NCBI GenBank assembly: GCA_964402555.1
Contig: CAYOCT010000001.1
Coordinates: 204,049 to 268,048, forward strand
Length of the DNA stretch: 64,000 nucleotides
From: an uncultured Nitrospiraceae bacterium
GTDB lineage: Bacteria > Hydrogenedentota > Hydrogenedentia > Hydrogenedentales > SLHB01
Direction of reading: 5' to 3'
In this document: one piece after another, positions 1 through 64,000 of the stretch
Position numbering within the stretch: position 1 is the stretch's first letter
How the letters are laid out: the number at the start of each line of letters is the position of its first letter
The notes under the pieces: model-generated
What the model saw: only the letters and a program-made list of their open reading frames with translations
Databases searched by the model: none
What the model was told of the DNA's origin: nothing
Position numbers and translations under genes: made by a program

Positions 1-194
1 CCGCATGCCGGCGTGCGTTGCGTCTCAACACCTTGAGCTACAAGAGCGTCGAGTCGATCCTTGCCCGCGGCCTCGAGAACCAACCCTTGCCCGAATCCGC
101 CGCAGCGGCGCCGCCCATCGCGCACAAGAACCTGCGCGGACCTCAGTATTACCAACCCTCCAACGAGACGAAAGGAGAACCTGTACTGTGTTGA
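1..194 (+). CDS. istA: IS21-family transposase IstA, C-terminal fragment (5' end outside window)
   Basis: Frame-3 translation ...HKNLRGPQYYQPSNETKGEPVLC* reaches a stop at 192-194, 11 nt before the istB ATG. This is the typical IstA C-terminus. Confidence 0.55.
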   Translation, partial: ACRRALRLNTLSYKSVESILARGLENQPLPESAAAAPPIAHKNLRGPQYYQPSNETKGEPVLC

Positions 195-205
195 CGAACC
201 CCACC

Positions 206-943
206 ATGGAACGACTGGCCGAACTCAAGCTCACCGGGATGCTCAAAAGCTACCAGGAGCAATGCGAATCGACCCAGGCCGACGCGTTGACCTTCGACGA
301 ACGTTTCGGCCTGCTCGTCGATCGCGAACACGCCGAACGCTACAACCGAAGCCTCGCCGCCCGGCTACGCAAAGCCAAGTTGCGGTTCCCGGCCGCCCTC
401 GAGGACGTGGACTACCGCCAGCCCCGAGGCCTCGACAAGCGCCTGCTGTTGGCGCTCGCCTCGGGCGACTGGATACGCCGCCACCACAACTGCATCCTCA
501 CCGGACCCACCGGCGCAGGCAAGACCTACCTCGCCTGTGCGCTGGGCCATCAGGTCTGCCGCGAGGGATACACCGTGCGCTACCACCGCATCCCACGGCT
601 CTTCCAGGAACTCGCGCTCGCCAAAGGCGACGGACGCTACCCCAAACTCATGCGGGCGCTGGCCAAGGTCGACCTGCTGATCCTCGACGACTGGACGACG
701 GCGCTCCTGACGGACGAACAACGAAGAGACCTCTTCGAGATTACCGAGAACCGCTACGGCCGCTGCTCCACGCTCATCGCCGCCCAACTACCGCTCAACC
801 ACTGGCACGAACTCATCGGCGATCCCACCCTCGCCGACGCCATTCTTGACAGACTCGTGCATAACGCCCACACCATCGAACTGAAAGGAGATTCCATGCG
901 AAAGAAAAAGAACAGCTTGAACCCGACCCCAGACGCCGACTAA
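206..943 (+). CDS. istB: IS21-family helper ATPase IstB
   Basis: Walker A LTGPTGAGKTYLACALG and Walker B LLILDDW. ATG at 206 (MERLAELK...) lies inside the longer ORF 5..943. Confidence 0.85.
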   Translation: MERLAELKLTGMLKSYQEQCESTQADALTFDERFGLLVDREHAERYNRSLAARLRKAKLRFPAALEDVDYRQPRGLDKRLLLALASGDWIRRHHNCILTGPTGAGKTYLACALGHQVCREGYTVRYHRIPRLFQELALAKGDGRYPKLMRALAKVDLLILDDWTTALLTDEQRRDLFEITENRYGRCSTLIAAQLPLNHWHELIGDPTLADAILDRLVHNAHTIELKGDSMRKKKNSLNPTPDAD

Positions 944-1007
944 AGTTGAAACACCCGCGTCGCTTCGCTCCGACTCAACCGACCGAACGCGATGCCCCGG
1001 AATAAGG

Positions 1008-1094
1008 GATCACCTTCCTTCGGATGACGTGATCGCCTTCCTTCGGACCGGCTGATCCGCTTCCTGCGGATTACCCGATCACTTTCGCCGGAAT
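1008..1094 (+). repeat. Four direct repeats GATC(A/G)CCTTCCTTCGGA at the IS21 terminus
   Basis: Repeats at 1008-1025, 1031-1048, 1054-1072 and 1077-1094. Confidence 0.6.
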
Positions 1095-1095
1095 C

Positions 1096-2169
1096 CGCAA
1101 AAGCCTCGAGGCTGAAGTCCGCACGCTTGTCGACGCGATTGCGCCAGATTTGAAGAACAGCGTTGTACCCGAAGCAATTGAGGAATTGCAACGGCGGTCC
1201 GGAAACGACAAGGAGGCCGTAACGCAGCAGCGTGAAAATAGCAAACAACAGATAGAAGCCAAGAAACGACTGGATGGCGCTCACTCGACGCTGGCGGAAG
1301 CGAATCGCGTTCTGGCGCGACTGTGCCAAGACGCCGGGTGCGCCGAACCCGAACAACTGGACCAGATCGAACAGAAATCCACGGAACGGCGCCGGCTGAT
1401 GGCGGAGATCGAGCAACTGGAAGAAGCCCTGCAGGAGATCGCGAAAGGAATGCCATTGGAGAAGCTGGCTGAGGAAGCATCGGGCGTGGACGGCGATGCC
1501 CTTCCTGCGCTGATTAGCTCCGCTAATGAGAGGATCGAATCGTTGCGCGAAACAAAGGACCAAGAGAACCGGAACATTGGCCAGGTCACCGAGAAGATTG
1601 CGGCGTTGCAGGGCCGCTCGGGGGCGGCGCAGGCGGCCGAGACAGCCCAGGAATATCTCGCGCTGATCGAAGAGAAGTCCCGGCAATACATCAAGCTGAA
1701 ACTGGCATCAATAGTTTTGCGCGCCGAGGTCAAGAAGTACCAGACCATCAACCAAGGCCCGCTGATGGCCCGTGCGGGTGAGCTCTTTGCCCGCTTGACA
1801 CTCGGTTCGTTTACGAGTCTCAGTGTCGGCTACAGCGAAAAAGACGAACCCTACCTATTGGGGGTTCGGCCGTCTGAAGACACTGTACCAGTAGAAGGCA
1901 TGAGCGACGGGACGCGAGACCAGTTATACTTATCTTTGCGCCTTGCGACTCTGGAAAAGTTTCTGGACAACAGTGAGCCTATGCCGTTTATTGTAGACGA
2001 TATCTTGATTCGTTTTGACGACGAACGAGCAAAAGCAACCTTGGACGTTCTGGCGGAATTGGCGAAGAAAACTCAGGTGTTGTTCTTCACGCACCACGCT
2101 CGCCTGTTTGAGTTTGCCCAATCCCCGGGAATGGCGGGGAAGGTGCGTGCGTTGGCGCTGCAAAACTAG
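1096..2169 (+). pseudogene. YhaN/SbcC-like AAA ATPase, C-terminal half only, truncated by the IS21 insertion
   Basis: Coiled coil followed by the signature SDGTRDQLYLSLRLA and D-loop FIVDDILIRFDD. No N-terminal Walker A. The reading frame is open back to the IS end. Confidence 0.6.
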
Positions 2170-2205
2170 ATTGAAGGCCCCCAAAAAGTTATCAGTAAAC
2201 GCGCC

Positions 2206-3090
2206 CTACCATTGGCCGTCGGCAAATGCTTGTTCTATCCTGGTGTCACGTCGAAAGTCCTTGAGAAAGAGTTCCTCGACGTAATCTATAGGGATGTGAA
2301 TGCCCATGTATCCCTCGACGCCCTTCTTGAATCCTACGTTTAGGCCAAGCGTCGGATCGATGACTTCTCCGGTTTCGTCGACAAGCCAGGCGTGAGCCTC
2401 GACGATGTCCAAGACTGAGACGAAGCCCTCGTGATACTGAAGAGCCGGAATAAGCTTTGCGATTCGCTGACAGTTTTCAAAGCACAGTTGGCTTTCGCAA
2501 TCGTAGAATCTTGCGAACTCTCTGGATAAGCCCCATTTGACCGTTCTGAACTCACGGGCCACGTCAAGAAAGTGATCGCAAAGACGAATATTCTCACGCT
2601 CGTCCTGAATCTTCTCCATAAGTAGAACGTAGTGCCTGATGCTCTGCAAGGGTTCATGAGGCATGGCTTGTGGAGCCAAGGCGCTCGCGAACCTGCTTCT
2701 CGGCACATAGACAAAGCTCTGCGGAGGCTTGAAGCCGCGCGACACTCTAGCCAGGCGCAAGGGAACCTCCAACGGAGTCACTTCACCAAGAACCAGGGCT
2801 ATGCCCCGCGCGTTGCCGTCGAAATAGTCCATGAACTGGGCACGTTTGATGCCGGCTTTTTTGTGGTATCGTTTCCAGATAGTTTCAGGCGATGCCTCAT
2901 GTGTGTCCAAGACTTGGCAAAGAGCCACGATCTTACGTATTGGCGAGGTCGCGTAGAGGGCGATCATCTTGACAGGGCGTGTCATGCGCGTCTTTCGAAA
3001 TTCCACTCGTTTTTCGCCCCGCAGGATGGCGTTCGCAAATTCCGGATGTATCGATAGCAGGGCTATATCTTTAGTTTCGTTCGAAGCCAT
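2206..3090 (-). CDS. ASCH (PUA-like) domain fused to a transglutaminase-like cysteine protease domain
   Basis: ASCH motif GxKxxExR present as RGEKRVEFR. C-terminal Cys...His...Asp pattern CFENC ... EAHAWLVDETGEVIDPT resembles the transglutaminase core. Confidence 0.55.
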   Translation of the reverse strand: MASNETKDIALLSIHPEFANAILRGEKRVEFRKTRMTRPVKMIALYATSPIRKIVALCQVLDTHEASPETIWKRYHKKAGIKRAQFMDYFDGNARGIALVLGEVTPLEVPLRLARVSRGFKPPQSFVYVPRSRFASALAPQAMPHEPLQSIRHYVLLMEKIQDERENIRLCDHFLDVAREFRTVKWGLSREFARFYDCESQLCFENCQRIAKLIPALQYHEGFVSVLDIVEAHAWLVDETGEVIDPTLGLNVGFKKGVEGYMGIHIPIDYVEELFLKDFRRDTRIEQAFADGQW

Positions 3091-4532
3091 TCTGCGCCTT
3101 TCTTGCTTATCGCCATGATGGATTGTGGCGGCTTCACGAACACGGCATTGTCTTGGGCCTCTTTCGTGCTGATCGGTGGCTGCAGCACTAAGGCCTGTCT
3201 GAACAAGATGACCAGAACATCCTTCTTAGAGAGTTCTTGGATATCGGCCAGACTATAGACGGTTCGCTTGGCCACAAGTCGAGTGATCTCTTCCCAAGAT
3301 TTTGAGACAACGGCACGTTCCACGACGCCAATTGCGATGAGACCTTGGTGCTGCTGGGACCGATAGAACACAATGACGCTGCCCGGCTCAATTGTCCGAA
3401 TCGAAGAATGGCAGAGGTACGCCTTGCGAATCGCGCTGCCGAATGGGTGCTCTCCATGGAAAAGATCACCTTGTACAGCGGACTCGGGGAAGAGTAGTCG
3501 CGCGAACCCCGGCTGAATGGGAACAAGAAAAGTTCGCCCCTCAGCCATCTCAAGATAGTGTGGGCCGTATCTTACGTGACGCTGAAGCCCATCAAGTTGA
3601 CCAGTCTCCGCAGCAACAACCTGCATAGGCTTCGCGAGAATCAGTTCGCCCAACTCTGTCTTAGAAGGCACGTCTTGAAATCCGCATTCTCGAAGAAGAT
3701 CCAATAGCTCGTCATGCTTTCGGAAGACGGTAACAAAGAGCCAATCGAACCAATTGCCACAGGAGTATTCGAAGACTGTTTTCAAGAGCAGTTCGCCGTA
3801 CTTCAATCCCTGAAAACGCTCTGCCACCTTGAACGAACACACTTTCAAGACCTTACCCGTCAAGGGCGCAGGTGGCTCGCTCTCGTGCTTGATAATGCAG
3901 AAAGCAGCAATTCCCTCCGAATCACCGGGCACGAACCAAGCCTGACGCTGCTGCCGCTTGCACTTCACGAGCCACTTGTCGAAATCCGCGTAATCCTGTC
4001 GGAAGGTCTCAAAGATAGTATCGTTGGCATCGAGAGCGTGAACAAGTGTAGCCTCCACGACGGGCGGCGGACTGGACGGCTTGGCCGCGAGGTCCTCAAT
4101 CACCTGGATGCTATCGAGCAGGCTGAGGGTACGGTCGGACAATCCAAGCCGCTTTGCTTTTCGTTGCAACCCCACGTCTTGCGTGACCAACCAATCGACG
4201 GCGTCAGCACGAAGGGCCGCCAGCATCAGATTGTCAATGTAATCGTTGCTGCCAGCTAACGCCTTTCCAACGATGCGTTCCACCTCGTCAGGGATAGCTG
4301 GCGGGTGCGGTAATTCGGCGTACTTCTTAAGCAACTGCACGCGAAGTGTGCGACGGTCTCCGTCCTTGTCTTTTGAAAGATCGACGAGGGAGGCCGGGTG
4401 CACGCATATCTGGTGTGCGTTTTCCGAAATAAGGCGAACGAAACGGACCGCGGGCTCTGTTGTCGCCTCAACATCGGCAGGCGATGTCGGTTCAAGCGGA
4501 ATCAGGATATTTGTGTCAACGAGGAATTTCAC
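3063..4532 (-). CDS. PIN-domain protein with a C-terminal alpha/beta domain of unknown function
   Basis: N-terminus MKFLVDTNILIP (PIN-like). GTG start preceded by AAGGTGG. Overlaps both neighbours. Confidence 0.5.
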   Translation of the reverse strand: MKFLVDTNILIPLEPTSPADVEATTEPAVRFVRLISENAHQICVHPASLVDLSKDKDGDRRTLRVQLLKKYAELPHPPAIPDEVERIVGKALAGSNDYIDNLMLAALRADAVDWLVTQDVGLQRKAKRLGLSDRTLSLLDSIQVIEDLAAKPSSPPPVVEATLVHALDANDTIFETFRQDYADFDKWLVKCKRQQRQAWFVPGDSEGIAAFCIIKHESEPPAPLTGKVLKVCSFKVAERFQGLKYGELLLKTVFEYSCGNWFDWLFVTVFRKHDELLDLLRECGFQDVPSKTELGELILAKPMQVVAAETGQLDGLQRHVRYGPHYLEMAEGRTFLVPIQPGFARLLFPESAVQGDLFHGEHPFGSAIRKAYLCHSSIRTIEPGSVIVFYRSQQHQGLIAIGVVERAVVSKSWEEITRLVAKRTVYSLADIQELSKKDVLVILFRQALVLQPPISTKEAQDNAVFVKPPQSIMAISKKGAEWLRTKLKI

Positions 4533-5151
4533 ACGCCACCTTGAACTTGCTGATGTCGATCACCCGCGCACCAAGAGCGATGAGATGAGAGTTGGAGGTG
4601 GATTCCATAGTGTAGAGCGTCTTGCGGGCCGCCAGGATTTCGCGGCACAGGGATTCGACTTCGCCGCCAAGTGAGGCGTGAGGAACGAGAACTTCATTGG
4701 CGATGGCTGCTATGAATGCATTGCGTTGACGGGCCGTATCTTTGGTCACTCGTCGCACGTTGGAGTCGAAAGGCGACAACAACAGTAAGCGGCCATCCGC
4801 AATTGGCGCGCGCCATTCGGTCGGAACGCGCATATCTTGGATGGATCGGGCGGGACACACGATCACGGCTTGTTTCCCGCGGAGCAGTAGGTCGAGGCAT
4901 TCCTTTTCCATGGGTGAGTGGAAGCCGCCGATCACCGTCACGCCGGCGTCACGCAGCGCGCGGGCGGTGTCGTAGGTCTTCAGGACGAGGTCTCCGGGGC
5001 ATTTCACGGAACAAAGCAGTCCCAGCATCTTCCCCTGAAGGATGGCGATGTTGCCAAGAGCATCAATGAATTCAGGGGCAGCCAAGCCCGCAGAACCCTT
5101 CAACGCGTGCGGGTAATGGGAATCGCCTTTCAGGATTCGCCGAGTCTCCAT
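4516..5151 (-). CDS. DprA/Smf-like SLOG-superfamily Rossmann-fold protein (short form)
   Basis: VIGGFHSPMEKE, AVIVCPARS and LLLLSPF segments resemble the DprA/LOG-type Rossmann core. Confidence 0.45.
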   Translation of the reverse strand: METRRILKGDSHYPHALKGSAGLAAPEFIDALGNIAILQGKMLGLLCSVKCPGDLVLKTYDTARALRDAGVTVIGGFHSPMEKECLDLLLRGKQAVIVCPARSIQDMRVPTEWRAPIADGRLLLLSPFDSNVRRVTKDTARQRNAFIAAIANEVLVPHASLGGEVESLCREILAARKTLYTMESTSNSHLIALGARVIDISKFKVACEIPR

Positions 5152-5307
5152 GATTCCTGCCTATCCGGAATGTGTCATCGTCATGTCGCGCCACCAGTTC
5201 GCGAAGACGGCAGATCAGATCCTGTGGGTGGCACATTATCGAGCGGCCTGATATCGAGCAGGCTGGCAATGAGGCTGCTCGATAATGCATCGAGGCTGCT
5301 CGATATC

Positions 5308-6954
5308 TTAAGTGGTTCGCACATAACGTCTTCCGCGTTTAGAACCTTCTGCTTTCAGCCACCCGGACTCAATGAGTCGTTGGGCTATCCGGTTCGCGCT
5401 AAACGGCGAGACGCTGAGAATCTCGCGAATATCCTGGTTCGTTACAAACCCTTTGTCAGCAAGAATAGGCACCAAAGCCACGTATTCAGGCGGTTTTTCC
5501 GCTGGCCCTCTCGACCCCGGAGATGCTACGAGCTCGTAAACACGGCCGCCTTTCTTGGGCAGTTTGACGACGCCTTTGCGGATAAGGTCTTTGATCTCGC
5601 GCGATGCCGTGTAGAGGTCCGCGCCCACCAAACCTTGGTAGTCGCGGCTGGTGAACGCATTCGAATGTTCTCTCGCATAGGCCAGGATACGTTTCTGATT
5701 GCCGTTCAGGTCCAGATGCCTGAGCTCCCCGAGCCACCGCAGCGTGTCCTGCCGGTACGCCACTGTGTTCCGGAGCGTGACAGTGAATATGGCGCCCGCT
5801 TCGAGCCGGATCTCCGGCGGATAGAGCCCCTCACGTTCCATCGCCTCGAAAATACGGGGGATTCCCTCGCCCTGTTCGCGCATATAGCCGAAGTCGGTCA
5901 ACACGCGAACAATCCGGGGATTCCGCGACGCGTGAATCCGTTCCCGTTTCAGCAGACGGTCCAGCGTGACAGGCTCAACCAGTTCCCCTGGACTCCGGAT
6001 CTCCAGCCGGTCGTCGAACATCCAGACCTCGATGCCCAGGCCCTCGTACCGGTAATCCCGGTGTGCCACGGCATTGACGATGGCTTCCTGCCAGGCAAAT
6101 GACGGGTACTCCAGCCGTTCCTCGAAGAAGAGGTCCACCAAACGTTGGCGTTCCCGCACGTGCGGCCGAATGGTCTCGTATGCCTTCTCGATGAGAAGCG
6201 CCAGCGGCGCCTCAATCCGTTCGCGCTTGACGATGTTGAGTTCGGCGCCCACCCGGCGCTCGGCCCCTTCGTACTTCACGAAGTCGATGCCACACCGTGG
6301 GTGCCACCGTCCGGGGTCCTTGCCAAAGAGCAGCAGCGCCGCAAACGTCAATGCCGTCTTACCGTTGCGCCCTTCCGTGAGGCGATATCGCGAAAGGAGG
6401 TCTTGTGGCGAAGCCTGAACCCCCAGACGTTCCGCCAACCTGTTCACGAGCGTCAGGTCGAGATCGCCAAGCGTCGCTTCAGAGACGAACCGCGTTTCGG
6501 TCACGCGCCGGCGTTTCCCTTCCTTCATCGCTTCGATGTCGCGAGCCGGAAACGGAACGTTCTCATCGTCAACGCGCAGCAGATACCGGCCGTCCGTCAG
6601 TTGATGGACATCCATACTCCAGTCCACCTCGAACACCAGCACCGGTTTGCCTTCCAGCTTACCTTCGTGGACCCGAGGGCGAAGCGACGGACGAACGTGC
6701 GTCTTGGGGGCCGATTTCAAGACCTTAAGCCGGTCTTCGGGGAAATCCGCGCCGGACACCGTGCCGTCATCTTCGACGCCGACAACCAGTGCCCCGCCAT
6801 CCGCGTTGGCCATGGCCGTCAAAGTCTCCGCTATGTCCCGCGCCACATCGCGGGCGGCCCGGCGTTTCGGCCTATGGCCTGACCGGTCAAGACAGCTCTT
6901 CCGTTCAAAAAACTGGCCTTCCGTCTGATGAACAATCCAACCAAGCTCGTTCAA
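5308..6954 (-). CDS. Schlafen-like AlbA_2 (divergent AAA) plus HATPase_c_4 putative regulator with C-terminal wHTH
   Basis: N-terminus MNELGWIVHQTEGQFFERKS. C-terminus RILAYAREHS...KKGGRVYELV is typical of this family. Confidence 0.7.
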   Translation of the reverse strand: MNELGWIVHQTEGQFFERKSCLDRSGHRPKRRAARDVARDIAETLTAMANADGGALVVGVEDDGTVSGADFPEDRLKVLKSAPKTHVRPSLRPRVHEGKLEGKPVLVFEVDWSMDVHQLTDGRYLLRVDDENVPFPARDIEAMKEGKRRRVTETRFVSEATLGDLDLTLVNRLAERLGVQASPQDLLSRYRLTEGRNGKTALTFAALLLFGKDPGRWHPRCGIDFVKYEGAERRVGAELNIVKRERIEAPLALLIEKAYETIRPHVRERQRLVDLFFEERLEYPSFAWQEAIVNAVAHRDYRYEGLGIEVWMFDDRLEIRSPGELVEPVTLDRLLKRERIHASRNPRIVRVLTDFGYMREQGEGIPRIFEAMEREGLYPPEIRLEAGAIFTVTLRNTVAYRQDTLRWLGELRHLDLNGNQKRILAYAREHSNAFTSRDYQGLVGADLYTASREIKDLIRKGVVKLPKKGGRVYELVASPGSRGPAEKPPEYVALVPILADKGFVTNQDIREILSVSPFSANRIAQRLIESGWLKAEGSKRGRRYVRTT

Positions 6955-6979
6955 AGCGATCTATCTCCCGCTGGTGGTT

Positions 6980-8044
6980 TCACTTTCCTTCCCTTAATAC
7001 CTTCTCGTATTGACCAGGTTTCTTCATCTCTGCAATGAGGAACTTTTTCCATGATTCCGTGTAGACGTAGTCTCGATGGGCTTCATCGTATTGACAGAAC
7101 TGCGTATTCGTTGCTCGAGGATCGCCATTTCCCGTTCGGGGACGAACCTTATAGAATTGACAGGCGCGGACGTGGTGATAACTGGCGTTGAACTTCACGC
7201 TGACGCCCCCAACCTGTTGCACGATCGGTTCGACGGCCCTGCAGATGTCACCCGGCCTCAGACCTCCCGGATTAACTACCTGTGTGACAGATGGCTTAAT
7301 GAAGGCAACCAGTTTTTCGTACTTCGCCATCTCCTGCGGATTCGACGGGTCATATTTCACGAATTCCACGGCAATGTCGGCCTGCCCGGGATTGTTGGCC
7401 AGTTTCGGGATCAAGAAGACTTTGTAACTGTACCTCATGTCGTTGAGGATTTCCGTCCCGAGACCGGATCGAAACCGCGTGACGTACTGAGCCACGTTCT
7501 CTGAAAGCGAGCCGTGAAGTCGCGCAATCGCCTTTGCTTGGCCGTCTTCCCGCAAGTGCGAGAATTGAAGGGCTAGAGCGGGCGCTTCGTGAAGCATGTA
7601 TTTCGCCCCGAACTCGCGAAAGAGGGTGTCCTCGAAGTTGAAAAGAAGAGCCTGGCATTCCCCAAATATGCCCTGATCGAGCGCGGGCATCGATCGATGC
7701 TCAATCTTGTTCCTCAAACCAACGAAGAACTGGAGGTTCGCGCGTTCCGGCGGGTGGTTACTTGCGAAATACTGATCGATGCACTCGCCTAGTTCCCACG
7801 CCTTGTAGTCCCCGTCAATCTTCTTGTATCGACTAGGATGCAGTGGATCTTTGTAAAAAGGTTTGACCTTTCGAGCGAAGAAGATGGCGTGGAAGAGGCT
7901 GGTCCAGGCAATACACATAAGCACAATGAAGCCGCCGGACCTGAACTTCGTGGCTGGCTTGTTGTACACCTCCACTGCAAGCACCGCCGATTCGCGCGCT
8001 TTTTCCACGTGTTCCTTGACGACTGCCGGTAAACCTTTGGGCAT
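6980..8044 (-). CDS. Hypothetical protein (possibly DUF3644-like N-terminus)
   Basis: 354-aa ORF with uniform coding signal. No firm motif. Confidence 0.45.
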   Translation of the reverse strand: MPKGLPAVVKEHVEKARESAVLAVEVYNKPATKFRSGGFIVLMCIAWTSLFHAIFFARKVKPFYKDPLHPSRYKKIDGDYKAWELGECIDQYFASNHPPERANLQFFVGLRNKIEHRSMPALDQGIFGECQALLFNFEDTLFREFGAKYMLHEAPALALQFSHLREDGQAKAIARLHGSLSENVAQYVTRFRSGLGTEILNDMRYSYKVFLIPKLANNPGQADIAVEFVKYDPSNPQEMAKYEKLVAFIKPSVTQVVNPGGLRPGDICRAVEPIVQQVGGVSVKFNASYHHVRACQFYKVRPRTGNGDPRATNTQFCQYDEAHRDYVYTESWKKFLIAEMKKPGQYEKVLREGK

Positions 8045-8290
8045 GCCTTACGCTCCCGCACCCGGGCTATTACCATTGGAAAAGACTTTCCGAAGATAGA
8101 TGTTCGCAGAAACAAAGGTCCGAGGATCGCGTTTCATCCTCCGTATCCGTGTCGTTTTTGCGGCCGTCATTAACGTAGCCTCTTGTCCCATCAGGTGCTT
8201 GATGTTGTAGTTGATGATACGGTCCAGTTCTTTGTCCGTAAAATCATTGTGTTCGACAAAAATGTAGTCGATTCTATCGAGCCCAAAAAC

Positions 8291-10258
8291 TCAATACCTT
8301 CTTGTTCCCCTTTCGTGCAAATTAATACTGGAAACCAAATTCCCGGTAAACCCCCAGCTTCTTCCCAGTTCCGCAACCGCTAAAGTCCATTCCTCGTCGG
8401 CGGGTAGCTCCTCATCGCGCCAAGTGAGGCTATAGAAGACTCCTGCGCATATTTCTGCGATCAGTTCCCTGAATTCTTCTTCGGAAAAGTTCCTGATTTT
8501 GTCGCGGTTGATCCAAATTTTATGTCCGCTTTCTTCAATCGCAGCAGTCTGGAACTCCCCAGGCGGCAAAAAGTCTATCTGTCGGAATCCCTCCGGAAGG
8601 ACAGGCGGCACAAAACCTACGTATTGATAATCAGACAGTATCATTCTGGGGCCACGACTCCCCCAATAATACAAAAGCCCTCGGAGCACATCGTCTTTCA
8701 AAGACGCAATTGTAGAACAGATCCACCCCAAGTAAGTCTTGTCCTGGTCACTATGGATGTTACCATAGAACCGGAGCATGAACTTATCGCCATAATTAAT
8801 CGAAATCTCCGTGTCCATGCAGCGCTCGCTGCTGTATTGCGTCCCTTCTCCTGCGGCTTCCGGCTCTAGCTCGAAATCTGGCCGCGCGGCATCGTCGTAC
8901 ATGCCAAGATATGGCTTGAGATATCGTTCACCGTAGACTTCGTTCAGCAGCATGGCGTGTTCCGGACTTGTGCTGCTCTCGATCTCGTCCAAATGTCCGA
9001 GGAAATCGTCCTTGTTCCGAAGAGAATAGATGCGCGTTCCATAATCACTGAGGACATCACGCATGAGGCTGTCGCTCAGTATTCCATGGCTTTCCTTGTC
9101 CAAAAACATCGCGTCGCAATACGGCAGGAATGTTTCAATGAAGCGGACGTCGTTGTGAAGACCTCTGGTCGGCAGACGCCTCTGGCCGGCGTGTGCGGCC
9201 CTGTTCGCGACAGTGGCCCAGATCATGGAACCGATTTTCACAAAGGGGAGCGAGGCAAAATGCTCAGACTGGAGAAACTCCCAGGCCTTCGGGAGCCACT
9301 CGTCCTCGCCAAGTCCCTTCTTCATCAAAGCGTCGCGGAACCGCATCATCACGCCGGCCTCATGTGTAGGCAGAAAAGCTGCGGCGGCACTCAGACTAAC
9401 TTGTTGAGTGCTGATTATCTCCGCTTGTGCCTTGGCCATCTCGCTGAATTGCCGAAATAGGCCTCGGAGATAGTTCTTGCCGGCGCCACCTGTTTCTTCA
9501 CGTACCCAAAAATCGAACGACTTATCCTGATCGCGCTGCCACTGCTCGAATACGGTTCGAAGCTCTTCGGCAACAGCGTCACGTGCCTCGCGCAGTTCCT
9601 TGATAGCGTCTGGAGACCATCGAAAACTCGATGAGACATTGAAGTGGTCTGTCCACCCCGTGCGATCCCCATGCAGAAAATCATCCCTGCCAAATCTGCT
9701 CTTCTGAGGTCCATGCCCAGCCAGCCAGTGTTCGAACGCCTCCGTAATGAGCCAACTGTGAATCGTCTCCGTGTCAAACCACGTTACGCCATAGCTAAGC
9801 AGCTCGTATGTCCCCTTCAGCGCATTGTATAAACTGCTGGTAGCCGACTCCGAATCGTGGAGATCAGAACTAGGGCACACCAGTAACTGCTTTTTCCCCA
9901 ACAGGTCAAGGCGCGCGAATACCTCTCTGAAGAAGGCCTCATTAGGATTTCGTCCGTGCTGCTTTGTCGCAGAATTCAGCGCGAACATCATGTTGCTTAT
10001 CACGAATTGGTCGAGGTACAGGACCTTCTTGTCAAGCTTCGGCAAACGGGTTGGCTCGTACCACTCCGGATGGGTCGGGTAAAGGCAATTTCGACACCGT
10101 CGGGAGTACTGGTGACCGGCAATGCAAATTACCCCAAAGACATCCTCGCCGCACTTCGGACACCGGATATAAGGAGGATTTACAAAATCGTTCGGCCGAA
10201 TGGTTACATATGCGGCGTCATCTGACGGTCCGCCTGTTACTTCTTCCGGGGGTGTCAT
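8291..10258 (-). CDS. Hypothetical 655-aa protein with N-terminal Zn-ribbon
   Basis: CPKCGEDV...C...CRNC cluster. Start overlaps the methyltransferase stop by 4 bp. Confidence 0.55.
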   Translation of the reverse strand: MTPPEEVTGGPSDDAAYVTIRPNDFVNPPYIRCPKCGEDVFGVICIAGHQYSRRCRNCLYPTHPEWYEPTRLPKLDKKVLYLDQFVISNMMFALNSATKQHGRNPNEAFFREVFARLDLLGKKQLLVCPSSDLHDSESATSSLYNALKGTYELLSYGVTWFDTETIHSWLITEAFEHWLAGHGPQKSRFGRDDFLHGDRTGWTDHFNVSSSFRWSPDAIKELREARDAVAEELRTVFEQWQRDQDKSFDFWVREETGGAGKNYLRGLFRQFSEMAKAQAEIISTQQVSLSAAAAFLPTHEAGVMMRFRDALMKKGLGEDEWLPKAWEFLQSEHFASLPFVKIGSMIWATVANRAAHAGQRRLPTRGLHNDVRFIETFLPYCDAMFLDKESHGILSDSLMRDVLSDYGTRIYSLRNKDDFLGHLDEIESSTSPEHAMLLNEVYGERYLKPYLGMYDDAARPDFELEPEAAGEGTQYSSERCMDTEISINYGDKFMLRFYGNIHSDQDKTYLGWICSTIASLKDDVLRGLLYYWGSRGPRMILSDYQYVGFVPPVLPEGFRQIDFLPPGEFQTAAIEESGHKIWINRDKIRNFSEEEFRELIAEICAGVFYSLTWRDEELPADEEWTLAVAELGRSWGFTGNLVSSINLHERGTRRY

Positions 10259-13200
10259 CCGCCTTCCCCCTCAGCGTCATCATCGTCAGCTGTATCCTGG
10301 CCCAGCCGAAATTTGATGTCGAAGTTGATGATGAAATCCACTTCCTCATCATTGAAGCCAAAGTGGTCGGCCAAGATGACATCTATCTTGTCGATATCTG
10401 ACTTAGACAAGCGCGGGTAGAATTCGTCGTATTCTACGACACCTGTTCTTTGGTAAGGAATCCGTCTCCGCGCTCGGTTCTTACGGAGACTCTTCATCAG
10501 ATTTTGTCCGGCCGCGCGCAACGGCCCCCCGTACGACTTCGCCAAGGCAGGCAAGTCTAGAGGAAAATCGAGGATAATTTCCCTGCCGCAGTGATATACG
10601 TCTGAGTACGTCACAAACCACTGATAGAACAAGCTGCTGTTGAGGATGGCAACCAACGCGGCCTGTTGTGCCTCAGCGGCAGCGCCAAAGATCTTGTAGT
10701 CTTCGGAACGTTTGATGCCGTCCCTTTCGCTGGAGAAATAAGGCACAAAATCCATCGCCTTAACAAAATGGGCTACTATTCTGTGACTGTACACTTCATG
10801 ATGTGACCTCTCGCTCACAAACAGGCCGAGAGACCTTTTCTCAGAACACAGCTTCGAGAGGAGCGAGAGATGAGTATCCGAATAAATCTTCGGTCTAAGA
10901 CTGACTCGGGTAAGGTGACTGCCGGATTGTGTGTACTGAATTAATGGAAAGAGCGAATCACGACCATCGGCGTACCAACGCTGGAAACGTGTGCTGAATT
11001 CAGTTGGCGAAAGCAAGTTCTTTGCTTGCAGCAAAATCGCCAGGCGGAATTTTACGCCGTTGAACAAAATAGACGGATGAGCGTCGCCTGAGTAAAAGCT
11101 TGCATGCGTCAGCAAGTGGCTGTTCACCCAAGTATCCCGTAGTGGTCGCATGCGTTCGGTAGCCACACAGCTTACCGGGACAATCATTCCAAACTTGCCG
11201 CGAGCGGATAACAATGCATACGACCGCTCGCAGATCACAGTGTAGACATTTCCACATGAAAGAGTTGCGTAACTGGCCGGAATCGGCCGGTAACCTTGAA
11301 CTTTGCTCCATTCTACATAGGGTGGATTGCCAATGATAACGTCAAAACCGCCGCCGTTCATGATGCTGTAGAACTCGATGAACCAGTGAAAGGGATGATA
11401 TGAATTCACCCACTTGCGGAACTCGGTTTCATAGGCCTTCTTCGGCCTGACGCTTTCGACTCCAATTCCATATTCTTCCGCAAGATAACGATTCAGTTCG
11501 TTCTCGAGATCTTGAAGGCGCCTCTGAAGCTCCAGCTTGTGTTCCGTGGGTACCGATGTATCACCTTCGGTCTGACGCTTTCGGAATGCATCAAAAGTTT
11601 GTTGCAAGTCAGCTGCCTTAACAGTAATTGTCTCCATCTTGTCGTCAAAGTCGAACTTGCTCTTGACGGTCTTTTCGACTTCGAGGTAGGTGGCATAGCC
11701 AATGAGCGTGTTTCCGGAGCGGATGTTGAAATCTATGTCCGGCAGGGGCTCAATGCCAAGGTTTTCTCGTACGGGATCTGGATTGACTTGTGCGGCGAGC
11801 TTGAGGAAAAGGCGGAGCTTACAGATTTCGACGGCCTCGTCCATGATATCGACACCGTAGAGGTTGTTGATCACTATGGACTTGAGGACGAAATAGCGTC
11901 GGTTAGGGTGTTTGTCCATTTCGTCCAGCACCTCGCGGAAATCGCTGAGCTTCTTCGGGCTGTGCTTCCGTTCGGAGTGCTCAAGGTCTTCGAGTAATCC
12001 CTGCATGCCGTCGAGGCAGGCGTTGTAGAGCGGTTCGAGGATGTTGAGCGCGGCGAAGAGGAAGGCGCCTGACCCGCATGTGGGGTCGAGAATCGAGATG
12101 CGTGCAAGCGCCTTCCAGAACGCGCGGACGAGTTCCGGTCCTTCGCTGTTGACTATGGCGTCATCGGCAAACTGCTCGATGTCGAGGTTCAGGGTAACGA
12201 AGTCGTTGATTGCCTGGATTCCGCCAGCGGCCAGCTTCTCTCGCAACTCGAGACACCGTTTCCGTCGTTCGGCATACTCACGCCAGGTTTCCGTAGGCAA
12301 CGCGAGATCTTCGCCATCAGGACCGGGGACGCTGGCTTGTCCCAGGTTGTACTGCCTGTTGAACATCCGTTTCTTCGGGTCGGCCATCCCCTCGCGAACG
12401 AACTCGGGCAACGTGGAATCCGGAATAATCGTTCCATCAGCGTTGACGACGCCAGAACGCACGGCCGGATAGATGTAGCGGTCGGCGTCATCACGAAGCA
12501 AGCGCCAGATGCCACCGTCCGGCCTAAATGCGATGGGACATTCCTTCTGTGCGGCGTCGAACAGATACGGGATGATGGTATTGCGACCGATATAGCCGGT
12601 GATGTCCTCCTTCGTGTAATAGGCGCCCATCTGCTTCTGGTTGATGTACTTCTCGAAGATGTAGCCGAGAACGTCCGGATTGATTTCGTTGTCGGCACGC
12701 AACGGGCGTTCGTCGAGGTGCCAGGTGTAGCTGTCGAAGAAGTCGAAGATGGCCACGAATGCTTCATCGGGGATGTCGATGCCGCTATACTGCCGCTCAA
12801 GCTCGTGCACATCGAACAGGCCACCGTTCAGGTAAGGCACTCTGCCCAAGAGCGCTTCAAGGTCGCGCGCGCGGTCTTTGGCCGGCTTGCCAAGTCCTTC
12901 GTGGAACAGACGCAGCAGGAAGAAACGATAGAATGAAAGGAATTTGCCCTTGCCTCGGCGTTCCTGGACCATCTTGAGGCGGTTGCGGAGGTAATCGGGA
13001 TCGCCGTCGAGGAATCCACGCTTCTGGATGAAGTAGACAAACATCATCCGGTTGAGCATGAGCGAGGCGTACCAGTCACGATCCGTCCGCTCGTCAATGC
13101 CTTGGATGAATTTGAGGAAAGTCTGGTGCTCTTTCTTGAAGCGGTCATAGAAGCGTTTCGTGACGCGCTCGACATCCAGCGCCGAACGTGTACGCGCCGT

Positions 13201-13653
13201 CACGTCGGTGATGGTGAGGCGCTCTTCTTCCTCAAGCTCGAATGCCAGCCCTTGAAGTTTCTCGACGAGCGCCTGCCCGGTCTGATCCGCACGATACGTA
13301 TGTTCGCGGCACGCGGCTCCTTTGCCTGCCTGGCGCTTGACCCATTGCCAGATCTGGATCGTCTGCTTTGCATCGGTGAAGACGATCAGGTGCTCGTGGG
13401 CGGACTTGCGAGCCTGTTGTTCAATCTTGCGGCGAAGGGGATACGGTGGCGCCGCACCGTCCATGCTGGGACTACACACGTAGACGACCATGCCGCATTT
13501 CTCGGCGAGCGGTTTCAGAACGTAATCGGCGCCGGCAACGGAAACAACAAGAGGCTGCGCCGCATAGCAGTTCCAACCAAGTTCCTCAATCAATAGCCCG
13601 GTGAGGTCAAACTCTCTGAGGCGTTTGCGGACGTTCTCGACACTCACAGGCAT
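10255..13653 (-). CDS. N6-adenine DNA methyltransferase, Eco57I/PglX/type IIG-like, 1132 aa
   Basis: Motif I ILDPTCGSGAFL, motif IV VIIGNPPYV, and the conserved YLNGGLFD segment. Confidence 0.8.
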   Translation of the reverse strand: MPVSVENVRKRLREFDLTGLLIEELGWNCYAAQPLVVSVAGADYVLKPLAEKCGMVVYVCSPSMDGAAPPYPLRRKIEQQARKSAHEHLIVFTDAKQTIQIWQWVKRQAGKGAACREHTYRADQTGQALVEKLQGLAFELEEEERLTITDVTARTRSALDVERVTKRFYDRFKKEHQTFLKFIQGIDERTDRDWYASLMLNRMMFVYFIQKRGFLDGDPDYLRNRLKMVQERRGKGKFLSFYRFFLLRLFHEGLGKPAKDRARDLEALLGRVPYLNGGLFDVHELERQYSGIDIPDEAFVAIFDFFDSYTWHLDERPLRADNEINPDVLGYIFEKYINQKQMGAYYTKEDITGYIGRNTIIPYLFDAAQKECPIAFRPDGGIWRLLRDDADRYIYPAVRSGVVNADGTIIPDSTLPEFVREGMADPKKRMFNRQYNLGQASVPGPDGEDLALPTETWREYAERRKRCLELREKLAAGGIQAINDFVTLNLDIEQFADDAIVNSEGPELVRAFWKALARISILDPTCGSGAFLFAALNILEPLYNACLDGMQGLLEDLEHSERKHSPKKLSDFREVLDEMDKHPNRRYFVLKSIVINNLYGVDIMDEAVEICKLRLFLKLAAQVNPDPVRENLGIEPLPDIDFNIRSGNTLIGYATYLEVEKTVKSKFDFDDKMETITVKAADLQQTFDAFRKRQTEGDTSVPTEHKLELQRRLQDLENELNRYLAEEYGIGVESVRPKKAYETEFRKWVNSYHPFHWFIEFYSIMNGGGFDVIIGNPPYVEWSKVQGYRPIPASYATLSCGNVYTVICERSYALLSARGKFGMIVPVSCVATERMRPLRDTWVNSHLLTHASFYSGDAHPSILFNGVKFRLAILLQAKNLLSPTEFSTRFQRWYADGRDSLFPLIQYTQSGSHLTRVSLRPKIYSDTHLSLLSKLCSEKRSLGLFVSERSHHEVYSHRIVAHFVKAMDFVPYFSSERDGIKRSEDYKIFGAAAEAQQAALVAILNSSLFYQWFVTYSDVYHCGREIILDFPLDLPALAKSYGGPLRAAGQNLMKSLRKNRARRRIPYQRTGVVEYDEFYPRLSKSDIDKIDVILADHFGFNDEEVDFIINFDIKFRLGQDTADDDDAEGEGG

Positions 13654-16600
13654 GCATCATCTCCCTTGAACAGCCCCATGGAACAAATGATCCGCGGTTC
13701 GTGCGTTTGCGCTTCTTCCTCAACAAGGCACAGACGGCCTTCTTCGCGCAAAACCATGACCAATTCGGCCAGCTTCTGGTCGTCAATACCGAGTCGCAGT
13801 TGACGATTCAGGGCATCGGTTGCCACCTGACGGAGCGGGTATCGATAGATCTCATCAATGACGCGGTAAAGTTCGGGCGTCTCGAAAAGCGTTCCCTTGA
13901 TCTCCTCGGCATGCCGTTTGAGCCGTTCGTAAGTTCTAAACCGCGCGCCGCTGGGCCGGCCCAATTGCCCGCCGACCTGGCGTTCTTCCGTAGCGATATG
14001 CTGGATTGCTTCCCGCACGAGGGGGTGATGCCTGGGATTACGCGGAATAGCCGGAGTTTCGAGAGGGCATTCGGCGATTCGGAGGATTTCAAACTGGGAT
14101 TCTGTGATGCTGGCGCCGCCTGTGTCCACGTAAGCGAGGGCGTCGTTGTCTTCCGCCGTACGGGCATAGACGAGCACGCCTTCCGGCTTGCGTTCGGTCG
14201 GGGCGTGCGCGCGAGTTGAATAGGCCACGTCCGGCAGTTCGGGCACGATCTTTTCCAGTTCCGGATTGGAGTCAATGGCGTTCTTCCAGATCTGGTATGC
14301 GTATGACGCCAAGTCGACTTCCGCGTCATCCTCGCCGTCAAGGATACCGGCCTTTTCGGTAAACAGGTCGCGGACGCTCTGCTCGTTGTTATCGTCCTCG
14401 AAGAACGACTCATCCGTACCGACCACTTCGGCATTTTCGCGAAGTCTGCTGCGAACCCTGGAACGCAAGCGAATGATGCGCTCGACTCCCTCCGCGGGAA
14501 GGAATGAGTAACAGAGTATGTCCTCCGCTTTCTGACCGATACGGTCCACGCGGCCGGCGCGCTGGATCAGGCGAATGATAGCCCACGGTAGATCAAAGTT
14601 AACGACTATGGCGCAATCTTGCAGGTTTTGGCCTTCGCTCAAGATATCCGTGGCAACCAGCACGCGCAATTCCTGGGCCGGCGATATCCGGTCTCGCTTG
14701 TTGTTGCTGACCGGACTGAACCGCCACGCCAGTTCGGTTGGGTTCGCGGAATCGGAGGTTGCGCCCGCCACACCGTCTATACCCCTCGCCTTAAGCTGAG
14801 TCTCAAGATAGCGGACCGTATCCGCGAACTGTGTGAAGATTAGGACCTTCTCCATGGCATGTCGTTCGGCAAGCAGATCGACCAACGCCTGCAATTTGGC
14901 ATCGCGCTCTCGGTCCCATTCTCCTGTCCGGGCCAGCAGTTTGAGTAAGGCTTCCGCGTCCGCGCGCAGATGCTTGGCGAGTGCTTCAGTGAACAAGCCA
15001 GGCCTAATCCATTTGAAAGACTTGCGATGCTCTGTTTCGTAATCAACGTATACTTCTGCCGCACGACGCCGGAAATCAGCTTCATTGCGAAGCGTCGTCC
15101 CTGGGACAGAAGCGATAGGCTGGTCGTCGTTGTTGTCGGCGTCATCGGCAAACAGGTCGCTCGTGGCTTCTTCGGCATCCTCGTCAGTCATCCGAGTATC
15201 AAGCATTTCGGAAGTCTGTGAACCCAACGGCAGAGGCAGGCCGTTCTCGATGGCATGCAGGTAAACAAAATTACGCAGAATGTGCCGCTCGACGGACTGA
15301 ACGAAAGCCATGCCGCAGCTTTCAAGGCGTTTGAACAGGTTCGTGCGGCAGAATCCCATGAGCCGTTTCCCGGCGCGAGACAAGTCTTGCAGCACTCGCG
15401 CCTCGGCCTGGGTGGGCGGTTGCTCAGGAGTCGGCACTTCATAGTTGCCCAAGCCATAACGGGGCAAGTACAGTCCGTTGATGATATCCACAACGGGCTT
15501 GGCGTAAAGCTGGGCGTACTGATCGTTCTTGTCTTTGTCGTTGATTGTAAACTTCACCGTCCTTGGGAGACGTTCCGGGAAATATGAGCGCGTGCCGTCC
15601 TCAAACGTCAGATAACACCTGCCATTATCCGCGTCGACGGTAGCGTAATTGTCCTTGATGAAGCTGCGGGTCCGGCGCACGAGGTAGAGGCGCATCAAAT
15701 CGCGCCAGTCGTCGGCATGCTCGCTCTTCTCGAACGCGGAAAGCGACCTGACCGAACACTGATGCCGCCGGATGAATTCGGTCTCGCTGATTTGACGCAA
15801 TAACGCTTCCGGCCGGATTCCGATGTCACGATCTTCTTCAACGAACAGGCGCAGCTGGCTGGAGAGATCGAGGTAGGTCTTGTTGTACGGCGTGGCGGTC
15901 AGCAGGATGCACTTGCTGTCGTTCGCGCGGATGTAGTCCTGGATGACGCGGTAGCGGCGGCCTTCACGATTGCGCAGGTTGTGGCTCTCGTCCAAGATGA
16001 TGAGACGATAACGCCGGAGGTCAGGCAATTGTCTGATGACGCGGCTAATCGAGAGCACGCGTCCGCGAAGGCGATACTGTTCCCGGTAGTCTTCCCACAT
16101 GGAGACGAGATTCTTGGGACAGATGATTAGGGTTTCGAGATCGTGGTCATCCTCGAAGATGCGCGCAAGTGCGGTGGCCATGAGCGTCTTGCCGAGACCG
16201 ACGACGTCACCCACGAGCACGCCGTTTCGGCGCAGCAGATGATGCGCGGCGATCTTCACGGCAGCGACCTGGTAGTCGAAAAGCTTGTTGCCGAAATCCT
16301 TCGGAATGCGGAACTCAGACAGGCCGGAACGCGCCTCCCGCGACAGGTGATAGGCGATCTTGATGTAGATTTGATAAGGCGGAATCGGTTCCTCGCGAGC
16401 CCAGCTTTCGTCGATAATCGCGACCAACTCATTCGAGACGTCGATGCAGAAGCGGTCGTTCCAGCGATCCTCAAACCACTTCGCGAGTTTCTGGCACGCG
16501 TCGAGGTCCATGACGTCGATGTTGAGCTCGCCCTGATTCACGAGGCCGGCGAGCGTCAAGTTGCTGCTGCCCAGATATCCCACGATGGGGTTGATCGGGT

Positions 16601-17048
16601 CGGGACGGAAGAGCAGGTAAAGCTTGGCGTGAAGCGGATGCCGCAGGAAGAGCTTCACCACGACCTTCTTGGCGCGGATTTGCGCCACGAGGCGGCGAAG
16701 CGCTTCCTCATCTTCATTGGTGGGTGTGCCAAACGTAAGTTGCTGGCGAAATTCCTGCGCAAGCTGCTTCTTGAGGCGTGCCGCGGTAGCGTTGTCTATT
16801 TCGGCGCCGCCGTCGACGACGCTCATTGCTTCGCGTAACTGGTCTTGCGGTAAACGCTGCATTCCCACGAGAAGCCGGCAGCATTGCCCCGCATCGCTTC
16901 CTGCCCATTTCTCGACCTGGGTGTGAAGCTGCTTCCATCCGCGCAGATTGAAATAGCCGACGCAAAAGTCGGCCCGGTCGGAACGCGCGAGGGTTTCCTG
17001 CAGTGCCTTGGATAGATTGGCCTCGATGTTGTCGAAAACTCTAGGCAT
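13644..17048 (-). CDS. PLD-family nuclease domain fused to an SNF2-family helicase, 1134 aa
   Basis: HxK PLD motif HPLHAKLYLL. Helicase motifs GLGKT and DESHNLRN plus a C-terminal helicase block (NFDLPW). Overlaps the methyltransferase start by 10 nt. Confidence 0.8.
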   Translation of the reverse strand: MPRVFDNIEANLSKALQETLARSDRADFCVGYFNLRGWKQLHTQVEKWAGSDAGQCCRLLVGMQRLPQDQLREAMSVVDGGAEIDNATAARLKKQLAQEFRQQLTFGTPTNEDEEALRRLVAQIRAKKVVVKLFLRHPLHAKLYLLFRPDPINPIVGYLGSSNLTLAGLVNQGELNIDVMDLDACQKLAKWFEDRWNDRFCIDVSNELVAIIDESWAREEPIPPYQIYIKIAYHLSREARSGLSEFRIPKDFGNKLFDYQVAAVKIAAHHLLRRNGVLVGDVVGLGKTLMATALARIFEDDHDLETLIICPKNLVSMWEDYREQYRLRGRVLSISRVIRQLPDLRRYRLIILDESHNLRNREGRRYRVIQDYIRANDSKCILLTATPYNKTYLDLSSQLRLFVEEDRDIGIRPEALLRQISETEFIRRHQCSVRSLSAFEKSEHADDWRDLMRLYLVRRTRSFIKDNYATVDADNGRCYLTFEDGTRSYFPERLPRTVKFTINDKDKNDQYAQLYAKPVVDIINGLYLPRYGLGNYEVPTPEQPPTQAEARVLQDLSRAGKRLMGFCRTNLFKRLESCGMAFVQSVERHILRNFVYLHAIENGLPLPLGSQTSEMLDTRMTDEDAEEATSDLFADDADNNDDQPIASVPGTTLRNEADFRRRAAEVYVDYETEHRKSFKWIRPGLFTEALAKHLRADAEALLKLLARTGEWDRERDAKLQALVDLLAERHAMEKVLIFTQFADTVRYLETQLKARGIDGVAGATSDSANPTELAWRFSPVSNNKRDRISPAQELRVLVATDILSEGQNLQDCAIVVNFDLPWAIIRLIQRAGRVDRIGQKAEDILCYSFLPAEGVERIIRLRSRVRSRLRENAEVVGTDESFFEDDNNEQSVRDLFTEKAGILDGEDDAEVDLASYAYQIWKNAIDSNPELEKIVPELPDVAYSTRAHAPTERKPEGVLVYARTAEDNDALAYVDTGGASITESQFEILRIAECPLETPAIPRNPRHHPLVREAIQHIATEERQVGGQLGRPSGARFRTYERLKRHAEEIKGTLFETPELYRVIDEIYRYPLRQVATDALNRQLRLGIDDQKLAELVMVLREEGRLCLVEEEAQTHEPRIICSMGLFKGDDACL

Positions 17049-17103
17049 TATGACTGGTTCCCTTCAGCTGCCACTCTCATTAATGTCTTCTATCCCCGCG
17101 ATT

Positions 17104-17286
17104 TCAGTCCCGTTTTCCTTCTTTCAACCACGTGTCAAGGGCATCTCGGTGAAACCGCCAGTGCTTGCCGACCTTCTGACACGGAATCCGGCCTTCCTGG
17201 GCCAGCCTGTACAAGGACGATTTCGGTATCCTCAAGTACCGGCAGACTTCTTCGATCGTCATGACTTCTGGCTCTTTGCGAACCAT
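17104..17286 (-). CDS. Small HTH DNA-binding protein (AlpA/excisionase/MerR-like)
   Basis: TIEEVCRYLRIPKSSLYRLAQEGRIPCQKVGKHWRF. Sits 55 bp upstream of the PLD-SNF2 gene. Confidence 0.65.
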   Translation of the reverse strand: MVRKEPEVMTIEEVCRYLRIPKSSLYRLAQEGRIPCQKVGKHWRFHRDALDTWLKEGKRD

Positions 17287-17890
17287 AGGCTCCTTTTCCT
17301 AGTTTCAGGTACCGGAAGTTATTCTGCTAGTTTCTACTCGTTATTGTCAACGAAGCATGGCTTCAAATTTAGGTTCTGCCCAAGTTGATTCAGGCTATAA
17401 GTCTGAGCCAACGACCTTTGGACTACCACCCCGACGGTCGCGGGCAAGAAGGTCGCCGCGCCGCAATTAGTTACGTTGTCCGAATGGACAGGTTGATACC
17501 AAATTGCTACTTGCCGGGCTGGAGTACGAAATCATCGAGGCAAGGCTTCGGCAGCCTCGGGGTCACATTCAGGTGCCCAAGATGCCCGCCATCCTCTTCC
17601 CCGACTGACAGGCCTGGTTCTCCAGCGGCTGACCCGTCGGAATTGGGTCTTCGGCAAAACGTGCCATTGGTTCGCGAGGATGGCGCATTAGGTCCTGTGG
17701 ATGGCACATTCCCGCCGGCCGAACAGTGACACTGACTCAACCCAAGAAGAGGCGCAGTTTCCCGTAGATCTTGCGTTTCCGCTGCCCGTTATTCGAAGGG
17801 CGCACAAGTGAGCGCACGTATTTCTCTTGATCTCGCGGATTTGCGTGCGCGCCGCTAATTCCGCTCACAAAATACGAGCGCGCACGTATT

Positions 17891-18265
17891 TTACGAGCGC
17901 TGCTCATGAACAGTTCCTTTGCCTTTCCCTTTCGGGGAGATCTTGTCTTCCTGAGCCAACCGTTTCAAGAGACGGGTCGCCTGAAACAGACTGATTCTGC
18001 ACAGGTCTGTCACGTCGGCGCGCTTGATGGAACCGTGCTTGGCAAGATAGGCCAAGACCATTCGCTCCTGTTGGATGACATCGAATCCGGCCTGCCGGAC
18101 GTAGGCTGTCCATCTTTGACTCCGCTTTCAAGACTCTCAGCCGGTATTCGAAATAGTCCGCGTCGGAGACTTTGCCGTCATCTTCGATGGCTGTTTGCGA
18201 ATCATGCGGTCTTCGTTGAATCAAGTGGCGCAGAACCTTGTCGTCTCCCCGCCGTTTCAATCTGA
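17891..18265 (-). pseudogene. Frameshifted remnant of a Schlafen-like regulator C-terminus (wHTH)
   Basis: Minus-strand frame gives ...QQERMVLAYLAKHGSIKRADVTDLCRISLFQATRLLKRLAQEDKISPKGKGKGTVHEQRS*, homologous to the C-terminus of the 5308..6954 product. The upstream part is in another frame. Confidence 0.5.
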
Positions 18266-18344
18266 AACCCCCAGGCCCTTCTTGCCGCTTTGTGTATGGA
18301 ACGAAGCCAGGACATTCCTTGGCATCAACGACTGGAGGAAGCAA

Positions 18345-19286
18345 ATGGCCCGTCGTCTGGACAAACACGAGATCGAATTGTTGCGTCAACTTGCAGACTT
18401 TAGGATGCTGACGCTCACGCAGACCAGCGTTCTGAGTTCCAAAAGCCACCGCACGGCGCGGCGCAGAATGAAAGAACTGGTAGACCATGGCTCTGCCGAA
18501 CTTCTGCCCGTATCAATCTCGCAGCGGCGTGGTCGTCCGGAGGGCGTCTTCGGCGTCAGCCAAGAAGGCCTTGCCGCGCTCCGCTCTGAGAACGTTTTGC
18601 CAAAGGCAGCCGAGTTCAGTCAGGTTGGCGGCAAAGCGCTCATCGGCCAGCATGGCCATCAGCTTCTTCTGAATTGGTGCCGGATTCATCTCGATCATCT
18701 AACCAGGACTCTTCCACGGCTCGACTGTGCCTTTCTCTCGTCGAAGTCACCGTTTGATCTGGATCGCGACTCGGGCGGTCCGGTCGTTCGGGATTTCGTG
18801 CCTGTGTCAGAAGGGAGCGAGCCGGACGAGAAATGTCATTTTATCCCTGACGGCGTCTTCATCCTCACCGACTCCGAGATAGCCAAGTCATTTCTCTTTT
18901 TCTTGGAGGTGGACTTGGGTTCGGAGCCCCTCGATAGTTCAGAATCGGGACGGGCCGCCATCGTCCGGAAGATTCAGACGTACCAGTCGTACTTCGAGTG
19001 CGAACGGTACAAACGATACGAAGAAACCTGGCAAGTCAAGCTCAATGGGTTTCGTATGCTCTTCGTGACGTCCACTTCCAGTCGGATGACGTCGCTATGC
19101 CGAGTGATTCAGTCCATGCCTCCGCCTCCGTCTGATTTCATCTGGGCGACCTGCCAAGACAGCCTGTTCGCGGAAGGAATTTCCGGAAACATCTGGGCTC
19201 GTGGCGGCAAGCATGATCTCGCCCGACAATCCATCCTGGGCGGCTTAGCCATGAAGGCCCCGATCCCGGAACTCGCGGTCTCGTAG
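18345..19286 (+). CDS. Replication-relaxation family protein
   Basis: MARRLDKHEIELLRQLADFRMLTLTQ N-terminus. RBS GGAGGAAG precedes the ATG at 18345. Confidence 0.7.
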   Translation: MARRLDKHEIELLRQLADFRMLTLTQTSVLSSKSHRTARRRMKELVDHGSAELLPVSISQRRGRPEGVFGVSQEGLAALRSENVLPKAAEFSQVGGKALIGQHGHQLLLNWCRIHLDHLTRTLPRLDCAFLSSKSPFDLDRDSGGPVVRDFVPVSEGSEPDEKCHFIPDGVFILTDSEIAKSFLFFLEVDLGSEPLDSSESGRAAIVRKIQTYQSYFECERYKRYEETWQVKLNGFRMLFVTSTSSRMTSLCRVIQSMPPPPSDFIWATCQDSLFAEGISGNIWARGGKHDLARQSILGGLAMKAPIPELAVS

Positions 19287-19462
19287 GTTTGCAGCCAAAG
19301 CCATCCATGTCCCCCGTTTCCTTCGGTCTCAGCGAATCTCGGCTCCCTTCCCCTGAGACGTCAGGCTGCGCCCGCCCTCACGACTTCCATACTCAGGAGG
19401 CGGGGCCTCAGAGCTTGTTGCCACTCCGCAAATACATGTTGCGGGGCAGCCGGTGACAAAAC

Positions 19463-19570
19463 AACAGGGCCTGAAATGGCCGGAAACCGCGCCCTTTTCT
19501 GGCCAAACACCCCCTAAAATGGCCTAAAATGGGTGTTCGTTTTGGCCAAATCTGTCCTTTTCTGGCCAAG
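19463..19570. repeat. Iteron-like direct repeats (CTTTTCTGGCCAA x2, GTTTTGGCCAA x1, AAATGGCC x2); putative origin region
   Basis: Repeats sit about 200 bp downstream of the replication-relaxation gene in non-coding DNA. Confidence 0.45.
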
Positions 19571-19994
19571 TGCCATACGAGCTAAAAGCCTAGCTTCTCA
19601 TGACTTACGACGGTGGCCAAAACGAGACTAAGAAGAGAGACATAGGGTTTTGAGTTCTTTGATTCCTGGTGGGCTGCGGTGGGGCGATATGGCGTGTTTC
19701 CAGTGTTTGTTGTGAGGCTGAGCATCTCCTTGTTTGAAGAAGTCCGTTGGTCGGGGGGGAGTCGGTTGGTGGGATCGGTACAGGTCGGATTGTTTCTCTG
19801 GTCGTTGCGGGGATGGACGAGAGGCAGATCTATTCGGTCTGTTTTTGTGCGGGCGTACGGGATCTGATCACGTGGAGTTCAGTCGGCTCTTGACGGCCCG
19901 TCTTTCGTCAGTTCTTTCTGAGAGCTTCTTGTTGTTCCGTGGGGCGTGCATCTTTGACTTGGTTCTCGATCTGGTTGATCGCGAGGATGGTCAG

Positions 19995-20501
19995 CTACCG
20001 GTATGAAGGGCGAGGTGAATGACGATAGCGAGAGGTGGACGGGCTTCGGATGCCGTATTGAGGTCTGGATTGAACGGGGTCGTATTCTCTGTTTCGGATT
20101 CTGAGCGGGTAATGATTGGGCGGTAGCGGCAGACGTTTGAAGAGGTTATCGGGCCAGTCTTGAATAAGGTCCCAGGGATAGAGCGAAATAACGTGCAGGT
20201 TGTTGGCGGCATAGGCAGCTTTCTTGATGGCAGTTCGGATGTCATAGTCTTGGTTGCCAACGCGGCCGTAGTACTCGATATGAAGGTTGAATTCGGGAAG
20301 GTAGAAGTCGGGGCGGAGGGTTCGGTCTTTGCCATTGTCGTTGACGGTGACCCTTGGTTCGTAGATGAATGGGATGCCGTAGTCGTCGAGCGTGCCCGCT
20401 ATGTGACGTTCGCCCCGTGACCTGAAGCGGTCCGAGGTTTGGTTTTCAGTCCTAGTCCTTTCCTCAAGTGCGGCCTGCATTCCTCTTCTGGGCGTTCTCA
20501 A
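19995..20501 (-). CDS. DUF559/Vsr-like PD-(D/E)xK endonuclease-fold protein with a low-complexity tail
   Basis: YGIPFIYEPRV...RPDFYLPEFNLHIEYYG matches the DUF559 core pattern. Confidence 0.45.
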   Translation of the reverse strand: MRTPRRGMQAALEERTRTENQTSDRFRSRGERHIAGTLDDYGIPFIYEPRVTVNDNGKDRTLRPDFYLPEFNLHIEYYGRVGNQDYDIRTAIKKAAYAANNLHVISLYPWDLIQDWPDNLFKRLPLPPNHYPLRIRNREYDPVQSRPQYGIRSPSTSRYRHSPRPSYR

Positions 20502-20708
20502 GCACCGGTTCTATAAAAAACCTTCGGTGGATGTTCATGCAAACCAGTTAAGATTGCCCGCGCCGTCATGAGCGTCTTGGGGTTCCCCACCCACCCGCCC
20601 AGCTCAGGGGCTCGACCTTCGGCGAGCCCCTGTCTTCCCGCCCACCCAACCCCAAAGGGTGTGGACGTGCTTCGCGCGTCCTGACCGATAGGACGTGGCG
20701 GCGCCCCC

Positions 20709-20773
20709 CCGAAGACTTGCCGGTTATCATAATCCGAACCCACTGTCCAGTGTTCCGTGTCGGAAAACTGATG
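20709..20773 (+). repeat. Conserved two-hairpin structured element, copy 1 (5' part diverged)
   Basis: GAAGACTTGCCGG...GTAATCCGAACCCACTGTCC followed by hairpin CAGTGTTCCG-TGT-CGGAAAACTG and then GATG. Confidence 0.55.
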
Positions 20774-21169
20774 TTTGACTTGGCCAGAGGGAAGAAGCAG
20801 AACGAAGGTCGCCTCTTTTACCCGCATTCATTCCTTCGCAAGTTCGCAATCATCGAGGCTTGGGCATGCGTCAAGCCGCGAGCTTGCACCACGTCTTTCG
20901 AGTGTCATTCCAAGGCGAGACCCGGTTCTCTGTCGGACGGATGCACCGATGCACGATACATATCCGCGTTCTGTAAATGAGTCACGGTGTTCATCGGCGG
21001 CGTGTTTTTTTCCTGCTTCCAGCCGCCAGTTGCCTTTCTTATGAAGCCAGCCTTAAGGGCTTTGGCCGGCCCTTTGTGCCCTGTTACGTTCGTCTTTCAT
21101 TTTCCTCATTTTCTACCTCCGGTGATTTGTTCCAGCAGGGGTGTGAACAAATCACGGAGGTAAACGAAA

Positions 21170-21451
21170 ATGAAAAGTCAATTAGTGAACGTACAGGGTA
21201 AAGGGCCTATAGCCAAAGCTAAGGCTGGCAAGTTTCAAGTCAGCATCTGGCACTGGAAGAAAATCATACCGCCGCCCGATGAAATGAAAGACCTTTTCGC
21301 AGAACGCGAATTCGATATATATCGTGCGTGCATCCGGTTCAGTCAGTGGAACCGGGTGACTCGCTCATGGAATGAACAATCAATTTGGTGCAGCATCGAC
21401 GACTTGCGCAGCCTTGTTCAAACCATCGATGAACTTAACGCGCAGGAATGA
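21170..21451 (+). CDS. Small hypothetical protein, 93 aa
   Basis: Strong RBS GGAGGTAAACGAAAATG. Distant resemblance to the 27461..27736 product. Confidence 0.5.
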   Translation: MKSQLVNVQGKGPIAKAKAGKFQVSIWHWKKIIPPPDEMKDLFAEREFDIYRACIRFSQWNRVTRSWNEQSIWCSIDDLRSLVQTIDELNAQE

Positions 21452-21516
21452 ACGCGGGAGGGCAACCTTCCGCTTCTTCCTCTCTGGCTTTTTTGTGGTC
21501 TATGCGACACGGGAGC

Positions 21517-21596
21517 GGGTGTCGGATTACCCGAAGACTTGCCGGTCCTCGTAATCCGAACCCACTGTCCGGTTTTCCGTGCCGGAAAACCGATGA
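21517..21596 (+). repeat. Conserved two-hairpin structured element, copy 2
   Basis: GGGTGTCGGATTACCCGAAGACTTGCCGGTCCTCGTAATCCGAACCCACTGTCC, then a perfect 10-bp hairpin CGGTTTTCCG-TGC-CGGAAAACCG, then GATG. Confidence 0.6.
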
Positions 21597-21849
21597 GGGC
21601 GCCTATAGGGTCTGGCGACCTTGTGATAATCGCGCAGGGAATACCAACCCCTGCCTACCGCGGAAATCGCGATTTCCACCCCGGCGCGGAATCCGCTCTT
21701 CCCGCGCTCGGTCTCGCGCAACAGGGCCGATGTATGGGGCAAGGCGGCGCAGAGATATCGCAGAGATATCGTAGATTCTTCTTGGGCTAGATTGTCCTGT
21801 TCTCAACCTACAGGCTTCACCTCAACGATTTTCATTCCCCGTCATGAGA

Positions 21850-22221
21850 ATGAAAATCGTTCAACGAGGTGAAACCATGAGAACAGAACTAAACCCAAGA
21901 AGAATCCGCGTTCAGGTTGAACGCGCCGCAGCACAGAAAGACATCGACCCAGAAGAACTCTGGCTCGACCAAGATATCGCGCCGGAAGAGCTTATACGGC
22001 TAGACCCGCTCGACATCACCTATGAGATTGTCGCGCAGGCAGAAAAGCCTGAGAGTACAGACCCGCTCTTTCTGGGAATTTCCGGCAGGGAGTTAAGTCT
22101 CAGGCAGGAAGAGCAGGAACTCAAGCAGATGAGGCATGAGCTTCAGGCTTCCCATGGCCAGTCCGAAGAGACCGCGCTCATGAACTGGTTTACTCGTGTG
22201 CGGAAAGCAGGCTCATCATGA
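21850..22221 (+). CDS. Small acidic hypothetical protein (paralog A, MKIVQRGE...)
   Basis: Paralogous to 23371..23706. The ATG lies inside the right arm of a 20-bp inverted repeat. Confidence 0.55.
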   Translation: MKIVQRGETMRTELNPRRIRVQVERAAAQKDIDPEELWLDQDIAPEELIRLDPLDITYEIVAQAEKPESTDPLFLGISGRELSLRQEEQELKQMRHELQASHGQSEETALMNWFTRVRKAGSS

Positions 22222-22234
22222 GCCTGCTTTCTTA
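22205..22234 (+). terminator. Rho-independent terminator-like hairpin overlapping the paralog A stop
   Basis: GCAGGCTCAT-CATGAGCCTGC palindrome followed by TTTCTT. Confidence 0.5.
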
Positions 22235-22240
22235 CATCGC

Positions 22241-22309
22241 AGAGCGGGCGTGAGATTCTGTGGGAATCTCAGCCCACTGTCCGGTTCTCTTGACAGAGAA
22301 CCGATGCAA
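22241..22309 (+). repeat. Conserved two-hairpin structured element, copy 3
   Basis: AGCGGGCGT, then hairpin GAGATTC-TGTGGG-GAATCTC, then GCCCACTGTCC, then hairpin CGGTTCTC-TTGACA-GAGAACCG, then GATG. Confidence 0.6.
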
Positions 22310-22391
22310 TTCACCGACTTGCGTGCGGTTCCTTGTGGCGCCGCGATTCTCTGTCCTTTCAAATGAACAGAGAATCGCGGAGGTGTTGCAA

Positions 22392-22877
22392 ATGAGTCTC
22401 GTCAAGTTAGAAGAACTTCATTGGGGCAGTCTATCGCTCAAAGTTCTGCGTTCTGGGGTCGATGGCAGTCTTTTCGTTGCTCTGGACCCTATTGGAAAAG
22501 GGGAAAGCATTCGTGGCCCTTTCCTTTCAGAGCAAGACCTCAGCCGGGTAGTGTCTTTGGTAAGGCGCCACGGAAACTCTTCGCCTGAACCCGAGTTTCC
22601 GCTGGAGAGAGTGCCGCACTCCTCTCCGTCCTGTGATGCGCGCGCAGCAGAGACCGAAATCAAAGAGGCCGTCCGAAGAGCACAAGACCCGAGTGTGTCC
22701 ACGAAAGGCATAATCACGGTGCTTCCAACCATGCCTCCGTGGAGGTATCGTCACACATGCCCTGTCTGCGGGTGCCACGTCCAATCGCGGCTTTGTCTCG
22801 GAAGCACAGAGTTGAAGCTCTGCGCAGGATGCGAGCATGTCGAAAGCGTGTGTGTCAACGCGACTCGTGAGGGATGA
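22392..22877 (+). CDS. Hypothetical protein with C-terminal CxxC...CxxC zinc finger
   Basis: RBS GGAGG before the ATG at 22392. C-terminus HTCPVCGCHVQSRLCLGSTELKLCAGCEH. Confidence 0.5.
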   Translation: MSLVKLEELHWGSLSLKVLRSGVDGSLFVALDPIGKGESIRGPFLSEQDLSRVVSLVRRHGNSSPEPEFPLERVPHSSPSCDARAAETEIKEAVRRAQDPSVSTKGIITVLPTMPPWRYRHTCPVCGCHVQSRLCLGSTELKLCAGCEHVESVCVNATREG

Positions 22878-23077
22878 ACATGCCGCTCAAGACCGAGTGT
22901 GATTCAAATGGGAGGACGCGTCTCCGTTGGACCTGTCCGCTGTGCATTTACGAACTCAGGTTCCATGCGCACGATGCAGGCGAAGTGGCTTTCTTTGTCG
23001 TGCGGCACCTCTCTGGCGTGCATGCGTTGGCGCATTCAGATATGCGGTTGTTGGAACCGGAACTGGGTCTTGACTGA
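22874..23077 (+). CDS. Small Cys-containing hypothetical protein, 67 aa
   Basis: 4-bp overlap with the upstream gene. Contains CPLC. Confidence 0.35.
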   Translation: MNMPLKTECDSNGRTRLRWTCPLCIYELRFHAHDAGEVAFFVVRHLSGVHALAHSDMRLLEPELGLD

Positions 23078-23370
23078 CGCGCCCAATTGGCGTTGTGCTT
23101 GGCTGACGGGGTACGGCAAGCCGACCCGAAATGAATTTCAGGCCCGTGTGTTCAGCTTGTGTTGTTGAGTGTCGTTCTTCAGGGAACCTGTTTTGCGGCG
23201 TTATACCACGGAACGCGAACCTCTATTGGTTCTGTTCCTCTTCAGTGTTGTTCACCTCAACGATTTTCAAGGCGTTCGCGGGAAAACCGGCTTCATTGTG
23301 ATTTCCCCTTTGAGGACCGGTCAGGTATTCCCTGAAATCACATGACCGGATTTCCCCGCGCCACCTCACC

Positions 23371-23706
23371 ATGAAAATCGTTCAACGAGGTGAACAAACA
23401 ATGCAAACAGAACCGAACCATGAATTCAGCCGCGTTCAGGAAGGACGCGCCGCGAATACCAGACTAGACACCGAAGAGCTTTGGCTCAATTCGGATATGG
23501 TGCCCGAGAAATACATCGAATTGGCCGAACACCCGGAGCTTGCCGACCCCGTGCTTGCCGGCCTTCCTTCACGCGAAATGAGCTTGCAGGAAGAGTCGCT
23601 GTTCTTGGAGCAAGTGAAGGCCGAGCTTCGCGCCAAGCACAATGCAAATCCAATTCAGCCTGCCGACCGACGGGGCGGCGCGTTTTCAGAAGAAGGCTCT
23701 AATTGA
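23371..23706 (+). CDS. Small acidic hypothetical protein (paralog B, MKIVQRGE...)
   Basis: Paralogous to 21850..22221. The ATG lies inside the right arm of an inverted repeat (left arm 23250-23269). Confidence 0.55.
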   Translation: MKIVQRGEQTMQTEPNHEFSRVQEGRAANTRLDTEELWLNSDMVPEKYIELAEHPELADPVLAGLPSREMSLQEESLFLEQVKAELRAKHNANPIQPADRRGGAFSEEGSN

Positions 23707-23720
23707 GCCTTCTTTCTTTT
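23692..23720 (+). terminator. Rho-independent terminator-like hairpin after paralog B
   Basis: GAAGGCTC-TAATT-GAGCCTTC followed by TTTCTTTT. Confidence 0.5.
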
Positions 23721-23727
23721 GGACCCA

Positions 23728-23812
23728 GAAGCGGGTGTCGGATTGCCCGAAGACTTGCCGGTCTTCGTAATCCAAACCCACTGTCCGGTTCTCTTGACAG
23801 AGAACCGATGGT
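23728..23812 (+). repeat. Conserved two-hairpin structured element, copy 4
   Basis: GAAGCGGGTGTCGGATTGCCCGAAGAC-TTGCCG-GTCTTCGTAATCCAAACCCACTGTCC, then CGGTTCTC-TTGACA-GAGAACCG, then GATG. Confidence 0.6.
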
Positions 23813-23918
23813 GGGGTTGTCAGTCTCTTCTTGAGCGAACCGCCTTCAGCCAACAGCGGGCGCCAGGGGTTCCGGGAATCTTCCAAGGATTGGGAAGATT
23901 CCCGGAGGTGTTTACAAG

Positions 23919-24224
23919 ATGGTTTGTGGAGATTCGTGTGCGGACGGCGAATTAGATGACCTTCTACATCAGCTTCCGGAGCCGAAGCAAGCTGACTATG
24001 GATTGTGTCCTCATTGCGACAGCACAAAAGGGCGATGGTGGGGATTTAGCGTCCGAAAGGACGGGACATTCATACGCCGTCGAATGTGTCGTTGGTGCAA
24101 GAGAACCTATACGGGGGCATGGTATCGTAACGTCCACAGAAGTGTTAACCTGAATGAAGCAAAGAGAATCATGCGCTCTAAGAAAGACTTCACGGCTTTC
24201 GAGGACGACCTTGTATTCCAATGA
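23919..24224 (+). CDS. Small Zn-ribbon protein, 101 aa
   Basis: RBS GGAGG. CPHC...CRWC cysteine pairs. Confidence 0.5.
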   Translation: MVCGDSCADGELDDLLHQLPEPKQADYGLCPHCDSTKGRWWGFSVRKDGTFIRRRMCRWCKRTYTGAWYRNVHRSVNLNEAKRIMRSKKDFTAFEDDLVFQ

Positions 24225-24493
24225 ACGCGCGCTTCTGCTCAGGCTGGCGGTGAGACATGAGCTTCCAGTCATCGCACAAAGACGACTATGGACTGTTTCG
24301 GACGGAATGGGGATTGTCGATGTGAGAGCATTAGGAGGCTTGCTGTCGGAACGGCGCGGAATAGCGACTCCGAATCTCCTTGCGATTCGGAGGTTCAATT
24401 GAGTCGCCGCTAAAGCGGCGACGCTCAGAGACTTCCTTACCTTCCCGGGCCGTTGCTCTTATGTCTTCATCGCAGGACACGAAACAGTCTTGG

Positions 24494-26593
24494 CTATATT
24501 TCTGCGGTTGACTTGAAAGACAGACGTGCAACCGCAAGACTAGGAAGTGACTTCCCCAAGGCTAAGACCTTTGGACTGTTTGTCACGACCCAAATATGCT
24601 CGTAGCCGGCCGCCAATGTCTTTTCGAGATTCTTACGCGCATCGCTCTTCCCGGTCTCGACAAGCACGGCCAGCATCCTGCCGTTCAAGGTCGCGTGCAC
24701 GTCCACGATCAGATCGTCGGCTACGCGAAATTCCTTGTGGACTTCCCATGCTTCAGACTCCAGTCTCTGGGCTGCCCGGTCTACCCAATATCTATGCTCG
24801 ATGCCGCCATGCGTGGGCTGGAGAAGCGGACCGAGACCATGGGATCGGCATAACGCCGTACCGGATGGTGTGAGGTCGAAGAGCTTCATGGTCGAAGTGC
24901 CGGTAAAGACCGTGACGGGAGCGAGCGCCCCTCTTTCTTCCAAAGCCCTGAGTGCAGCCGCGCCTTTTCGCCTGCTGGCCCGGAGCCGCTGCACTCGCTG
25001 GACCACTCCCTGGAACGGGTGTTGAAGGATGTCCTCTAACATCTCCACCTCGAGCGGAGTCAGTGCGGTAATGCCTATCTGCAGTTCTTTTCTATTAGGG
25101 GTGGTGGTCGGGGAAACATGTTCCGATCTCGTTGAGAATGTTTGAGTGGAGGGTGATCTCTCAGGGTTTATCTGGTTCTCTTCCGCGTGCGGAATCCCGC
25201 CCAATGGTCTGCCCTCCGTCCCGGCGGCATGGAATCGCGCGGTATCGGCGAAATAGGTCGTCTTTGCCATGTGTCGGCGGATATCTTCGTCTGTAACCTT
25301 CCCTTTGGCGATAGGCCGGTGCTTCAGCCTGATGTGAATAGGATCTGGCCACCGGGGGACGCGCACGATGGCCTCGCCCACCGGCAGCCTGCCCAACTCA
25401 TCCTTGGCCTCGTCTTTGAGGAGCATGGCCTGTGCGGTGCTGGATACGTCCCGCTGGTGCTTGGTATGGAAGGCCAAGGTCGTGGCTTGGTTTCCAAACA
25501 CAGCCACCGGAACGACGGATGCGTTTTGCGTGGCGAGGATCACCGATTCACCAAGTTCCCTGACTTCGCGCAAAGCTACATGTATGACGGGTTCACTGCC
25601 GTCTCCAACACCGGGCGGAGCACGCAGGAGGTGATGCGCTTCTTCAATCAGAATGGCGTGTTTCAAGGACTCCCTGTCCACATTGTTGTTCATGCGGTAC
25701 TGAATGATCCAGAGCAGAAGTACTTCTGAAATAAGGGTTTGTTCCGCTTGATTTAGCAGGTCCAGCTCCAGAACAACCGACTCTGTTAGGAGGTCCATGA
25801 GTGACGTGGAGTCTGCCTGGCAGAAAACCTCGGCCGCATTACCAGTGCTGATACTTTTGATCGCCCTCTGAGCGCTGTCCATCCACATGCCCTTTCGGCC
25901 TCTGGCCGGCTGCTCTTCAAGCAGTCGCGCCACGTCGCGGAACGTCGGCCACCTGTTCTCCGCAGCCGTCTTCCTGTATGCGTCGTCGAGTGCCGTGACG
26001 AGAAGACTCTCGCTTCCAGCCCCTTGGCAAAATGCGTGACTCAAAGCTCCTATGACCTTTTTGGCCCAGACCTCGGCGGACGTACCGGGCGGAGGCGTCA
26101 AGGGATTCATCTTGAACGGGGACGTTCGGCTGTCACCCACTGTGAACACGAGAACTCGCGACTTGTAGTCCTGCAGCAGACCGCGAAAGGTGCGCTTGAA
26201 ATCACAGAGCAGGAACGGAATAGAGGCTTTCATCAAGCCGTCGAGAATCAGGGCGATGCCGTTGGACTTGCCACAGCCACTTGAACCATAGATTCCGACG
26301 TGACGAATCAGCTCTTCGTCCCTCAATCCGAACAGAAAAGAATCCTTGCCGGCATATCGAATATGTCCCAGGTCGATATCGCCCAGAGCCCTTTCCGGCG
26401 GAGGCGGTGGAAACAATCCCACAGCCCCTCCGGAAGGAACGTCCCTCAGGGTCAGCGCGGCGTACGCCTCGAACATGCACTCTATGTCGCGCCTTTCTTT
26501 GGCGTCGCTAATCAGGTAGGAGCGCCAAAGACGATTCGTGCGTTCCTCTCCGATGACCGGCGCCAGCATTCTCAGAATGTCTCGCGCGGTCAT
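24494..26593 (-). CDS. FtsK/HerA-superfamily P-loop ATPase (DUF87-like) with C-terminal wHTH and nuclease-like region
   Basis: Walker A GIYGSSGCGKS. Walker B ILIEEAHHL (DEAH-type). ATGA overlap with the upstream gene. Confidence 0.7.
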   Translation of the reverse strand: MTARDILRMLAPVIGEERTNRLWRSYLISDAKERRDIECMFEAYAALTLRDVPSGGAVGLFPPPPPERALGDIDLGHIRYAGKDSFLFGLRDEELIRHVGIYGSSGCGKSNGIALILDGLMKASIPFLLCDFKRTFRGLLQDYKSRVLVFTVGDSRTSPFKMNPLTPPPGTSAEVWAKKVIGALSHAFCQGAGSESLLVTALDDAYRKTAAENRWPTFRDVARLLEEQPARGRKGMWMDSAQRAIKSISTGNAAEVFCQADSTSLMDLLTESVVLELDLLNQAEQTLISEVLLLWIIQYRMNNNVDRESLKHAILIEEAHHLLRAPPGVGDGSEPVIHVALREVRELGESVILATQNASVVPVAVFGNQATTLAFHTKHQRDVSSTAQAMLLKDEAKDELGRLPVGEAIVRVPRWPDPIHIRLKHRPIAKGKVTDEDIRRHMAKTTYFADTARFHAAGTEGRPLGGIPHAEENQINPERSPSTQTFSTRSEHVSPTTTPNRKELQIGITALTPLEVEMLEDILQHPFQGVVQRVQRLRASRRKGAAALRALEERGALAPVTVFTGTSTMKLFDLTPSGTALCRSHGLGPLLQPTHGGIEHRYWVDRAAQRLESEAWEVHKEFRVADDLIVDVHATLNGRMLAVLVETGKSDARKNLEKTLAAGYEHIWVVTNSPKVLALGKSLPSLAVARLSFKSTAEI

Positions 26594-27084
26594 TCTCCAA
26601 TCACCCGCTGCCTTCGTTTCTCCTCTTCCCGCTCACGCCATAGTTCCCTGCGTTCTTTGTTGAGATTCGCGGTGTCCTTCCAAGCAGAGCCCGTCTCCTT
26701 TCGTTTCTCCGCTTCCAACGTGGCAATGGCCTTCTCGATGCCAGTGCGCCGCTTGGGGTCCCCGATGGTGAACGTCGAAGACCCGTTCGGGGCGACCTGG
26801 TACAGCAACTCCTTTTGTTGGCAGAGTTCCTTGTCGATGGCATTCAGCATGCCGTCTCGTAGACTCTCTCGACCCTCGATCTCCTGAGTGATCTGTTCGA
26901 TGCTCGCCTCAACAATCCGAAGCTTACCGGCCAACAGCATCTCCAGCGGATCAAGGCGGCCATGGGGATCAAAGGAAAGGGCTATAGGGTCTTTGCGGTC
27001 CGAAGAGCTTGTCTTCAAGCCGCTTTCGTTCCCACCAGAGCACAACCTCTGGCAATGGGGCACGTAATAGGGCGTCAATTGCAT
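26590..27084 (-). CDS. Coiled-coil protein translationally coupled to the HerA-like ATPase (5' extent uncertain)
   Basis: Stop overlaps the HerA ATG (ATGA). C-terminus ERRELWREREEEKRRQRVIGE. The 5' part conflicts with ORF 26969..27292. Confidence 0.45.
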   Translation of the reverse strand: MQLTPYYVPHCQRLCSGGNESGLKTSSSDRKDPIALSFDPHGRLDPLEMLLAGKLRIVEASIEQITQEIEGRESLRDGMLNAIDKELCQQKELLYQVAPNGSSTFTIGDPKRRTGIEKAIATLEAEKRKETGSAWKDTANLNKERRELWREREEEKRRQRVIGE

Positions 27085-27460
27085 GATAAGCAGCGACCTC
27101 CGCCTTTCGGGCTGTCCAGCATGAGTATGAATGGGGCTCCGACCTCTGGCTTATGGCTCCTCCTTCGTAGGCAATGTATTTGAGCGTGAAGTACAGATCG
27201 TATTCCCCGCCTGTTGTGAACCTTGTTGTCGATTGAATGGAAATCACCTCGTTTGCCGTTTCGGGCTTCTTTACCACTGGGAAGTAGAGCAACTATTTAA
27301 GCTTTTCCCTTTGTCCGGAGAAATCGCGACAAGTTGAAGTCGCACGTTCGGATCATTTCTCCCCGTTGCTGGGCATCGGGAGAAATGAAACCGTCAAGCG
27401 AGCGCATGACAGCGAAAAGCTTAAGAAGGCGATCTCCCGAGACAAAAAAACAAGGAGGTA

Positions 27461-27736
27461 ATGAATATGGAAAAGAACAACAAACCAGAAAAGCACTTCA
27501 AATTCGGAGGCATCCGCGTCAGCGTGTGGTGCGACATGCGGAAAGGACCGGGCGGTCAGTCGTTTGAAAGCCGCTCCGTCACCATGGACCGTTCTTTCAA
27601 GGACGCCAGCGGCAATTGGCAGCATACCCAGTCCCTGAAAGAGAACGATATTCCGAAGGCAGTGGCAGCTCTCCAGAAGGCATTTGAGTTTATGACGCAG
27701 AAGAAAGGCGACGGGGAAGATGACGGCGGAGAATAA
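27461..27736 (+). CDS. Small hypothetical protein, 91 aa
   Basis: RBS AAGGAGGTAATGAATATG. Confidence 0.5.
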   Translation: MNMEKNNKPEKHFKFGGIRVSVWCDMRKGPGGQSFESRSVTMDRSFKDASGNWQHTQSLKENDIPKAVAALQKAFEFMTQKKGDGEDDGGE

Positions 27737-27752
27737 GCGCCACGCAGTGATC

Positions 27753-27783
27753 GCCGGGGCGCTGCCCCGGCACCCCCTTTTTC
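27753..27783 (+). terminator. Rho-independent terminator
   Basis: GCCGGGGC-GCT-GCCCCGGC stem followed by CCCCCTTTTTT. Confidence 0.55.
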
Positions 27784-27846
27784 TACTATCGAGTGGCGAC
27801 GAAAGCGAAAGCCTTATAAAGCCGGGGCCATTCTCATCGGTTCAAC

Positions 27847-28074
27847 ATGAATATCGAAAACGAAATCAAGAAGTTGCTGAAGGCCAAGAAGCGAGTGGAG
27901 CAAAAGCTCAAGGAACTGGACGCCAAAGTGGACCACCTCATATTCCTGCACAAGGAAAGCAGGCAGTGCCTCGCCCGCAAGTGTCCGCTTGAGGAATCCG
28001 AGGACGGGCTGACCGAGTTTTGGTACAGACCCGCTCCTGTGCGCCACGAGATCGCACGCAATGAGGAGAACTGA
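27847..28074 (+). CDS. Small coiled-coil hypothetical protein, 75 aa
   Basis: MNIENEIKKLLKAKKRVEQKLKELDAKVD... Confidence 0.4.
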   Translation: MNIENEIKKLLKAKKRVEQKLKELDAKVDHLIFLHKESRQCLARKCPLEESEDGLTEFWYRPAPVRHEIARNEEN

Positions 28075-28110
28075 GCCACAGATGCCCAATGATGCCCAAC
28101 GTAGACCACG

Positions 28111-28446
28111 CTAGTCGTTGCGCTGACCGAATCGGTCCAAGTTCTCCGCATTCGCGTCGATCAAGTTGCGGATAATCGCCGATTTGGAGGCCCGCCATTG
28201 TCCGTTCCGCCGTAGCTTGAGCACGGCGTTGTCCAACAACGAAAGGTGGCGTGGATAGAAGCCGACTGGAACGAACTTTGGACCTGGGTTGTTTGAAGCA
28301 TTACTCGTGCTCTTGTTCTTGGCATTGCCCGACATGCTTTTCTGGCGCGGCCCAGAGGCATTACCCACGTCGACAACATCATTGGTTTTTTGCTCCACAG
28401 GCTTGGCTGCCTCGGTGCTGAAAATGTCCAGATTCAGCTTTGGCAT
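28111..28446 (-). CDS. ParG-like (ribbon-helix-helix) partition protein candidate
   Basis: Immediately downstream of and overlapping parA. C-terminus KSAIIRNLIDANAENL. Confidence 0.45.
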   Translation of the reverse strand: MPKLNLDIFSTEAAKPVEQKTNDVVDVGNASGPRQKSMSGNAKNKSTSNASNNPGPKFVPVGFYPRHLSLLDNAVLKLRRNGQWRASKSAIIRNLIDANAENLDRFGQRND

Positions 28447-29225
28447 AGCGTCATCACCTCTCGCGCGAGCTCCATGTACTGCCTTGTGGCACGGGCTTCG
28501 AGAGCGTAAATCACGAGCGGCTTGCCATGACTGGGCGCCTCCTCCGCTTTCACATCACGGGAAATAACGGTGTCGAAGACGTGCACCTGTTTCAAGCTCT
28601 TCAGGCACTGGAGCGCTTCCACGTTGGCTTTTGAAAGAATGTAATACTTTGTTGCGAGAACACCAAGGACGGTCATGGTGGGATTGAGTTTGGACTGGAC
28701 CAGAGTCAGCACGTCGAGGACATAGCGTAGCCCTCTCAGGGCCAGGAATTGGGTCTCGCATGGGATCAAAACGCGGTCGGCTGCGGCGAGGCCGTTCAGT
28801 GCGAGGAGTCCCAGGCTCGGAGCGCAGTCGATAAGGATGTAGTCGAACGACGGCGCCACAGTGCGGAGATGCTCTCTCAGGACGAGTTCTCGATTGGTTC
28901 GTGAGGCCAGCTTAAACTCCGCTTCGGACAAGTTCAGGGCTGCTGGCGCGAGAATCAGATTGGGCACGACAGTGTCCATGAGAACATCGGATAAAGTGCA
29001 TGGGCTTGCGCTGTCAGGCGCAAGAACGCAGCGGATCGTTGGTTGGGCTTCATCCAGTTCCCTGCCCAATAGCGCCCGTGTGGCGTTCGCCTGAGGATCC
29101 ATATCGACGACAAGACAGCGCTTTCCGTAGCGATACGCCAAGCTCGCGGCTAGGTTGACGGCCGTAGTCGTCTTGCCGACGCCGCCTTTGTGATTGAAGA
29201 TTACGATGGTGTGGCATCCGGTCAT
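28434..29225 (-). CDS. parA: ParA/Soj-family partition ATPase
   Basis: Deviant Walker A NHKGGVGKTTTAVNLAASLA. Start chosen at MTGCHTIVIF. Confidence 0.85.
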   Translation of the reverse strand: MTGCHTIVIFNHKGGVGKTTTAVNLAASLAYRYGKRCLVVDMDPQANATRALLGRELDEAQPTIRCVLAPDSASPCTLSDVLMDTVVPNLILAPAALNLSEAEFKLASRTNRELVLREHLRTVAPSFDYILIDCAPSLGLLALNGLAAADRVLIPCETQFLALRGLRYVLDVLTLVQSKLNPTMTVLGVLATKYYILSKANVEALQCLKSLKQVHVFDTVISRDVKAEEAPSHGKPLVIYALEARATRQYMELAREVMTLCQS

Positions 29226-29728
29226 ATTGTCGTACGGCCGCGCTGTCGAACGACCGTTGATGGCCGAAAGATGCTTCAGCATATAAACGTTTCGCTTTTC
29301 AGAACATCGTGGCCCGAACACGCAGCGCGGAAGCGAAAACCTTATAAATGCTGCGTGCATGAAAACATCCATGACTGAACTCCCCGAACAATTCGTGCAG
29401 GAATACAGACGCACCGCTCGTCGGCTGGAGGTTCGACCCCAGCATCTTCTGCTGCTTCACAATGAAGGTTTGTACGTGTTGGAGCGGTGGCGGACCGAGC
29501 GCCATTTCGTGGACCACTTTCGGGGAATCAGAGACTGAACGGCACCGACGCGGCTTCAGGGTATCAAGGGACACGCACCTCAACTTCTCACCAAGGCTCT
29601 CGATAGATTTGCTGCAAATAGGTTTCGAGTGAGCCTTATCGGATTTCCATTTCCGCCGCTGAAACGAACTGCTATCGGCTGCCGCTTCTTGGGTAAGAGT
29701 CCCAACAATGAAAGGAGAGTTACTGTCA

Positions 29729-30129
29729 TGAAGAACGATGCAAGCGGTTTCTTGGAGTGGTTCGAGAAGGAGCGGGAGGAGATCATGGATCGCATTTTCA
29801 AGGTACTCGAGGAAAACCCGTACGAGGAACTTGGATGTGGACTCGTGATGGAATTGCACCAGCAGGCGCTGACAGCGGCCGCCCAGCAGGTAATGGACGC
29901 TCGTGCGGCACAGAAAGGCTACAGGGCCGCGATTGTGCCCTTTTCCAGCTACGAGCAGTATCGCTACGCGCTTTCGCGCGAGGAACTCATGGACGACCCT
30001 GAGCCCCCGACTCCCAAGAAACGGCGAGGGCCGGGAAGGAAGCGCAAGGAAACCCAGAAGGCCGATGGTACGCCGCAACTATTCTCGACAGATGAAAGTG
30101 AGGGAGCTACGCCGCAGGCTGCCGAATAG
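29729..30129 (+). CDS. Hypothetical protein
   Basis: RBS AAAGGAGAG before the ATG at 29729. Confidence 0.45.
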
Positions 30130-30339
30130 CAGAAGCGCCCCCACAGGTATCGGTTGACATCGCTGGCGCCGCGTTCGGAATGCTCGAGCGCGGCGCCCGC
30201 GAAACCGAAAGGTATTTATAGCCAACGCCATTTCCTCTTCTGTAGGGGCGCGATTCCCGGCTCATCAGCAAAACCAATCGAGAGACCGTTTGCGTATAGG
30301 GGCCCGGGACTTGTGTCCCGTTTCCTCTTCACGCTCTCG

Positions 30340-31089
30340 ATGATATCCTGCAATCCGCTTATTCAAGGCATCGTCCACGTCCAGGACCGGGTGTCGATGT
30401 ATACAAGACATGCACGCGACTTCTACTTCGAACTCCTGCTGACGACACACCTTTGCCCTACGTGCGGCGAGAAGATGCGAGTTATGGTCCCAGGCCAATG
30501 GCGGTGCAGGTGCAGCGTGGCTTTGGATCCCACTATCGAGTTCCAGCGCAGCGTCTGTTGTGATGCGCGACTGCGAAGGAAGCGATGCCATTACGCCTGC
30601 ACGCGCTGTGGCGCACAGGTGGCATCCAAGTTTCTGTTTCAGGAGCGGCTCTTTGATGGTCAGTACTTTTGTGAGAAGATGTCTGAATCCAGGCAACGAA
30701 AACGTCGCCGGAGGGAGGCCATGAAGCGCCTTCTGGCGGCGTCTCGTTCCTTGGACGTAACGATCACGGAATTTCCTACCGACTCAGATCTCGATTCTTT
30801 TTCCCAAGTTCTGGATGCCTTTGTAGGCCACGAGCAAATGCTGGAGGCCGACGCGTTTCTTGGGCGGGACTGTTTTCAGATGGAAGCATATCGATCAATG
30901 GTCCTGGCGAGCCTGCAGGGGAGAACGGTCCGATTCGATACTCTGCCTCCTGTCTGTCCCGACAAGCGCCTTGACCGTATCAGGCGTTTCATCACGCTGC
31001 TCTTCATGGAACAGGCCCGCGAGGTCTGGCTTGAACAACGCGAGCGAGAGATACTGGTGATGCCCTATGAAACTTACGTCGAAGGATAA
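30340..31089 (+). CDS. Cys-rich (Zn-ribbon-like) hypothetical protein; start uncertain
   Basis: CPTCGEKMRV...CRC...CTRCG. Confidence 0.4.
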   Translation: MISCNPLIQGIVHVQDRVSMYTRHARDFYFELLLTTHLCPTCGEKMRVMVPGQWRCRCSVALDPTIEFQRSVCCDARLRRKRCHYACTRCGAQVASKFLFQERLFDGQYFCEKMSESRQRKRRRREAMKRLLAASRSLDVTITEFPTDSDLDSFSQVLDAFVGHEQMLEADAFLGRDCFQMEAYRSMVLASLQGRTVRFDTLPPVCPDKRLDRIRRFITLLFMEQAREVWLEQREREILVMPYETYVEG

Positions 31090-31456
31090 GACGTTCCTCT
31101 GCAACCTGCGCGGACTTCTCGAAGAAAGGCAGTTGCGTATCGAACTGAAGGACGACGGTCTCAAGCATTTCGTTCTTCGCCAGAATTATGGCGACCGAAT
31201 TGAATGCGTATTCGGGATGACCCGACAGGGCGTCAGGTGGCGCTTTCAGCGGCTCTTCAATGAAGTCTATGTGGAGGCCTACGAGCGCGTCTGGTGGATA
31301 GAGGCCAACTTCGGCACGGAACTTAGGCACCATGCGATAGCCATGGCCAAGGAGCGGATCGAGCTTCGCAAGCAAGCTCAGAAAGTGGGCGCTCTTTGCC
31401 TTTCTCGACGGGAAACAGGTCAAAAGGGCGCTGAGTCAGCTGGCCCCGGATTGTAA
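31067..31456 (+). CDS. Hypothetical protein
   Basis: Overlaps the upstream gene by 23 nt. Confidence 0.4.
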   Translation: MKLTSKDKTFLCNLRGLLEERQLRIELKDDGLKHFVLRQNYGDRIECVFGMTRQGVRWRFQRLFNEVYVEAYERVWWIEANFGTELRHHAIAMAKERIELRKQAQKVGALCLSRRETGQKGAESAGPGL

Positions 31457-31700
31457 AGGCTTTTCCACTCCTACGATGGCGCCTTTGTCGCCCGTCGGAG
31501 GCCACGAAAAGAGCCGGAAAACCCGGCCGTTTGCCTCTTGAGGGTGGCCGCCTGCGCACAAACCGCACGGATTCGCACGGTTATTGCGGGACGCTTCGTG
31601 GCCAGCATGCACAAACGGGCAAGCCGCGACTCTTTAACATGACCGCGATCATGCCACTCCTTCCCAGTTGCCCATTCTTGGAGCAGAAAGCAGGGTCAAA

Positions 31701-32117
31701 ATGACACCAAACACCAAAATCGACCTAAACAGCAACAAGCTCGCTCGTATGGAAGGGCTGGACGACCTCGCGCGCGTTTTGTTTCCGGGCAATAGGAATC
31801 AGCAACGCGTTTTCCTCGCTATCTTCGTCGAACTCAAATGGGCGCCTGGGCAATTTGTCTCTGCCCTGGAGTCCGTCGCAGACAGACATGGTATAAGCCG
31901 CCGCACACTCGAGACTGTGCGCGCGAAGATGCGACGATTGGGCATCATTGAACACGTTAGCAGGTTCAACAAGAGACACGGGTATCGGGAAGGTTGGGTC
32001 TTCTCACGACGATTGGAACGCACTCTTGTGAATTTCAGCGAAGCGGTGGCGAGGTTGCGGCAACCTGGCGCGCCGCAACAGGAGCGAAAAGACAGGGGCG
32101 TTCACAACTATCTGTAA
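31701..32117 (+). CDS. Hypothetical wHTH-like protein
   Basis: ATG chosen at MTPNTKIDL. Confidence 0.4.
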   Translation: MTPNTKIDLNSNKLARMEGLDDLARVLFPGNRNQQRVFLAIFVELKWAPGQFVSALESVADRHGISRRTLETVRAKMRRLGIIEHVSRFNKRHGYREGWVFSRRLERTLVNFSEAVARLRQPGAPQQERKDRGVHNYL

Positions 32118-32201
32118 GTAGTCCCACTTTGCAGTGACACGAAAAGTTTAAGTTCTGTCTCCGGTTTACGCGTCCAGTAGGTTGTACTTGAGGTGAGGAA
32201 G

Positions 32202-33290
32202 ATGGACGTTCAGGCGTATCTCGAGGGGCGGAAGGAGCAGATCAAGAAAGAGGCTGGAAAGGTCAAGGATTTCTCGGTGTTCGATTTCAGCTACATCCCG
32301 TCCCAGCCGGTCATGCGCGAGGAGGCGAAGGTCCTCATTGATGCCGTACTGCGGTATGACCATACGGGCATACCCAAGAACCTGGCGCTGTTCGGCAGCC
32401 GGGGGTCTGGAAAAACGCTCATGGTCCGTTACCTCGCCAAGGAGCTTCATTCTGAAGGTGGCGTGAAGATTCTCTACGCCAATGTCCGGAACCACAACAC
32501 AAGTTTCAAAATACTCGAGTGTTTACTGCATGCGCAGGCCAAGGGCGCATCGTTCGCCGACCTCTTCTCTGCCTTCCGCGCGAGGTATGCTGGCAGGACC
32601 GTCGTGGTCCTTGATGAGATCGACCTCATAGGGCCGCGCGATAAGAACATGGAGATTCTTTACCGCCTATCCCGTAGCCGCAACAACTATATGGCGGTCC
32701 TTCTTTCAAACAGTCCGCGACTGATGCAGAAACTCGACGCGTCCACGCGCAGCACGCTTCAACCGGAGATCGTGCATTTCAAGGACTATGATGCGGAGCA
32801 GATGTTTGCGATCCTGGTTGATCGGGCAAACGACGGGCTTGTTCGCTTTGATGAGGAGACGCTTCGAAAGATTGCGGCGCTCGCGGTCCGCAACACCAAC
32901 TCGGATGTCCGCGTTGCCATCAAGACGCTCTTTTACGCCGCCACCGAAACCGGACTGTCCGTCGAGCATGCATTCGAACGCGCCACGCAGGACGTGGTCG
33001 TGGACGTCATCCATGACTTAAACGACAAATCGCTTCTGATTCTTGAGAGCTTGCGGAGAACAAAGAATGGGTTCGTCAAAGATGCCTACCAGACGTATAA
33101 GGACCTGAGCGCAGCCATTGGCGAACCGCCGTTTTCATACATGCATTTCTACAACAATCTGAGCCACCTGCAATCCTGCGGGCTCATCCTGCTGATGTCC
33201 ACCAAAGTCAATAGAACGTACACAAATCAGATCCGTCTTCTTTTTGACCCGGCGATCGCTGCCGAGACGTTCAAGCAGCGGTTTCGATGA
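32202..33290 (+). CDS. Orc1/Cdc6-type AAA+ ATPase with C-terminal winged helix
   Basis: VFDFSYIPSQPVMREEAKVLIDAVL...NLALFGSRGSGKT and Walker B VVVLDEIDL. RBS AGGTGAGG. Confidence 0.75.
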   Translation: MDVQAYLEGRKEQIKKEAGKVKDFSVFDFSYIPSQPVMREEAKVLIDAVLRYDHTGIPKNLALFGSRGSGKTLMVRYLAKELHSEGGVKILYANVRNHNTSFKILECLLHAQAKGASFADLFSAFRARYAGRTVVVLDEIDLIGPRDKNMEILYRLSRSRNNYMAVLLSNSPRLMQKLDASTRSTLQPEIVHFKDYDAEQMFAILVDRANDGLVRFDEETLRKIAALAVRNTNSDVRVAIKTLFYAATETGLSVEHAFERATQDVVVDVIHDLNDKSLLILESLRRTKNGFVKDAYQTYKDLSAAIGEPPFSYMHFYNNLSHLQSCGLILLMSTKVNRTYTNQIRLLFDPAIAAETFKQRFR

Positions 33291-33516
33291 ACAGGCCGAG
33301 CAACTCTGCGCGGAGGTAGGGGGGTGGGTTTACGCGTCAACGCGGGTCCCCCATACCTCGGTACTCTCTGTGTAGATGAACTCGATTCTTGCCCCTACCG
33401 CGGACATGAAAGCCCCGCTTCTTTATAGACTTTTCCGAGCACTGGCGAGTGAAAACGGAGGCAACACGCCATACAGGTTATGCGTCTGTTTGCGTGTAAA
33501 ACGCGCCCCCCCGTAT

Positions 33517-36600
<3,084 letters not shown>

Positions 36601-36601
36601 G

Positions 36602-38011
36602 CTATCGGGCCTTCACAGGAAAACGTTTTCCAGATTCCGTCACGTAAACAAGTTGTGAATTACCGCCCAACGTAGCGGACACTTCCGCAGTTCTGAACCG
36701 CTCGCCATCCGTTGTAAGGCCCGTATCGCGGAAGGATAGGCTCTGCGGTTGGCCGTTGTCACTCTTCGCGGGATTCACCGCCGTGACGGCCTTAGCCGTT
36801 ATCGTTCCGCCGCCTCGTGGAATGTCAACCGAAACAGTTGCCGTACTTGAGGCCAATGTTCCGGCATTCTGTGCCGTGGCGCTGAGCGACGCCCCGCTAT
36901 AGGGTTTGATTTCAACCGTAATGAGGGTGTTGATCGGCACGTTCTCAGCACAGACGACGACCGGCATCGGGCTTACCAGTTCTCCGGGCAGAAGCACATC
37001 TGGCGAGGTCGCGGAGCCAGAGGGATTCGTGGGAACCGATATTCCCGCCACCTGCGTGATTGAAAGGCGCGGCGTTACGCCTGACGGCAGGAAAAGGATA
37101 CTCTGCATTCCGCGAGTTGTCACTCCCGCGCATCCACCGGTAAAGTTGTCGGCCAGTGCCTCGAGCCTAATGCGGCCTTGGCCTGCGTCACTTGGCCAGT
37201 AAGGGTATGGTGGCCAGCAGCGCCCTCCGCTTGTGTTGAGATAGCCAGCACCACTGAGTGACGAAGCGACCAGACGTATTGCCCCCCCGCTGCCAGCGCC
37301 ACCCCCGCAACCCGCATCTCGGTTTGTCGTTCCACCAACAGCACTAATGCTACCCGATATAGAGATGTTATTGGATGCAACGATGAGGATCGCCCCCCCT
37401 CCGCCAGTTCCGCCCGCAGCGTACGGATGTCCGGCCTCGAACAAGAACCTACCCCCGCCCCCGCCGGAGCCGCCGACAAGGGGAAGTAGGAATACGTTTC
37501 CGTAAGTGTCCCCCGGAGGATATTGACCGCCCATTGCCGTGCCAGCCGTACCGAATGACGCGTTTCCACCGCCCAAGAGATCAGCGGTGACTTTTCCGCC
37601 TCCGGGACCTTGACCTGCTTCAGGCATCTCCGCCCCCGGACCCAGAGGTCCTCTGCCACCCGCATATCCACCTGGTCCGCCTGCAGTTGGGTTTCTGTCC
37701 GTATTCGTCTGGCCATCAATTGACACTGTACCGGAAATCACGCATGAATCCTGGATGAGCCATACTACAGGCGTGTTAGCACCATTTGGCTTAAAGGAAA
37801 CTGTGATTCCTTGCGGAATGTTGACGGAAGCATACTGATATATCCCGTCCGGGTGGTCGGCCATGTCGATTACCAGGTTCGCAGTCGGGTTAAGAACCCC
37901 GTCATGGCCGTCGCTGCCGCTATTGAACGCAGCATAGCCGCTCGAAACGGCAAGCAGAACGGACACAAACGCCAAGAGAGCGGATCTCGATGTGCTTCGA
38001 ACGCCCGACAT
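36602..38011 (-). CDS. Secreted glycine-rich (beta-helix-like) protein
   Basis: RBS TAGGAGG before MSGVRSTS. Hydrophobic signal. GGxGG-rich repeats. Confidence 0.55.
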   Translation of the reverse strand: MSGVRSTSRSALLAFVSVLLAVSSGYAAFNSGSDGHDGVLNPTANLVIDMADHPDGIYQYASVNIPQGITVSFKPNGANTPVVWLIQDSCVISGTVSIDGQTNTDRNPTAGGPGGYAGGRGPLGPGAEMPEAGQGPGGGKVTADLLGGGNASFGTAGTAMGGQYPPGDTYGNVFLLPLVGGSGGGGGRFLFEAGHPYAAGGTGGGGAILIVASNNISISGSISAVGGTTNRDAGCGGGAGSGGAIRLVASSLSGAGYLNTSGGRCWPPYPYWPSDAGQGRIRLEALADNFTGGCAGVTTRGMQSILFLPSGVTPRLSITQVAGISVPTNPSGSATSPDVLLPGELVSPMPVVVCAENVPINTLITVEIKPYSGASLSATAQNAGTLASSTATVSVDIPRGGGTITAKAVTAVNPAKSDNGQPQSLSFRDTGLTTDGERFRTAEVSATLGGNSQLVYVTESGKRFPVKAR

Positions 38012-38045
38012 TGGATTCCTCCTAACGCGGGGCATGTTCGCCCCG

Positions 38046-38711
38046 TCAGTCAACTTGTACGACGTGTTTTCCTTGTCTTCGCTTATGACCGTGAATCGCG
38101 GTGAAAAGAGCGACGTATGCTCCACCCCCAAGGACCAACACGGCCAAGTACCGCATCTCCTTGCCAAGAAGCATGACTGCGAGTGCTGAGAACATGGCAA
38201 ACAAGGCAGCATTCATGAGCCAACGCCCGGCTAGGATAAAGCCACTCTTGGGATAGAAGAAGCCCCAGTGCTTGATAACTTGGTGCGAAGCTGAATGGAA
38301 GCAGATCATCGCGAACGTGAAACCAAAGAGGGCGATCGTCATGAGCCAGATGGTGCGCTGGGCCGTGGGGGACAGGGGACCATCTCGAGAAAGAAACTGA
38401 AGCAAGGACGCAAAGAGGAAACCGTCAAAGATCGCAATCATCGCGACGGACGCTTGATAGATATTGAACGACTCGGCCACGTGATCTCGAAGGTCTTGCT
38501 TCGGATTTGACTCCTCTCGCGCACTTTTTCGCACAATAGCAACTCCCGCCATTTCGTTACCAGCATAGTTTCCTGCGCGCGGGAAATCAAGGATATGCGA
38601 GACACGGAAATGGGCGCAGTTCTGCGCATATGAGTAAGGCGTTCCGGACCATCCCGGCTCAGCTCTGGACACCTTTTCCAGGGCCGCCGTCACGTGCTTG
38701 CAGAACATCAA
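38046..38711 (-). CDS. Multi-pass membrane protein, hypothetical
   Basis: Several hydrophobic segments (LMTIALFGFTFAMICF, LFAMFSALAVMLLG). Confidence 0.5.
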   Translation of the reverse strand: MMFCKHVTAALEKVSRAEPGWSGTPYSYAQNCAHFRVSHILDFPRAGNYAGNEMAGVAIVRKSAREESNPKQDLRDHVAESFNIYQASVAMIAIFDGFLFASLLQFLSRDGPLSPTAQRTIWLMTIALFGFTFAMICFHSASHQVIKHWGFFYPKSGFILAGRWLMNAALFAMFSALAVMLLGKEMRYLAVLVLGGGAYVALFTAIHGHKRRQGKHVVQVD

Positions 38712-39119
38712 AGGGATGTACGTGCTGGCCCGGGACCGATCCCTGAGTGTCCCGTTTATCTTGCGCCTGAGTGTTCGTATGACCTTACAGTCAGCTCGGA
38801 CCGAAAGATTTATATCCCAGCGTTCATTACCGGCCTGTAACTACACAATTCGCGGCTCTGAAGTATCGGCAAAGCAGCGCATTCGCGCTCATGCCGGTGT
38901 TTCACCGCGACCAACCCATCAGGGCTACCGCAGCACAGGCACCCGCAAGGGAAGTCCGGCTGACGCCCACAACCTTCATCGAAAGGAGATGAGCATGAAC
39001 CATCGAGACCCTGAGCGGTCTCCGACGGATGATTCCGTCGACAACCCAAATTTGGAGAGCGATAGCTCTCACTGTTTCTGAATGCATAACAACTCAGATC
39101 AAAGAAAGGAACCAACGCT

Positions 39120-39590
39120 ATGGTTATTCGAACGCAATGCAAGAAATGCGGCGTGACCATCAAGCTGGACTTCGGCAACCTGACCAAGGAAGAAGCTTTG
39201 GCGGTTGCCGAAAAGATGGACTGCGCGCCGCGCGAGTGTCCGGGGATGCATGTGGAGCTTGGAGGCTGGAAAACCCTCTATGATCTCGACAATGCCATTC
39301 ATCGGGCCTATGACCTGGGCGAGGGCGAAGAGCCTGAGCCGGTCATCACAGACAAGGAGTACGTGGACAAGCTGCTTGCCGAGGGCAGGGACGTCATTGA
39401 CGGCGGACTCAACACAGTTCCGGAACTGAACCTGCCGCGCCTTCACGATCTTCCCGGTCTGGACCACATGGGGTTCGGCGATTTCAAGAACGCCACCCAC
39501 CTGTTTCTCCGTTGCGACAGCCCGCGGGGCACGCGTTTCTACAATCGTGTCGAGACTGCGGACGTGCAAGCTGTCGGCAATCCCGCCTGA
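39120..39590 (+). CDS. Hypothetical protein
   Basis: 156-aa ORF. Confidence 0.4.
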   Translation: MVIRTQCKKCGVTIKLDFGNLTKEEALAVAEKMDCAPRECPGMHVELGGWKTLYDLDNAIHRAYDLGEGEEPEPVITDKEYVDKLLAEGRDVIDGGLNTVPELNLPRLHDLPGLDHMGFGDFKNATHLFLRCDSPRGTRFYNRVETADVQAVGNPA

Positions 39591-39781
39591 TCTCTTCCCG
39601 CCTCAGTTTTCACAATCACTCGCATTTGCCAAGAACTGAGATTCAATCGTCAACCTCCATACGATCGTCTCTTCGCACGCCCGTTCGGGGATACGAACGG
39701 ACGACCGTGTGGCACAACCCGTATCGGCCCGACAGGACAACCATGGCCTGTCGGGCCTTTCAACAAAGGAGGTGTTTAAGA

Positions 39782-40633
39782 ATGAAACTTTTCGGACATG
39801 CACAAGAAGTGGGTCAACGTATTGTGGAAGCTTTCAGACAACCGGACCGGCTGCCTGTGGCGCTCGCGCCAATCTTCATCCGCCGCAAGGACGACGTTCC
39901 CTGCCGGAAATGGTCCTGGCACAACCAGCTCATTGCTGCGTTGTGCGGCACCACCGACGCGCGGGGCTTTCGCCAATGGGATGACGTCAAGCGGAAAGTC
40001 AAGAAGGGCTGCAAAGCCATCTGGATTCTGGCTCCTTGCGTCAAGAACATCAAGGAAAAGAACGCCAGAGGTGAGGAAGTCGAGCGGCGTGTGCTGTTCG
40101 GATTCCGTGGCATCCCCGTGTTCGCGGTCGAGGACACGGAAGGCGTGGCTTTGCCAGCGTCGGATGACCGGTATGATTCCTGGGTTCGGGAGCTTCCATT
40201 ACTGGAAGTTGCCAAGGCCTGGGACATCACTGTCGGCACGTACACCGGCAGCGAAACGACGCCGCTCGGGTATTTCCAATACGGATTCGGAAACCAAGCG
40301 GTCATGCTCGGCGTAGAAAACCTCAGCACCTGGGCGCACGAGATGGTCCATGCCGCCGACCACCGCTTGGCCGAAGGCACGCAAAGCGGCCGCGCCTACA
40401 AAGAGATCGTCGCGGAACTCGGCGGCGCCGTGCTCCTCGAGTGTCTCGGTATGAGTAACGATGCCGATCTCGGCGGGGCGTACAGCTACATCCAGCGGTA
40501 TGCCGAGGAAACGGGCAAGGACGTGGTTCGAGCCTGCATCGAATTGCTGGACCGCGTCTGCAATTGCGTAAAGTTGATCCTGGATACCGCGGAAACGCTG
40601 CAACAACAGCAAGAGGTCGTTGTTGCCGCCTGA
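39782..40633 (+). CDS. ardC: ArdC-like antirestriction protein (N-terminal ssDNA-binding domain plus zincin HExxH domain)
   Basis: RBS AAGGAGG. Motif WAHEMVHAADHRL. Confidence 0.7.
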   Translation: MKLFGHAQEVGQRIVEAFRQPDRLPVALAPIFIRRKDDVPCRKWSWHNQLIAALCGTTDARGFRQWDDVKRKVKKGCKAIWILAPCVKNIKEKNARGEEVERRVLFGFRGIPVFAVEDTEGVALPASDDRYDSWVRELPLLEVAKAWDITVGTYTGSETTPLGYFQYGFGNQAVMLGVENLSTWAHEMVHAADHRLAEGTQSGRAYKEIVAELGGAVLLECLGMSNDADLGGAYSYIQRYAEETGKDVVRACIELLDRVCNCVKLILDTAETLQQQQEVVVAA

Positions 40634-40709
40634 TCTATTCACACCAACCAAGGCCCGGCAGGAACCCAATGCCCTGCCGGGCCGAATATTTTCAGGAGGT
40701 GAACCAATC

Positions 40710-41075
40710 ATGAACATCCGACCCATCACGCGCGAGGAAGCGAGAATCCGCGTTCTCGCCGAACCTGATCATGTTCCCGTGGAAGGCAACGCCTCTGGTT
40801 CCGGTGATGACGATTTCGACCGGGAAGTCGAGCACAACATCCTGTGTCGACTTCAGCAGGGTGACGTTTGGGCATGGGCGGCCGTTACGGTCGTCGTAGC
40901 TTGGTGCCATTTCGAGGGCAGAGCCCATCTTGGCTGCTGCTCCTACGCGGACGAGGATGACTTCAGACAGCCCGATGGCTACTTCGACGACATGGTCAAC
41001 GAAGCCTTGGAGGAACTCAACAAGAGCATTTCCGAGGCGTATCAGCGAATCAAAGAACGGGAAATGGCGGCGTAG
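40710..41075 (+). CDS. Hypothetical protein
   Basis: RBS CAGGAGGTG. Confidence 0.45.
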   Translation: MNIRPITREEARIRVLAEPDHVPVEGNASGSGDDDFDREVEHNILCRLQQGDVWAWAAVTVVVAWCHFEGRAHLGCCSYADEDDFRQPDGYFDDMVNEALEELNKSISEAYQRIKEREMAA

Positions 41076-41158
41076 CCCTTTCCCAGATAGAACATGAACC
41101 GGCCCGGTGATGACTCACATGCCCCACCGGGCCACAACTGTTTATGGAGGAACCAACT

Positions 41159-41461
41159 ATGAGCACGAAACAAGACATGCGGTTTTCGTTGGGCCAGATC
41201 GTGGCCACGCCCGGCGCACTCGAAGCGCTGCAGCGGAACAACGTCACCGGTTTCGACTTCTTGCGCAGGCATGCCTCAGGAGACTGGGGCATTGTTTGCG
41301 AGGAAGACAAACAAGCCAACGAACAGGCGCTCACAACCGGCGCCCGGCTGATGAGCGCGTACTTCCTGCCGGATGAGACCAAGCTGTGGATCATCACGGA
41401 AGCGGCCGACGAAGCGGGGAAGCGTGTCGCAACCACGATGCTGCTGCCGGACGAGTATTGA
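41159..41461 (+). CDS. Hypothetical protein
   Basis: RBS TGGAGGA. Confidence 0.45.
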   Translation: MSTKQDMRFSLGQIVATPGALEALQRNNVTGFDFLRRHASGDWGIVCEEDKQANEQALTTGARLMSAYFLPDETKLWIITEAADEAGKRVATTMLLPDEY

Positions 41462-41496
41462 AGCCGCTGATGCGCAACCGCCGGAGGATAACCCAA

Positions 41497-41736
41497 ATGG
41501 CAAAGATGTATCCGAAACAAGCCGTGGACATTGTTCAAAAGCTCCTCGGCCAGCGTGCCAAGAAACCAGGTCAAGACCCTTTGGGGCTGTTATCCCCGAA
41601 GCAAGTCCAGGCCATCACGTTCCTGGCCGACTTCGTCGATGAGGTCCGGCAGGCCAGGGATCTCGTCAGCGTCATAGAGCGCCTGTTTGACGAGGGCGTC
41701 ATCTATGAAGAAGACGAGGCGACAAACACGGGATAG
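41497..41736 (+). CDS. Hypothetical protein
   Basis: 79-aa ORF. Confidence 0.4.
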   Translation: MAKMYPKQAVDIVQKLLGQRAKKPGQDPLGLLSPKQVQAITFLADFVDEVRQARDLVSVIERLFDEGVIYEEDEATNTG

Positions 41737-41749
41737 GAGGTGATTCCCT

Positions 41750-42307
41750 ATGAAGACCGTTACGGAAACCATCACGAACATCGTCTATCAGTCTGAGTTC
41801 CTGCCAAATGTCCGTTCGATCAATCCGGCGTTCGCTCGTATCATCGCATGGGCGGACGACCATCCGGTCGTATGGCGGGTTGTGACTGAGCGCAGGAGTA
41901 AGGCCTTTGGCCTGGGTTCTTGCGAATACATTGGCTGGGCACAGAAGAGCAAAGAACCGGACGCGATTCTCGAGCGGGTCTGGCACATGCACGAGCTCGG
42001 TGAAGGTAAGAGTCCGTACCATGACCGGGACTCGATCTTCGTGTGGCGAGCCAAATTCACCCTGGAGCACTACCAGGACAAGAAGTTTACCGGCGGGTTC
42101 TTCCAGCAACACGACGCGAAGTATCCGCGGTCGTGTCTCACACTGGATTACACGCCCGAGACCTTCAGCGAGGTGCTGGACCGGTTCTGCGCCTGGATGG
42201 ACCGCGCCTACGACACCGATCACGTGACAATCAACAAAATGACTGTCCGCACATTCCCTGGAAAGGAGGCGATGCCATGCCCGACAACGCTTGCTTTGAC
42301 GAAGTGA
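41750..42307 (+). CDS. Hypothetical protein
   Basis: 185-aa ORF. Confidence 0.45.
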   Translation: MKTVTETITNIVYQSEFLPNVRSINPAFARIIAWADDHPVVWRVVTERRSKAFGLGSCEYIGWAQKSKEPDAILERVWHMHELGEGKSPYHDRDSIFVWRAKFTLEHYQDKKFTGGFFQQHDAKYPRSCLTLDYTPETFSEVLDRFCAWMDRAYDTDHVTINKMTVRTFPGKEAMPCPTTLALTK

Positions 42308-42570
42308 GGAGGTTCGCGGAGTCCGAACAGGGCCGGCAATTCCTGGAAGGAATTCGCGACCATCTCAAAGGCCGCACCATCGATGAGGTCTCGTTTATCA
42401 ACAGTGGTGAAGGCTTCACGACCATTCTCCGTCTGAGCAATGGCCAGTGCTACGCCTTCAACGACGAAGAACTGTTCCTGGAAACCCTGCGCGAGCAGTT
42501 CAGCGGCCTGTTCCGTGAAATCGCGCACAACAACACACTCGCAAGGAAAGGAGATGAACACGATGAGTAA
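42277..42570 (+). CDS. Small hypothetical protein, paralog of 42867..43157
   Basis: RBS AAAGGAGG. LEGIRDHLKGRTIDEVSF here versus LEEIRSMLKGRTITDLSF in the paralog. Confidence 0.5.
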   Translation: MPDNACFDEVRRFAESEQGRQFLEGIRDHLKGRTIDEVSFINSGEGFTTILRLSNGQCYAFNDEELFLETLREQFSGLFREIAHNNTLARKGDEHDE

Positions 42571-42862
42571 TCGAGCATCGCTGGAACGAACCCTGTTCGC
42601 CGGCAATGGCGATAACGGCGGCTGGGGCTGGCGAATTTACGACGACTACTTTCGCAGCTTCGCGGACGATCACGAAGAGACCGAGGTCCCCAAAGACCCG
42701 CTGCAACTGCTAACCAAAGCCTGCGCCGAAGCAACCCCAGAGGAGCGCCTCTTCTTTGAGGACCTGCTGACCCAAGGCAAAGGTATGCGCATCAACGAGT
42801 CCTGGCACGAATTCGAGGAAATCGAACCCGCGCTTCGAGCAGGCCTGGAAAAGGAGGAATAA
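42563..42862 (+). CDS. Hypothetical protein
   Basis: RBS AAGGAG. Confidence 0.4.
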   Translation: MSNRASLERTLFAGNGDNGGWGWRIYDDYFRSFADDHEETEVPKDPLQLLTKACAEATPEERLFFEDLLTQGKGMRINESWHEFEEIEPALRAGLEKEE

Positions 42863-42866
42863 CCCC

Positions 42867-43157
42867 ATGGGCGATATCTGCAACATGAGCGACATCGACC
42901 GTTTTCTAAGATCGCCGGAAGGACAGGCGCATCTTGAGGAGATCCGCTCGATGCTCAAGGGCCGGACAATCACGGACCTAAGCTTTTCGAACGAGGTCCA
43001 GTGTGTGGAGACGACACTGCACCTCGATGATGGCGAGACGTTCGTGATTTATCAGCCGTCATTGGATGTGGACGCGTTGCGCGAAGAGTTCGCGGACGTG
43101 ATCCAGCGCGAGTACTACGTGGACTACCCCGAGCGCAAGAAGGAGGCTGAGACATGA
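42867..43157 (+). CDS. Small hypothetical protein, paralog of 42277..42570
   Basis: See the paralog entry. Confidence 0.5.
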   Translation: MGDICNMSDIDRFLRSPEGQAHLEEIRSMLKGRTITDLSFSNEVQCVETTLHLDDGETFVIYQPSLDVDALREEFADVIQREYYVDYPERKKEAET

Positions 43158-43369
43158 GCAAGCGCTATATGGTAGGCATTCGCGAAGTGCACGTGCGGTT
43201 CTATTCCGTGAAGGCGGCGAGCGAGGACAATGCCAAGGAACTTGTCAACCAGCGGGATTCTTCCGTAGTTGATGAGAACTTTCTCGAGTACTCGCATGAG
43301 ATGGCCCAGGACACCTGGTCTGTGGAGGAAATCCCGGACAAGGACCACTCGGAGGACGCACAGCCATGA
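43154..43369 (+). CDS. Hypothetical protein
   Basis: Overlapping start and stop with its neighbours. Confidence 0.4.
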   Translation: MSKRYMVGIREVHVRFYSVKAASEDNAKELVNQRDSSVVDENFLEYSHEMAQDTWSVEEIPDKDHSEDAQP

Positions 43370-43605
43370 GTATCCGCAACACTATGCTCGAAATTGCCCG
43401 CAAGGCAATCCTGCACCGGGCGTCTCTGGACGGATACGCGCCGGACGAGTACGACCCCGCGGAAGACGGCGAAGGATACGTCGTGTCGCTGCTCATTGCG
43501 CTTCGGCACTGGTGCGAAGCGCATGACATCGACTGGCGGGCGGACATCGAACGGGCAGAAGCCTTGTTCACTGAAGACTTGGCCGAGTCTGAAGCTATTC
43601 CCTGA
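43366..43605 (+). CDS. Hypothetical protein
   Basis: 79-aa ORF. Confidence 0.4.
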   Translation: MSIRNTMLEIARKAILHRASLDGYAPDEYDPAEDGEGYVVSLLIALRHWCEAHDIDWRADIERAEALFTEDLAESEAIP

Positions 43606-43708
43606 GACGCACACTCAGTGCTACACCCTGCAAGGGGCGGAACTGTGCCTTAGCCGGCATGGGGCCGCCCCTTGTCTTTCTCTCTCAACAGAAAGGAGTC
43701 CCAATGAT

Positions 43709-44323
43709 ATGCACCCAATTACCCCTTGCGGCGCGCTGTGTATCGGTAATGGGAACCGCAAGGTCGGGCGAGCCCTAACCTTCAGCCTACCGAGCCGACT
43801 CACGTGTCCAGGCGCAAGTACATGGTGTCTGCGCCGATGTTATGCATTCCGGTACGAACGCATCCGGCCCTTGTGCTTGGATGCCTACGGCCGGAATTTG
43901 TTTCTCTCGCTGGATGCAAACCGCTTCGCGGAAACCATGCTGGCCATGCTTCCGCGCGGTCTACGTGGCGTGCGCATCCATGTAAGCGGTGATTTCTACT
44001 CGCCGACCTATGCGGACATATGGACGAGGATTTGCCAGGCGCGCCCGGACATCGTGTTCTGGTCGTACACCCGTTCATGGTCCGTGCCTGCGATTCTGCC
44101 ATCTCTCGATGCGCTTCATCGCCTGGCGAATGTCCGTCTGTTCGCATCTTGCGATGAAACCATGGCGCTGCCGCCTGCCGGTTGGCGCACCGCCTTCGTA
44201 GAAGAAGATCCGCGCGCGCATGGCGTCCATTGCCGGAAACAGCAGGGACAGGCCGAGTCGTGCTTGACGTGCGGCTATTGCCTGTTTTCCGACACCGGTC
44301 ACGTGGTCTTCAAAGTCCACTGA
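43709..44323 (+). CDS. Hypothetical Cys-rich protein
   Basis: RBS AAAGGAG. Confidence 0.4.
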   Translation: MHPITPCGALCIGNGNRKVGRALTFSLPSRLTCPGASTWCLRRCYAFRYERIRPLCLDAYGRNLFLSLDANRFAETMLAMLPRGLRGVRIHVSGDFYSPTYADIWTRICQARPDIVFWSYTRSWSVPAILPSLDALHRLANVRLFASCDETMALPPAGWRTAFVEEDPRAHGVHCRKQQGQAESCLTCGYCLFSDTGHVVFKVH

Positions 44324-44395
44324 CCCCTTTCCCGAGTCATCAACCGCAACCGTTGGAAGCCCCGCAGGGTTCAGCATGACCTGCGGGGCTTCCGC

Positions 44396-44896
44396 ATGAA
44401 TGGAGATACAACCATGAACCAAGACTCGAATACGTACACGATCCCCGTGTACAGACTGCAACTCGTCCAGGAAGGACAAACGACGACCATGCCTGTGATC
44501 GGCCCGGCTGAACTGGCTTTCCATCTCAAGGAAATCGCCACAGCCGACCGTGAGCATATGGTCGTCATTTTCCTGGACACCAAGAACCGGCCCATCGGCC
44601 GGCAAGTCGTCAGCATCGGCACCCTGAATGCCACACTCGTTCATCCCAGGGAGGTTTTCAAGGCCGCACTGATTGCGGGCGGCAGCGGCACCAATTCAGT
44701 GATCTTGACGCATAATCACCCGAGCGGCGACCTAACACCTTCGCGTGAAGATGATGACGTTACCCGCAAGATCGCCCGGGCTGGCGCCCTACTCTGCATC
44801 CCGTTGCTCGATCACGTCATCCTTAGCCCGGACGGCGGATTCTACTCATACAAGAACGACCGTCCGGCCTGCCTCGATGGAGGTGGCTCGCTATGA
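44396..44896 (+). CDS. radC: RadC-like JAB/MPN domain protein
   Basis: JAMM motif ILTHNHPSGDLTPSREDDDVT. Confidence 0.8.
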   Translation: MNGDTTMNQDSNTYTIPVYRLQLVQEGQTTTMPVIGPAELAFHLKEIATADREHMVVIFLDTKNRPIGRQVVSIGTLNATLVHPREVFKAALIAGGSGTNSVILTHNHPSGDLTPSREDDDVTRKIARAGALLCIPLLDHVILSPDGGFYSYKNDRPACLDGGGSL

Positions 44897-46200
44897 AGAT
44901 CACGCTGGAAACCGTCCGCAGTATCCTGCGGGAATCGCTGGGACGCGAAAGTTTCGTCGCATCGTTCATCAGGTCGGTTGAAGAAACCGAGACCTGCCCG
45001 ACGGCATCAATTTCGTCCGAGGGCGTTCTCCAGTACAATCCCGCCTTCGTAACCAAGTACATCGCGTGCGACGAAGACCTGTTTTGCCTCGTCATGCACG
45101 AGATCATGCACCCCATGTTCGGCCACTTCATTTACAAGAGCGGCCCCCTGGAAGGCGTGGCGGCAGATATGGTCATTAACGCGAGCATCAGCCTGTTGTT
45201 CCAGGAAGCGTCCGCGTGTGGCAGCCTGTTCAGGAAGACCTACCAGCCCCTTGGCGTGGAAGGTCTGCTGCGGCCCTTGAGCCGGATGCACGACAGCCGG
45301 TACAGCAACCTGTACAACGTCTTCTATGGCAATAGCCACAGAGACGATAGGCTCACGACCGGCGAAGTCATCCAAGCGCTCAAAGTGCTAACCCCATCGT
45401 ACGACCCGACAACGCTTCTGCTGATCGGTTCGCACCCAACCGGCGGAGTCAAAGACACTTCCGATGGCTCCGGTCTCATTGGATTGCCCGCCGAATCCCT
45501 CTGCCGAATCGCCGAAAATCTCAAACGGGCGGCCAAGTATCCCAACAACCGGATTGCCGGCCAGGGAGAGAACCTCTACGAGTTGTTTGTGGAGGCCATC
45601 AAGACCCACCTGTCCATCCGTAAGGTGCTCTTGCAGAAGTTCGCGACCAAGCAAAAGGTCGACCGGTTCAAGCAAACCATCAACCGACCAGCGTTAGGCG
45701 TCTCGCCAATCCCGTTGCATCCATCGAAGCGGGACTTCGTTTTGCTCGCCGCGGGCATCCCGCCGTTCCACTACCACAACCACGTGCAACGCGTGACGAC
45801 AAAGAAACACGGACTCGCTGTTTACTTGGACGTGTCTGGCAGCGTCAATGAGCACCTGCCGGAGATCGTGGGTGTCTTGTCCAGCCTCAAAGCGGAACTG
45901 ACCTCGATCTTCCTGTTCAGCAATAAGGTCGTCGAGATTCCGTTCAAGACGCTGCTTGCTGGCCACGTCCAGACCACCTACGGCACAGACTTCGATTGCA
46001 TCGCTGAATCCATTGTGGAACGCGACTTGGACAAGGCCGTCATCTTCACGGACGGTTATGCGGGTCTACAGCCCGAAAAGTCCGAGCGGCTCAAACAGCG
46101 GCGCATGTGCACCTTGACGGTCCTATTTGGCGGCAAGGCGGATTGCGAAGAGTTCGTGCCGTTCGGAGACGTCGTCCAACTCGCCGACATCACGGAATAG
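44893..46200 (+). CDS. Putative zincin metallopeptidase (DUF2201-like) fused to a vWA domain
   Basis: HEIMHPMFGHF motif. vWA-like C-terminal half. ATGA overlap with radC. Confidence 0.65.
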   Translation: MKITLETVRSILRESLGRESFVASFIRSVEETETCPTASISSEGVLQYNPAFVTKYIACDEDLFCLVMHEIMHPMFGHFIYKSGPLEGVAADMVINASISLLFQEASACGSLFRKTYQPLGVEGLLRPLSRMHDSRYSNLYNVFYGNSHRDDRLTTGEVIQALKVLTPSYDPTTLLLIGSHPTGGVKDTSDGSGLIGLPAESLCRIAENLKRAAKYPNNRIAGQGENLYELFVEAIKTHLSIRKVLLQKFATKQKVDRFKQTINRPALGVSPIPLHPSKRDFVLLAAGIPPFHYHNHVQRVTTKKHGLAVYLDVSGSVNEHLPEIVGVLSSLKAELTSIFLFSNKVVEIPFKTLLAGHVQTTYGTDFDCIAESIVERDLDKAVIFTDGYAGLQPEKSERLKQRRMCTLTVLFGGKADCEEFVPFGDVVQLADITE

Positions 46201-46211
46201 GAGGAAGCCCC

Positions 46212-46382
46212 ATGCTTTACAGAGTCGTTTGGGAAATAGACATCGACGCCGACTCGTTCGAGGACGCCGCGCAGAAAGCGTTGGCCATTCAGCGCGATCC
46301 GGAGTCCATCGCGACCTGCTTCGTCATCACGGACGAAAAAGGGGATAGCCGCAGTGTGGATCTTGATGACGAGAGTCCGTAA
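46212..46382 (+). CDS. Small hypothetical protein, 56 aa
   Basis: RBS AGGAGGAAG. Confidence 0.4.
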   Translation: MLYRVVWEIDIDADSFEDAAQKALAIQRDPESIATCFVITDEKGDSRSVDLDDESP

Positions 46383-46490
46383 GACGAGCGTCTAGAGCCG
46401 TATCCACAACCATATGTGATGGGGAGATGCCTCCAGAATGGGACATCTCCCCTTCATCATTCACGAAACAACTTACAGGAGGTGAAAACC

Positions 46491-46685
46491 ATGAAAGTGT
46501 TCGTAGCCGTCGAAACGTTCCAGGGTGTCGTTCATGACGCCACGGCGTATATGACGGAGGAGTCAGCCCGGCGCGCCGAAAAGGCGTGGCTGGACCAGAT
46601 GGGCATCAAGAGCCAAGATGCCCGCGAATGCAAATCGGACGATGGTACGAGTTTCAGTGTCATGAAATGTGACCTGAAACCGTAA
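46491..46685 (+). CDS. Small hypothetical protein, 64 aa
   Basis: RBS AGGAGGTG. Confidence 0.45.
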   Translation: MKVFVAVETFQGVVHDATAYMTEESARRAEKAWLDQMGIKSQDARECKSDDGTSFSVMKCDLKP

Positions 46686-46783
46686 CCGCCGCACGATCAG
46701 GGCTCTGTGTTTCTGGGAGACGTCCCGCTGTTGGGATGTCTCCCTTTCTTCATTTCCGAAACCAAAACAAGGAGAGACAAATC

Positions 46784-48292
46784 ATGATTATGCAACAACT
46801 CGGCATTTACGGATGGAACGAAGCAGATGAGAATCTCGTTCTGGCTTCGCTTCTCACCGGCGACCCGCTCTTGCTTATCGGCAACCACGGGTGCGCCAAA
46901 ACCCATGTAGCCAACAAGGTAGCGCAGGCCCTGGGACGTAAGTTCCTGGTCTACGACGCCTCGAAGGCTATGTTCGAAGACGTGCTCGGCTACCCCAACA
47001 TCGAGCAGCTCAAGCACGGCGTCGTCGAGTACGTTCCAAGTCCGGTCACGATCTGGGACAAGGAACTCGTGCTCATCGACGAACTCAACCGCGCGGTACC
47101 GGAACTCCAGTCCAAGTGGCTGGAGATCATCCGTTCGCGCAAGATCATGGGATTTCCGACCCAGGTCAAATGGGTCTGGGCGGCCATGAATCCCATGAGC
47201 TACTCAGCCACGAACGCCCTCGACGCGGCCCTCGTTGGCCGGTTCGCGTTCTTCCTCTATCCGCCGGATGTGCTCCAGATGGATGAGGAAGACCGGATTC
47301 GTGTGGCGATGCACATCAACGGCGACGACGCGCCGAGCTTGTCCGAATGGACGGGTGGCGTGTCTGCGGGCACTGTGCCCAAGGCATGCGTGGCGGACGT
47401 CGGTGCCAAGATGCGTGATACGCTCATGGTGGCCGGTCGGCACTTCCTGCGTTTGCGCGAACAGATGTCGACGCTGGCCGAATTCCTGGCCAAGTTCGCC
47501 GACCTACTCATGCGGGAAACCAAGGGCGAGGTGGCCCTCGACGGCAGACGGCTGGGTTTCATTCACCGGAATCTGCTCGCCAACCGCGCCGTCGAATTGG
47601 CGAAAGCCGAGGTCTTTCAGGCCCAATTGCCGGGCTTCGTACAGTCGGCGCGCTACGTGGTGCAGTCCAGCATCCCGGTCGGACTTAACGACGAGGCGCT
47701 CAAACGGGAAGAGGCAGTGCACAAGATGGAGATCTGCTTCGACCTGCTTTCGAGCTACTTCGAAGAAGGCGCGGAACTGACTCGCGTGAACCTGGTCTAC
47801 GAGTTGTTCACCACGCCGGACCTGATGCGCAAGGCCGAACTGTTGCTAACGCAGCCGCTAGGCGAAATGGCGCTCTCCAAGGCGTGGACCGATCTCATGG
47901 CCGGGGAAAAGGATCTGACTCTGCTCGCCTACACAGCGTTGCAGGTCGAGGCGCGCCGACCGGGGACGATCCCGCAAGAGTTGCTTGCGTCGCTTTCCGC
48001 GAAGATCATGCCGGGAGAACTCAGCACCAAGTGTATCTCCCGGCTCGATGGCGACGCGGTCGAGTACATCGATGAAGTCGAACAACTGCTCGATCAAGGC
48101 ACGGACCTGGCGCGGCTCGTGGCTTACCACCGTGTCTCCGAACTGGTGGACACCGGCAATATCAACCCGCGCACGATCAAAGCTATCGGCGATGCGATCC
48201 TCGATGACATTCGCATCTTCGAAGCGTTGTTGGCAGGCAAGGCGTCTGACGCGACACACGCGATTCAATGCTTGGGAGGGAAGGCAGCATGA
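46784..48292 (+). CDS. MoxR-like AAA+ ATPase
   Basis: LLIGNHGCAKTHVANKVAQALG and LVLIDELNR. RBS AAGGAGAG. Confidence 0.7.
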   Translation: MIMQQLGIYGWNEADENLVLASLLTGDPLLLIGNHGCAKTHVANKVAQALGRKFLVYDASKAMFEDVLGYPNIEQLKHGVVEYVPSPVTIWDKELVLIDELNRAVPELQSKWLEIIRSRKIMGFPTQVKWVWAAMNPMSYSATNALDAALVGRFAFFLYPPDVLQMDEEDRIRVAMHINGDDAPSLSEWTGGVSAGTVPKACVADVGAKMRDTLMVAGRHFLRLREQMSTLAEFLAKFADLLMRETKGEVALDGRRLGFIHRNLLANRAVELAKAEVFQAQLPGFVQSARYVVQSSIPVGLNDEALKREEAVHKMEICFDLLSSYFEEGAELTRVNLVYELFTTPDLMRKAELLLTQPLGEMALSKAWTDLMAGEKDLTLLAYTALQVEARRPGTIPQELLASLSAKIMPGELSTKCISRLDGDAVEYIDEVEQLLDQGTDLARLVAYHRVSELVDTGNINPRTIKAIGDAILDDIRIFEALLAGKASDATHAIQCLGGKAA

Positions 48293-49668
48293 ATACTCTG
48301 CAAACCTTCAAACTCTGGCTTGAGCCGGACCGGGATATCCCGCAGTTTCGTCGTTTGCGTTGGGCAGCGGAAAGCGTGTCTGTCCAGGATGTGTTGCTGA
48401 CTGGGGTCCATCCCTGGTCGGGGCCGGACAAGCACAGCACACTGCCTGAAGCCATGCTACGAAATGTCAATGAAGAAACGGCAAGGCTCCCGGAACTGGT
48501 TCAATTCGGCTATTGTGGCGACGTGAATGTGCTCTCCGGCTACGCGTGGGACAAACCGTCGAGGTTCGATCGGGTCCTGCAGGCAATTCACGAACACGTC
48601 TACTTCGTGGATGACTTGTCGTACCTCGATCTGCTCAACATAGCCAAGGCGAGGTTGCGGAACATGTGGACGCATTCGACGGTCCGGGAAATGGCCAGAG
48701 ACGCTCACCCTGGATTCCAGGAGCTGCGGCAGTTTCTGAAAAGCAAGGACAAGCAGATCAAGCTATCCAGCTATGAGGACGTCGACCAGTATGACCTGGC
48801 CAAGGTGCTCACGCTGGACGACTTCGAGCAACGCGACAACCTTGTCATTTCGCACGCCATTCCCACGTTGAACTTCCGCAAAGCCGCGCTTCTGAGCAAG
48901 GTGACGGACGATCAAGGCCGGCTGCGCCTCGTGCCGGAAATCCGCCACGTGACCCTAACGGAAACGGCGCTGAAGCCGGACTATGTTCACACAGTCTGGC
49001 ATGTCGCGCGTGAGGGTTCGATGTGGCGCTTCCGGCCGGACATCGGCGACGCTAAGACTAAGCGGCAGCACACTCAGAAGTTTGCAGCCCAATGGCGGAC
49101 GGATGATGGGCGGTTGTGTTTCACAACCACCACGGAAAAACTCGTCGCGATGGTCGAGTGCAAAGCCGTTGAGCCGTCGTTTCCGAGCCTGAACTACAAC
49201 TCAGCGGAACATGGTCCTACAGCTTGCGCCGTCGTGGATTCCTCGCACGTCAAGGCCTTTCATATCGGGCGGTTTGCGCGCGCAGGAACCACTGGCGACC
49301 AGCTAAAGGATATCCTCCATAAATACGAGGTGTCCATGACCGGCAACAAGGATCAATTGCTCCAGAAATTGGCCAAGCTCGCAGCGACCAAATACCGGGA
49401 ACGATTGCCCGAGATGGATCGGTTCTTCGCACGGCATCGTTTTGTTCGCATGCAGAGTGCGCCGTCGAGTGTAGCCGAGTTGCCGCTCATTGAGGACCTG
49501 GCCTACCTGCGGAACCTCGTTCTGACGATGTACGCAGTCAAACATATGCGTGGCGATGCTATTCTCGAAGCCTCCCACCAGAACAACACGTACACGGACG
49601 AGGAACTGGCATTTGCCTTGGTCACCGGAAAGGTCGGCCTGCAAGGGGCCTTCCTGCGCGTCGCCTGA
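48289..49668 (+). CDS. Hypothetical 459-aa protein with SAP-like motif; third partner of the vWA-MoxR module
   Basis: ATGA overlap with the MoxR gene. GNKDQLLQKLAKLAA. Confidence 0.5.
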   Translation: MNTLQTFKLWLEPDRDIPQFRRLRWAAESVSVQDVLLTGVHPWSGPDKHSTLPEAMLRNVNEETARLPELVQFGYCGDVNVLSGYAWDKPSRFDRVLQAIHEHVYFVDDLSYLDLLNIAKARLRNMWTHSTVREMARDAHPGFQELRQFLKSKDKQIKLSSYEDVDQYDLAKVLTLDDFEQRDNLVISHAIPTLNFRKAALLSKVTDDQGRLRLVPEIRHVTLTETALKPDYVHTVWHVAREGSMWRFRPDIGDAKTKRQHTQKFAAQWRTDDGRLCFTTTTEKLVAMVECKAVEPSFPSLNYNSAEHGPTACAVVDSSHVKAFHIGRFARAGTTGDQLKDILHKYEVSMTGNKDQLLQKLAKLAATKYRERLPEMDRFFARHRFVRMQSAPSSVAELPLIEDLAYLRNLVLTMYAVKHMRGDAILEASHQNNTYTDEELAFALVTGKVGLQGAFLRVA

Positions 49669-49676
49669 CGCACGAC

Positions 49677-49716
49677 AAAGGGGACGATCCCAACCTGGGA
49701 ACCGCCCCCTTTTTTG
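49677..49716 (+). terminator. Rho-independent terminator
   Basis: GGGGACG...CGCCCCC stem followed by TTTTTT. Confidence 0.5.
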
Positions 49717-49881
49717 GACTGGGGTGTCGGGATAATGCCGACAATGGCTAAGCAGGGGGCATCCTGCATGTGCATGAGAACCGGTGAAAGCGCTTCCGGG
49801 GCTTGCCATGGGTCCCGCGAGTGGAACCGGCGGGCGAGCGAAGAATAGAATACGGCGTGAAAGCAGAGGCAACTTGCTGGT

Positions 49882-50478
49882 TTGAGTCTTAGTGTGGAAC
49901 GAGAACGAATAAATAGCCTTGACGATCTTCTTGACGCGATTCACCCGTCGCGCGCGCACGATGTCTACCGACGGAAAATAGACGAAGCTTTGCGCACTTT
50001 CCCCTTCCAGTCGTTCCAAGTTGACAATTGGGGTTCGTGTCAATCTTTTGTTGCGCGTTTCTTTGCGCGTATCAATGGAGCCATCATGGGCCCCCAGTTT
50101 GAGGAAAGCCCCGACCTCGCCATGGTTACATTTCGCAATGTTTTCCGGTCAAGATACGGCGAGCTCCCCGAGAGAGCCTTATTCGAAAGAATCATCTTCG
50201 GCCACGAGAGTGGTATGAATGGCTTTGTGCGAGAGGCGGTCGACACCGCAGTCCAGTTCTTTGCACACACACATATAGCCAACCGAGTAGACCAATACAT
50301 GGACACTCTGTCTGACGATGAGTATTCCGCAGCGGGTGATGCGTACGTGGCGAAGTGGGGCCATCTTCTTCCAAGCGAGATGATTAGTAAAGGTTCACAT
50401 CATTATCCCCCAGCCCTGCGCAATGTTCTCAAACAGCACACCGAACTGCTCCTGAGACTGCGGAGCATCCCTAAATGA
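49882..50478 (+). CDS. Hypothetical protein, tandem paralog 1 (non-ATG start TTG at 49882 or GTG at 49894)
   Basis: About 60% identical to 50519..51106 (FDEALRTFPFQSF, GMNGFVR, AKWGHLLPSE). Confidence 0.5.
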   Translation: MSLSVERERINSLDDLLDAIHPSRAHDVYRRKIDEALRTFPFQSFQVDNWGSCQSFVARFFARINGAIMGPQFEESPDLAMVTFRNVFRSRYGELPERALFERIIFGHESGMNGFVREAVDTAVQFFAHTHIANRVDQYMDTLSDDEYSAAGDAYVAKWGHLLPSEMISKGSHHYPPALRNVLKQHTELLLRLRSIPK

Positions 50479-50518
50479 ACGAGCGGTGTGACTTGTAGAC
50501 CGCATGCAAGGACTTGGC

Positions 50519-51106
50519 ATGGAACAAGAAGGAAAAAGAATCAGCAGCCTTGAAGAGCTTCTTGAGACAATCGATCCCTCGCGTACATACGACGTGTTTC
50601 GACGGCGATTCGACGAGGCCTTGCGCACTTTTCCTTTTCAGTCGTTCCGGGTCAATGACTGGGCTTCCTGCGATCTTTTTGTCGCCAGTTTATTTGCACG
50701 AATCAATACCGTCCTTTTGCAGGGGGCATCGGACAACAACCTCGATTTGGGCTTGGTTACATTTCGAAACGTTTTCCGATCGATGTATGGAGATCGCCCC
50801 GAAAGGCTGCTGTACGAGAGAATCATTCATGGTCACGACAGTGGCATGAATGGCTTTGTACGCGACGCCATCGACGCGGCCGTGGAGTTTTGTGCTGCAG
50901 TGCCCATAGCCAATCGCGTGGACGAGTACATCGACAGCCTGTCGAACGACGAGTATGATACCGCCGCTCGATATTATTTGGCTAAATGGGGACACCTTCT
51001 TCCAAGCGAGATCACGGACAGGGGCTTGCCACGTTTCGCGCCACTTCTGCGCCAGTTCCTAAAGCAGCATCCGAGATCCGTCCTGCAGATGCGAAAAATC
51101 CGTTGA
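50519..51106 (+). CDS. Hypothetical protein, tandem paralog 2
   Basis: See paralog 1. Confidence 0.55.
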   Translation: MEQEGKRISSLEELLETIDPSRTYDVFRRRFDEALRTFPFQSFRVNDWASCDLFVASLFARINTVLLQGASDNNLDLGLVTFRNVFRSMYGDRPERLLYERIIHGHDSGMNGFVRDAIDAAVEFCAAVPIANRVDEYIDSLSNDEYDTAARYYLAKWGHLLPSEITDRGLPRFAPLLRQFLKQHPRSVLQMRKIR

Positions 51107-51172
51107 TGCACGACGCCGAGACCCTGTCTGCCGGTCTTTTGGGCGCAACGATTTCGCTTCTTCTGACAACGG

Positions 51173-52024
51173 CTAAAGTGGCTGAATACTCGTATTCAGC
51201 ATCTCTACGTTCGTAAACATCTTTGGGAAAACGGAGAGAAGATATTCCTTGGGGGAACTTCCAGGAAGGCTCAACTGATGAGGAATTTCGCCGGCGGTCA
51301 GAACGGCAATGCCTGAATCACGCTGGACGAGCACAAACGCCAGTATCCAGTAATAACTTATGCGAGGAGTTGAAGAGTCCTTGCGCTCGAGAGCCCCTGT
51401 CGGCAATCCGTAAAGCTCCCTTACGTGCGATGTACCATTCTCTATGAGTGCGTCAATGGCCTTATATCCGTCCGTCCGTATAGGTGAGAAGACTTCGCAG
51501 CGTAAGGCTCTCTGTTTCTCTCTTAATACCCACGCGCCAGCGAGAGGGATAGCTTCCGCAGCCTTCTGGCCACACCAAAACGTGGAAGGAAGCAGATCGC
51601 CTGTAAGCCCGTTTATGATGAAGTCCCGGTCGTGACTTGACTCACATGCGTATTCGCCGTACTGCGTAGCCCGTTCCCATTGTTTGCCTCGCAATCTGTA
51701 GTATCGCCCCTCATTGCAGACAATTCCATGCGGGATCAGCCCTTCAAGCACACGCTCAATGCGGTCTTCGCCAATACCGAGGTACTCGTCGAGTTCGTCC
51801 AGCGTTGCCCGATCAAGAATCACCATGAGCTTCAGAACCGTGCGTTCTATCAGGCCGAGTGGCTGCGTATTCCGCTGTCGAACGGTGTGGGTCGCCTGCA
51901 AAATTGGGAAGATAACAGGAATAGCTTGCACGGGCGCCCTATGTCCGCTCTGAGGACAGTTGGCGAGAACGTTGTCCAGGGCCTTCTGCCACGGGTGGCG
52001 TTTCGAGGGCACTTCACTCGCCAT
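51173..52024 (-). CDS. wHTH (MarR-like) domain protein coupled to the SF1 helicase
   Basis: LIERTVLKLMVILDRATLDELDEYLGIGEDRIERVL. 11-nt overlap with the helicase stop. Confidence 0.55.
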   Translation of the reverse strand: MASEVPSKRHPWQKALDNVLANCPQSGHRAPVQAIPVIFPILQATHTVRQRNTQPLGLIERTVLKLMVILDRATLDELDEYLGIGEDRIERVLEGLIPHGIVCNEGRYYRLRGKQWERATQYGEYACESSHDRDFIINGLTGDLLPSTFWCGQKAAEAIPLAGAWVLREKQRALRCEVFSPIRTDGYKAIDALIENGTSHVRELYGLPTGALERKDSSTPRISYYWILAFVLVQRDSGIAVLTAGEIPHQLSLPGSSPKEYLLSVFPKMFTNVEMLNTSIQPL

Positions 52025-55000
52025 AGTTCTTTTCCCATACAGGGCAGACTTTCCCTGTATCCAACACATAATTCCTGTAGCGTCTAAGAACTTCCCGGCC
52101 CTTTTCGTGTCTGCTTAGTCTCTCATCACAGAGGGCGCTGACGTCTCCCACAAGAATCAACATGCATCGGGCCCTTGAAAAGGCAACGTTCATGCGCTTC
52201 AAGTCCAGGGCAAAATCAAGATAGGTTCCCAAGAACCCTCTACCTCTGCATTGTCCACATCTCTGTCCGCGGGCGGTCATGCCCTGTCCATGGCACCCTC
52301 GGCAGGGCTTCGGGCTGCGGGTAAAGGATACGATGATAATGTCGCATTCGCTGCCCTGGAAACTGTCGACTGAGTCTACAATCGGTCGTATTCGCTTGAA
52401 GGGGTACTTTGCATTACGCTGAAGCTGTCTCTCGATGGCGGCTTTTTGAGCCGCATACGGGGTGATTACGCCGATACTGACTTCTCGAGTGTGCTCAAAC
52501 GTTTCCGCTTTCTCAAGGATGCTGCAAACGATATTGGCCTCGAGGTCGTTGCGATAGCCTGTTCCGACCCGTTCTTCATGACGGTCCTCGCCATACTCCA
52601 TGGTCGAAATCAGGCATACAGGTTTGGTGAACTTGCCGAAGTTAATGGTACCGTGCGGGGCTTCGAGGGGGGATCTGAGATTTCCCTCATAGAACACTTC
52701 GCTGATGAACGCCCCGATGGTGCGATGCATGCGAAACTGCCGATCGAGCATCACGCCACATCCGCCGGCGAAACTTGGCCAGAGTTCCGCAAATAGACTT
52801 GAATCGAGCAAACAGAGCGGATCGTCATCGTTGGCGGCGGGACATGCCGGATGCCGTTCAGCGTCGGCAACACAATCCACATTCATGCTGCCGTTAGGCG
52901 GGAGCTGCATGTCGTCACCGATCAGGAGAAGCCTCCTGGCATGGAAGGCCGGAATGAGTGTCTCAGGCGTCGTGGCTTTTCCTGCCTCGTCGATGATGAC
53001 AAGGTCGATACTCTGAGGTCTTCCGTTATGCAGTTCCTTCCATGACGCAAGCCCGACACACGTTGCAAGAAACACCTGGACGTCATCCATCAGGAACTTA
53101 CTGATTTCTCCTGACTCACGATTCGCGATTACCTTGTCGCGCCATTCGCGTATGACCTCGTAAATGGACTGAGTACGCGCGAGCTCCGCTGCGTATTTCT
53201 CAACAAGGGCGTTCTGGTCGTCTTCCGTCCAGGATTCCAGGCTTCTGCCCTCTTCACTCAGAAGGTCGCGTAGCGGCATGAGGGGATTGAAGTATTCTTC
53301 ATCCAGGGCGCTGCGCTCCTTGCCGAACCGCTGCAGATCCCTGGAAAACTCCTCCTCAATGACGCGTTCACGCTGGGACAAATGGAGGTAGATCTGCTCA
53401 GTACTCTTCTGATGGGCAGCGGTCTCATGGGCGACAGCTTCGGCGGCAACCATCGCCTCATGTTTGCCAGAGAGAAGCGCGGCCTTTGCCTGGTCTGCCT
53501 TGTCCATGTAGGACTTGAGTTTCGTTTCTAGGGCTGTTTTTGAGGAGAGACGCTCAGAAAAGATGCCCGCAAATTGGGAGACGAGGGTAGGTATTTCTGT
53601 CAGGAACCGGCGGTTGTCAATGCGAGTCCGAAGCTGCGTTTGGCGTCGCGTGTTGGCGGCCAGAATCGCCTCTTGTGCGCTAACGCGCTTTTGGCACTCG
53701 TCCCGGCTGGTCTGTAGCGCGTTCATCCTTTGTGAATGGGCCGTATTCAACGCCAACTGATCGTTTCCGGCTTTTGCTCGAGCACTTGCCAATTGCTCAT
53801 GACGTATCCTCGTGGACTCGTCTCCTTTACGCTGGATTTGAGCAATCCGTGCTCGGTATTCCCGGAGTGCAAGAGTTACGCAGTACCAGGTGTCAACGCT
53901 GTGTTTCAGTTCTTTGCAGCGAACGCGAAGAGACTGGAACTTCTTGTCCGCGCGTTCTCCCAGTAACGAAAGCTCGCGATCGATGTCGAACGAGCATCTT
54001 TGGTCGATATCCTCGCGTCTCTCCGCCCGGGCGTAACGCAGCATACGGCACTTGTCCTCTTCCAGCCGTTCCATCACGTTCACGACGGCCTGATGCGTCT
54101 GGCTGCATACCAGGACACGGCCACCGCGCTCAACGATGTGGCGAACCACCTCGACAATGACGGAGGTCTTTCCGGTCCCGGGGGGACCTTTGACCAGAGC
54201 GACGGGGACTTCATCACTCAGCGCAAGCTGAACCGCCTCGGCCTGCTGTGGGTTTCCTGCAATGTGCGGGTCCTTGAACTCCAGGGAGGGGAGAATCCGG
54301 GGTCTTGCGGGCGGAGATACCATCGCGCGGAAGACAGGATGTTCCCAATTGATGGCATCACACCACTGGCGGACGTAGGCCTTCTGTTTTATTTCCGCGC
54401 CAGACAATCGTCTGGGCTGGGCTCGAAAGACTTCCGGGATACTTTCCTTGTCGACGGTGTTGGGGAAGCGCAATCGAAGGTACAGCGTTTTCCTGTTTTC
54501 AAAGCGGCCGCTTTTCAACTCTACCTCATTGATGTTGCGTCGTCCGCCAGGTCCTTGCTGAAGTGAGGAAATCGCAAGAGGCTCTCCTGCTTGCATTTGT
54601 TGCCCGGTGAACAACTGGAGGAGCGTTCCCTCAGGCCAGGGCATTTCCCCGCTGCTCTTCCACTCGGGTGTCGGCAGGACTTTGAAGTCATAATCGATAT
54701 ATCCCGGAGTCTCGCCAACCACGGCGGCGCGATCCCCGAGGAGCAAGGCCGGGCTCTGCTCGTCAGGCTGGATGAAATGGTCGAGGCATTCGAGAAGGCC
54801 CTTCCAGTGTTGCGCGGCCATCTTGCAGGCAACGTTGTCGAGGAGGAAACCTCTGGCTGACGACGCCTTTAGTACATCATTCAGAAACGTCTCTACGGCA
54901 ACAGGGCTCGACACGTCGCATCTTCGGAGCCAATCAAAGACGGTAACGTTTGAAGGGTCGATCTCAACGTGTCTGACGCCGTGCTCTCCGTTCTCCTTGA

Positions 55001-55886
55001 GAACAAAGGCGTTGTTGCGCAGATCGTAGTTTATGGGCTGCAGGCCCGAACCTTTACAGAGGTTGCACTTACCTGTTCCATGACAGGGCCGGCAAGGATT
55101 TAACCCTCTTCCACCGCAGGGGCGGCAGGATACGGAGCCCTTCCCACTACATGAACGACAGTCATGGTCATGGGGCCGGAAGTTACCCGATCCCCCGCAT
55201 TTGTGACACGTGAGCCTCCCGCCGCCTGAACATCTCTTACAGACAAGAATACCTGTTCCATCGCACACAGTGCAATGAGCGGATCCTCTACACTTGGAGC
55301 AGGTCGAAGCGTACCAGGATTCTGGTGGTTCAAACGGAAGCCAACGCAAGGGATGAAAGGACACTGGAAAGTCGCCGGAACGAGCGGGATGCACCGGGCA
55401 CTGAAGGAGATATGCAATGGGGACGCGTTCATTCGCCATTATTCGGTCTGCGATGAGCAATCGAGTTCCTGCTGACGGCGTTACGGTCAGCGTCAACTCT
55501 TTAATGCGGTAAAATAGAATCATACTGGCTTGGGACTTCTTGCTGAGAGGGCTGCCTTTCTTGACAGGGCTCACGTAGGCCCGAGTCCCAACGACGTTCG
55601 TGACTTCGCCAACATCGGTAGGCGTAACACCCTCTTCCCAGGAGGGACGGCAATCAAAAAGACGGGCGTCTTTCCTGTCCTCGATACCGATTGCGTAATA
55701 CCCTCCAGGGACCGGCTGGGTCACTTCGCTGCACCACATTTCGGCATCCGGGGTGTGCAGGAGTTCGCATAGAAGGGCTTCCGGATCCTGGATGTCCCGT
55801 ACTCCACGAGCGGCAAGAATGGGAACTATGTCCTGCGAGAAACGCGTTATCAGGCCCCTGGGGAGCACGATGGGCACCCCGGTCAT
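52014..55886 (-). CDS. Upf1/Dna2-like SF1 helicase (AAA_11/AAA_12) with DnaJ-type CxxCxGxG zinc-finger arrays and a coiled-coil insert
   Basis: GPPGTGKTS, DEAGKATTPE, QFRMHRTIGAFISEVFY and DSFQGSECDIIIVSF. CxxCxGxG repeated about 8 times N-terminally and again near the C-terminus. RBS GAGGAGGA before the ATG at 55886. Confidence 0.8.
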   Translation of the reverse strand: MTGVPIVLPRGLITRFSQDIVPILAARGVRDIQDPEALLCELLHTPDAEMWCSEVTQPVPGGYYAIGIEDRKDARLFDCRPSWEEGVTPTDVGEVTNVVGTRAYVSPVKKGSPLSKKSQASMILFYRIKELTLTVTPSAGTRLLIADRIMANERVPIAYLLQCPVHPARSGDFPVSFHPLRWLPFEPPESWYASTCSKCRGSAHCTVCDGTGILVCKRCSGGGRLTCHKCGGSGNFRPHDHDCRSCSGKGSVSCRPCGGRGLNPCRPCHGTGKCNLCKGSGLQPINYDLRNNAFVLKENGEHGVRHVEIDPSNVTVFDWLRRCDVSSPVAVETFLNDVLKASSARGFLLDNVACKMAAQHWKGLLECLDHFIQPDEQSPALLLGDRAAVVGETPGYIDYDFKVLPTPEWKSSGEMPWPEGTLLQLFTGQQMQAGEPLAISSLQQGPGGRRNINEVELKSGRFENRKTLYLRLRFPNTVDKESIPEVFRAQPRRLSGAEIKQKAYVRQWCDAINWEHPVFRAMVSPPARPRILPSLEFKDPHIAGNPQQAEAVQLALSDEVPVALVKGPPGTGKTSVIVEVVRHIVERGGRVLVCSQTHQAVVNVMERLEEDKCRMLRYARAERREDIDQRCSFDIDRELSLLGERADKKFQSLRVRCKELKHSVDTWYCVTLALREYRARIAQIQRKGDESTRIRHEQLASARAKAGNDQLALNTAHSQRMNALQTSRDECQKRVSAQEAILAANTRRQTQLRTRIDNRRFLTEIPTLVSQFAGIFSERLSSKTALETKLKSYMDKADQAKAALLSGKHEAMVAAEAVAHETAAHQKSTEQIYLHLSQRERVIEEEFSRDLQRFGKERSALDEEYFNPLMPLRDLLSEEGRSLESWTEDDQNALVEKYAAELARTQSIYEVIREWRDKVIANRESGEISKFLMDDVQVFLATCVGLASWKELHNGRPQSIDLVIIDEAGKATTPETLIPAFHARRLLLIGDDMQLPPNGSMNVDCVADAERHPACPAANDDDPLCLLDSSLFAELWPSFAGGCGVMLDRQFRMHRTIGAFISEVFYEGNLRSPLEAPHGTINFGKFTKPVCLISTMEYGEDRHEERVGTGYRNDLEANIVCSILEKAETFEHTREVSIGVITPYAAQKAAIERQLQRNAKYPFKRIRPIVDSVDSFQGSECDIIIVSFTRSPKPCRGCHGQGMTARGQRCGQCRGRGFLGTYLDFALDLKRMNVAFSRARCMLILVGDVSALCDERLSRHEKGREVLRRYRNYVLDTGKVCPVWEKNYGE

Positions 55887-56917
55887 GCGATCTCCTCCTC
55901 GAACGCCAGCACTCTCACCACGTGACATGGAGAAGAATTGGAGGGGTCCAATCGCTGAATTGGCCCGTACGGAAACCCGTATGGTGCAGGGGGGGCATCC
56001 CCCATGTTGGTCACGCCGAGCAGTGAGAGCGCACGTCTTGCCTCCTGTGTGATTTTCACAGTGACGCCTGCCCCGTGTCAGGCGCTTCGTTCGACGCGTG
56101 CTCGCCGTCGCTCATTTCTGAATCCCCACGCGTCCCCAAGATCGCCTTCTTGGCAATGACATATCGCACATTATCATAGGTTCTCCGGCCGGAAATCATG
56201 GCGGATTCAGACGTGAAGTGCAACATGCGCCGAGCGGACGGGCGCCCGAGTGTTCTTGAGGCGGCCGAGGCATCTTCGATGCGCCCGCTGTAGCGAATTG
56301 CCCAACGATGCTTTGCAACATAACGCCCCCGGCCAGTTCCCGCGCTGGCCTCGCCCTGCCCAAGGGACTAGACAGGTCGTAGGAACCGCGTCCGGCCTAT
56401 GCTTGTCGTGTCCGACGAGCATCACAATCACCGAGGGGCTGACAAAGTAATTTGAGTAACAGCCCGGCGGCAATCTCCACGTAAGTTCTTGCCCCGTAAC
56501 GGGCTTCTCGAAAAGGAATCGCGCCTCTCGGGCACGCTCCGCGTATTTCGCGATCATACTGGGCGCCAACGAGCATCTTGCCCCTACGATCCCACGCTCA
56601 AACCGCATTCCCGCCGCTGACGCAACGCTCTACCGGTTCGATGTGAAGAAGAGCGCGGCCACGGACAGATCGTGCTGATTTATCCTCACAAGCCGTGGTA
56701 AGATAGCCGGGTTGTTGATACGGTCGATCTGCCCTGCGAAGGGCATGGCCGGCCTTGAAGACTCATCTTCCGAGATAAACTTGATTACCGGCCAGACAGA
56801 CTTCAACTGCCTTGCCGCGTTGGGATGCGCGTTTATAAGAATGAGGTCTCAGGTGCGGCGAACGACCCTGCGGGAGGCAGAAGGCCTCTGGTATGCGGGA
56901 AGGAACGTGACACGATC

Positions 56918-58147
56918 ATGTTTAGAGAAAAGAAAGACGCCCTGGACGAGCGGCGAGGGTCGCCTTCTGAGAGAATCGACTTCAGAAGCGTATCCTTGGG
57001 CGTTCTTTGTGAACACATCGCCAAGGGAAGCGTTGCTGCCTTAGACGAATTTCTGACAAATCGGCGTGTGTTTCCGGGCCGGGCCGAACCGCCCAAAGCG
57101 CTCCTATTCGGCCCGTACGTGGAATTGATCCGACAGAAGACTCTCAAGGCAGGCTGGTGGCAATCCAAGGGAACGGAGTTTGTTGACCGTTCCGTGGAGC
57201 TTCTGATTGCGCGCTTCACCAATCTTCCGTCCAGCGAGACAGCGCCTGACAGTGCCGCACCAGAGGAGAACCAAGAGGACGCGGAAGTGGATGGCTGCAA
57301 CGTTGATCGTCGCGTCTATTTCAAAGCGTTCCTCGCGTCCCTTACGAAGCACTCTAGAGAAAACTCAGTAGCGGGTGAACTCGAACGCGAGCGGCGCGAG
57401 GCGTTTCTCATGCAGGGTTTTCTGTGGCGTCAGTTCTTCTATTGCTTACAGGAGGCCGGACGCGAAGCGAATCAGCTAATGAACCGATATGCTTGGGATT
57501 TCGGATCTGGCCGGATCATCGTGTGGTTCCCGAAATCGTTCAGTGGAAGGCCCCGCAAGCTATGGCTTGAAGAGCATGTTGGCCAGCCTGACTTGACCAA
57601 AGATGGAGAACTCGAACGCATTCAGGCGATCATCGACGAACATTTCGGACGACAAATGCAGTTTTCGATAGACGAGCACTTCGCGGATAGATTAGCGGGA
57701 AGCTTGTCGCCGCCTGACGCCGGGCTCAAAGTTGAAGACGGGGGCACGATGCGTCACCTGATTGCCCATGAAAAGGCTGCTGAAGCCAAGAAACTGCCGC
57801 CAGCGATTCGTAGTCTGGGCTACGACAGAATTGTCGAATTGGTGATAACCATTCTGGACAACATCGTCTCCGAATTGTGCTCAGACGTAGAGATCGCGCG
57901 GCGCTTCGGGCTTAGCACAGCCACATTCAGCCGCTTCGCAGGACGCCAGCGCTGGGATAAATGGCGTGAGGACCGCGAGAATCCGCCGCCACATTTGGCG
58001 GTGAACTCGGCTCGAGCTCTGAGGAAGCACCGGGACTTCATTGAAACCGCTCGTGAGATGGGGCTGATCGACGCGAAACAAGCTATAGAGGCGAAACAGA
58101 ATACTGAGGTGAAGCAAGATACTGAGGTAAAACCCGATGGCACATGA
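56918..58147 (+). CDS. Hypothetical protein with C-terminal HTH
   Basis: DVEIARRFGLSTATFSRFAG. Confidence 0.5.
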   Translation: MFREKKDALDERRGSPSERIDFRSVSLGVLCEHIAKGSVAALDEFLTNRRVFPGRAEPPKALLFGPYVELIRQKTLKAGWWQSKGTEFVDRSVELLIARFTNLPSSETAPDSAAPEENQEDAEVDGCNVDRRVYFKAFLASLTKHSRENSVAGELERERREAFLMQGFLWRQFFYCLQEAGREANQLMNRYAWDFGSGRIIVWFPKSFSGRPRKLWLEEHVGQPDLTKDGELERIQAIIDEHFGRQMQFSIDEHFADRLAGSLSPPDAGLKVEDGGTMRHLIAHEKAAEAKKLPPAIRSLGYDRIVELVITILDNIVSELCSDVEIARRFGLSTATFSRFAGRQRWDKWREDRENPPPHLAVNSARALRKHRDFIETAREMGLIDAKQAIEAKQNTEVKQDTEVKPDGT

Positions 58148-58808
58148 ACTCTATTTTCTTCCCATTCTCCTCGACGCGCTTGATTCGACGCAGTGCCGGG
58201 AGGCCCTGCGGGATGCTTTCTCTAAGATCATCTCGCTGGGTCGGGAACCGGGATATGAACTTGGCTACGCCCGGTTCAAGGAATTTATGAAGATGGTCGG
58301 CGAAGGGCCTTCGTCGGATGAGCAATCGGACTCGGACAACGCAGTGGTTCAATTCCTTATCTCATTCTGTGAACAGATGAGCCCACGTGGAGCCGTGAGC
58401 GCGGGTCTACAAACGGATCCGATCCTTTACAAACGTTGCCAGAGACTGGTGGGCGAGCTTCAACAACTGATGCCTGCCCAAATCACTTTGGAGATCGTCT
58501 TGGAAAGAGGAGATGAAGTTCTTGCCCGTCTCGATGCATGCCAAGGAGGGACACTCGGACGGGTTAGACGTATTCGCCCTGGGACCTACCGCTTGAGTCT
58601 GTCCACGGGGCGGATGCTGTGGGAGGGGATTCTAACGAGGGCGGACTTGCTGTGTGAAGGCCAGCCACTGGCAATGGCAGCCGATGAGAACGGGGCGGCC
58701 GGCGAGCCGGCACGCGAGATCGCGGTGCTGAGTGGCGAGATCGTCATGAAAGTCTATCGGGGTTTGGAGAGCGGCGTGTTGGAGATTGTGCGGATGCTAA
58801 CAGGATGA
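58137..58808 (+). CDS. Hypothetical protein
   Basis: Overlaps both neighbours. Confidence 0.45.
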   Translation: MAHELYFLPILLDALDSTQCREALRDAFSKIISLGREPGYELGYARFKEFMKMVGEGPSSDEQSDSDNAVVQFLISFCEQMSPRGAVSAGLQTDPILYKRCQRLVGELQQLMPAQITLEIVLERGDEVLARLDACQGGTLGRVRRIRPGTYRLSLSTGRMLWEGILTRADLLCEGQPLAMAADENGAAGEPAREIAVLSGEIVMKVYRGLESGVLEIVRMLTG

Positions 58809-60496
58809 TGGGCAGACCGGCGAGCGAAAACAAGATCGGACGGGTGCCGACGTTGCTTGTAGTACAGTCGGACCAACGGGCGTTTCTATGCACGGTAACG
58901 GCGGAGCACCGCGAGAATGCGGGGGAACAGCGGGTTCATTTTTCCGGCGGCGCGATAATTGCACCCGCTGTGGCCGACCACGTCGTCTCGGTAGTAGTTC
59001 CTTTGGTGGAAGGCGTGTGTCGGTTGCTGGGTGAGTCGGTTTCTCGATGGGACATTGTTTATGAGTCAATTGAGGCGGCGGCGGCGTGCGAAACACCGTT
59101 GTCTGTGTCCGGGAACTCGGGAGATCTATCGCTGTTTCTCGTCCTCTTGTCGTCGGCTCTACAGCTTCCCCTTCGCCAAGATGCAGTTGCCACGGGGCTC
59201 TTTACGTCAGCCGCGGGGGGCATTGGATCCGTAGGAAGCATTCCAGAGAAACTTCACGCGGCAATAGCCGATTCGCGCATGCGGCTTTTTCTGCACCCGC
59301 CTTTTGGCGTGGACAAATCGTTGGATGCCTTGGTTCCTGATGAGTACAGCCGGATAGAGGAAGCTGTGGCGGATGCCCGGAGGAAGGCTATACGCCTTAC
59401 ACCGGTGAAGGATGTGGCCGATCTTGTTCGCGAGGTACTTGACGAAGAAAGCATAGTGTTGTCCAGTCTTCATAAGGGCTATTTCGACCGGGGATTTGAC
59501 CGGATCTCGCCGGATACGCCGGTTACGAGCGCCGCTCGCCATCTCCTCGCAGGAAATCAAACGCGGTTCTGGCATTGTCTCGGGAACGCCCTGAGGTCTC
59601 AGGAACCGGAACGTGTTAGCCTGTTGTTGTCCGCGTATCTTCAATTCCACGAACGGAAAGAGTCTTACCCTTCGCGTGTTGGGGCCCAACTTATCCAGCG
59701 CCTTCGCACGCTTCCGCCCGTTATGCGACGTGCGTTGCCGAAACCTCTCGTGCCTTCGTCTATGTGCTTTGCCGTAGCTCGTTACGCTTTCGAAACGGAT
59801 ACGGAAGACGCCCAGGCGCTCTTGAAGGCGAACAAAGGCCAGACTTGGTTGAATGAAGGTGAGTCCGGACCTGAAGATCCGGAGGTGCCTGCCGCGAAAT
59901 TGGGTGGGGACGATGCCGATCAGACTTTGGACGCTATTCTGAATCAGTTGAGCGGGGAGAACGTCGTCAAGGCTGCCGGACGTGACATAGACAACGCGTG
60001 TGTTTCCTTCTCGACGGACAGCAGTCTCGCTTCCTCAGCAGACGCCTTCACGGAAGTAGTGACGTCGTTCTATCTCCATTTGCTCTCCGAAACCGGCGTC
60101 CTGCTGACAAGAATCAATTCCAGTGCGGCGGAAAGGGATGCTCTGCGCTTGGTGGAACAGGCATTCCATAAGCAAGGAGGTCTAGAAGGAGCACGTCGAG
60201 AGGCGGAAATAGGTGTAAACGGGGGCCTTCGAGCTGTTCTGGATGCTATGGCCGATTACTATAGGACCCAGGCGGTGGAAAACCATATCATGTTCGTTCT
60301 GGAAACGGCGTTGGACGATCGGGACCGGCCGGCCAAGGTAGCTCTCATAAGAGCATTCCTGCGCCGGTTCGAAGGGCTGCTTCCGCCGGACATTGCCCAG
60401 ACCGAGCCCGAAGACCTCGTTGGTCAATGGAAAGTCATTGCTCACGCTTACGCAAGATCGTTGGATTCATTGAAGAACCTTATCCGAAGACTTTAA
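58805..60496 (+). CDS. Lon-like (S16) protease-domain protein with a long C-terminal helical region
   Basis: SVSGNSGDLSLFLVLLSSALQLPLRQDAVATGLFTSAAGGIGSVGSIPEKLHAA aligns with the Lon proteolytic core (Ser in GNSGD, Lys in IPEK). Confidence 0.6.
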   Translation: MMGRPASENKIGRVPTLLVVQSDQRAFLCTVTAEHRENAGEQRVHFSGGAIIAPAVADHVVSVVVPLVEGVCRLLGESVSRWDIVYESIEAAAACETPLSVSGNSGDLSLFLVLLSSALQLPLRQDAVATGLFTSAAGGIGSVGSIPEKLHAAIADSRMRLFLHPPFGVDKSLDALVPDEYSRIEEAVADARRKAIRLTPVKDVADLVREVLDEESIVLSSLHKGYFDRGFDRISPDTPVTSAARHLLAGNQTRFWHCLGNALRSQEPERVSLLLSAYLQFHERKESYPSRVGAQLIQRLRTLPPVMRRALPKPLVPSSMCFAVARYAFETDTEDAQALLKANKGQTWLNEGESGPEDPEVPAAKLGGDDADQTLDAILNQLSGENVVKAAGRDIDNACVSFSTDSSLASSADAFTEVVTSFYLHLLSETGVLLTRINSSAAERDALRLVEQAFHKQGGLEGARREAEIGVNGGLRAVLDAMADYYRTQAVENHIMFVLETALDDRDRPAKVALIRAFLRRFEGLLPPDIAQTEPEDLVGQWKVIAHAYARSLDSLKNLIRRL

Positions 60497-60516
60497 CAGC
60501 AGATGGAAGGATGCCG

Positions 60517-61095
60517 ATGAGCGCCATAGACTCTCTGATAGCGGAACTGAGCGAACAGGCAATTCTCAACAATGCAAGCAGGAAGTACGACGACGCGAGG
60601 ATTCAGTATGCCCTGCCTTCGATTACCGTGCGTGATTTTGACGAGTTTACCGAGATCGTTAGCGACTACGTGCAACGCACATACAGCACCTGCATGATTC
60701 ATGGCGGCTGGATTTCCACGGCGAACGCCGCAGGCATTGGAAAGGAGATCCTCAACAATTCAGGCGGTCGTCGAGGCGCAGACGTAATGACCTACTACAT
60801 GGATTCTAAGGAAGGTATCAATGGAGGACTGCGCCAGTGCTTGGACACTCTTTGCGAAGGTATGAAGCGGCAGGCAGTGGAGCGATATACCCGCGATGTT
60901 TTCGACCGATACTTGCCACCGGATAACAGAGACCTATTAGAGCACATGGTAGTTGAATTCATCCAGCGGTACGACAAGCTTCTTCCTGGAATCGACCGGA
61001 CGCGGCCACATTGGTACGCTCGCAATCTTGAGACGCTGATCCGCGCCGTGCTGCATGCCACAGAAGATATGGCCAGCATTTACCGCCGACTCTGA
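60517..61095 (+). CDS. Hypothetical protein
   Basis: RBS GGAAGG. Confidence 0.45.
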   Translation: MSAIDSLIAELSEQAILNNASRKYDDARIQYALPSITVRDFDEFTEIVSDYVQRTYSTCMIHGGWISTANAAGIGKEILNNSGGRRGADVMTYYMDSKEGINGGLRQCLDTLCEGMKRQAVERYTRDVFDRYLPPDNRDLLEHMVVEFIQRYDKLLPGIDRTRPHWYARNLETLIRAVLHATEDMASIYRRL

Positions 61096-61492
61096 AACCC
61101 AAGAAAGAGTCAAGCGTGCTCTGAAATCCCTCGCTCTGATCTGAAAAACATCCGGCGTCTATGGGGGATGCCCAGAGTCATCGGCGCCAATAGGATGTTT
61201 CCTGGCGGATCATGGGTAAGGCGCAGAGACCGCTGCCTCAACAGCCTGCCTCAGCGAACACATTCATCCATGCCTTCCGATAGGATTCATCGCAAAATGA
61301 AAGCGGGCTGAACCGGCTCCCAATCCCGACCGCAATGACCGGCCAGTGCATGTTGCTTCTGGAACAGCATTCGCTTCTTTCAAAGGCCGTAAACGCCTTT
61401 GTCCCTTGAAACCGATTTCCCTGATCCTGCCGAGGAATCGCTTCTGAAACTTCTAATTTGTCTCCTCCGCTAATACTCAAAAGGAGGAATTT

Positions 61493-63970
61493 ATGCCGAT
61501 AGACCGTCAGATGTTGCCGCAAATCCATTCCAGCATGCTGGCCGCCAAGGCGCGAATCATCTTTGACAAGGAGAGGACGAAGGGGTGTTTACCTGAAATC
61601 TCCTCGACACCGGTTGAGCTGGAACCGCCCTTTCAGGCGCTTGTGGACCCAGAGGACCTGCTCTACGTCGCCGAACAGCCCCCCTTCACTCCAACGATGC
61701 CGCCCATCAAGGAGGACTGGATTCGGCTCAAGATATGGGTGCCCCCCGGACAGGAGTGCGACTGGCTCAGGAATGAACACGTCGTCAAGCAGTTTGTCGC
61801 CCTCAAGCACAGGATCACGTTCGAAATCACTGGAAACCGCGACGGGATTTCTCTGGCCCATCTGTGCCACAAGGAGGATGAGCCCGTAGTGCGTGCCGCA
61901 ACATGCGGTTTCTTTCCGGACTGCGAATTCTCCGTGTGCCGCGATCACCCGCTGGATCTCCTGCCGGAGGCTGCATGGCAAAGCGCTGTCTTCGATGATT
62001 TCTACACGCCGCCTCCCTACAGTCATCTGTTGACGAGGCCAAGCGAACTTAAGCTGTCGCCGCTTGAATCACTGGTGAACGCTTTGAGCATCCTTGCCCC
62101 ACCGAGCGTGGGAGTCTACCAAGTCGTCCTTCAGCCGACGCCCCACAATCACGCGTGGTCCTGCAATGTGGAACTTCTCATCGACCTCGAGTACCTGATG
62201 AAGTTGCACAGCGGCCACCCTGTACAGCAGCGTTTCACGCAGCAAGCACCGTCGGGCCAACTCAACAACATGGCCAATGACGTCGAAACCAAATCCCACC
62301 CTGACAAGCCGTTCTTCTGCGCAGCTGTGCGCGTAGGTCTCCTGGGGCACACAAATGGCGGCCCATCCAACACGCTGCGCGCACTAACCCCCTTCATGAA
62401 CCTGTTTCAGCATGGCAAACGCCCGCTCGAAACACTAACGCAGGACGATTATCTTCGACACGTCTCGTCCCGACAAACGCGCGACATGTTCAGACTTGGC
62501 GTGACATACCGGGCCGGGGCTCTGCTCAACAGCGCAGAGGTCTCCGGCCTGCTGCACGTTCCTCCTATGCAAGTACTCATACGCCGTCGTATCGATATCT
62601 CTGTTGCGAATTCCTTTCCCGCTCGTGGCGAAGCGTTACGGGGGGGCACATGCATCGGCATCGCCACGTCGGCAGAAGAAAGCACGAAGGTGTGTATACC
62701 CGACGAACGGCGTTGCTCCCATGTTTACATTCCCGGCAAACCCGGGACAGGAAAGACCTGCGCGATGATTCATGCCTGCGGCGAGGATATTGCCCATGGG
62801 CACGGTATTGCGATTATCGACCCGCATGACGATCTTTGCGCAGGGGTCATGAACCGCATTGCCGAGCGGGACCTCGACAGGGTCATCTATTTCGATCCGG
62901 GGCACCCGACACTTGTGCCGCTCTGGAATTTCCTTGCCCCGCAGAGTGGCCAACTTGCCGACCGCCAAGCAGATGATCGCCTGAGTGCCTTTACTCAGGT
63001 AACGACCGGCTGGGGGCATCGACTTGAAACGCTCATGCGTCAGGCGTTCTTCGGCCTCATCCAAACGGGCGCAGGCACCCTGCTCGATGTGTCCCGGCTC
63101 CTGTCAACTGACACCCCCGAGAGGGAGCGGATACGTCTGCGGATCTTAGAGGTCGTCGAAAACGAAAAGGCGCGGTACTTTTGGGAACACGAACTCAAGA
63201 CATACCGCAAGGAGGATTTCGCTCCCGTGCAACACAAATTGAGCAAACTCTTGCTTTATGAGACAGCGGCTTTGATGTTTTCGCAACTGGAAAATCGCTT
63301 CGATTTCCGCGAAATGATGGACACCGGCAAGATCTTCATCGCCAACCTGGCAAACGTGGGCAGCGAAGCGCGCGACATTTTGGGCAGCTTGCTGCTGTCC
63401 GTGTTCCATCTTGCCGCGCTGAGCAGAAGTAATATCCCCGACCACGCCCGCAAACCATTCCATGTCTATGTAGATGAGGCGCACCGCTTTGTAACTCCAG
63501 CCATGGAAGACATGCTGGCCGAAACGCGCAAGTATGACTGTAGCCTCACACTTGCACACCAGTACTTAAGTCAGTTCCAGGAGGCGAAGCGGGTCGATGC
63601 GCTGGGTGTTGTGGGTACGACAATTGCCTTCAATGTCGCCGCTACGGATGCGCCGCGGATCGCCAAATTCTTGGGAGGCCAAGTGTCCGCCGAGGATTTG
63701 ACCACGCTTGCACATCGGGAAGCCATCGCTCGAATCGGTAACGACGTGGTTCGGATAATGACGCCTAATCTTAGCGAGATACGTGACACATCGATGGGTG
63801 ATCGGGCAAAGCAACTTTCCTATGACAGATACTACAAACCCGTGCAAGAAGTCCGGGATGCCGTCCGTAGGAGGATCAAGACTTCGACTAAGTGCTCACC
63901 TGCCGGACCGCATCGTTCTCGCGGGGAGATCTCGATGAAGGGATATCAGTATGACGAGTTCCCTTCCTAA
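61493..63970 (+). CDS. FtsK/HerA-superfamily P-loop ATPase (TraD/VirD4- or DUF87-like)
   Basis: Walker A HVYIPGKPGTGKT. Walker B HVYVDEAHRF. Confidence 0.7.
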   Translation: MPIDRQMLPQIHSSMLAAKARIIFDKERTKGCLPEISSTPVELEPPFQALVDPEDLLYVAEQPPFTPTMPPIKEDWIRLKIWVPPGQECDWLRNEHVVKQFVALKHRITFEITGNRDGISLAHLCHKEDEPVVRAATCGFFPDCEFSVCRDHPLDLLPEAAWQSAVFDDFYTPPPYSHLLTRPSELKLSPLESLVNALSILAPPSVGVYQVVLQPTPHNHAWSCNVELLIDLEYLMKLHSGHPVQQRFTQQAPSGQLNNMANDVETKSHPDKPFFCAAVRVGLLGHTNGGPSNTLRALTPFMNLFQHGKRPLETLTQDDYLRHVSSRQTRDMFRLGVTYRAGALLNSAEVSGLLHVPPMQVLIRRRIDISVANSFPARGEALRGGTCIGIATSAEESTKVCIPDERRCSHVYIPGKPGTGKTCAMIHACGEDIAHGHGIAIIDPHDDLCAGVMNRIAERDLDRVIYFDPGHPTLVPLWNFLAPQSGQLADRQADDRLSAFTQVTTGWGHRLETLMRQAFFGLIQTGAGTLLDVSRLLSTDTPERERIRLRILEVVENEKARYFWEHELKTYRKEDFAPVQHKLSKLLLYETAALMFSQLENRFDFREMMDTGKIFIANLANVGSEARDILGSLLLSVFHLAALSRSNIPDHARKPFHVYVDEAHRFVTPAMEDMLAETRKYDCSLTLAHQYLSQFQEAKRVDALGVVGTTIAFNVAATDAPRIAKFLGGQVSAEDLTTLAHREAIARIGNDVVRIMTPNLSEIRDTSMGDRAKQLSYDRYYKPVQEVRDAVRRRIKTSTKCSPAGPHRSRGEISMKGYQYDEFPS

Positions 63971-64000
63971 AGACGAACTTGACGGAATTCTGAACGAAAC

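Follow-up and report, generated by a model that had tools for sequence, protein, structure and literature searches.

A probable PDC-M11 cassette with an ASCH fusion protein beside a DprA-like gene in an uncultured Nitrospiraceae bacterium

Both Iyer 2013 and Bell 2020 (PMC7641849) predicted operons that encode a (PIN)-GNAT-EVE protein together with an ASCH protein, a putative defence module of toxin-antitoxin type. PIN-GNAT-EVE operons almost always encode the ASCH protein and adjoin RM and other defence systems (PMC7641849). The corresponding PADLOC candidate is PDC-M11. The PDC systems of PADLOC are described as 145 untested candidates, and a literature search returned no experimental paper on PDC-M11 or GNAT-EVE function. 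Among ASCH proteins, 19 out of 19 assayed took ac4C off tRNA, and GKER-type members require a Lys/Glu dyad to deacetylate ac4C in tRNA. The closest solved relative of the ASCH domain studied here, ZmASCH, was reported to be an ssRNA ribonuclease that is inactive on free ac4C and does not lower ac4C in vivo. ShosA, a DprA-like protein, binds ssDNA and RecA and acts as an antitoxin or sensor.

The locus analyzed here lies in a window of 64,000 nucleotides, the whole stretch of DNA that was analyzed, from an uncultured Nitrospiraceae bacterium (GCA_964402555.1, CAYOCT010000001.1:204049-268048). Genes 2 and 3 very probably constitute PDC-M11, i.e., a (PIN)-GNAT-EVE and ASCH operon, within a composite locus. 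Two traits are specific to this locus: the ASCH protein is fused in frame to a Cys-His-Asp domain, and the cassette adjoins a DprA-like gene at the 3' end of the latter. A PDC-M11 composite locus combined with an inferred acetylation mechanism is, with moderate confidence, the best overall explanation.

Table 1. Positions of genes, domains, overlaps and context features in the window.
Feature	Position	Strand	Remarks
DprA-like gene (gene 1, A)	4516..5151	-	211 aa, ATG start, TGA stop
PDC-M11A (gene 2, B)	3063..4532	-	489 aa, GTG start, TAG stop
PDC-M11B fusion (gene 3, C)	2206..3090	-	294 aa, ATG start
DprA-like/PDC-M11A overlap	4516..4532	-	17 nt, specific to the present locus
PDC-M11A/PDC-M11B overlap	3063..3090	-	28 nt, family-wide feature
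PIN-like domain	4083..4532	-	about residues 1-150 of PDC-M11A
GNAT domain	3618..4055	-	about residues 160-305 of PDC-M11A
C-terminal PUA-like (EVE/ASCH-like) domain	3066..3536	-	about residues 333-489 of PDC-M11A
ASCH domain	2695..3066	-	residues 9-132 of gene 3; GKER octapeptide G25-K27-E30-R32
Transglutaminase/papain-fold domain	2209..2649	-	about residues 148-294 of gene 3; Cys203, His233, Asp245
Four-copy 13-nt motif array (TATCGAGCRGSCT)	5234..5307	-	repeats D1/D2, I1-I4; between Schlafen-like and DprA-like genes
Type IIG-like Eco57I methyltransferase (context)	10255..13653	-	PADLOC REase_MTase_IIG 1082.8 bits, full length
PLD-SNF2 helicase (context)	13644..17048	-	PLDc_2, SNF2 and Helicase_C domains

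Identity and domains of the two-gene cassette

The three consecutive minus-strand ORFs and both overlaps given in the original prediction are present, and their start and stop codons were checked. The GTG start of PDC-M11A is backed by the family consensus N-terminus MKFLIDTNV, and a Shine-Dalgarno-like AAGGTGG lies just 5' of it, while a purine-rich AAGAAAGG stretch is found 5' of the PDC-M11B ATG. The overlap of PDC-M11A and PDC-M11B is exactly 28 nt in 30 out of 78 loci and 25-34 nt in 52 of them. It is beyond chance, as 78 of the 80 homologous loci, spread over many phyla, keep an ASCH gene directly after the PDC-M11A homologue. No third conserved gene was detected in these 80 loci and no other gene cluster occurred in more than five. 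On visual inspection of N-terminal sequences, the top extra clusters (about 5/80) resemble type I RM subunits.

The PADLOC PDC-M11A profile matched gene 2 over its full length (E 2.1e-169, residues 1-488 on profile positions 1-485/486), and the PDC-M11B profile matched residues 10-133 only out of the 294 of gene 3 (E 1.6e-39). The ASCH protein is encoded separately, on the same strand and immediately after gene 2, as in PDC-M11 and in the operon of Bell 2020. No named system had been recognized in this gene combination, which proved wrong for genes 2 and 3, as they match PDC-M11A and PDC-M11B and correspond to the operon of PMC7641849. The locus shares with PDC-M11 the full-length match of the A component, a large protein of the same predicted three-domain layout, an ASCH gene placed after it with the 28-nt overlap usual in the family, and RM-type neighbours. 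It differs by the C-terminal Cys-His-Asp domain of its ASCH protein, found in no other locus examined, and by the DprA-like gene that abuts the cassette. More than 860 homologues of PDC-M11A of about 489 aa each were found in many phyla, making the cassette a widespread one that has twice been predicted as a conflict system.

PDC-M11A consists of a putative PIN domain, a GNAT domain and a ZmASCH-like PUA (EVE/ASCH-like) domain, and is predicted to be an effector or toxin. Its AF2 model reached a pLDDT of 88.8. In the PIN-like region, alternating strands and helices are compatible with PIN, and the acidic residues are retained in the family, with D6, D100 and D119 invariant and E14 and D55 conserved. 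Pfam PIN_3 matched with an E of 5.5e-4 and 21.2 bits, under the cut-off of 27, and was matched by 7/32 family members, while PIN structures were absent from the top 50 Foldseek matches of the PDC-M11A model. The GNAT domain is recognized by Acetyltransf_1 in 31/32 members (best E 4e-9), with 18.9 bits for the present protein against a cut-off of 20.7. Foldseek placed it with NatD, PaiA and the toxin-antitoxin (TA) toxins AtaT and KacT at a probability of 1.0, and the motif G242..G246-E-L-L-L-K is invariant in the family. The original reading of the middle gene as a PIN protein is supported by its conserved acidic residues and weakened by the sub-threshold Pfam match, and it had overlooked both the GNAT and a second ASCH/EVE-like domain.

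This second domain, the C-terminal PUA-like one, carries no GxKxxExR motif. Its best Foldseek match in the PDB was ZmASCH (5y6b/5guq, target TM 0.77-0.81), while Pfam EVE matched weakly (E 0.084, below the cut-off; 4/32 members). In an hhalign comparison with the profile of the ASCH partners, an E of 1e-4 was obtained over the whole ASCH domain, with a PPQS[FI] motif common to both. By these profile alignments, the reader domain of PDC-M11A and the ASCH partner are homologous.

In gene 3, the prediction of an ASCH domain with RGEKRVEFR as the GxKxxExR motif was confirmed by the motif itself, by Pfam ASCH (22.2 bits, above the cut-off of 21.2) and by the ZmASCH structures 5GUS/5GUQ (E 5e-18). 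K27, E30 and R32 are invariant in 32 ASCH partners, and G25 is conserved in more than 90%.

Acetylation model and competing views

Because the ASCH partner keeps the residues for ac4C removal and is homologous to the reader domain of the effector, PDC-M11 may act as an acetyl writer and nuclease held in check by an eraser. We regard this mechanism as tentative and, on balance, doubtful. The C-terminal PUA-like domain of the large effector would dock either on an RNA, with tRNA the likeliest candidate, or on a nucleic acid that carries modifications. An acetyl group would then be moved from acetyl-CoA to this target by the GNAT domain, the acceptor being either a base such as cytidine N4 or aminoacyl-tRNA, and the PIN domain would provide RNase activity. 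As the antidote, the small ASCH partner would either strip off the acetyl group or compete with the effector for its substrate. On infection by a phage, the balance between effector and antidote would be disturbed, so that translation stops. The retained residues and the reader homology make this a concrete and falsifiable writer/nuclease/eraser model.

The arrangement recalls AtaT-AtaR, KacT-KacA and TacT in its GNAT fold, which is near AtaT and KacT, and in its two-gene layout of toxin and antidote. The GNAT domain is here placed between PIN and PUA-like domains, however, and the putative antidote is an enzyme-like ASCH protein rather than a DNA-binding RHH antitoxin. With the ASCH ac4C erasers and ZmASCH (E 5e-18), the partner shares the GKER octapeptide including the essential Lys and Glu; what sets it apart is its pairing with a candidate GNAT writer and the protease-like domain to which it is fused. 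In DarT-DarG, a nucleic-acid-modifying toxin that ADP-ribosylates DNA is coupled to an enzyme that reverses the modification. The logic proposed for PDC-M11 would be the same by analogy only, as there is no homology and the chemistry differs (presumed acetylation here). As ZmASCH was reported as an ssRNA RNase and a poor ac4C eraser, an eraser function may not extend to the present clade. Both the PIN and the EVE assignment fall under their Pfam cut-offs, which also counts against the overall explanation.

An alternative places the action of the cassette on DNA. The EVE/ASCH-like domains would read modified phage bases, acetylation by the GNAT domain would fall on a DNA base or on a protein, and ASCH would be a DNA-binding regulator. 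The cassette as a whole would assist the neighbouring restriction-type system in a modification-dependent manner. Acetylation of DNA bases was proposed by Iyer et al. 2013 (as summarized in PMC7641849), and Bell et al. argue from HTH-ASCH and HsdS-ASCH fusions that the operon ASCH binds modified DNA, along with a close RM linkage (PMC7641849). At the present locus, the cassette directly follows a type IIG/SNF2 cluster, and the genes resembling type I RM near about 5/80 loci, judged from sequence, fit this alternative as well. PIN domains are RNases, however, and the GNAT toxins of TA systems acetylate aminoacyl-tRNA (PMC7641849). All 19 ASCH proteins assayed removed ac4C from tRNA, and the invariant catalytic K/E/R of the partner would be needless in a pure DNA-binding regulator. 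Action on DNA is accordingly considered improbable.

Fusion of ASCH to a Cys-His-Asp domain

With 294 aa, the gene 3 protein has about twice the usual length of the ASCH partner, which measures about 141-181 aa elsewhere. In a search of 5.8 billion proteins, the only full-length match was the query itself, and the Cys-His-Asp domain occurred in none of the 80 PDC-M11 loci and none of 82 DprA-like loci. Elsewhere, it is found as a separate protein of about 150 aa, as a module of multi-domain toxin-like proteins and in phage proteins.

The description of this domain as transglutaminase-like was borne out by fold and by the motif residues Cys203, His233 and Asp245. The Cys sits at the N-terminus of a helix and the His and Asp on the strands that follow, all of them conserved. 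It was not borne out by Pfam, where no curated transglutaminase-core or peptidase profile matched the domain. One out of 45 domain homologues matched Transglut_core3 (E 0.13), and a PDB sequence-profile search with the domain gave no match. TglA, PeiW, LapG, NTAQ1 and OspI are transglutaminase-like or papain-fold proteins, from which the domain differs by the missing Pfam match and its minimal size of about 110-150 aa.

The fusion might carry no functional meaning if a small mobile Cys-His-Asp gene, of a kind that phages carry too, had landed just after the ASCH gene and the stop had been lost; variants would be an assembly error, a second half that is translated separately, or one that is decaying. 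This is the sole fused example in 80 + 1 PDC-M11 loci and the protein databases. With 61% identity, P0002 is the closest homologue; it stands alone as a gene in unrelated surroundings, and its internal Met27 aligns with the TTG codon of Leu148. The IS21 element and truncated ATPase gene point to other decay in the island. Against this, the reading frame continues from ASCH into the Cys-His-Asp domain with no stop or frameshift over a linker of about 15 residues. No Shine-Dalgarno-like motif precedes the internal ATG or TTG of gene 3, the second domain has kept every catalytic and conserved residue, and accretion of further domains by ASCH partners is known from elsewhere (HTH, AAA_17, HsdS). 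A meaningless fusion is thus judged unlikely. As a natural variant built on a domain that has no curated family, the fusion lends itself to the question of how the antidote is regulated.

In its fullest form, the acetylation model would describe a reversible toxin-antitoxin defence based on nucleic-acid acetylation. GNAT would write on tRNA/RNA cytidines or charged tRNA, PIN would cut the marked RNA and ASCH would erase. The antidote would here contain a working papain/transglutaminase-fold cysteine enzyme, either for self-processing or for sensing or attacking a phage protein. We consider this complete scheme distinctly unlikely; if true, it would represent the first ASCH-protease antidote.

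The DprA-like gene and the surrounding island

Gene 1 had been called a short DprA/LOG-type Rossmann protein (SLOG superfamily), in agreement with Pfam DNA_processg_A (36.3 bits against a cut-off of 29.6, E 4.4e-9, model positions 7-209/212). Its homologues, more than 2200 in number, measure about 200-230 aa. A bona fide DprA (TIGR00732) was rejected at 29.1 bits against a cut-off of 191, as the protein holds the Rossmann domain only and not the SAM-Rossmann-DML1 architecture. Its best PADLOC match was PsyrA (E 8.6e-22). Membership in PsyrTA or ShosTA was likewise rejected, with no PADLOC match to PsyrT or ShosT among eight neighbours scanned; the immediate neighbours encode a Schlafen-like protein and PDC-M11A. 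The protein shares the DprA Rossmann domain with PsyrA and ShosA. It differs in being 211 aa long, covering positions 99-294 out of 398 of the PsyrA profile, and in having no SAM domain. In place of an adjacent RecQ-like PsyrT or PRTase ShosT, genes for a type IIG methyltransferase and a PLD-SNF2 helicase are conserved in its neighbourhood.

Both partners recur upstream, while the content downstream of the DprA-like gene is variable. Of the 27 loci that extend 3.4 kb or more upstream, 13 carry a type IIG gene there, and the order helicase, IIG and DprA-like gene is repeated in seven loci (L097, L110, L111, L130, L140, L148 and L163). The DprA-like gene was detected in none of the 80 PDC-M11 loci, 60 of which have at least 2 kb upstream, and PDC-M11 followed it in one (L141) of 35 loci with at least 1.5 kb downstream. 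The original view of a three-gene module as a co-occurring unit therefore does not hold: neither the DprA-like gene nor the Cys-His-Asp domain was present in any of the 80 PDC-M11 loci, and the gene order repeats once. The DprA-like gene is the terminal gene of a PLD-SNF2/type IIG cluster and a neighbour of PDC-M11, not a conserved component of it. Tight gene overlap alone can thus mislead, as the gene belongs to a separate recurrent cluster.

In L141, the sole other locus with PDC-M11 after the DprA-like gene, a gap of 222 nt separates the two and no overlap is present. DNA homology to the related locus L084 (about 83% identity), which carries PRiA4_ORF3 in place of PDC-M11, ends at window position 4556, just past the conserved DprA-like core. 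Because the 17-nt overlap is not conserved and the L084 homology ends there, the overlap seems to have arisen incidentally at a recombination junction. No terminator was found between the DprA-like gene and the cassette, and the gene is probably co-transcribed with the cassette at this locus, although it is not a conserved part of PDC-M11.

If the three genes did form one system, the PIN-GNAT-PUA effector and the ASCH-protease would be controlled by the DprA-like/SLOG protein, which would act as sensor or antitoxin and respond to ssDNA or nucleotides in the manner of ShosA and PsyrA. The overlap without an intervening terminator would suit such a system, and a structured conserved region 5' of the DprA-like gene suggests an A-B-C transcript. 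The best PADLOC match is to an antitoxin, ShosA is a DprA-like ssDNA-sensing antitoxin, and the distant L141 has the same order at 46-51% protein identity. The DprA-like gene also closely abuts toxin-like genes in several loci (Fic, PRiA4_ORF3, metallophosphatase, GmrSD). The counts given above (0/80 and 1/35), the upstream position of the recurrent IIG and SNF2 partners, the L084 junction at the end of the DprA-like core and the gap in L141 stand against a three-gene system, as do the many DprA-like genes that have no same-strand gene directly after them despite room downstream. A genuine three-gene system is very unlikely on this evidence. Some room for a functional DprA-like link is left by the 17-nt overlap, the missing terminator and L141 (IIG, DprA-like, PDC-M11).

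The helicase and methylase cluster resembles systems in which defence cassettes lie between core genes, such as Hma, BREX and type I RM (bioRxiv 10.1101/2024.01.29.577857). The core here is formed by the PLD-SNF2 helicase, the type IIG-like methyltransferase and the short DprA-like gene instead of HmaABC, and PDC-M11 is appended after the last gene, not embedded. The helicase/type IIG methylase/DprA-like cluster emerges as a landing pad for defence genes. The PADLOC and Pfam matches around the locus agree with the defence-island setting that had been proposed. Schlafen-like, DUF3644/PDC-S19 and HEC-01 genes are embedded in the helicase and methylase cluster, and the island also includes an ATPase gene that is truncated, together with an IS21 element.

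The 13-nt motif array upstream of the DprA-like gene is kept in L084 with 88.6% identity and forms a long hairpin (RNA fold -34.4 kcal/mol, z -5.4). The array could serve as an operator, adopt an RNA structure or mark where an A-B-C transcription unit starts. A weak promoter-like site is located at 5178-5150.

The PDC-M11 pair and its neighbours

The locus is a known, predicted two-gene PDC-M11 system (a PADLOC candidate pairing a PIN-GNAT-EVE protein with an ASCH protein), whose ASCH gene carries a one-off domain fusion, together with a neighbour gene of an adjacent restriction-type cluster. Three ORFs, encoding proteins A, B and C, were identified on the minus strand, and inspection of start and stop codons gave overlaps of 17 nt between A and B and 28 nt between B and C, so that ORFs, coordinates and both overlaps were exactly as originally predicted. 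The GTG start of B agrees with the family N-terminus MKFLIDTNV and an AAGGTGG motif lies directly upstream. Since no terminator-like site was found between the A, B and C genes and a conserved, strongly structured repeat array lies upstream of A, the three genes are likely co-transcribed. The array folds into a long hairpin without a U-tract (-34.4 kcal/mol, z -5.4), is 88.6% conserved in a closely related locus (L084), and may act as an array of operators, stabilise RNA as a hairpin or be a site of recombination.

Features of the defence island, by window position
Feature	Position	Strand	Remarks
IS21 IstB helper gene	5-943	+	Pfam E 1e-74
ORF following IstB	1150-2169	+	convergent with the PDC-M11B end
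C, PDC-M11B + Cys-His-Asp	2206-3090	-	ORF, 294 aa
B, PDC-M11A	3063-4532	-	ORF, 489 aa, GTG start
A, DprA-like	4516-5151	-	ORF, 211 aa
13-nt motif TATCGAGCRGSCT, four copies	5234-5307		directly after the Schlafen-like stop codon; two direct and two inverted pairs
Schlafen-like gene	5308-6954	-	AlbA_2 / HATPase_c_4 / winged-helix; beside the DUF3644 gene
DUF3644 gene	6980-8044	-	full-length match to single-gene candidate PDC-S19, E 1.5e-131
655-aa protein gene	8291-10258	-	4-nt overlap with the IIG gene
Type IIG methyltransferase (IIG)	10255-13653	-	after the helicase
PLD-SNF2 helicase	13644-17048	-	first in the cluster order
Replic_Relax (replication-relaxation) protein and HerA/DUF87-type ATPase	18195-19286 and 24494-26593	+ and -	beyond the helicase gene

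Homologues of B were fetched in 80 genomic loci from Acidobacteriota, Chloroflexota, Planctomycetota, Actinomycetota, Cyanobacteria and other phyla, with at least 2 kb of sequence upstream in 60 and downstream in 62. An ASCH gene directly follows the B homologue in 78 of them; 30 loci share the same 28-nt overlap of the pair, and in 52 it measures 25-34 nt. Clustering of all neighbours in these loci yielded no third conserved PDC-M11 gene; the next clusters, which look like type I RM subunits judged by sequence, reach at most 5 of the 80 loci, and profile HMMs of the DprA-like protein and the Cys-His-Asp domain matched no ORF in any of them. The original observation and its domain calls (SLOG/DprA-like, PIN, ASCH with a transglutaminase-like domain) largely held, while the proposal of an unrecognised three-gene system did not. 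An AAA_17 ATPase, mentioned by Bell et al., was likewise rejected as a conserved third gene by the neighbour clusters, and one ASCH-AAA_17 fusion (P0006) was seen.

Outside the window, the order IIG, DprA-like, PDC-M11A and PDC-M11B was found in one distant locus only (L141), with a 222-nt gap, no fusion and protein identities of 37-51%. In L084, whose DNA is ~83% identical, homology to the window stops at 4556, just past the conserved DprA-like core, and PRiA4_ORF3 stands in place of PDC-M11. Because L141 is gapped and unfused and the homology of L084 ends after the DprA-like core with other cargo following, the 17-nt overlap of A and B is best read as a junction formed when different cargo joined the 3' end of the DprA-like gene. 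Compared with window positions 4556-10350, L084 represents the same island with deletions, which have removed the last third of the 655-aa gene (C-terminal), the DUF3644 gene and most of the Schlafen-like gene.

The effector, its ASCH partner and the fused domain

Protein B matched PDC-M11A over the full length (E 2.1e-169), and its homologues, more than 860 in number, differ little from it in length. Its Pfam signals were all weak, namely PIN_3 (residues 3-120), GNAT (178-285) and a C-terminal EVE, which were recovered in 7, 31 and 4 of 32 family members, respectively. The AF2 model was confident (pLDDT 88.8), and in structure searches its central domain matched GNATs, the toxins AtaT and KacT among them, and its C-terminal domain matched ZmASCH, a solved ASCH protein (PDB 5GUQ/5GUS), with a target TM of ~0.8. 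The effector has GNAT and PUA-like domains and a probable PIN domain. From the Pfam survey and the model matches it follows that the original prediction, which named the PIN domain and missed the GNAT and the C-terminal PUA-like domain, caught one of three. A phage-borne PDC-M11A was considered and rejected, as a single match of 33% identity was found among 2.9 million viral contigs.

Residues 1-133 of protein C were assigned to PDC-M11B (E 1.6e-39), Pfam ASCH and ZmASCH (E 5e-18), the last being the closest solved relative. The ASCH partner is homologous to the PUA-like domain of B itself (hhalign E 1e-4), with the motif PPQS[FI] common to both, whereas K27, E30 and R32 are invariant in the partner alone. 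As ZmASCH is a close relative of the PDC-M11B family (window 2695-3066), and no other structure matches the C-terminal domain of the effector better, its native role may be that of a partner in a PIN-GNAT-EVE operon.

ASCH partners elsewhere measure 141-181 aa and none carries a C-terminal extension; the fusion of ASCH and Cys-His-Asp domain in C is unique and one-off. Residues 134-294 of C were without a match in Pfam, PHROGs and the PDB sequence profile, and a full HMMER scan recovered 244 representative homologues, most of which stand alone and measure 130-175 aa. Conserved positions (protein C numbering) are Cys203, Asn206, Tyr219, Gly222, His233, Trp235, Asp245-Pro-Thr, Tyr261 and Gly263. 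The closest stand-alone homologue (61% identity) has an unrelated gene context, and the nearest viral structural matches come from uncultured tailed phages, where they are uncharacterised proteins of ~157 aa (TM 0.67-0.69, E 9e-7). In longer proteins the module occurs with Zeta toxin, ADP-ribosyltransferase, Mu-F, 2H/LigT, InPase, GNAT or prohead protease. The domain forms an uncurated family with the papain/transglutaminase fold and belongs to the gene pool of mobile elements. Large multi-domain carriers of it (window domain 2209-2649) are P0177, P0180, P0210, P0215, P0218 and P0233, and such proteins resemble the "polyvalent" proteins that phages and conjugative elements encode.

The fusion may be a functional gain, by self-processing or by sensing or attacking a phage protein, or, equally well, the product of chance read-through into a hitch-hiking gene. 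A frameshift or a separate start at the junction was considered as well; the frame is intact there, with no stop, no frameshift and no internal ribosome-binding motif, but a TTG codon in C lies at the homologous start position of the Cys-His-Asp domain.

A possible acetyl writer and eraser

PIN-GNAT-EVE operons almost always contain an ASCH gene (Bell et al. 2020, PMC7641849, building on Iyer et al. 2013), and the family often adjoins RM and other defence systems and is a predicted toxin-antitoxin-like system with no module experimentally characterised (PMC7641849). The PADLOC PDC set comprises 145 untested candidates obtained by "guilt by embedding", and a literature search for PDC-M11 or GNAT-EVE found no experimental paper. 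Nineteen diverse ASCH proteins have been described to remove N4-acetylcytidine from tRNA, with the Lys and Glu of GxKxxExR being essential (2026 preprint); ZmASCH, earlier named an ssRNA RNase, was among the weakest erasers.

The PUA-like domain of the effector would target RNA, probably tRNA, or modified nucleic acid, which the GNAT domain would acetylate, with the PIN domain cleaving RNA. The ASCH partner would neutralise the effector by stripping the acetyl mark or by competing for substrate, and infection would shift the balance of the two towards translational arrest. This proposed logic is analogous to that of DarTG, without homology. As a whole the mechanism is tentative and rather doubtful, and its chief rival is a role directed at DNA, in which modified bases are read (cf. 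PMC7641849). The locus draws its interest mainly from the unusual fusion and from this testable writer and eraser model for a widespread, uncharacterised family.

The DprA-like gene and the surrounding island

Protein A scored 36.3 bits with Pfam DNA_processg_A (cut-off 29.6), with the match limited to the Rossmann domain, and 29.1 with the DprA equivalog, far below its cut-off of 191. Its top PADLOC match was the DprA-like antitoxin PsyrA (E 8.6e-22), and its family is large, with more than 2200 matches, all short proteins in the range of ~200-230 aa. The 82 loci analysed for this family (80 metagenomic, L084 and L085) showed a recurrent order of PLD/SNF2 helicase, IIG (~1100 aa, Eco57I-like) and short DprA-like gene (~210 aa; e.g., L097, L110, L111, L130, L140, L148 and L163); L133, L141 and L142 were grouped with window 4516-17048 (-) as well. 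IIG was present in 13 of the 27 loci having at least 3.4 kb upstream. The space between IIG and the DprA-like gene often accommodates other defence cassettes, Schlafen-like in 14 loci and HEC-01A/B in 5, as well as DUF3644/PDC-S19; in at least 10 other loci the Schlafen-like gene is directly upstream. In the window, the minus strand reads PLD-SNF2 helicase, IIG, 655-aa protein, DUF3644/PDC-S19, Schlafen-like, DprA-like, PDC-M11A and PDC-M11B with Cys-His-Asp. No named system was matched to the trio of helicase, IIG and DprA-like gene, and the cluster behaves like the hotspots of "embedded defence" reported from Hma, BREX and type I RM systems.

Downstream of the DprA-like gene the content is variable (Fic, PRiA4_ORF3, metallophosphatase, GmrSD, MBL-fold protein, transposase-type HTH) or there is nothing. 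The first four, toxin-like genes abutting it in some loci, prompted the idea that it serves varying downstream toxins as adaptor or antitoxin, which was rejected as a general rule because in many loci with room no gene on the same strand follows it directly and the sole recurrent partners lie upstream.

The 655-aa protein carries an N-terminal Cys-rich (zinc-ribbon-like) stretch, was without a match in Pfam, PADLOC and NCBIfam, and may be an uncharacterised embedded defence gene; its copy in L084 has the same position, is 82.5% identical and is C-terminally truncated. Given the Replic_Relax protein and the HerA/DUF87-type ATPase beyond the helicase, the defence cluster may lie on an integrative or conjugative element. 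At the other end, the match of the ORF after IstB is confined to the C-terminal portion of SMC/ABC-type ATPases (LmuB, mad3), as if the insertion sequence had truncated a defence ATPase gene.

Follow-up and report, generated by a model that had tools for sequence, protein, structure and literature searches.

Across 80 related loci, a helicase gene and the methyltransferase (MTase) gene adjoining it are the only pair always found together, and this two-gene core is encoded on the minus strand of the window (the whole 64,000-nucleotide stretch of DNA that was analysed). We consider it probable that the locus is a helicase-dependent restriction-modification (RM)-like module made up of this core, a frequent DprA-like third gene, an optional HTH gene and a slot for cargo genes. 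The module is widespread and unnamed, an uncharacterised variant of helicase-dependent RM. A preliminary description of the region had proposed a five-gene operon extending from the HTH gene to a gene for a 354-aa protein. The five ORFs are all real and on the minus strand in the ORF list, at the positions it had given, but the proposed composition is wrong: the operon is a conserved core plus passengers, not one system.

The HTH ORF (17104-17286, 60 aa) is followed after 55 nt by the ORF of a PLD-SNF2 helicase (13644-17048, 1134 aa), which overlaps the MTase ORF (10255-13653, 1132 aa) by 10 nt; reading frames exceeding 1100 codons, scoring as high as 1083 bits against HMMs, lie far outside what chance would give. 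Three embedded passengers come next on the same strand, namely the ORFs of a 655-aa Zn-ribbon protein (8291-10258), a DUF3644 protein (6980-8044, 354 aa) and a Schlafen-like protein (5308-6954, 548 aa). The 4-bp overlap described between the MTase and 655-aa ORFs is present, while the gap before the 354-aa gene is 246 nt and not 247. The earlier operon boundaries left out a conserved gene, since the DprA-like ORF (4516-5151, 211 aa, minus strand) falls outside them.

The 1134-aa protein consists of a single-HKD PLD-family nuclease domain (residues ∼1-200), a SNF2-type ATPase (∼250-880) and a conserved C-terminal region. Pfam upheld the domains previously assigned to it (with matches to PLDc_2, RE_NgoFVII, SNF2-rel_dom and Helicase_C), as well as those of the MTase (matches to Eco57I and MmeI_Mtase) and the HTH protein (match to HTH_17), and its best PADLOC match is ‘HKD+Snf2’ C3a139 (159 bits). 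The translation carries HAKLY...GSSNLT, GLGKT and DESH; the family motifs HxK...GSxN, GxGKT, DExH and motif VI are intact, with HKD, GSSN, GLGKT, DESH and QRxGRxxRxGQ each at least 90% conserved in 65 helicase sequences. We infer that this protein is the translocase-nuclease (R-like) subunit, and its HKD domain is the likely nuclease of the module because the MTase, whose best model match is BREX PglX, has no conserved PD-(D/E)xK triad.

In the MTase, motif I (residues 523-531) precedes NPPY (776-779) and the TRD is C-terminal, which is the gamma-class order. Both NPPY and the YLNGGLFD segment (274-281) reported earlier are in the translation, and the motifs DPxCGSGAF and NPPY are complete, with conservation of 90% or more across the family. 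A Foldseek search with the AF2 model (pLDDT 79.7) gave BREX PglX/BrxX as the best matches (8q56, 8c45 and 9ewz, E ∼1e-11), the top PglX match having an E value of 1.5e-11 over ∼1100 aligned columns, with MmeI (5hr4) behind at 4e-6 and DrdV (7lo5) also matched; the label “Eco57I/PglX-like” was therefore correct. The fold is PglX-like, but the protein is no PglX equivalog, as it scores at most 55 bits against NCBIfam PglX models whose cut-offs are 400-900. It is a PglX/Eco57I-like gamma-class N6-adenine enzyme that would serve as the subunit for modification and specificity. In the family alignment, TRD blocks are 18-31% identical compared with 52-63% farther N-terminal, and the sequence of this variable C-terminal TRD points to diversification of specificity. 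The GC content is 0.50-0.51 over positions 10001-11500, against 0.555-0.58 over 11501-13500.

The helicase is 52-77% identical in the 80 related loci, which come from ∼20 phyla, and the MTase lies directly downstream of it in 71/71 loci with room; in the 9 of 80 without a visible MTase, the sequence ends less than 900 nt past the helicase. Homology extends over the full length of both proteins, they are directly syntenic, and the junctions between their genes are short or overlapping. Clustering of 1068 neighbouring ORFs produced only three recurrent families, corresponding to the helicase, the MTase and the DprA-like protein.

The HTH gene is optional, with a homologue 4-97 bp 5′ of the helicase in 7/72 related loci, and its product (HTH_17, 69 bits) scores above the cut-off for the excisionase family TIGR01764 (66.7 bits). 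The best promoter-like site, TTGACA-18-CAGAAT (17350-17321), lies together with an RBS just 5′ of this gene, in a scan that was not significant overall. The HTH protein matches MAD1 (NF047737) at 64 bits, under the cut-off of 80, which separates the locus from MADS, defined by a MAD1 equivalog with mad2-8; only weak mad3-/mad8-like ATPase matches occur elsewhere in the window.

The DprA-like gene is found in 26/81 loci, always co-oriented and 0-5.4 kb after the MTase, or in 26 of the ∼48 loci with at least 4 kb past the MTase, the visible flank being only ∼6.5 kb. It abuts the MTase in two loci (3 bp in L020, 0 bp in L039), with 1-7 mostly co-oriented genes intervening elsewhere, and reciprocally, among the 14 metagenome loci that extend beyond 6 kb upstream of the DprA-like gene, 11 have an MTase there. 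As core or accessory gene 3, it may be accessory, because it was seen in no more than about half of the loci with room, and pSYSX, pNPUN01 and pPRO1 have no copy within 5 kb. The protein, which is DprA/Smf-like with a Rossmann fold, matches Pfam DNA_processg_A (36 bits) and PADLOC PsyrA (76 bits), with TIGR00732 matched weakly in 25/26 members, and its profile matches DprA structures as well as the DprA-like antitoxin ShosA (9vzo, E 5e-4). Between the Schlafen-like stop and the DprA-like gene, a repeat search identified an array without strand (5234-5305) of four copies of about TATCGAGCNGCC, two direct and two inverted, whose arrangement looks operator-like; some loci have similar multi-copy half-sites 5′ of their DprA-like gene, with enrichment over controls not significant.

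The DprA-like gene is also the conserved downstream boundary of a cargo slot, and the interval between it and the MTase is an insertion hotspot because it holds variable defence-type genes. Elsewhere these include AAA_21/AAA_15 ATPases (PtuA/AriA/GajA-like), RhuM (PDC-S05), Schlafen, DUF3800, AbiEi/Eii, Fic, NYN and HNH, and in the window three unrelated defence-type passengers (655-aa, DUF3644/HEPN and Schlafen-like) have been inserted. The 655-aa protein combines an N-terminal CxxC...CxxC Zn ribbon, a ∼430-aa alpha/beta-plus-helical core and a low-confidence C-terminal extension of ∼200 aa (AF2 pLDDT >90 at residues 20-455). The Zn ribbon noted earlier is real, with C33, C36, C55 and C58 at least 90% conserved in 67 homologues, and the observation that the protein is not obviously DUF1998 was borne out by a profile check of these homologues, which gave no DUF1998 signal even at E=1 and only weak Zn-ribbon matches at E<=1. 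No sequence match was found in Pfam, PADLOC, NCBIfam or PDB, nor any Foldseek match in PDB and BFVD. The family comprises 1409 cluster representatives at E<=1e-10, and its homologues stand alone in variable contexts, one of them directly after an Hma system; we regard the protein as a passenger belonging to an uncharacterised family, and its gene as a stand-alone defence candidate. The 354-aa protein matches Pfam DUF3644 (182 bits) and PADLOC PDC-S19 (437 bits), which PADLOC lists as a single-gene candidate. The available text of 10.1101/2024.01.29.577857 classes DUF3644 as a HEPN domain and lists HEC-08, which contains it, among Hma-embedded candidates; the embedding of defence genes inside helicase-MTase operons that this text documents for Hma is also documented in PMC11232893. 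The Schlafen-like protein (AlbA_2, HATPase_c_4 and a C-terminal winged-HTH in Pfam) represents the commonest passenger of the slot in related loci; 7 genome loci have a homologue within the operon or next to it, and 10 metagenome loci have one 5′ of the DprA-like gene.

This pattern makes it extremely improbable that the five genes originally grouped, from the HTH gene through the 354-aa gene, co-evolved as components of a single system. They are co-oriented, with the 4-bp overlap, short gaps and no significant terminators between them, but the 655-aa gene is absent from all 80 helicase-anchored and 80 DprA-like-anchored loci (0/160), the DUF3644 gene directly follows the MTase in only 2/80 (L045 and L075) and the HTH gene is found in 7/72; furthermore, the 655-aa and DUF3644 families both occur autonomously elsewhere, and unrelated genes fill the same slot in other loci. 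In this particular host, functional synergy or co-transcription is possible. The 1132-aa protein might instead be a self-sufficient type IIG RM enzyme with the PLD-SNF2 gene as an independent neighbour, a reading we consider unlikely. It does join MTase and TRD of the Eco57I family in one polypeptide, matches PADLOC PDLC03628 (REase_MTase_IIG) over its full length at 1083 bits as well as Pfam Eco57I (83.7 bits) and MmeI_Mtase, and has an N-terminal domain of REase-like topology (alpha-beta3-alpha-beta in the AF2 model), in which E87 is the sole invariant candidate and H88 and D94 are mostly conserved among 52 family members. However, a conserved D...(D/E)xK was not found in this domain in the same 52 members, with the would-be D/E/K positions varying (T/S/A/D/R at 43, E/Q/H at 51 and K/L at 52), and judged by motif the MTase appears to have no active PD-(D/E)xK nuclease of its own. 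Its best structural match is the nuclease-less PglX, and independent neighbours would not keep an invariable adjacency across ∼20 phyla with short or overlapping junctions.

The preliminary description had also raised a reduced class 1 DISARM, in which a DrmD-like SNF2 protein, a DrmMI-like MTase and a fused DrmC-like PLD domain would be accompanied by the 655-aa protein in place of DrmA/DrmB. Class 1 DISARM does indeed use the SNF2 helicase DrmD and the N6A MTase DrmMI, with the PLD protein DrmC as an option, and the PLD-SNF2 protein weakly matches DrmD in NCBIfam (NF038317, 133.7 bits against a cut-off of 610) and PADLOC (104 bits), as a partial region of the MTase does DrmMI in PADLOC (67 bits). 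These matches are nevertheless to generic helicase and MTase cores, those to DrmD being confined to residues 688-855 in the helicase C-lobe, and the pair that defines DISARM, DrmA (YprA helicase) with DrmB (DUF1998), is absent from the window and from the 80 related loci, which hold no further conserved family. The only DrmA match (56.6 bits) falls on the C-lobe of the PLD-SNF2 protein, a generic helicase part, in agreement with the earlier remark that no DrmA-sized helicase is present, which held for the 22 window ORFs scanned with PADLOC, and neither Pfam nor PADLOC matched DrmB/DUF1998 to the 655-aa protein or any neighbour. With the 655-aa protein itself missing from related loci, a reduced DISARM is highly improbable. 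We also consider very unlikely a BREX-related or Hma-type (BR type-2) system acting by phage exclusion without classical cleavage. Like PglX/BrxX, structurally its closest relative, the MTase is a large gamma-class N6A enzyme whose C-terminal domain would confer specificity and whose N-terminal domain is probably non-catalytic; in type-2 BR, an N6-MTase accompanies a Swi2/Snf2 helicase with a fused HKD nuclease at its N terminus, a proposed RM-like effector (PMC12839542) whose parts are all present in the window, and Hma operons are likewise hotspots for embedded defence genes (PMC11232893). In contrast, the window has no PglZ, BrxC, BrxB, BrxA or BrxL, and BREX identity was rejected on the absence of PglZ and BrxC from window ORFs (Pfam, PADLOC) and of any extra conserved family from related loci, with the PglX scores far under even the cut-off of 400. 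The DUF499 AAA+ ATPase and DUF3780 protein that occur in 98% of type-2 BR (PMC12839542) had no Pfam match in the scanned window ORFs and are not among the recurrent families of the 80 loci; Hma/BR identity was rejected because these defining proteins are absent. Furthermore, the window helicase matches HmaA only in the C-lobe (69 bits), and the Hma locus L088 has a DUF1156-type MTase rather than an Eco57I/PglX-like one.

For the helicase-dependent RM-like module that we favour, domain logic suggests restriction through an interaction of MTase and helicase, presumably by physical coupling, and cleavage by the HKD domain. The MTase would read a short, probably asymmetric site via its variable C-terminal domain and methylate host DNA there, and the HKD(PLD)-SNF2 protein would be the restriction arm, recruited to unmodified sites, translocating along dsDNA in an ATP-driven manner and cutting when two single-HKD domains pair. 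The logic would be that of a type ISP or type III enzyme divided between two genes, its nuclease being of the PLD type and its motor of the SNF2 type. The frequent DprA-like component would probably bind ssDNA or nucleotides and regulate the module, and the small HTH protein is probably an optional transcriptional controller of the operon. A non-cleaving mechanism may also be possible, because PglX-like MTases also work in BREX, without DNA degradation.

The partner of PsyrA is a helicase-type toxin. ShosA is an ssDNA-binding protein that neutralises its toxic partner (PMC11961720). The window 211-aa protein has the DprA Rossmann domain of both but neither the SAM domain nor the C-terminal domains, and Pfam and PADLOC found no PRTase (ShosT) or RecQ-like (PsyrT) toxin beside its gene, which distinguishes the locus from ShosTA and PsyrTA. 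A true family member is Slr6050, encoded on plasmid pSYSX of Synechocystis sp. PCC 6803, to which the window MTase is 46% identical over the full length; it too lies downstream of a homologous helicase (51.6% identical to the window helicase), with a VapBC pair between the two and no DprA-like gene within 5 kb. Slr6050 has been tentatively assigned by elimination as M.Ssp6803IV, GA(m6A)GGC, and its knockout never segregates, in a study whose authors did not discuss the helicase partner (PMC6105098). The TRD is divergent, so the motif of the window MTase is probably different. Failure to segregate fits a lethal restriction partner, but it could alternatively reflect an essential epigenetic role and not partner toxicity.

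SauUSI and the BfiI/NgoAVII-type enzymes have a single-HKD PLD nuclease that must dimerise to cut, and the RE_NgoFVII match places such a domain in the window protein. SauUSI fuses its HKD nuclease to an SF2 ATPase, but it belongs to the type IV enzymes, is modification-dependent, carries a reader domain of its own and works without an MTase, whereas the window HKD protein is paired with an MTase. In type ISP (LlaGI, LlaBIII) and type III (Res + Mod) systems, an SF2 translocase driven by ATP is combined with a nuclease, an N6-adenine MTase and a TRD for a short asymmetric site, and the nuclease arm is dependent on the specificity/MTase arm. The window module differs from them in its two-gene order of nuclease-motor then MTase-TRD, in its single-HKD PLD nuclease in place of Mrr/PD-(D/E)xK, in its SNF2-type motor and in its frequent DprA-like third gene. 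Type ISP enzymes carry an Mrr-family nuclease, helicase-like ATPase, MTase and TRD in one polypeptide, so that the likeness is one of functional analogy only, and type III systems pair a beta-class Mod with internal TRD and a Res with C-terminal PD-(D/E)xK, unlike the N-terminal HKD and PglX/Eco57I-like gamma-class MTase found here. The window module nonetheless likewise unites an SF2-type motor, a nuclease, an N6-adenine MTase and a TRD, and the suggestion in the preliminary description of an unusual type III/ISP-like restriction system, with a PLD nuclease replacing the usual endonuclease, is the best-supported reading.

The five co-oriented minus-strand ORFs that the preliminary description had joined into one RM/DISARM-like operon are all present in the window as described, and scans with Pfam, PADLOC and NCBIfam bore out its domain calls. 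They encode an HTH protein (17104-17286; HTH_17), a 1134-aa PLD-SNF2 helicase (13644-17048; PLDc_2/RE_NgoFVII, SNF2-rel_dom and Helicase_C), a 1132-aa methyltransferase (10255-13653; Eco57I and MmeI_Mtase), a 655-aa protein (8291-10258) with no match in any of the three databases, and a 354-aa DUF3644 protein (6980-8044) that corresponds to the PADLOC candidate PDC-S19 (437 bits). The motifs quoted for them (YLNGGLFD, NPPY, HxK...GSxN, GxGKT and DExH) were found in the translations. The helicase and methyltransferase genes overlap by 10 nt and the methyltransferase and 655-aa genes by 4 nt, with a gap of 246 nt (window coordinates) before the 354-aa gene; promoter and terminator scans returned nothing above shuffled expectation.

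Tight co-orientation and 4-bp overlaps are nevertheless no proof of a single system, and this is the annotation lesson of the locus. Using the helicase as query against one genome per species, we recovered 80 loci (52-77% identical) from Nitrospirota, Acidobacteriota, Planctomycetota, Verrucomicrobiota, Chloroflexota, Latescibacterota, Desulfobacterota, Bacteroidota, Proteobacteria, Actinomycetota and several candidate phyla. In tblastn searches with the window proteins, the methyltransferase gene immediately followed the helicase gene in each of the 71 loci with enough sequence beyond it, the sequence of the remaining nine ending less than 900 nt past the helicase. By the same searches an HTH gene was directly 5′ of the helicase in 7 of 72 loci, the DUF3644 protein was present in two of the 80 (loci L045 and L075) and the 655-aa protein in none of them. 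Clustering of 1068 neighbouring ORFs produced only three recurrent families, namely the helicase, the methyltransferase and a protein of ∼200 aa found at 26 loci, whose member in the window is a 211-aa ORF (4516-5151, minus strand) beyond the coordinates of the preliminary description. The module also occurs on 33 sequenced plasmids; a search of plasmids for near-identical DNA gave no match.

The third family carries a Rossmann domain of DprA/Smf type (Pfam DNA_processg_A, 36 bits; PADLOC PsyrA, 76 bits). Its profile matches structures of DprA and of the DprA-like antitoxin ShosA, and TIGR00732 matches 25 of its 26 members, weakly. The gene is co-oriented with the core in every locus that has it, abutting the methyltransferase gene in L020 and L039 and elsewhere lying 0.4-5.4 kb downstream with one to seven mostly co-oriented genes between. 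Where 4 kb or more follows the methyltransferase, about half of the loci had it, a lower bound with a visible flank of only ∼6.5 kb. Reciprocally, when metagenome contigs were searched with the family profile, a co-oriented methyltransferase gene preceded the DprA-like gene in 11 of the 14 loci whose upstream sequence exceeds 6 kb, and in 10 of the 17 where it spans 3-6 kb. ShosA is an ssDNA-binding protein that neutralises its cognate toxin (PMC11961720). If the DprA-like protein works in a similar way to ShosA and PsyrA, it may bind ssDNA or nucleotides and either hold back or set off the motor-nuclease, although this role is the weakest step of the model proposed here.

Six metagenomic loci (L109, L114, L121, L129, L158 and L171) retain only the first 41-81 helicase codons upstream of an intact DprA-like gene, and L129 additionally retains the last 50 methyltransferase codons, out of frame. 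Apparently these are scars of repeated deletions that removed the restriction core but spared the passengers and the DprA-like gene; assembly artefacts are the alternative. In the window, a sequence of about TATCGAGCNGCC recurs four times at 5234-5305, twice directly and twice inverted. The array begins right past the stop codon of the neighbouring Schlafen/wHTH gene, lies 60-150 nt upstream of the DprA-like start and looks like an operator. Arrays of ATTAGC type are found in the same place in L153, L157, L159 and L163, with a Schlafen homologue also present in L157 and L163. A conserved recombination or operator site 5′ of the DprA-like gene was rejected: multi-copy half-sites are present at 17 of 99 loci and, in two control sets, at 6 of 66 and 7 of 82, an enrichment that is not significant.

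The helicase is conserved over its entire length among 65 sequences, with a single HKD motif (LHAKLYL...GSSNLT), SNF2 motifs I, II, III and VI and the C-terminal ∼250 aa at least 90% conserved. A protein with one HKD motif forms an active site only when two copies come together, as in Nuc, BfiI and SauUSI. In the methyltransferase, motifs I (DPTCGSGAF) and IV (NPPY), both catalytic, are likewise conserved. Its least conserved part is the C-terminal 300 aa, where identity to the window protein falls to 18-31% per 100-aa block versus 52-63% at residues 100-400. The 3′ third of the gene, which encodes the target-recognition domain (TRD), has a GC content of 0.50-0.51 (10001-11500) versus 0.555-0.58 in the 5′ two-thirds (11501-13500), and low GC continues through the 655-aa gene (0.49-0.54). 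The variable C-terminus and its composition fit a swappable TRD, and the drop in GC fits recombinational replacement of both TRD and cargo. Replacement by a TRD shufflon was considered and rejected: the sole minus-strand partial copy of the methyltransferase gene (L016) covers the N-terminus and represents a second gene, not a cassette, and a repeat search of the window revealed no long inverted repeats.

PADLOC assigns the methyltransferase to PDLC03628, 'REase_MTase_IIG', at 1083 bits, which would suggest a self-contained type IIG enzyme. In an alignment-based AF2 model (pLDDT 79.7) the closest structures are BREX PglX/BrxX over the full length (E ∼1e-11), followed by CamA, M.TaqI, MmeI and DrdV, and the N-terminal 125 residues adopt an alpha-beta-beta-beta-alpha-beta topology. 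A PD-(D/E)xK triad sought at the expected positions of this N-terminus was not conserved, only E87 being invariant, and we therefore read the PADLOC name as a family label rather than a sign of an intrinsic nuclease. With the triad unconserved and the partner obligatory, a true type IIG enzyme is unlikely. A TRD-bearing, nuclease-less N6-adenine methyltransferase strictly paired with a nuclease-motor fusion would instead operate as in type I, III and ISP restriction: self DNA would be labelled by methylation, unmodified sites would license the motor, translocation would bring two HKD domains together, and the DNA would then be cut. We infer that the module is, in its working, a split type ISP/III enzyme assembled from PLD, SNF2 and PglX-like parts.

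Outside support for this model is provided by plasmid pSYSX of Synechocystis sp. PCC 6803, where a helicase 51.6% identical to that of the window is followed by a VapBC pair and then by slr6050, whose product is a methyltransferase homologue (46% identical over its full length). Hagemann et al. tentatively identified Slr6050 as M.Ssp6803IV, modifying GA(m6A)GGC, and their slr6050 knockout never segregated (PMC6105098). Non-segregation would be expected if the adjoining helicase-nuclease, which those authors do not discuss, attacks unmethylated host DNA; if the model holds, it would explain why slr6050 cannot be deleted. On the same plasmid (L172, 34696-56145) a DUF2513 gene follows the methyltransferase, and a ubiquitin-like conjugation cluster (multiubiquitin, E2/UBC, ThiF and DUF6527) adjoins on the opposite strand.

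The stretch between the methyltransferase and DprA-like genes acts as a slot for variable cargo. In the window it holds three genes, encoding the 655-aa protein, the DUF3644 protein, a HEPN-type domain according to 10.1101/2024.01.29.577857, and a Schlafen AlbA_2/HATPase_c_4/wHTH protein (5308-6954, minus strand) representing the commonest passenger of the slot. Other loci carry AAA_21/AAA_15 ABC-type ATPases (PtuA/AriA/GajA/AbiL-like), some paired with DUF4276, as well as RhuM (PDC-S05), Schlafen AlbA_2, DUF3800, AbiEi/AbiEii, Fic, NYN, HNH, DUF4238 and MTaX1; between helicase and methyltransferase, DUF1016 nucleases or ORF6N proteins occur in some loci, as does the VapBC pair on pSYSX. These insertions follow the 'embedded defence gene' pattern that has been documented in Hma, BREX, DISARM and type I R-M (PMC11232893; Payne et al. 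10.1101/2024.01.29.577857). In some relatives the methyltransferase is fused to an extra domain (L173 14078-18103 on Nostoc punctiforme pNPUN01, a 1341-aa partner named 'RNA-binding domain-containing protein' in RefSeq; and P0175, which carries PF04326, Schlafen AlbA_2), so that the commonest passenger may sometimes be fused onto the core enzyme. The methyltransferase and DprA-like genes, as conserved boundaries, provide a simple guilt-by-embedding handle for new defence genes, with the 655-aa family as an immediate candidate.

That family is uncharacterised and has 1409 representatives (E≤1e-10) among 1.84 billion clusters at 50% identity. Most members are ∼430 aa, the window protein having an additional ∼200-aa low-confidence C-terminal extension, and a Zn ribbon (C33, C36, C55 and C58) is conserved along with several acidic or polar positions. 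Residues 20-455 are modelled with pLDDT above 90, and Foldseek gave no significant match to this fold in the PDB (best E 0.26, VapC at E 2.4) or BFVD. Pfam searches of 67 homologues returned weak Zn-ribbon models only, ruling out DrmB/DUF1998 and lending no support to a PIN nuclease; a PIN-like reading of the conserved D83/E137/D382/D387 is an unsupported guess. Homologues stand alone beside integrases, TA modules and ATPases. L088 (1-9386) has a complete Hma system (SNF2+NOV_C helicase, DUF1156 methyltransferase and DUF499), and 10 nt past its DUF499 gene lies a 461-aa homologue of the core of the 655-aa protein; the family is thereby associated a second time, independently, with a helicase-methyltransferase defence operon.

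The trio is located in a region rich in defence genes and mobile elements. A complete two-gene PADLOC candidate (2206-4532, minus strand) continues the co-oriented run immediately after the DprA-like gene, comprising PDC-M11A (489 aa, weak PIN and GNAT matches, 562 bits) and PDC-M11B (294 aa, ASCH, 133 bits). An IS21 IstB gene (5-943) and an LmuB/mad3-like SMC_N ORF (1150-2169) occupy the window start, and a Replic_Relax gene (18195-19286) and HerA/DUF87-type, mad8-like ATPases (24494-26593 and 61493-63970) lie on the other side. A 1304-aa AAA_11/AAA_12 (Upf1-like SF1) helicase (52014-55928, minus strand) scores 329 bits against Mokosh MkoA and may represent a distinct defence gene of Mokosh type. 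A search of the window for tRNA genes found none; judging by the surrounding mobile-element hallmarks, this region probably represents an element that is either integrated or carried on a plasmid.

Membership of DISARM, one alternative raised by the preliminary description, did not hold up, because DrmA and DrmB are missing; BREX (no PglZ or BrxC), Hma/BR type-2 (no DUF499 or DUF3780) and MADS were rejected for the same reason, the absence of their defining components. The trio is unnamed in PADLOC-DB 2.0, NCBIfam 20 and Pfam 2025, and we found no named system of HKD-SNF2, methyltransferase and DprA-like protein in the searchable literature. Milman et al. list a 'type II RM CDS with an immediately upstream PLD + SNF CDS' as one context of programmed inversions (PMC9881135), and the helicase-methyltransferase pair has therefore already been noticed, though not characterised. 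Our joint reading is a tentative one that we consider somewhat improbable as a whole: the trio would be a distinct phylum-spanning restriction system, with a dedicated cargo bay between methyltransferase and DprA-like genes in which diverse defence genes are captured and co-expressed; the founder of a new family of stand-alone defence proteins (∼1400 clusters at 50% identity, no Pfam model, no PDB or BFVD Foldseek match) would be the 655-aa protein; and the DprA-like protein would sense ssDNA and act as a brake on the helicase-nuclease, in the way that ShosA and PsyrA restrain their toxins. Current annotation splits the pair into 'helicase-related protein' and 'DNA methyltransferase', the RefSeq names of the core genes, or wrongly treats it as a type IIG enzyme complete in itself. 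If the model holds, these genes represent a class of ATP-dependent restriction systems that is common yet has no name, occurring in Nitrospirota, Acidobacteriota, Planctomycetota, Verrucomicrobiota, Chloroflexota and Cyanobacteria, among others, and would extend the theme of type I, III and ISP restriction by a PLD/SNF2 solution.

Follow-up and report, generated by a model that had tools for sequence, protein, structure and literature searches.

Several replicons with a single-stranded stage carry single-strand initiation (ssi) signals, short priming sites that are read by host proteins. The n'-pas of phage phiX174 and the ColE1-type ssiA are intergenic, strand-specific and about 55-80 nt long, and host proteins recognise them as folded ssDNA; the phiX174 F-G intergenic hairpin has the form GAAGCGG-stem-CCGCTG, and AAGCGG is reported in papers of the 1980s to mark PriA (n') sites. 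The ssi of phage G4 has three hairpins, all located 5' of a CTG primer start that lies 3 nt past the GC-rich hairpin I (primer annotated 3970-3997). The ColE1 ssiA has been described in PMC3167613. Frpo hairpins, which are long and carry -35, -10 and UP elements, are repeated and orientation-specific, and lie near oriT among small genes of establishment or anti-defence type, where they precede genes on the template strand (PMC11541004).

Other structured modules mark the junctions between genes. Integron attC sites stand at the 3' end of cassettes in one orientation, cassettes are reassorted at them, and their structure (a 7-nt outer stem that is conserved, an extrahelical base and a terminal part that varies) is conserved above sequence. 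In T4-type phages, the PeSL modules of Arbiol et al. (reportedly named 'mobile regulatory cassettes' in 2010) are said to combine a terminator stem-loop with an early promoter and to serve as junctions for modular shuffling between small accessory genes. REP/BIME and MITE-like repeats are short intergenic palindromic units 3' of genes; REPs, which have RAYT as a partner, are scattered over the whole genome in either orientation.

The 64-kb stretch of DNA analysed here (the window) contains a previously undescribed two-hairpin repeat in three full copies and one 5'-truncated copy, all on the + strand (Table 1). The unit is a discrete DNA module of 64-83 nt, made up of hairpins 1 and 2 (P1 and P2). 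A covariance model trained on eight copies, with which the window was scanned with filters off, scored these four at 66-108 bits (E 1e-12 to 6e-22) and detected no further copy in the 64 kb. The core ACCCACTGTCC occurs four times at ≤1 mismatch, against 0.77 expected. The initial annotation had located the same four copies, and our refined limits shift them by 2-4 nt. Its description of P1 in w3 was borne out, whereas the GGATTAC/GTAATCC stem that it gave for the other three is found as such in w2 only: w4 has GGATTGC/GTAATCC with a G.T pair, and the sequence is unpaired in w1 because this copy lacks AGCGGGYGT and the left arm of P1. P2 of w4 is that of w3, identical over 34 nt.

Table 1. Positions in the window of the repeat copies and of the features around them.
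Feature	Position	Strand	Remarks
Replic_Relax (PF13814) protein	18342..19286	+	MOB_C relaxase superfamily
Candidate oriT-like region	20586..20647	+	Array start; kept in relatives; putative oriT role
Copy w1	20708..20773	+	5'-truncated, degenerate; 65.6 bits; right half of P1, linker ACCCACTGTCC, P2 CAGTGTTCCG/CGGAAAACTG, GATG
93-aa protein	21170..21451	+	Followed by w2
Terminator-like hairpin and T/C-rich run, 93-aa gene	21454..21497	+	Directly 5' of w2
Copy w2	21514..21595	+	Long form; 108 bits; P1 AGCGGGT-GT-(CGGATTAC..GAAGAC loop GTCCTC..GTAATCCG)-A-ACCCACT, then GTC-(CGGTTTTCCG GTG CGGAAAACCG)-ATG (P2)
Acidic 114-aa protein	21877..22221	+	pI 4.8; family commonest just upstream of the repeat
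Terminator hairpin, 114-aa gene	22203..22236	+	14-bp stem overlapping the stop codon; directly 5' of w3
Copy w3	22243..22306	+	Short form; 73 bits; P1 GAGATTC/GAATCTC, closed by GGGC/GCCC
Acidic 101-aa protein	23401..23706	+	pI 4.6; paralog of the 114-aa protein; followed by w4
Terminator hairpin, 101-aa gene	23691..23720	+	AGAAGGCTC/GAGCCTTCT and TTCTTTT; directly 5' of w4
Copy w4	23730..23810	+	Long form; 102 bits
HerA/DUF87, CedD/VirB4-like ATPase	24494..26593	-	Convergent with the array; right end of the array

The setting is a family of conjugative or mobilizable elements of uncultured bacteria. The element comprises a relaxase (Replic_Relax is placed in the MOB_C relaxase superfamily; PMC5357655 Table 1), a candidate oriT, the small-gene array, the HerA/CedD-like ATPase, ParA and a TrwB/TraD-like coupling protein. 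The candidate oriT contains the hairpin CAGGGGCTCG..CGAGCCCCTG between the C-rich boxes CCCACCCACCC and CCCGCCCACCC, and a divergent gene at the start of the array encodes a conserved 168-aa endonuclease-like protein. The window yielded no integrase, HUH enzyme or primase.

To the four window copies we added eight from metagenomic relatives, and fitted all 12 to the model. Base pairing is present in 93.5% of the pairing cells, compared to 31-52% when the partners are slid, and 14 of the 24 pairs show compensatory changes on both sides; none of 500 shuffles matched the observed values. An independent MAFFT/RNAalifold analysis of eight copies again returned these 24 pairs, with compensatory changes in 10. 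P1 is a long bulged hairpin of 36-53 nt, in which the 7-nt outer stem AGCGGGY/RCCCRCT, with one base bulged, is conserved, and the inner stem and tip vary and covary. Closure of P1 by GGGY with RCCC (GGGT/ACCC in w2 and w4, GGGC/GCCC in w3) had been missed by the initial annotation. A conserved unpaired linker, (A)CTGTC(C), joins P1 to the short hairpin P2. Overall, stem sequences vary yet stay paired, the unpaired blocks are conserved and the loops are not. In RNA folding w2, w3 and w4 beat their shuffles (z -3.1 to -6.0) and w1 did no better than its own; DNA folding of the two copies tried, w2 and w3, gave z -5.2 to -6.9 on either strand. Of 11 copies, 10 fold slightly better as the - strand, since the C.A mismatch conserved on the + strand becomes G.T there; G.U pairs are scarce (7 of 278 cells in the 12 copies). 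The earlier proposal of a selected nucleic-acid structure rather than a coding sequence holds, and its covariation strengthens as homologs are added. The open reading frames at 20717, 21539, 22260 and 23719 are translations of the motif, as had been suspected: they have only a ..THCPV.. peptide in common and diverge right after it, and neither of the two tested (20717 and 21539) has a Pfam match. The repeat has no match in Rfam. It probably behaves as a single-stranded structure, not as a duplex protein site or a coding sequence.

Every full copy starts 11-17 nt past the intrinsic terminator of its upstream gene. This gene belongs to an acidic family of ~110 aa in eight of the 12 copies, is the 93-aa gene in two and a 55-aa gene in one; w1 is the sole copy with no + strand gene upstream. 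The AlphaFold model of the acidic 114-aa protein is of low confidence. The 93-aa gene is paired with the repeat in relative L087 also, and in L084 a degenerate copy is found there. Copy w3 begins 11 nt past the 114-aa gene's terminator, and 86 nt separate it from a Zn-ribbon gene starting at 22392; w4 lies 16 nt past the terminator stem of the 101-aa gene and 109 nt before a Zn-ribbon gene starting at 23919. In L085, L094 and L087 (copy b), only the 3' end of the convergent HerA-like gene lies downstream, and in L104 the next gene is ~440 nt from the repeat. The repeat had been read as a possible cis-regulatory leader upstream of small zinc-finger genes; this fails because the full copies trail terminators and three copies have no downstream gene, the constant neighbour being the upstream gene with its terminator. 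An independent small RNA, also suggested, is unlikely, since the terminator leaves no space behind it for a promoter and P2 is not followed by a T-run on either strand. No terminator follows the repeat, and no consistent promoter was found. The repeat probably works as folded single-stranded DNA, not as a leader for zinc-finger genes.

All 12 copies have the orientation of the genes and are located only in this array, in which every true match of the metagenome scan also fell. Scans of GTDB genomes and IMG/VR gave chance matches only, public plasmid records scanned with the 3.7-kb region gave no match, and neither 20-kb flanks in relatives nor unrelated contigs from metagenomes or genomes contained a copy. 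Given its absence from the close relatives L089 and L105, and also from L095, L096 and L106, the repeat is dispensable. Small-gene cassettes carry it at their 3' end, directly after the intrinsic terminator, in an array that runs from the MOB_C relaxase with its oriT-like region to the HerA/CedD-like ATPase. In every comparison the flanks are reshuffled at the repeat: none of the eight copy pairs with a common upstream flank shares the downstream flank, and one pair shares the downstream flank only. The flanks diverge right before (A)AGCGGG and right after GATG. P1 type follows the upstream gene, and P2 types assort independently. As a pattern, the copies are points of cassette reassortment between related elements; the mechanism is inferred. 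Among the three roles first suggested, a recombination site comes closest, if the term is taken loosely for a marker of cassette junctions; no cognate recombinase was found. In this respect the repeat resembles PeSL modules, which also lie between small accessory genes, but it has no recognisable promoter and is placed after a separate terminator.

Our best guess, at a probability of roughly 0.3, is that the repeat is an ssi signal, used while the array is single-stranded. This fits the context of a MOB_C relaxase, a coupling protein and a region of inverted plus direct repeats at the array start. The foot of P1 reads (G)AAGCGGG...CCC(A/G)CTG in six of the 12 copies, close to the phiX174 hairpin, and the best alignment of the covariance model to the phiX174 locus is exactly the F-G hairpin, at a non-significant E of 2.5. 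As in G4, the hairpins are GC-rich and a CTG, the start trinucleotide of primase, lies just 3' of one of them; here it is conserved and sits 1 nt past P1. Copy w1, alone in having nothing behind it to prime, is truncated, and both the dispensability of the repeat and the lack of a detected element-encoded partner are as expected of redundant signals read by the host. Against this, the likeness to phiX174 and G4 amounts to 6-7 nt and a trinucleotide, the other half of the copies have GAGCGGG, and GAAGCGG occurs 22 times in the window. Overall, similarity to the phiX174 site is not significant; unlike that site, the repeat has a second conserved hairpin and a linker, is present in several copies per element and resides in a host that is not an enterobacterium. 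It has no sequence similarity to the G4 ssi, one conserved hairpin also lies 3' of its CTG, and a CTG within a conserved linker of 7-10 nt could be due to chance. The ssi-like features are on the + strand, whereas the - strand folds slightly better. Furthermore, with oriT at 20.6 kb and the array as leading region, the genes would point away from oriT, opposite to F-type leading regions, whose template is the transferred strand (PMC11541004). Frpo, likewise repeated and orientation-specific near oriT, differs in being far longer; the stems of the repeat (15-25 bp) hold no -35 or -10, its copies may have no downstream gene and public plasmid records show no sequence similar to the region. The tie to one gene family, seen in 8 of 12 copies, is left unexplained by priming, as is the closeness to terminators.

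A possible but doubtful alternative is an RNA element in a read-through or polycistronic array transcript, an intercistronic or 3'-UTR structure that would be bound by protein or processed by RNase and would set the stability or translation of adjacent cistrons; a leader role for the downstream gene is included here. The strong covariation, the match to gene orientation in 12 of 12 copies and the tight link to the 3' end of one gene family are consistent with it. So is the RNA-type hairpin that sequesters the GGAGG ribosome-binding site of every array gene, which makes post-transcriptional control already a theme in the array, and only 34 nt are free between w3 and the next 5'-UTR hairpin, so that a promoter for the next gene must overlap the repeat. 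RNA roles nevertheless fit poorly, because good intrinsic terminators (hairpin and T-run) precede the repeat, no T-run follows it, terminal copies have no downstream gene and G.U is rare, the conserved non-Watson-Crick pair being C.A on the sense strand. The missing Rfam family and the lack of a following terminator or consistent promoter also count against it, and the loops are not conserved, which makes loop-mediated RNA contacts unlikely.

The repeat is unlikely to be an attC-like recombination site in folded DNA, delimiting mobile cassettes of gene, terminator and site and cut and rejoined by an element-encoded nuclease or recombinase, with the MOB_C relaxase or the 168-aa endonuclease-like protein as candidates. 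The 3' position and single orientation, the stem architecture of P1 with its variable tip length, the flank-sharing counts and the independent assortment of P2 would all suit it; the antisense strand folds better, as do attC bottom strands, and the divergent nuclease-like gene sits where intI sits in an integron. However, no IntI or other tyrosine or serine recombinase and no HUH enzyme was found in the window or among the called genes of relatives, apart from an unrelated serine-recombinase insertion in L101, and relaxase and nuclease-like gene are also present in relatives without the repeat. The cores differ from RYYYAAC/GTTRRRY, P2 is an extra hairpin and, unlike attC cassettes, those of this array have terminators and 5'-UTR hairpins of their own. 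Copy w1 is cut short inside P1, not at a fixed crossover point, and homologous recombination between identical repeats of 34-83 nt accounts equally for the reshuffled flanks.

It is improbable that the repeat is a secondary oriT, a nick or termination site for the MOB_C relaxase on the - strand, or a cruciform-type protein-binding site. Many oriTs have a hairpin followed by a conserved single-stranded stretch, a layout that the repeat shares, and the - strand folds better. In relatives with a single copy, it is the one at the array's far end that is kept, with 55-60 nt to the HerA stop codon, and - strand transfer from that end would have the genes point toward oriT, as in F-type leading regions. 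Yet L089, L095, L096 and L106 have the same relaxase family without the repeat, so it is not the essential oriT; the inverted-plus-direct-repeat region at the array start is better conserved, and four nick sites in 3 kb would fragment the transferred strand. A selfish MITE- or REP-like repeat, inserting behind terminators with no function for the element, would account for the discrete unit with sharp ends, the patchiness among close relatives and the homogenisation within elements (the nearly identical copies L087a and L087b; P2 of w3 and w4), but is hardly probable with one array and one orientation, no copy elsewhere in the places scanned, no target duplications, terminal inverted repeats or transposase partner, and a structure that compensatory change has maintained while the host element's proteins diverged by about 50%, which argues for selection.

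As an ssi signal, the repeat would act when the region is single-stranded, upon conjugative entry into a recipient or in the lagging-strand template. Its hairpins would stay free of SSB and offer the host primosome or primase the GAAGCGG-type foot of P1 together with the CTG just 3' of it. Synthesis of the complementary strand would then begin right behind the cassette, which would quickly become an expressible duplex.

The architecture proposed in the initial annotation, (G/A)AGCGGGYGT, hairpin 1, A-RCCCACTGTCC, hairpin 2 and GATG, was confirmed on reading positions 20400-24300, and three of the four copies claimed there (w2, w3 and w4) are full, whereas w1 comprises only the right two-thirds of a copy, has unrelated GC-rich sequence in place of AGCGGGYGT and the left hairpin 1 arm, and folds no better than shuffled sequence. 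At ≤1 mismatch there are four occurrences of ACCCACTGTCC, where 0.77 would be expected; the family was also recovered by a direct-repeat finder, and all copies in the window lie on the + strand, as do the neighbouring small genes. Beyond the pairing described initially, GGGY pairs with RCCC (GGGT/ACCC in w2 and w4; GGGC/GCCC in w3) and closes hairpin 1, which is therefore a long helix, P1. Its outer stem AGCGGGY/RCCCRCT is conserved and its inner stem variable, a single base is bulged, and the tip is formed by a 3-5-nt loop in some copies and by an additional stem-loop in others. The inner stem occurs as CGGATTAC, GAGATTC, GCGATTTC, TCAAATTC or TTGCGC, each with its complement opposite, and the short hairpin 2, P2, is almost wholly rebuilt from copy to copy (GGTTTTCCG.., GGTTCTCT.., GGTCTCG.., GCGTCTTTCCG..). 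Conservation is seen at the P1 foot, in the bulged G plus T, along the linker (A)CTGTC(C) and in the pairs with which P2 begins; GATG is conserved within the clade of the window and not in the related locus L097. Across the 12 copies known from the window and its relatives, CTG stands 1 nt 3' of P1 in every one, and the hexamer at the P1 foot is AAGCGG in six and GAGCGG in the other six. The – strand folds slightly better than the + strand in 10/11 copies, since one conserved pair, C.A on the + strand, is G.T on the – strand.

The initial view that compensatory changes in the hairpins reflect a selected secondary structure was borne out. From 8 copies aligned independently with MAFFT, RNAalifold predicted 24 pairs, and compensatory changes occur in 10 of these. 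In a 12-copy alignment that was fitted to R1, our covariance model of the repeat, both sides changed in 14 of the 24 pairs, and 93.5% of pairing cells were paired, compared to 31-52% when partners were slid by 1-3 columns; none of 500 column shuffles of the 12-copy alignment reached the observed values. ORFs over the copies had been read as translations of the motif, and in agreement with this they share a peptide only where it derives from the motif and diverge thereafter; no Pfam match was found for the two overlapping ORFs checked (20717.. and 21539..). The repeat is a selected nucleic-acid structure, and several ORF calls across it, such as a 63-aa ORF in the related locus L104, are artefacts.

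No Rfam 15 family matched the 64 kb at gathering thresholds, at E<=10 no match in 20400-24400 overlapped the copies meaningfully, and no tRNAs were found. Comparison of 20600-24300 with 72,556 plasmids by blastn gave no match, hence no similarity to the Frpo or single-strand initiation (ssi) sequences of enterobacterial plasmids. Pattern scans of IMG/VR (5 hits) and of GTDB representative genomes (71 hits) returned chance hits only, all without hairpins. Among metagenome contigs, a scan with a two-gap pattern gave 12 loci; four are true (L084-L087), carry five copies and all come from a single group of sediment samples, Ga03152xx. R1, trained on 8 copies, recovered the four known copies and nothing else in the 64-kb window with filters off. 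In further loci, fetched by way of Replic_Relax and HerA-like proteins homologous to the flanking ones, it matched one copy in L094, one in L104, and two diverged copies in L097/L098, where the relaxase of the element has only 49% identity; it found no copy in L089, L095, L096, L101, L105 or L106. A degenerate copy was seen by eye in L084, at the place corresponding to w2. At 9305-9347 (–) of L106, outside the array and past an IS110 transposase, lies an isolated sequence resembling half a copy, TTGTCC-GGTTAATT..AATTAACC-CGATG (R1 E 0.065), which may be due to chance. The repeat matches no described family, and support for its structure is good. Structured cis-acting repeats in the accessory regions of plasmids or ICEs are an already known kind of element; what is new here is the sequence, the two-hairpin anatomy, the placement behind a terminator and the lineage.

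The placement follows a rule on the upstream side. Every full copy starts 11-17 nt past the intrinsic terminator (a hairpin plus T-run) of an upstream + strand gene, which encodes a member of an acidic family of ~110 aa (pI 4.6-4.8) in 8 of the 12 copies, a 93-aa protein in two and a 55-aa protein in one; the truncated w1 has no upstream gene. There is no such rule downstream: w3 and w4 are succeeded by Zn-ribbon genes and other copies by other genes, the copies in L085, L094 and L087b have nothing behind them but the 3' end of the convergent HerA-like gene, and ~440 nt separate the repeat from the next gene in L104. Eight copy pairs have a homologous upstream flank, and in none of these is the downstream flank also common; one pair has only its downstream flank in common, and divergence begins directly past GATG even where P2 is identical (w3/w4, w2/L087b, L087a/b). 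From this pattern it follows that the repeat, which travels with its upstream gene, is a junction where cassettes were reassorted. The initial suggestion of a leader for Zn-finger genes is at odds with the terminal copies and the constant upstream association, and a riboswitch-like leader for the Zn-ribbon genes is unfit on the same two counts. The true terminators sit just upstream of the repeat; no T-run follows P2 on the + strand (GATG plus variable sequence) or on the – strand, so that the repeat is not itself an intrinsic terminator. A separate small RNA, also proposed initially, has neither promoter nor terminator on either strand, which applies equally to an antisense small RNA from the – strand.

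The array of cassettes lies in a conjugative or mobilizable element. The Replic_Relax (PF13814) protein upstream of it belongs to the MOB_C relaxase superfamily (PMC5357655), whose fold is of the PD-(D/E)XK type (PMC3424549). Between the relaxase gene and the array, a conserved gene encodes a 168-aa endonuclease-like protein with PHROG matches to Holliday-junction-resolvase, HNH and homing endonuclease families (5e-8) and a weak Pfam match to T7 endonuclease I, and this gene is kept in all relatives, with or without the repeat. The window also encodes ParA, a Cdc6-like AAA+ protein and RadC (44396-44896), and the order relaxase, nuclease-like gene, array, HerA-like ATPase, 164-aa gene and ParA is conserved; named homologs come from MAGs of Planctomycetota, Phycisphaerae and Hydrogenedentes. 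At the start of the array (20586-20647), a hairpin between C-rich boxes is conserved in most relatives, and this inverted repeat, together with short direct repeats, is a candidate oriT. The boxes, CCCRCCCRCCC, always lie on the gene-sense strand, and their complement, GGGTGGGCGGGTGGG-like, could form a G-quadruplex; relatives that do not have the two-hairpin repeat carry extra boxes right behind genes, at the positions that the repeat occupies in the window. These boxes could be oriT repeats, rut sites or polar translocase signals. Upstream of the HTH and relaxase genes, 8291-17048 (–) holds a variable defence island with an Eco57I-type methylase and an SNF2+PLD helicase; the defence genes vary by relative (compared at L089, L094, L095, L096 and L097), with TIR/AbiJ, type I R-M, patatin plus E2/ThiF/JAB, Ser/Thr kinases, or an SMC-like ATPase. 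In L101 (8611-10293) the HerA-like gene is shortened to 509 aa with a large serine recombinase directly behind it, which looks like an insertion of another element. An IstB gene (IS21 helper ATPase) occupies 5-943, at the left edge of the window; therefore an IS21-family element abuts the region.

Repeat copies and associated features of the window and of related loci
Feature	Sequence	Position	Strand	Remark
w1	window	20708-20773	+	right two-thirds of a copy only
w2	window	21514-21595	+	full copy, refined limits
w3	window	22243-22306	+	full copy, refined limits
w4	window	23730-23810	+	full copy, refined limits
Replic_Relax (PF13814) protein	window	18342-19286	+	MOB_C relaxase superfamily
168-aa endonuclease-like protein	window	19995-20501	–	conserved; between relaxase gene and array
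HerA/DUF87 ATPase	window			CedD/VirB4-like similarity; convergent with array
TrwB/TraD-like coupling protein	window	61493-63970		
C-rich boxes	window	20586-20647		two, flanking conserved hairpin at array start
C-rich boxes	L089	12273-12330, 13853, 14530		
C-rich boxes	L096	11996, 13555, 14194		
C-rich boxes	L097	12079-12139, 12239, 13885		
C-rich box	L087	3585-3595	–	
RBS hairpins	window	21116-21160, 21816-21873, 22341-22380, 23871-23906		
5'-UTR stem with ~100-nt insert	L084			
5'-UTR stem with ~100-nt insert	L089	13330-13470		
5'-UTR stem with ~100-nt insert	L097	13310-13460		
5'-UTR stem with ~100-nt insert	L104			

The repeat has the features expected of a site that is read as folded single-stranded DNA; it lies beside a relaxase gene and requires no element-encoded partner that could be detected. 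Among known kinds, an ssi, i.e., a priming signal, is the best match, and we hold this reading tentatively, at a probability of about 0.3. An ssi right behind a cassette on the transferred strand would allow fast conversion of that cassette to duplex DNA, and such a role would agree with the terminal position of copies at the array's far end, and also with the decay of w1, the one copy that would have nothing behind it to prime. The F-G intergenic hairpin of phiX174, which we retrieved and folded, reads GAAGCGG-stem-CCGCTG, and the P1 foot of the repeat reads (G)AAGCGGG...CCC(A/G)CTG; the best R1 alignment in the phiX174 locus is exactly this hairpin, at a non-significant E of 2.5. The F-G hairpin is the PriA (n') recognition site, and no motif other than AAGCGG, on the template strand, is known to be common to such sites. 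A G4-type ssi has its CTG start site next to SSB-resistant hairpins; in phage G4 the annotated primer start is a CTG 3 nt past the GC-rich hairpin I, and in the repeat a CTG stands 1 nt past P1. The hairpins of G4 and of the repeat are arranged differently. The similarities to phiX174 and G4 are short, and GAAGCGG occurs 22 times in the window. The slightly better folding of the – strand also counts against the ssi reading, as do the array genes, which point away from the candidate oriT, unlike those of F-type leading regions, and the link to one gene family is left unexplained.

The repeat might instead act as an RNA element in read-through transcripts of the array, a possibility we take seriously while doubting it; control at the RNA level is plausible because all array genes carry hairpins that hide the ribosome-binding site. 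An attC-like recombination site would fit the anatomy and the reshuffling of cassettes well, with a folded single strand, a bulged base, a variable terminal structure and a position at the 3' end of each cassette. It is nonetheless unlikely: the outer stem is AGCGGGY/RCCCRCT in all copies rather than the R-box cores RYYYAAC / GTTRRRY, homologous recombination between the 34-83-nt repeats accounts for the junctions, and no recombinase is present, with no Phage_integrase or intI found by Pfam, NCBIfam or PHROG (window ORFs ≥150 aa plus array genes) or in the gene calls of 10 related loci. Less probable again is an integrase-less, integron-like system in which a single-stranded 3' site is nicked and rejoined by a PD-(D/E)XK enzyme that swaps small genes near oriT; the candidate enzymes would be the MOB_C relaxase or the adjacent endonuclease-like protein, and the genes exchanged would be small establishment or anti-defence genes of the conjugative elements of uncultured bacteria. 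We give as little credence to a selfish repeat of the MITE or REP type, since copies occur in the array only and in one orientation, with no TSDs or TIRs, and we think a secondary nick or termination site, or a cruciform-binding site, similarly improbable.

Several other candidates were rejected outright. A duplex operator does not accommodate stems and spacing that are both variable; an essential oriT of the MOB_C relaxase is excluded by L089, L095, L096 and L106, which all encode the relaxase and have no repeat; and a dispersed MITE does not fit a repeat limited to one array and one orientation in all data sets searched. An Frpo ssDNA promoter is a long hairpin that restores –35 and –10 hexamers (and a UP element) in front of a gene; no –35/–10 pair was found at the repeat, the stems are too short, and downstream of three copies there is no gene. 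A sigma-70 promoter in or behind the repeat is disposed of as well: w3 and w4 have TTGACA in their P2 loop, but it lacks a –10 at 16-18 nt and conservation in other copies. Sigma-54 and ECF spacing was rejected on visual inspection, since the conserved blocks are a variable 20 to 37 nt apart. Frames opening at the conserved GATG run from 8 to 69 aa and are unrelated. Domains V/VI of a group II intron share the AGC at the P1 foot, yet the repeat bulges on the wrong side, its tip is variable in length and P2 has no bulged A; for an F-plasmid nic-like GGGTGT, there is no HUH relaxase present.

The array genes have structured leaders of their own. Each small gene has a strong hairpin directly 5' of, or including, its GGAGG ribosome-binding site, with a left arm that carries a CCTCC-like anti-SD sequence, which suggests that translation is held off until the hairpin opens. 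Upstream of the acidic-protein genes, at 23251-23394, an outer 5'-UTR stem (TTCACCTCAACGATTTTCA / TGAAAATCGTTCAACGAGGTGAA) surrounds a conserved insert of ~100 nt that contains a hairpin of its own (GTGATTTCC...GAAATCAC) and may be a separate structured leader; the 5'-UTR copy at 21816-21873 has lost the insert. The AlphaFold model of the acidic protein (pLDDT 65, pTM 0.26) has a disordered acidic N-terminus and a single long helix, and was too poor for a fold search. The 101-aa Zn-ribbon protein (positions 23919-24224 and 22874-23077) has a weak PHROG match to Lar-like restriction-alleviation proteins (E 0.05), and 24257-24330 is a remnant of a third Zn-ribbon gene (MSFQSSHKDDYGLF..., cf. ..KQADYGLCPHC), a paralog of 23919-24224 with internal stop codons. 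The Lar-like match, the acidic ~110-aa proteins and RadC together hint that the array encodes anti-restriction or establishment functions.

Hardly any work exists on the conjugative elements of Planctomycetota-like and other uncultured bacteria, and the repeat, with a function that we propose as a hypothesis, belongs to this little-known group of mobile elements, as a clean, covariation-supported structured element linked to the variable array of small genes next to a MOB_C relaxase. Should it be a priming signal, quick conversion of cassettes to duplex DNA would provide another route to early expression of genes in the entry region, in contrast to Frpo, where transcription runs from single-stranded DNA; if it is a recombination site, it would define a new cassette-exchange system. 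Under either reading, R1 is a searchable marker for such arrays.

Follow-up and report, generated by a model that had tools for sequence, protein, structure and literature searches.

Expression of the E. coli rpoS gene is held back by an inhibitory 5′ leader, in which upstream 5′-UTR sequence forms a helix with the SD and the AUG, so that initiation is blocked until DsrA, RprA and ArcZ open the helix. Other leaders are processed by RNase III, which unmasks the ribosome site, as in the lambda N leader and at the R0.3 site of T7 gene 0.3; the latter gene encodes a small acidic protein. For IS10 and IS50, fold-back inhibition of read-through transcripts was reportedly described by Davis, Simons and Kleckner in 1985. 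At the DNA level, the leading regions of conjugative plasmids carry the Frpo/ssi/ssp ssDNA promoters and the ssp2 roadblock (PMC11541004, PMC12672017, bioRxiv 10.64898/2026.01.09.698686), and a folding energy of < −75 kcal/mol has served as the threshold for mining ssDNA promoters (PMC12672017).

The locus described here is a cluster of five small, co-oriented genes at positions 21170–24224 of a 64-kb window (the whole stretch of DNA that was analyzed). The cluster is located between a Replic_Relax gene and a DUF87 ATPase gene of a conjugative or integrative element, and each of its genes has a hairpin that abuts or occludes the SD (z −3.8 to −5.5). The element encodes relaxase-like (Replic_Relax) and T4CP-like (TrwB_AAD_bind) proteins; SLT, ArdC-N (faint) and GP88 are found at related loci. 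Two genes of the cluster encode similar acidic proteins:

21877–22221, plus strand: acidic protein gene, copy A (114 aa, pI 4.8)
23401–23706, plus strand: acidic protein gene, copy B (101 aa, pI 4.6)

These proteins belong to an unannotated family of ~80 clusters at 50% identity, for which no Pfam or PHROG match and 0 Foldseek matches in the PDB were obtained. Two AlphaFold predictions (pLDDT 66 and 71) are all-helical. Pfam and PHROGs searches with the small proteins of the cluster were likewise without a match.

A first-pass annotation of the sequence had noticed a 20-bp inverted repeat at both acidic genes. The repeat is real and far above chance: the 64-kb window has precisely two occurrences of the left arm, TTCACCTCAACGATTTTCA, at 21816–21834 and 23251–23269, where 0.02 are expected by chance. 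The right arm, ATGAAAATCGTTCAACGAGGTGAA, is found at 21850–21873 and 23371–23394 and is 100% identical between the copies, while the coding sequences that flank it share ~72% identity at the DNA level and 46% at the protein level. The two proteins are paralogues. The arms pair over 11 bp and 8 bp with a 4-nt bulge and are 15 nt apart in copy A and 101 nt apart in copy B. When folded as RNA, a check proposed in the annotation, both copies proved stable (−30.6 kcal/mol, z −6.1 for copy A; −66.8 kcal/mol, z −7.1 for copy B). The extent assigned to the repeat has to be revised, since its arms make up just P1, the middle tier of a far larger conserved hairpin.

The start codon had been placed inside the repeat, at an ATG (21850 in copy A) that has no SD 5′ of it and is not conserved. 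This ATG is missing in six of the 14 lineages (L016, L016s, L017, L157/L161, L165), is followed by an in-frame stop in L001 (ATG AAA ATC GTT AAA TGA), and the majority of predicted homologues begin at the downstream ATG, which yields 114 aa. The right arm itself holds an SD, GAGGTGA (21866–21872 and 23387–23393, both inside P1), 4–7 nt 5′ of ATG 21877 in copy A and ATG 23401 in copy B. The true starts are ATG 21877 and ATG 23401, and the in-repeat ATG is not a start codon. A uORF beginning at the in-repeat ATG was ruled out, since this ATG is unconserved, lacks an SD and is followed by the in-frame stop in L001. The idea of a translationally occluded start thus survives with a different target: the SD, the downstream AUG and the first codons would be occluded rather than the in-repeat ATG.

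A stretch of ~60–180 nt upstream of the acidic genes can pair with the SD, with the AUG and with the first 30–280 nt of the coding sequence, which makes P1 one tier of a long imperfect hairpin. Its parts in the two copies are as follows:

21744–21837, plus strand: left (5′) arm of hairpin A, with the anti-SD CACCTC in 21816–21834 and with lower tiers that can pair with the AUG and codons 1–17
21848–21930, plus strand: right (3′) arm of hairpin A, with the non-start ATG (21850), the SD (21866–21872), the ATG (21877–21879) and codons 1–17
23247–23403, plus strand: long-form leader core of copy B, with P1 (23251–23269/23371–23394), P2–P4, the SD (23387–23393) and ATG 23401
23190–23460, plus strand: extended hairpin B, in which the lower tiers pair the upstream flank with the AUG and the early coding sequence

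The fold of 21690–21990, which contains hairpin A, has an energy of −128.6 kcal/mol (z −9.05), and that of 23130–23520, which contains hairpin B, −144.9 kcal/mol (z −6.8). Local alignment of the arms matched 21774–21837 with 21848–21906 in hairpin A and 23227–23305 with 23334–23420 in hairpin B. As in an SD-sequestering leader, the SD and the start codon are base-paired in these folds with an upstream anti-SD on the same strand. The core of copy B is a 155-nt “long” form that consists of P1–P4 and an apical three-way junction, with the invariant TTCATTGTGATTTC/GAAATCACATGA in P2–P4, and is matched by covariance model R1 with 121 bits (E 3e-30). The leader of copy A is a short form with the interior missing, which R1 matches at 21812–21879 with 55.5 bits (E 1.7e-12). 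Seven of the 20 most stable 300-nt windows of the 64 kb lie within 21.0–23.9 kb, although the GC content is lower there.

The hairpin recurs 5′ of acidic-gene homologues in at least 14 metagenomic lineages, all from one element family (Replic_Relax, DUF87 ATPase, ParA), including one Hydrogenedentes MAG. In every lineage, the SD and the true AUG are in the 3′ arm and the anti-SD is in the 5′ arm. The arms are present in orthologous loci; the region of the left arm is free of gene calls in related contigs, and stops and frameshifts interrupt its reading on the minus strand. Absence of the arms from orthologues, or a left arm lying inside another conserved gene, were the two outcomes that the first-pass annotation had named as speaking against its proposal, and neither applies. 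In an alignment of 12 core sequences, 86% of cells are paired, compared with 37–51% when the partners are slid, and 18 pairs show compensatory two-sided change (6.5 ± 1.7 after shuffling, 3–9 after sliding). The lower tiers, which involve the AUG and codons 1–17, contain 10 compensatory pairs, against 4.3 ± 1.3 in shuffled and 1–4 in slid alignments; here, the coding changes AGA to AAA and AGA to CAA are matched by changes in the upstream arm. Pairing is thus conserved in homologues through compensatory substitutions, another property of an SD-sequestering leader. The 4-nt bulge keeps its position with a variable sequence (CAAC, AAAT, AAAC, AGAC, AACC, TTCA, CATC, CAAT), and the apical local hairpins P2 and P5b covary, which together argue for a selected single-strand fold rather than plain homogenisation of the arms. 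The two arms evolve in concert, the own right arm being the best fit for the left arm in 11 of the 14 lineages. In L166, a distant homologue, the stem sequence is unrelated, yet a perfect 13-bp anti-SD/SD stem is formed.

Three further hairpin structures are found at the starts of the remaining small genes:

20821–21458, plus strand: imperfect gene-sized palindrome around the 93-aa gene (CDS 21170–21451), arms 20821–21132 and 21145–21458
22327–22397, plus strand: SD-occluding hairpin of the 161-aa gene (start 22392), −32.7 kcal/mol, z −4.3
23858–23914, plus strand: SD-occluding hairpin of the 101-aa gene (start 23919), −32.2 kcal/mol, z −3.8

The arms of the 93-aa gene palindrome (314 nt) are identical at 245 of 314 positions, with a score of 140 against a null maximum of 24, and the apex hairpin spans the SD GGAGGT and the AUG (−35.5 kcal/mol, z −5.5). 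One alternative is that the structures are a by-product: inverted duplications that arose repeatedly, by template switching at a small 5′ hairpin, and conversion between the arms would have created palindromes around these genes and homogenised them, and the extended arms would have no function. Arm length is very variable, being 314 nt at the 93-aa gene in the window versus 15–18 bp in other lineages and extending from +30 to +280 into the acidic gene (to +280 in L016). Complementarity of the 93-aa gene to its own arm is 89%, compared with 75% identity to the orthologous arm; overall, the values are 87–89% for own arms and 75% between orthologous arms. In addition, a weak trace of the N-terminus can still be recognized at the protein level in the upstream arm (L001, E 0.001). 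A by-product would not, however, be expected to have its center always just 5′ of the SD at five unrelated genes, nor to combine a conserved bulge position with covarying apical hairpins, which differ from simple mirror symmetry; and the core is kept in at least 14 diverged lineages, even when similarity of the stem sequence is gone, as in L166. We consider this origin distinctly unlikely. Under the explanation that we prefer (below), the gene-length arm extension in some lineages is probably a secondary, lineage-specific expansion or homogenisation around the functional core. The possibility that the upstream arm is a divergent coding paralogue was ruled out by stops, frameshifts and the missing ELWLD motif.

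The sequence GTGATTT...AAATCAC is common to the apex of the 93-aa gene hairpin and to P4 of the acidic-gene leader, two leaders that are otherwise unrelated, and the P4 sequence is invariant across acidic-gene leaders with the exception of the second L164 copy. Inverted repeats such as this one could be double-stranded DNA operators, bound by an element-encoded dimeric repressor that co-regulates the cluster. However, the half-sites are spaced by anything from 12 to about 45 nt, P4 is missing from the short forms, and in the second L164 copy it is wholly replaced with pairing retained. Covariation retains pairing, not sequence, and we regard an operator as very improbable.

Downstream of both acidic genes, a hairpin followed by a T-rich tail is present, in agreement with the earlier description of a terminator for each gene, though the “clean” T-run claimed for both is not seen in copy A, whose tail is weak; orthologues show a clean T7–T9 run. 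The terminators are followed by a conserved two-hairpin motif, the D element, which is found 3′ of the acidic gene, shows covariation in its alignment and is described by model R2:

22203–22237, plus strand: terminator-like hairpin of copy A, with the stop codon inside its perfect 14-bp stem, then a T-rich tail
23690–23722, plus strand: terminator of copy B, whose stem encodes the conserved C-terminal EEGS, then TTTCTTTT
22241–22311, plus strand: D element after copy A (R2 76.8 bits, E 1.4e-14)
23728–23815, plus strand: D element after copy B (R2 98.6 bits)
20690–20778, plus strand: degenerate D element upstream of the 93-aa gene palindrome (R2 67.5 bits)
21512–21600, plus strand: D element between the 93-aa gene and hairpin A (R2 104.3 bits)

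A 14-mer from the D element has 110 matches in viral contigs. The D element is not the attC of an integron cassette, as there are no R″/R′ core sites (RYYYAAC / GTTRRRY) in the D alignment and no integrase domain among the scanned ORFs. Pairing of the D-element loop with the leader was dropped as a candidate, the complementarity being merely 5–6 nt.

The repeat had also been suggested to be a MITE-like mobile cassette. It is present in two copies in the window, and the order of leader–gene–terminator–D units differs between related elements. Yet the 64 kb contain just these two arm pairs, each attached to a paralogous gene, and the structure is always tied to the 5′ end of a gene homologue. 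The right arm (a 24-mer) has zero exact matches among 185,579 species-representative genomes, and the 28 viral-contig matches of the core 17-mer are chance matches, all of them without the second half of the motif. Moreover, the arms are not transposon termini: one is the SD region of the gene itself and the other the mirror of that region. A MITE-like unit is thereby effectively refuted; the looser notion of a cassette, in which leader–gene–terminator–D units are reshuffled, keeps some life.

The best explanation of the hairpins is a cis-acting translational lock on establishment-type genes, and we place about half of our confidence in it. The repeat would be the tier that pairs the SD within a long 5′ leader, and this leader would fold back onto the translation initiation region of its own gene. 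The 5′ arm carries the anti-SD CACCUC and further segments able to pair with the spacer, with the AUG and with the first codons. A helix of −30 to −130 kcal/mol would thus trap the ribosome-binding site of any transcript with both arms and block its translation. While the structure, its conservation, the joint evolution of its arms and the placement of the SD and the AUG in the 3′ arm are observed, its action at the RNA level and the repression of translation are inferred. The same design would operate on all five small genes of the cluster, keeping them silent in the resident state. Release might occur by processing of the long duplex, e.g., by RNase III, by a trans-acting factor that opens the duplex, or through transcripts that start within the hairpin and hence lack the 5′ arm. 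A search of the hairpins of the window, L016, L010 and L001 for promoters revealed no σ70-like −35/−10 site, a consensus that may not be the one used in this phylum. Further points count against a lock: the strand comparisons given below do not favor the sense strand, the gene-length arms (to +280 in L016 and 314 nt at the 93-aa gene) go beyond what it needs, and the greater similarity of the arms to each other than to their orthologues could be explained by gene conversion or repeated inverted duplication.

Such a lock would resemble the rpoS leader in that the SD and the AUG are paired with 5′-UTR sequence further upstream, and initiation would be blocked until the helix is opened. Unlike in rpoS, the helix is far longer and more stable, reaching tens to hundreds of nucleotides into the coding sequence, the design is repeated on five adjacent mobile-element genes, and no activating sRNA is known here. 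With IS10 and IS50 it would share translationally silent transcripts that enter from upstream and are complementary to their own ribosome-binding site, open transcripts from an internal promoter, and mobile-element genes in need of tight silencing; the genes here are, in contrast, not transposases, the arms mirror coding sequence, and the internal promoter is only hypothetical. In the lambda N and T7 0.3 leaders, too, a long duplex lies 5′ of an early gene's initiation region or overlaps with it; cleavage is hypothetical in our case. The product of T7 0.3 is likewise small and acidic.

A structured 5′ UTR with the SD in a helix is also found in Rfam riboswitches and in ROSE and FourU thermometers. 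The Rfam search gave no match at the gathering score and nothing meaningful at an E-value threshold, the best sub-threshold match being CopA (26 bits versus a gathering score of 60) on a neighboring hairpin. A thermometer was rejected by inference, as the helices are far too stable. A riboswitch is unlikely: almost the whole inner domain is paired into a rod, the domain is absent, and thus dispensable, in short forms, and its P4 is fully replaced in the second L164 copy. Antisense control of the FinP/traJ or hok/sok (type I TA) kind was rejected as well: no minus-strand promoter-like site was seen in or near the leader, and the 101–114-aa protein is acidic and predicted to be helical, versus the small hydrophobic toxin of hok-like systems.

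The main rival of the lock is a hairpin in ssDNA. Instead of acting in RNA, the palindromes might form hairpins during conjugation in the strand that is transferred (template, minus). They might serve there as a promoter or priming signal of the Frpo/ssi/ssp kind, or hold up second-strand synthesis as a roadblock, with an early burst of expression as the result. Large leading-region stem-loops have both functions, ssDNA promoter and replication roadblock, in the F plasmid, and the structures at hand are similarly imperfect stem-loops of ~300 nt before small, co-oriented, unannotated or anti-defence-type genes that lie beside conjugation genes. The relaxase-like and T4CP-like genes of the element, the genes found at related loci and the single orientation of all small genes fit such a role. 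Folded with DNA parameters, 300-nt windows reach the published mining threshold (about −75 kcal/mol per 300 nt) at 21001–21300 (−75.9/−75.7 kcal/mol) and 21701–22000 (−76.6 kcal/mol, minus strand), against a background of −47 ± 9 kcal/mol; other windows of the cluster have values of −68 to −74 kcal/mol. Folding is slightly better on the minus strand, with an MFE below that of the plus strand in 12 of 13 leaders, and 136 arm mismatches are compatible with minus-strand wobble versus 67 with plus-strand G-U, where base composition alone predicts ~55:45. A hand count from the pair table of the lower-stem alignment gave ~19 G-U versus 26 A-C cells. Neither strand is clearly singled out as the acting one by the MFE values, by the arm alignments with their composition expectation, or by a tally of wobble versus A-C in the consensus pairs.

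Against this role, composition largely explains the strand asymmetry, and main stems of just 14–19 bp in three of the five hairpins are too short for a promoter. In none of the arms scanned (the window, L016, L010, L001) does a stem reconstitute recognizable −35/−10 boxes, though the consensus of this phylum may differ. Blastn of 20400–24400 against the 72,556 plasmids of PLSDB, which include Frpo-bearing ones, gave no match, and searches of PLSDB with the acidic protein and the Replic_Relax protein also gave none. The known Frpo/ssi elements are intergenic repeats that neither mirror the downstream gene nor are centered on its SD, whereas the present hairpins include the SD, the AUG and coding sequence; the host phylum and the relaxase type differ too. 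We judge a function in ssDNA to be rather unlikely. Both mechanisms may also operate side by side, transcription of double-stranded DNA yielding locked transcripts and initiation at an ssDNA hairpin yielding open ones. In a more elaborate version, to which we give little credence, the palindromes would serve a non-proteobacterial conjugative element as a state-sensing switch. While the element is established as double-stranded DNA, every transcript through the cluster would lock itself and possibly be cut as dsRNA; upon entry, the palindromes would form hairpins in the incoming strand, attract RNA polymerase or primase close to the apex and hold up synthesis of the second strand, so that mRNAs lacking the 5′ arm would briefly be available for translation of small establishment or anti-defence proteins, with the D elements as unit boundaries.

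If the translational lock is real, it shows how a mobile element of a little-studied phylum silences a cluster of small “entry” genes by means of leaders that copy the start region of each gene. It would also contribute two structured motifs that are new, namely the 155-nt leader and the D element, and make the acidic protein family a candidate for establishment or anti-defence functions. Should the hairpins act in ssDNA, the ssDNA-promoter and roadblock logic of F-like plasmids would extend to very different elements with a different architecture, and the state-sensing switch, if true, would represent a new, promoter-sequence-independent class of ssDNA-dependent expression device.

The left arm of the inverted repeat, TTCACCTCAACGATTTTCA (19 nt), occurs exactly twice in the window, against a chance expectation of 0.02, and the right arm, ATGAAAATCGTTCAACGAGGTGAA, is identical between copies A and B of the small acidic gene.

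Inverted-repeat arms
21816-21834, left arm of copy A, exact match to TTCACCTCAACGATTTTCA
23251-23269, left arm of copy B, exact match to TTCACCTCAACGATTTTCA
21850-21873, right arm of copy A, ATGAAAATCGTTCAACGAGGTGAA
23371-23394, right arm of copy B, ATGAAAATCGTTCAACGAGGTGAA

The arms pair through 11 + 8 bp with a 4-nt bulge between, and the RNA folds are stable in both copies (-30.6 kcal/mol, z -6.1 in A; -66.8 kcal/mol, z -7.1 in B), which bears out the first-pass annotation of an inverted repeat at each gene. Coding DNA 3' of the right arm is ~72% identical between the copies, and the proteins are 46% identical. The left arm is an anti-Shine-Dalgarno (SD) sequence (CACCUC); the right arm ends in a canonical SD, GAGGTGA, with a second ATG located 4-7 nt further on (21877 in A, 23401 in B). 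This downstream ATG is the start of most homologous proteins in public data (114 aa). At L001, one of the related metagenomic loci, an in-frame stop follows the upstream, in-repeat ATG, and that ATG is missing from L016 (both copies), L017, L157/L161 and L165. The start codon had been placed inside the repeat; the true starts are 21877 and 23401, and the supposed N-terminus "MKIVQRGE" is therefore 5' UTR.

Both proteins are acidic (pI 4.8 for A and 4.6 for B) and, as had been proposed, each gene ends in a terminator: a hairpin, in whose stem the conserved C-terminal EEGS is encoded, followed by a T-rich tail. Since the stems (22203-22231 and 23690-23715) are made of conserved C-terminal codons (K/E-A/E-G-S-S/N-stop), the protein C-terminus is coupled to the terminator. 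Codons 11-17 (RVQVERA) also form a local hairpin (window 21907-21925, minus strand; L010 3031-3049; L001 6034-6050), kept in three lineages, which looks terminator-like because a T-rich run follows it on the minus strand.

The repeat arms are one tier within a far larger structure. A 150-160-nt core recurs in twelve full-length leaders, all from independent contigs; it comprises P1 (the arms described here), P2, P3, an invariant P4 (TTCATTGTGATTTC/GAAATCACATGA) and, at the apex, a three-way junction. Copy A, which lacks P2-P5, represents a short form; L016/L162 likewise has a long copy beside a short one. Pairing continues below P1, between the upstream flank and a stretch made up of the spacer, AUG and first codons, and the extended hairpins fold at -128.6 kcal/mol (A, 21690-21990; z -9.05) and -144.9 kcal/mol (B; z -6.8). 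Local arm alignments run into the CDS, as far as +30 to +34 nt for the window and close relatives, +54 in L166, +82 to +84 in L164/L165, +115 to +170 in L015/L016s/L004 and +280 in L016. This variable length probably stems from arm homogenisation (through conversion or repeated inverted duplication), but that leaves the SD-centred core unaccounted for. The upstream arm was also considered as a coding paralogue, which was ruled out.

L164 carries a second copy of the inner domain (3100-3199) with P2-P5 architecture and a completely different P4 sequence, 5' of a further very small acidic ORF (56 aa) whose motif ...AEHVELADSVL resembles AEQPELADPVL of the acidic family. Two unrelated leaders, those of the 93-aa gene (21123-21160) and the acidic gene (P4, 23293-23345), carry GTGATTT...AAATCAC at their hairpin apex; this may mark a protein-binding site common to both or be coincidental.

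The arms co-evolve. In a covariance-model alignment of the core, 86% of cells are paired, compared with 37-51% when partners are slid, and 18 pairs show double-sided change versus 6.5 +/- 1.7 in shuffles. For the lower tiers, interior-excised constructs gave compensatory change at 10 pairs versus 4.3 +/- 1.3 in shuffles. The best fit of a left arm is its own right arm in 11 of 14 lineages.

Hairpins abut or cover the SD at all five small genes between 21170 and 24224 (z -3.8 to -5.5). The 93-aa gene (21170-21451) lies inside a gene-sized imperfect palindrome (20821-21458) with 314-nt arms (20821-21132 versus 21145-21458) that are 89% complementary to each other and only 75% identical to the L162 orthologues; its counterpart in L001, L004 and L166 has an SD hairpin of only 15-18 bp.

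Another conserved structured motif, named the D element, is found 10-30 nt 3' of the acidic-gene terminator in almost every locus. It consists of a GGGYGU...ARCCC stem, ACUGUC, a CGGUn5/n5ACCG stem and AUG, with compensatory change at 10 of 21 pairs in eight sequences; it matched no Rfam family and lacks attC core sites.

D elements
Window: 20690-20778, 21512-21600, 22241-22311, 23728-23815
L001 6369-6459; L003 448-519; L010 3365-3435
L015 1852-1940; L016 3327-3417; L162 5464-5544
L166 5318-5393; L157 8240-8314; L017 3183-3260

Homologues of the acidic gene are always located within one element family, ordered as a Replic_Relax protein, a series of small genes sharing one orientation, a convergent DUF87/HerA-like ATPase and ParA. 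The sole named-genome match is a Candidatus Hydrogenedentes MAG, and PLSDB returned none. Between Replic_Relax and the small genes, a 168-aa protein (19995-20501, minus strand) with weak PHROG matches to Holliday-junction resolvase and HNH or homing endonucleases keeps its position; L004 has a 159-aa gene at the same spot. The window also carries a Cdc6/Orc-like AAA ATPase with a C-terminal winged helix (32193-33290), a GP88-family protein (43394-44323; also in L164) and a TrwB-like type IV coupling protein (61493-63970), a combination that fits a single large conjugative or integrative element across most of the window. Related loci carry SLT and, faintly, ArdC-N. At 10255-17048 (minus strand) there is a defence-like pair, DISARM- or BREX-like, of an SNF2 helicase with a PLD domain (1134 aa) and a methyltransferase of the Eco57I/MmeI type (1132 aa), with Schlafen/AlbA_2, DUF3644, DprA-like and PIN-like genes and IS21 IstB to its left.

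The best-supported reading, which we hold with about even confidence, is that the leader acts as a cis translational lock: with both arms present, a transcript would be unable to present the SD and AUG. The initiation region is invariably in the 3' arm, at five unrelated genes; pairs covary, and this includes coding changes that the upstream arm tracks; the bulge keeps its position while its sequence varies; and the apical local hairpins, which are not simple mirror symmetry, covary. The distant homologue L166 has a perfect 13-bp anti-SD/SD stem of unrelated sequence. Alternatively, much as in F-like plasmids, the hairpin may act in transferred single-stranded DNA, where it would be a promoter, a priming site or a roadblock. 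Folding energies in DNA-parameter 300-nt windows do reach the published threshold (PMC12672017), the 21.0-23.9 kb region contains seven of the 20 lowest-energy windows in the 64 kb, and folding is slightly more favourable on the minus strand. This strand asymmetry, however, comes mostly from composition, the leader does not resemble known Frpo elements, and a σ70-like search of the arms (window, L016, L010 and L001) found no -35/-10 boxes, though that consensus may not be the host phylum's; we consider this main rival unlikely.

The translational lock could be released by RNase III processing, by a trans-acting opener or by transcripts starting between the arms (IS10-style fold-back insulation). 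Neither the leader nor the small proteins matched Rfam, Pfam, PHROG families or PDB folds. The leader would work like an inhibitory leader of the rpoS or IS10 type, from which it differs in its scale, in its mirroring of the gene itself and in its use across the whole cluster.
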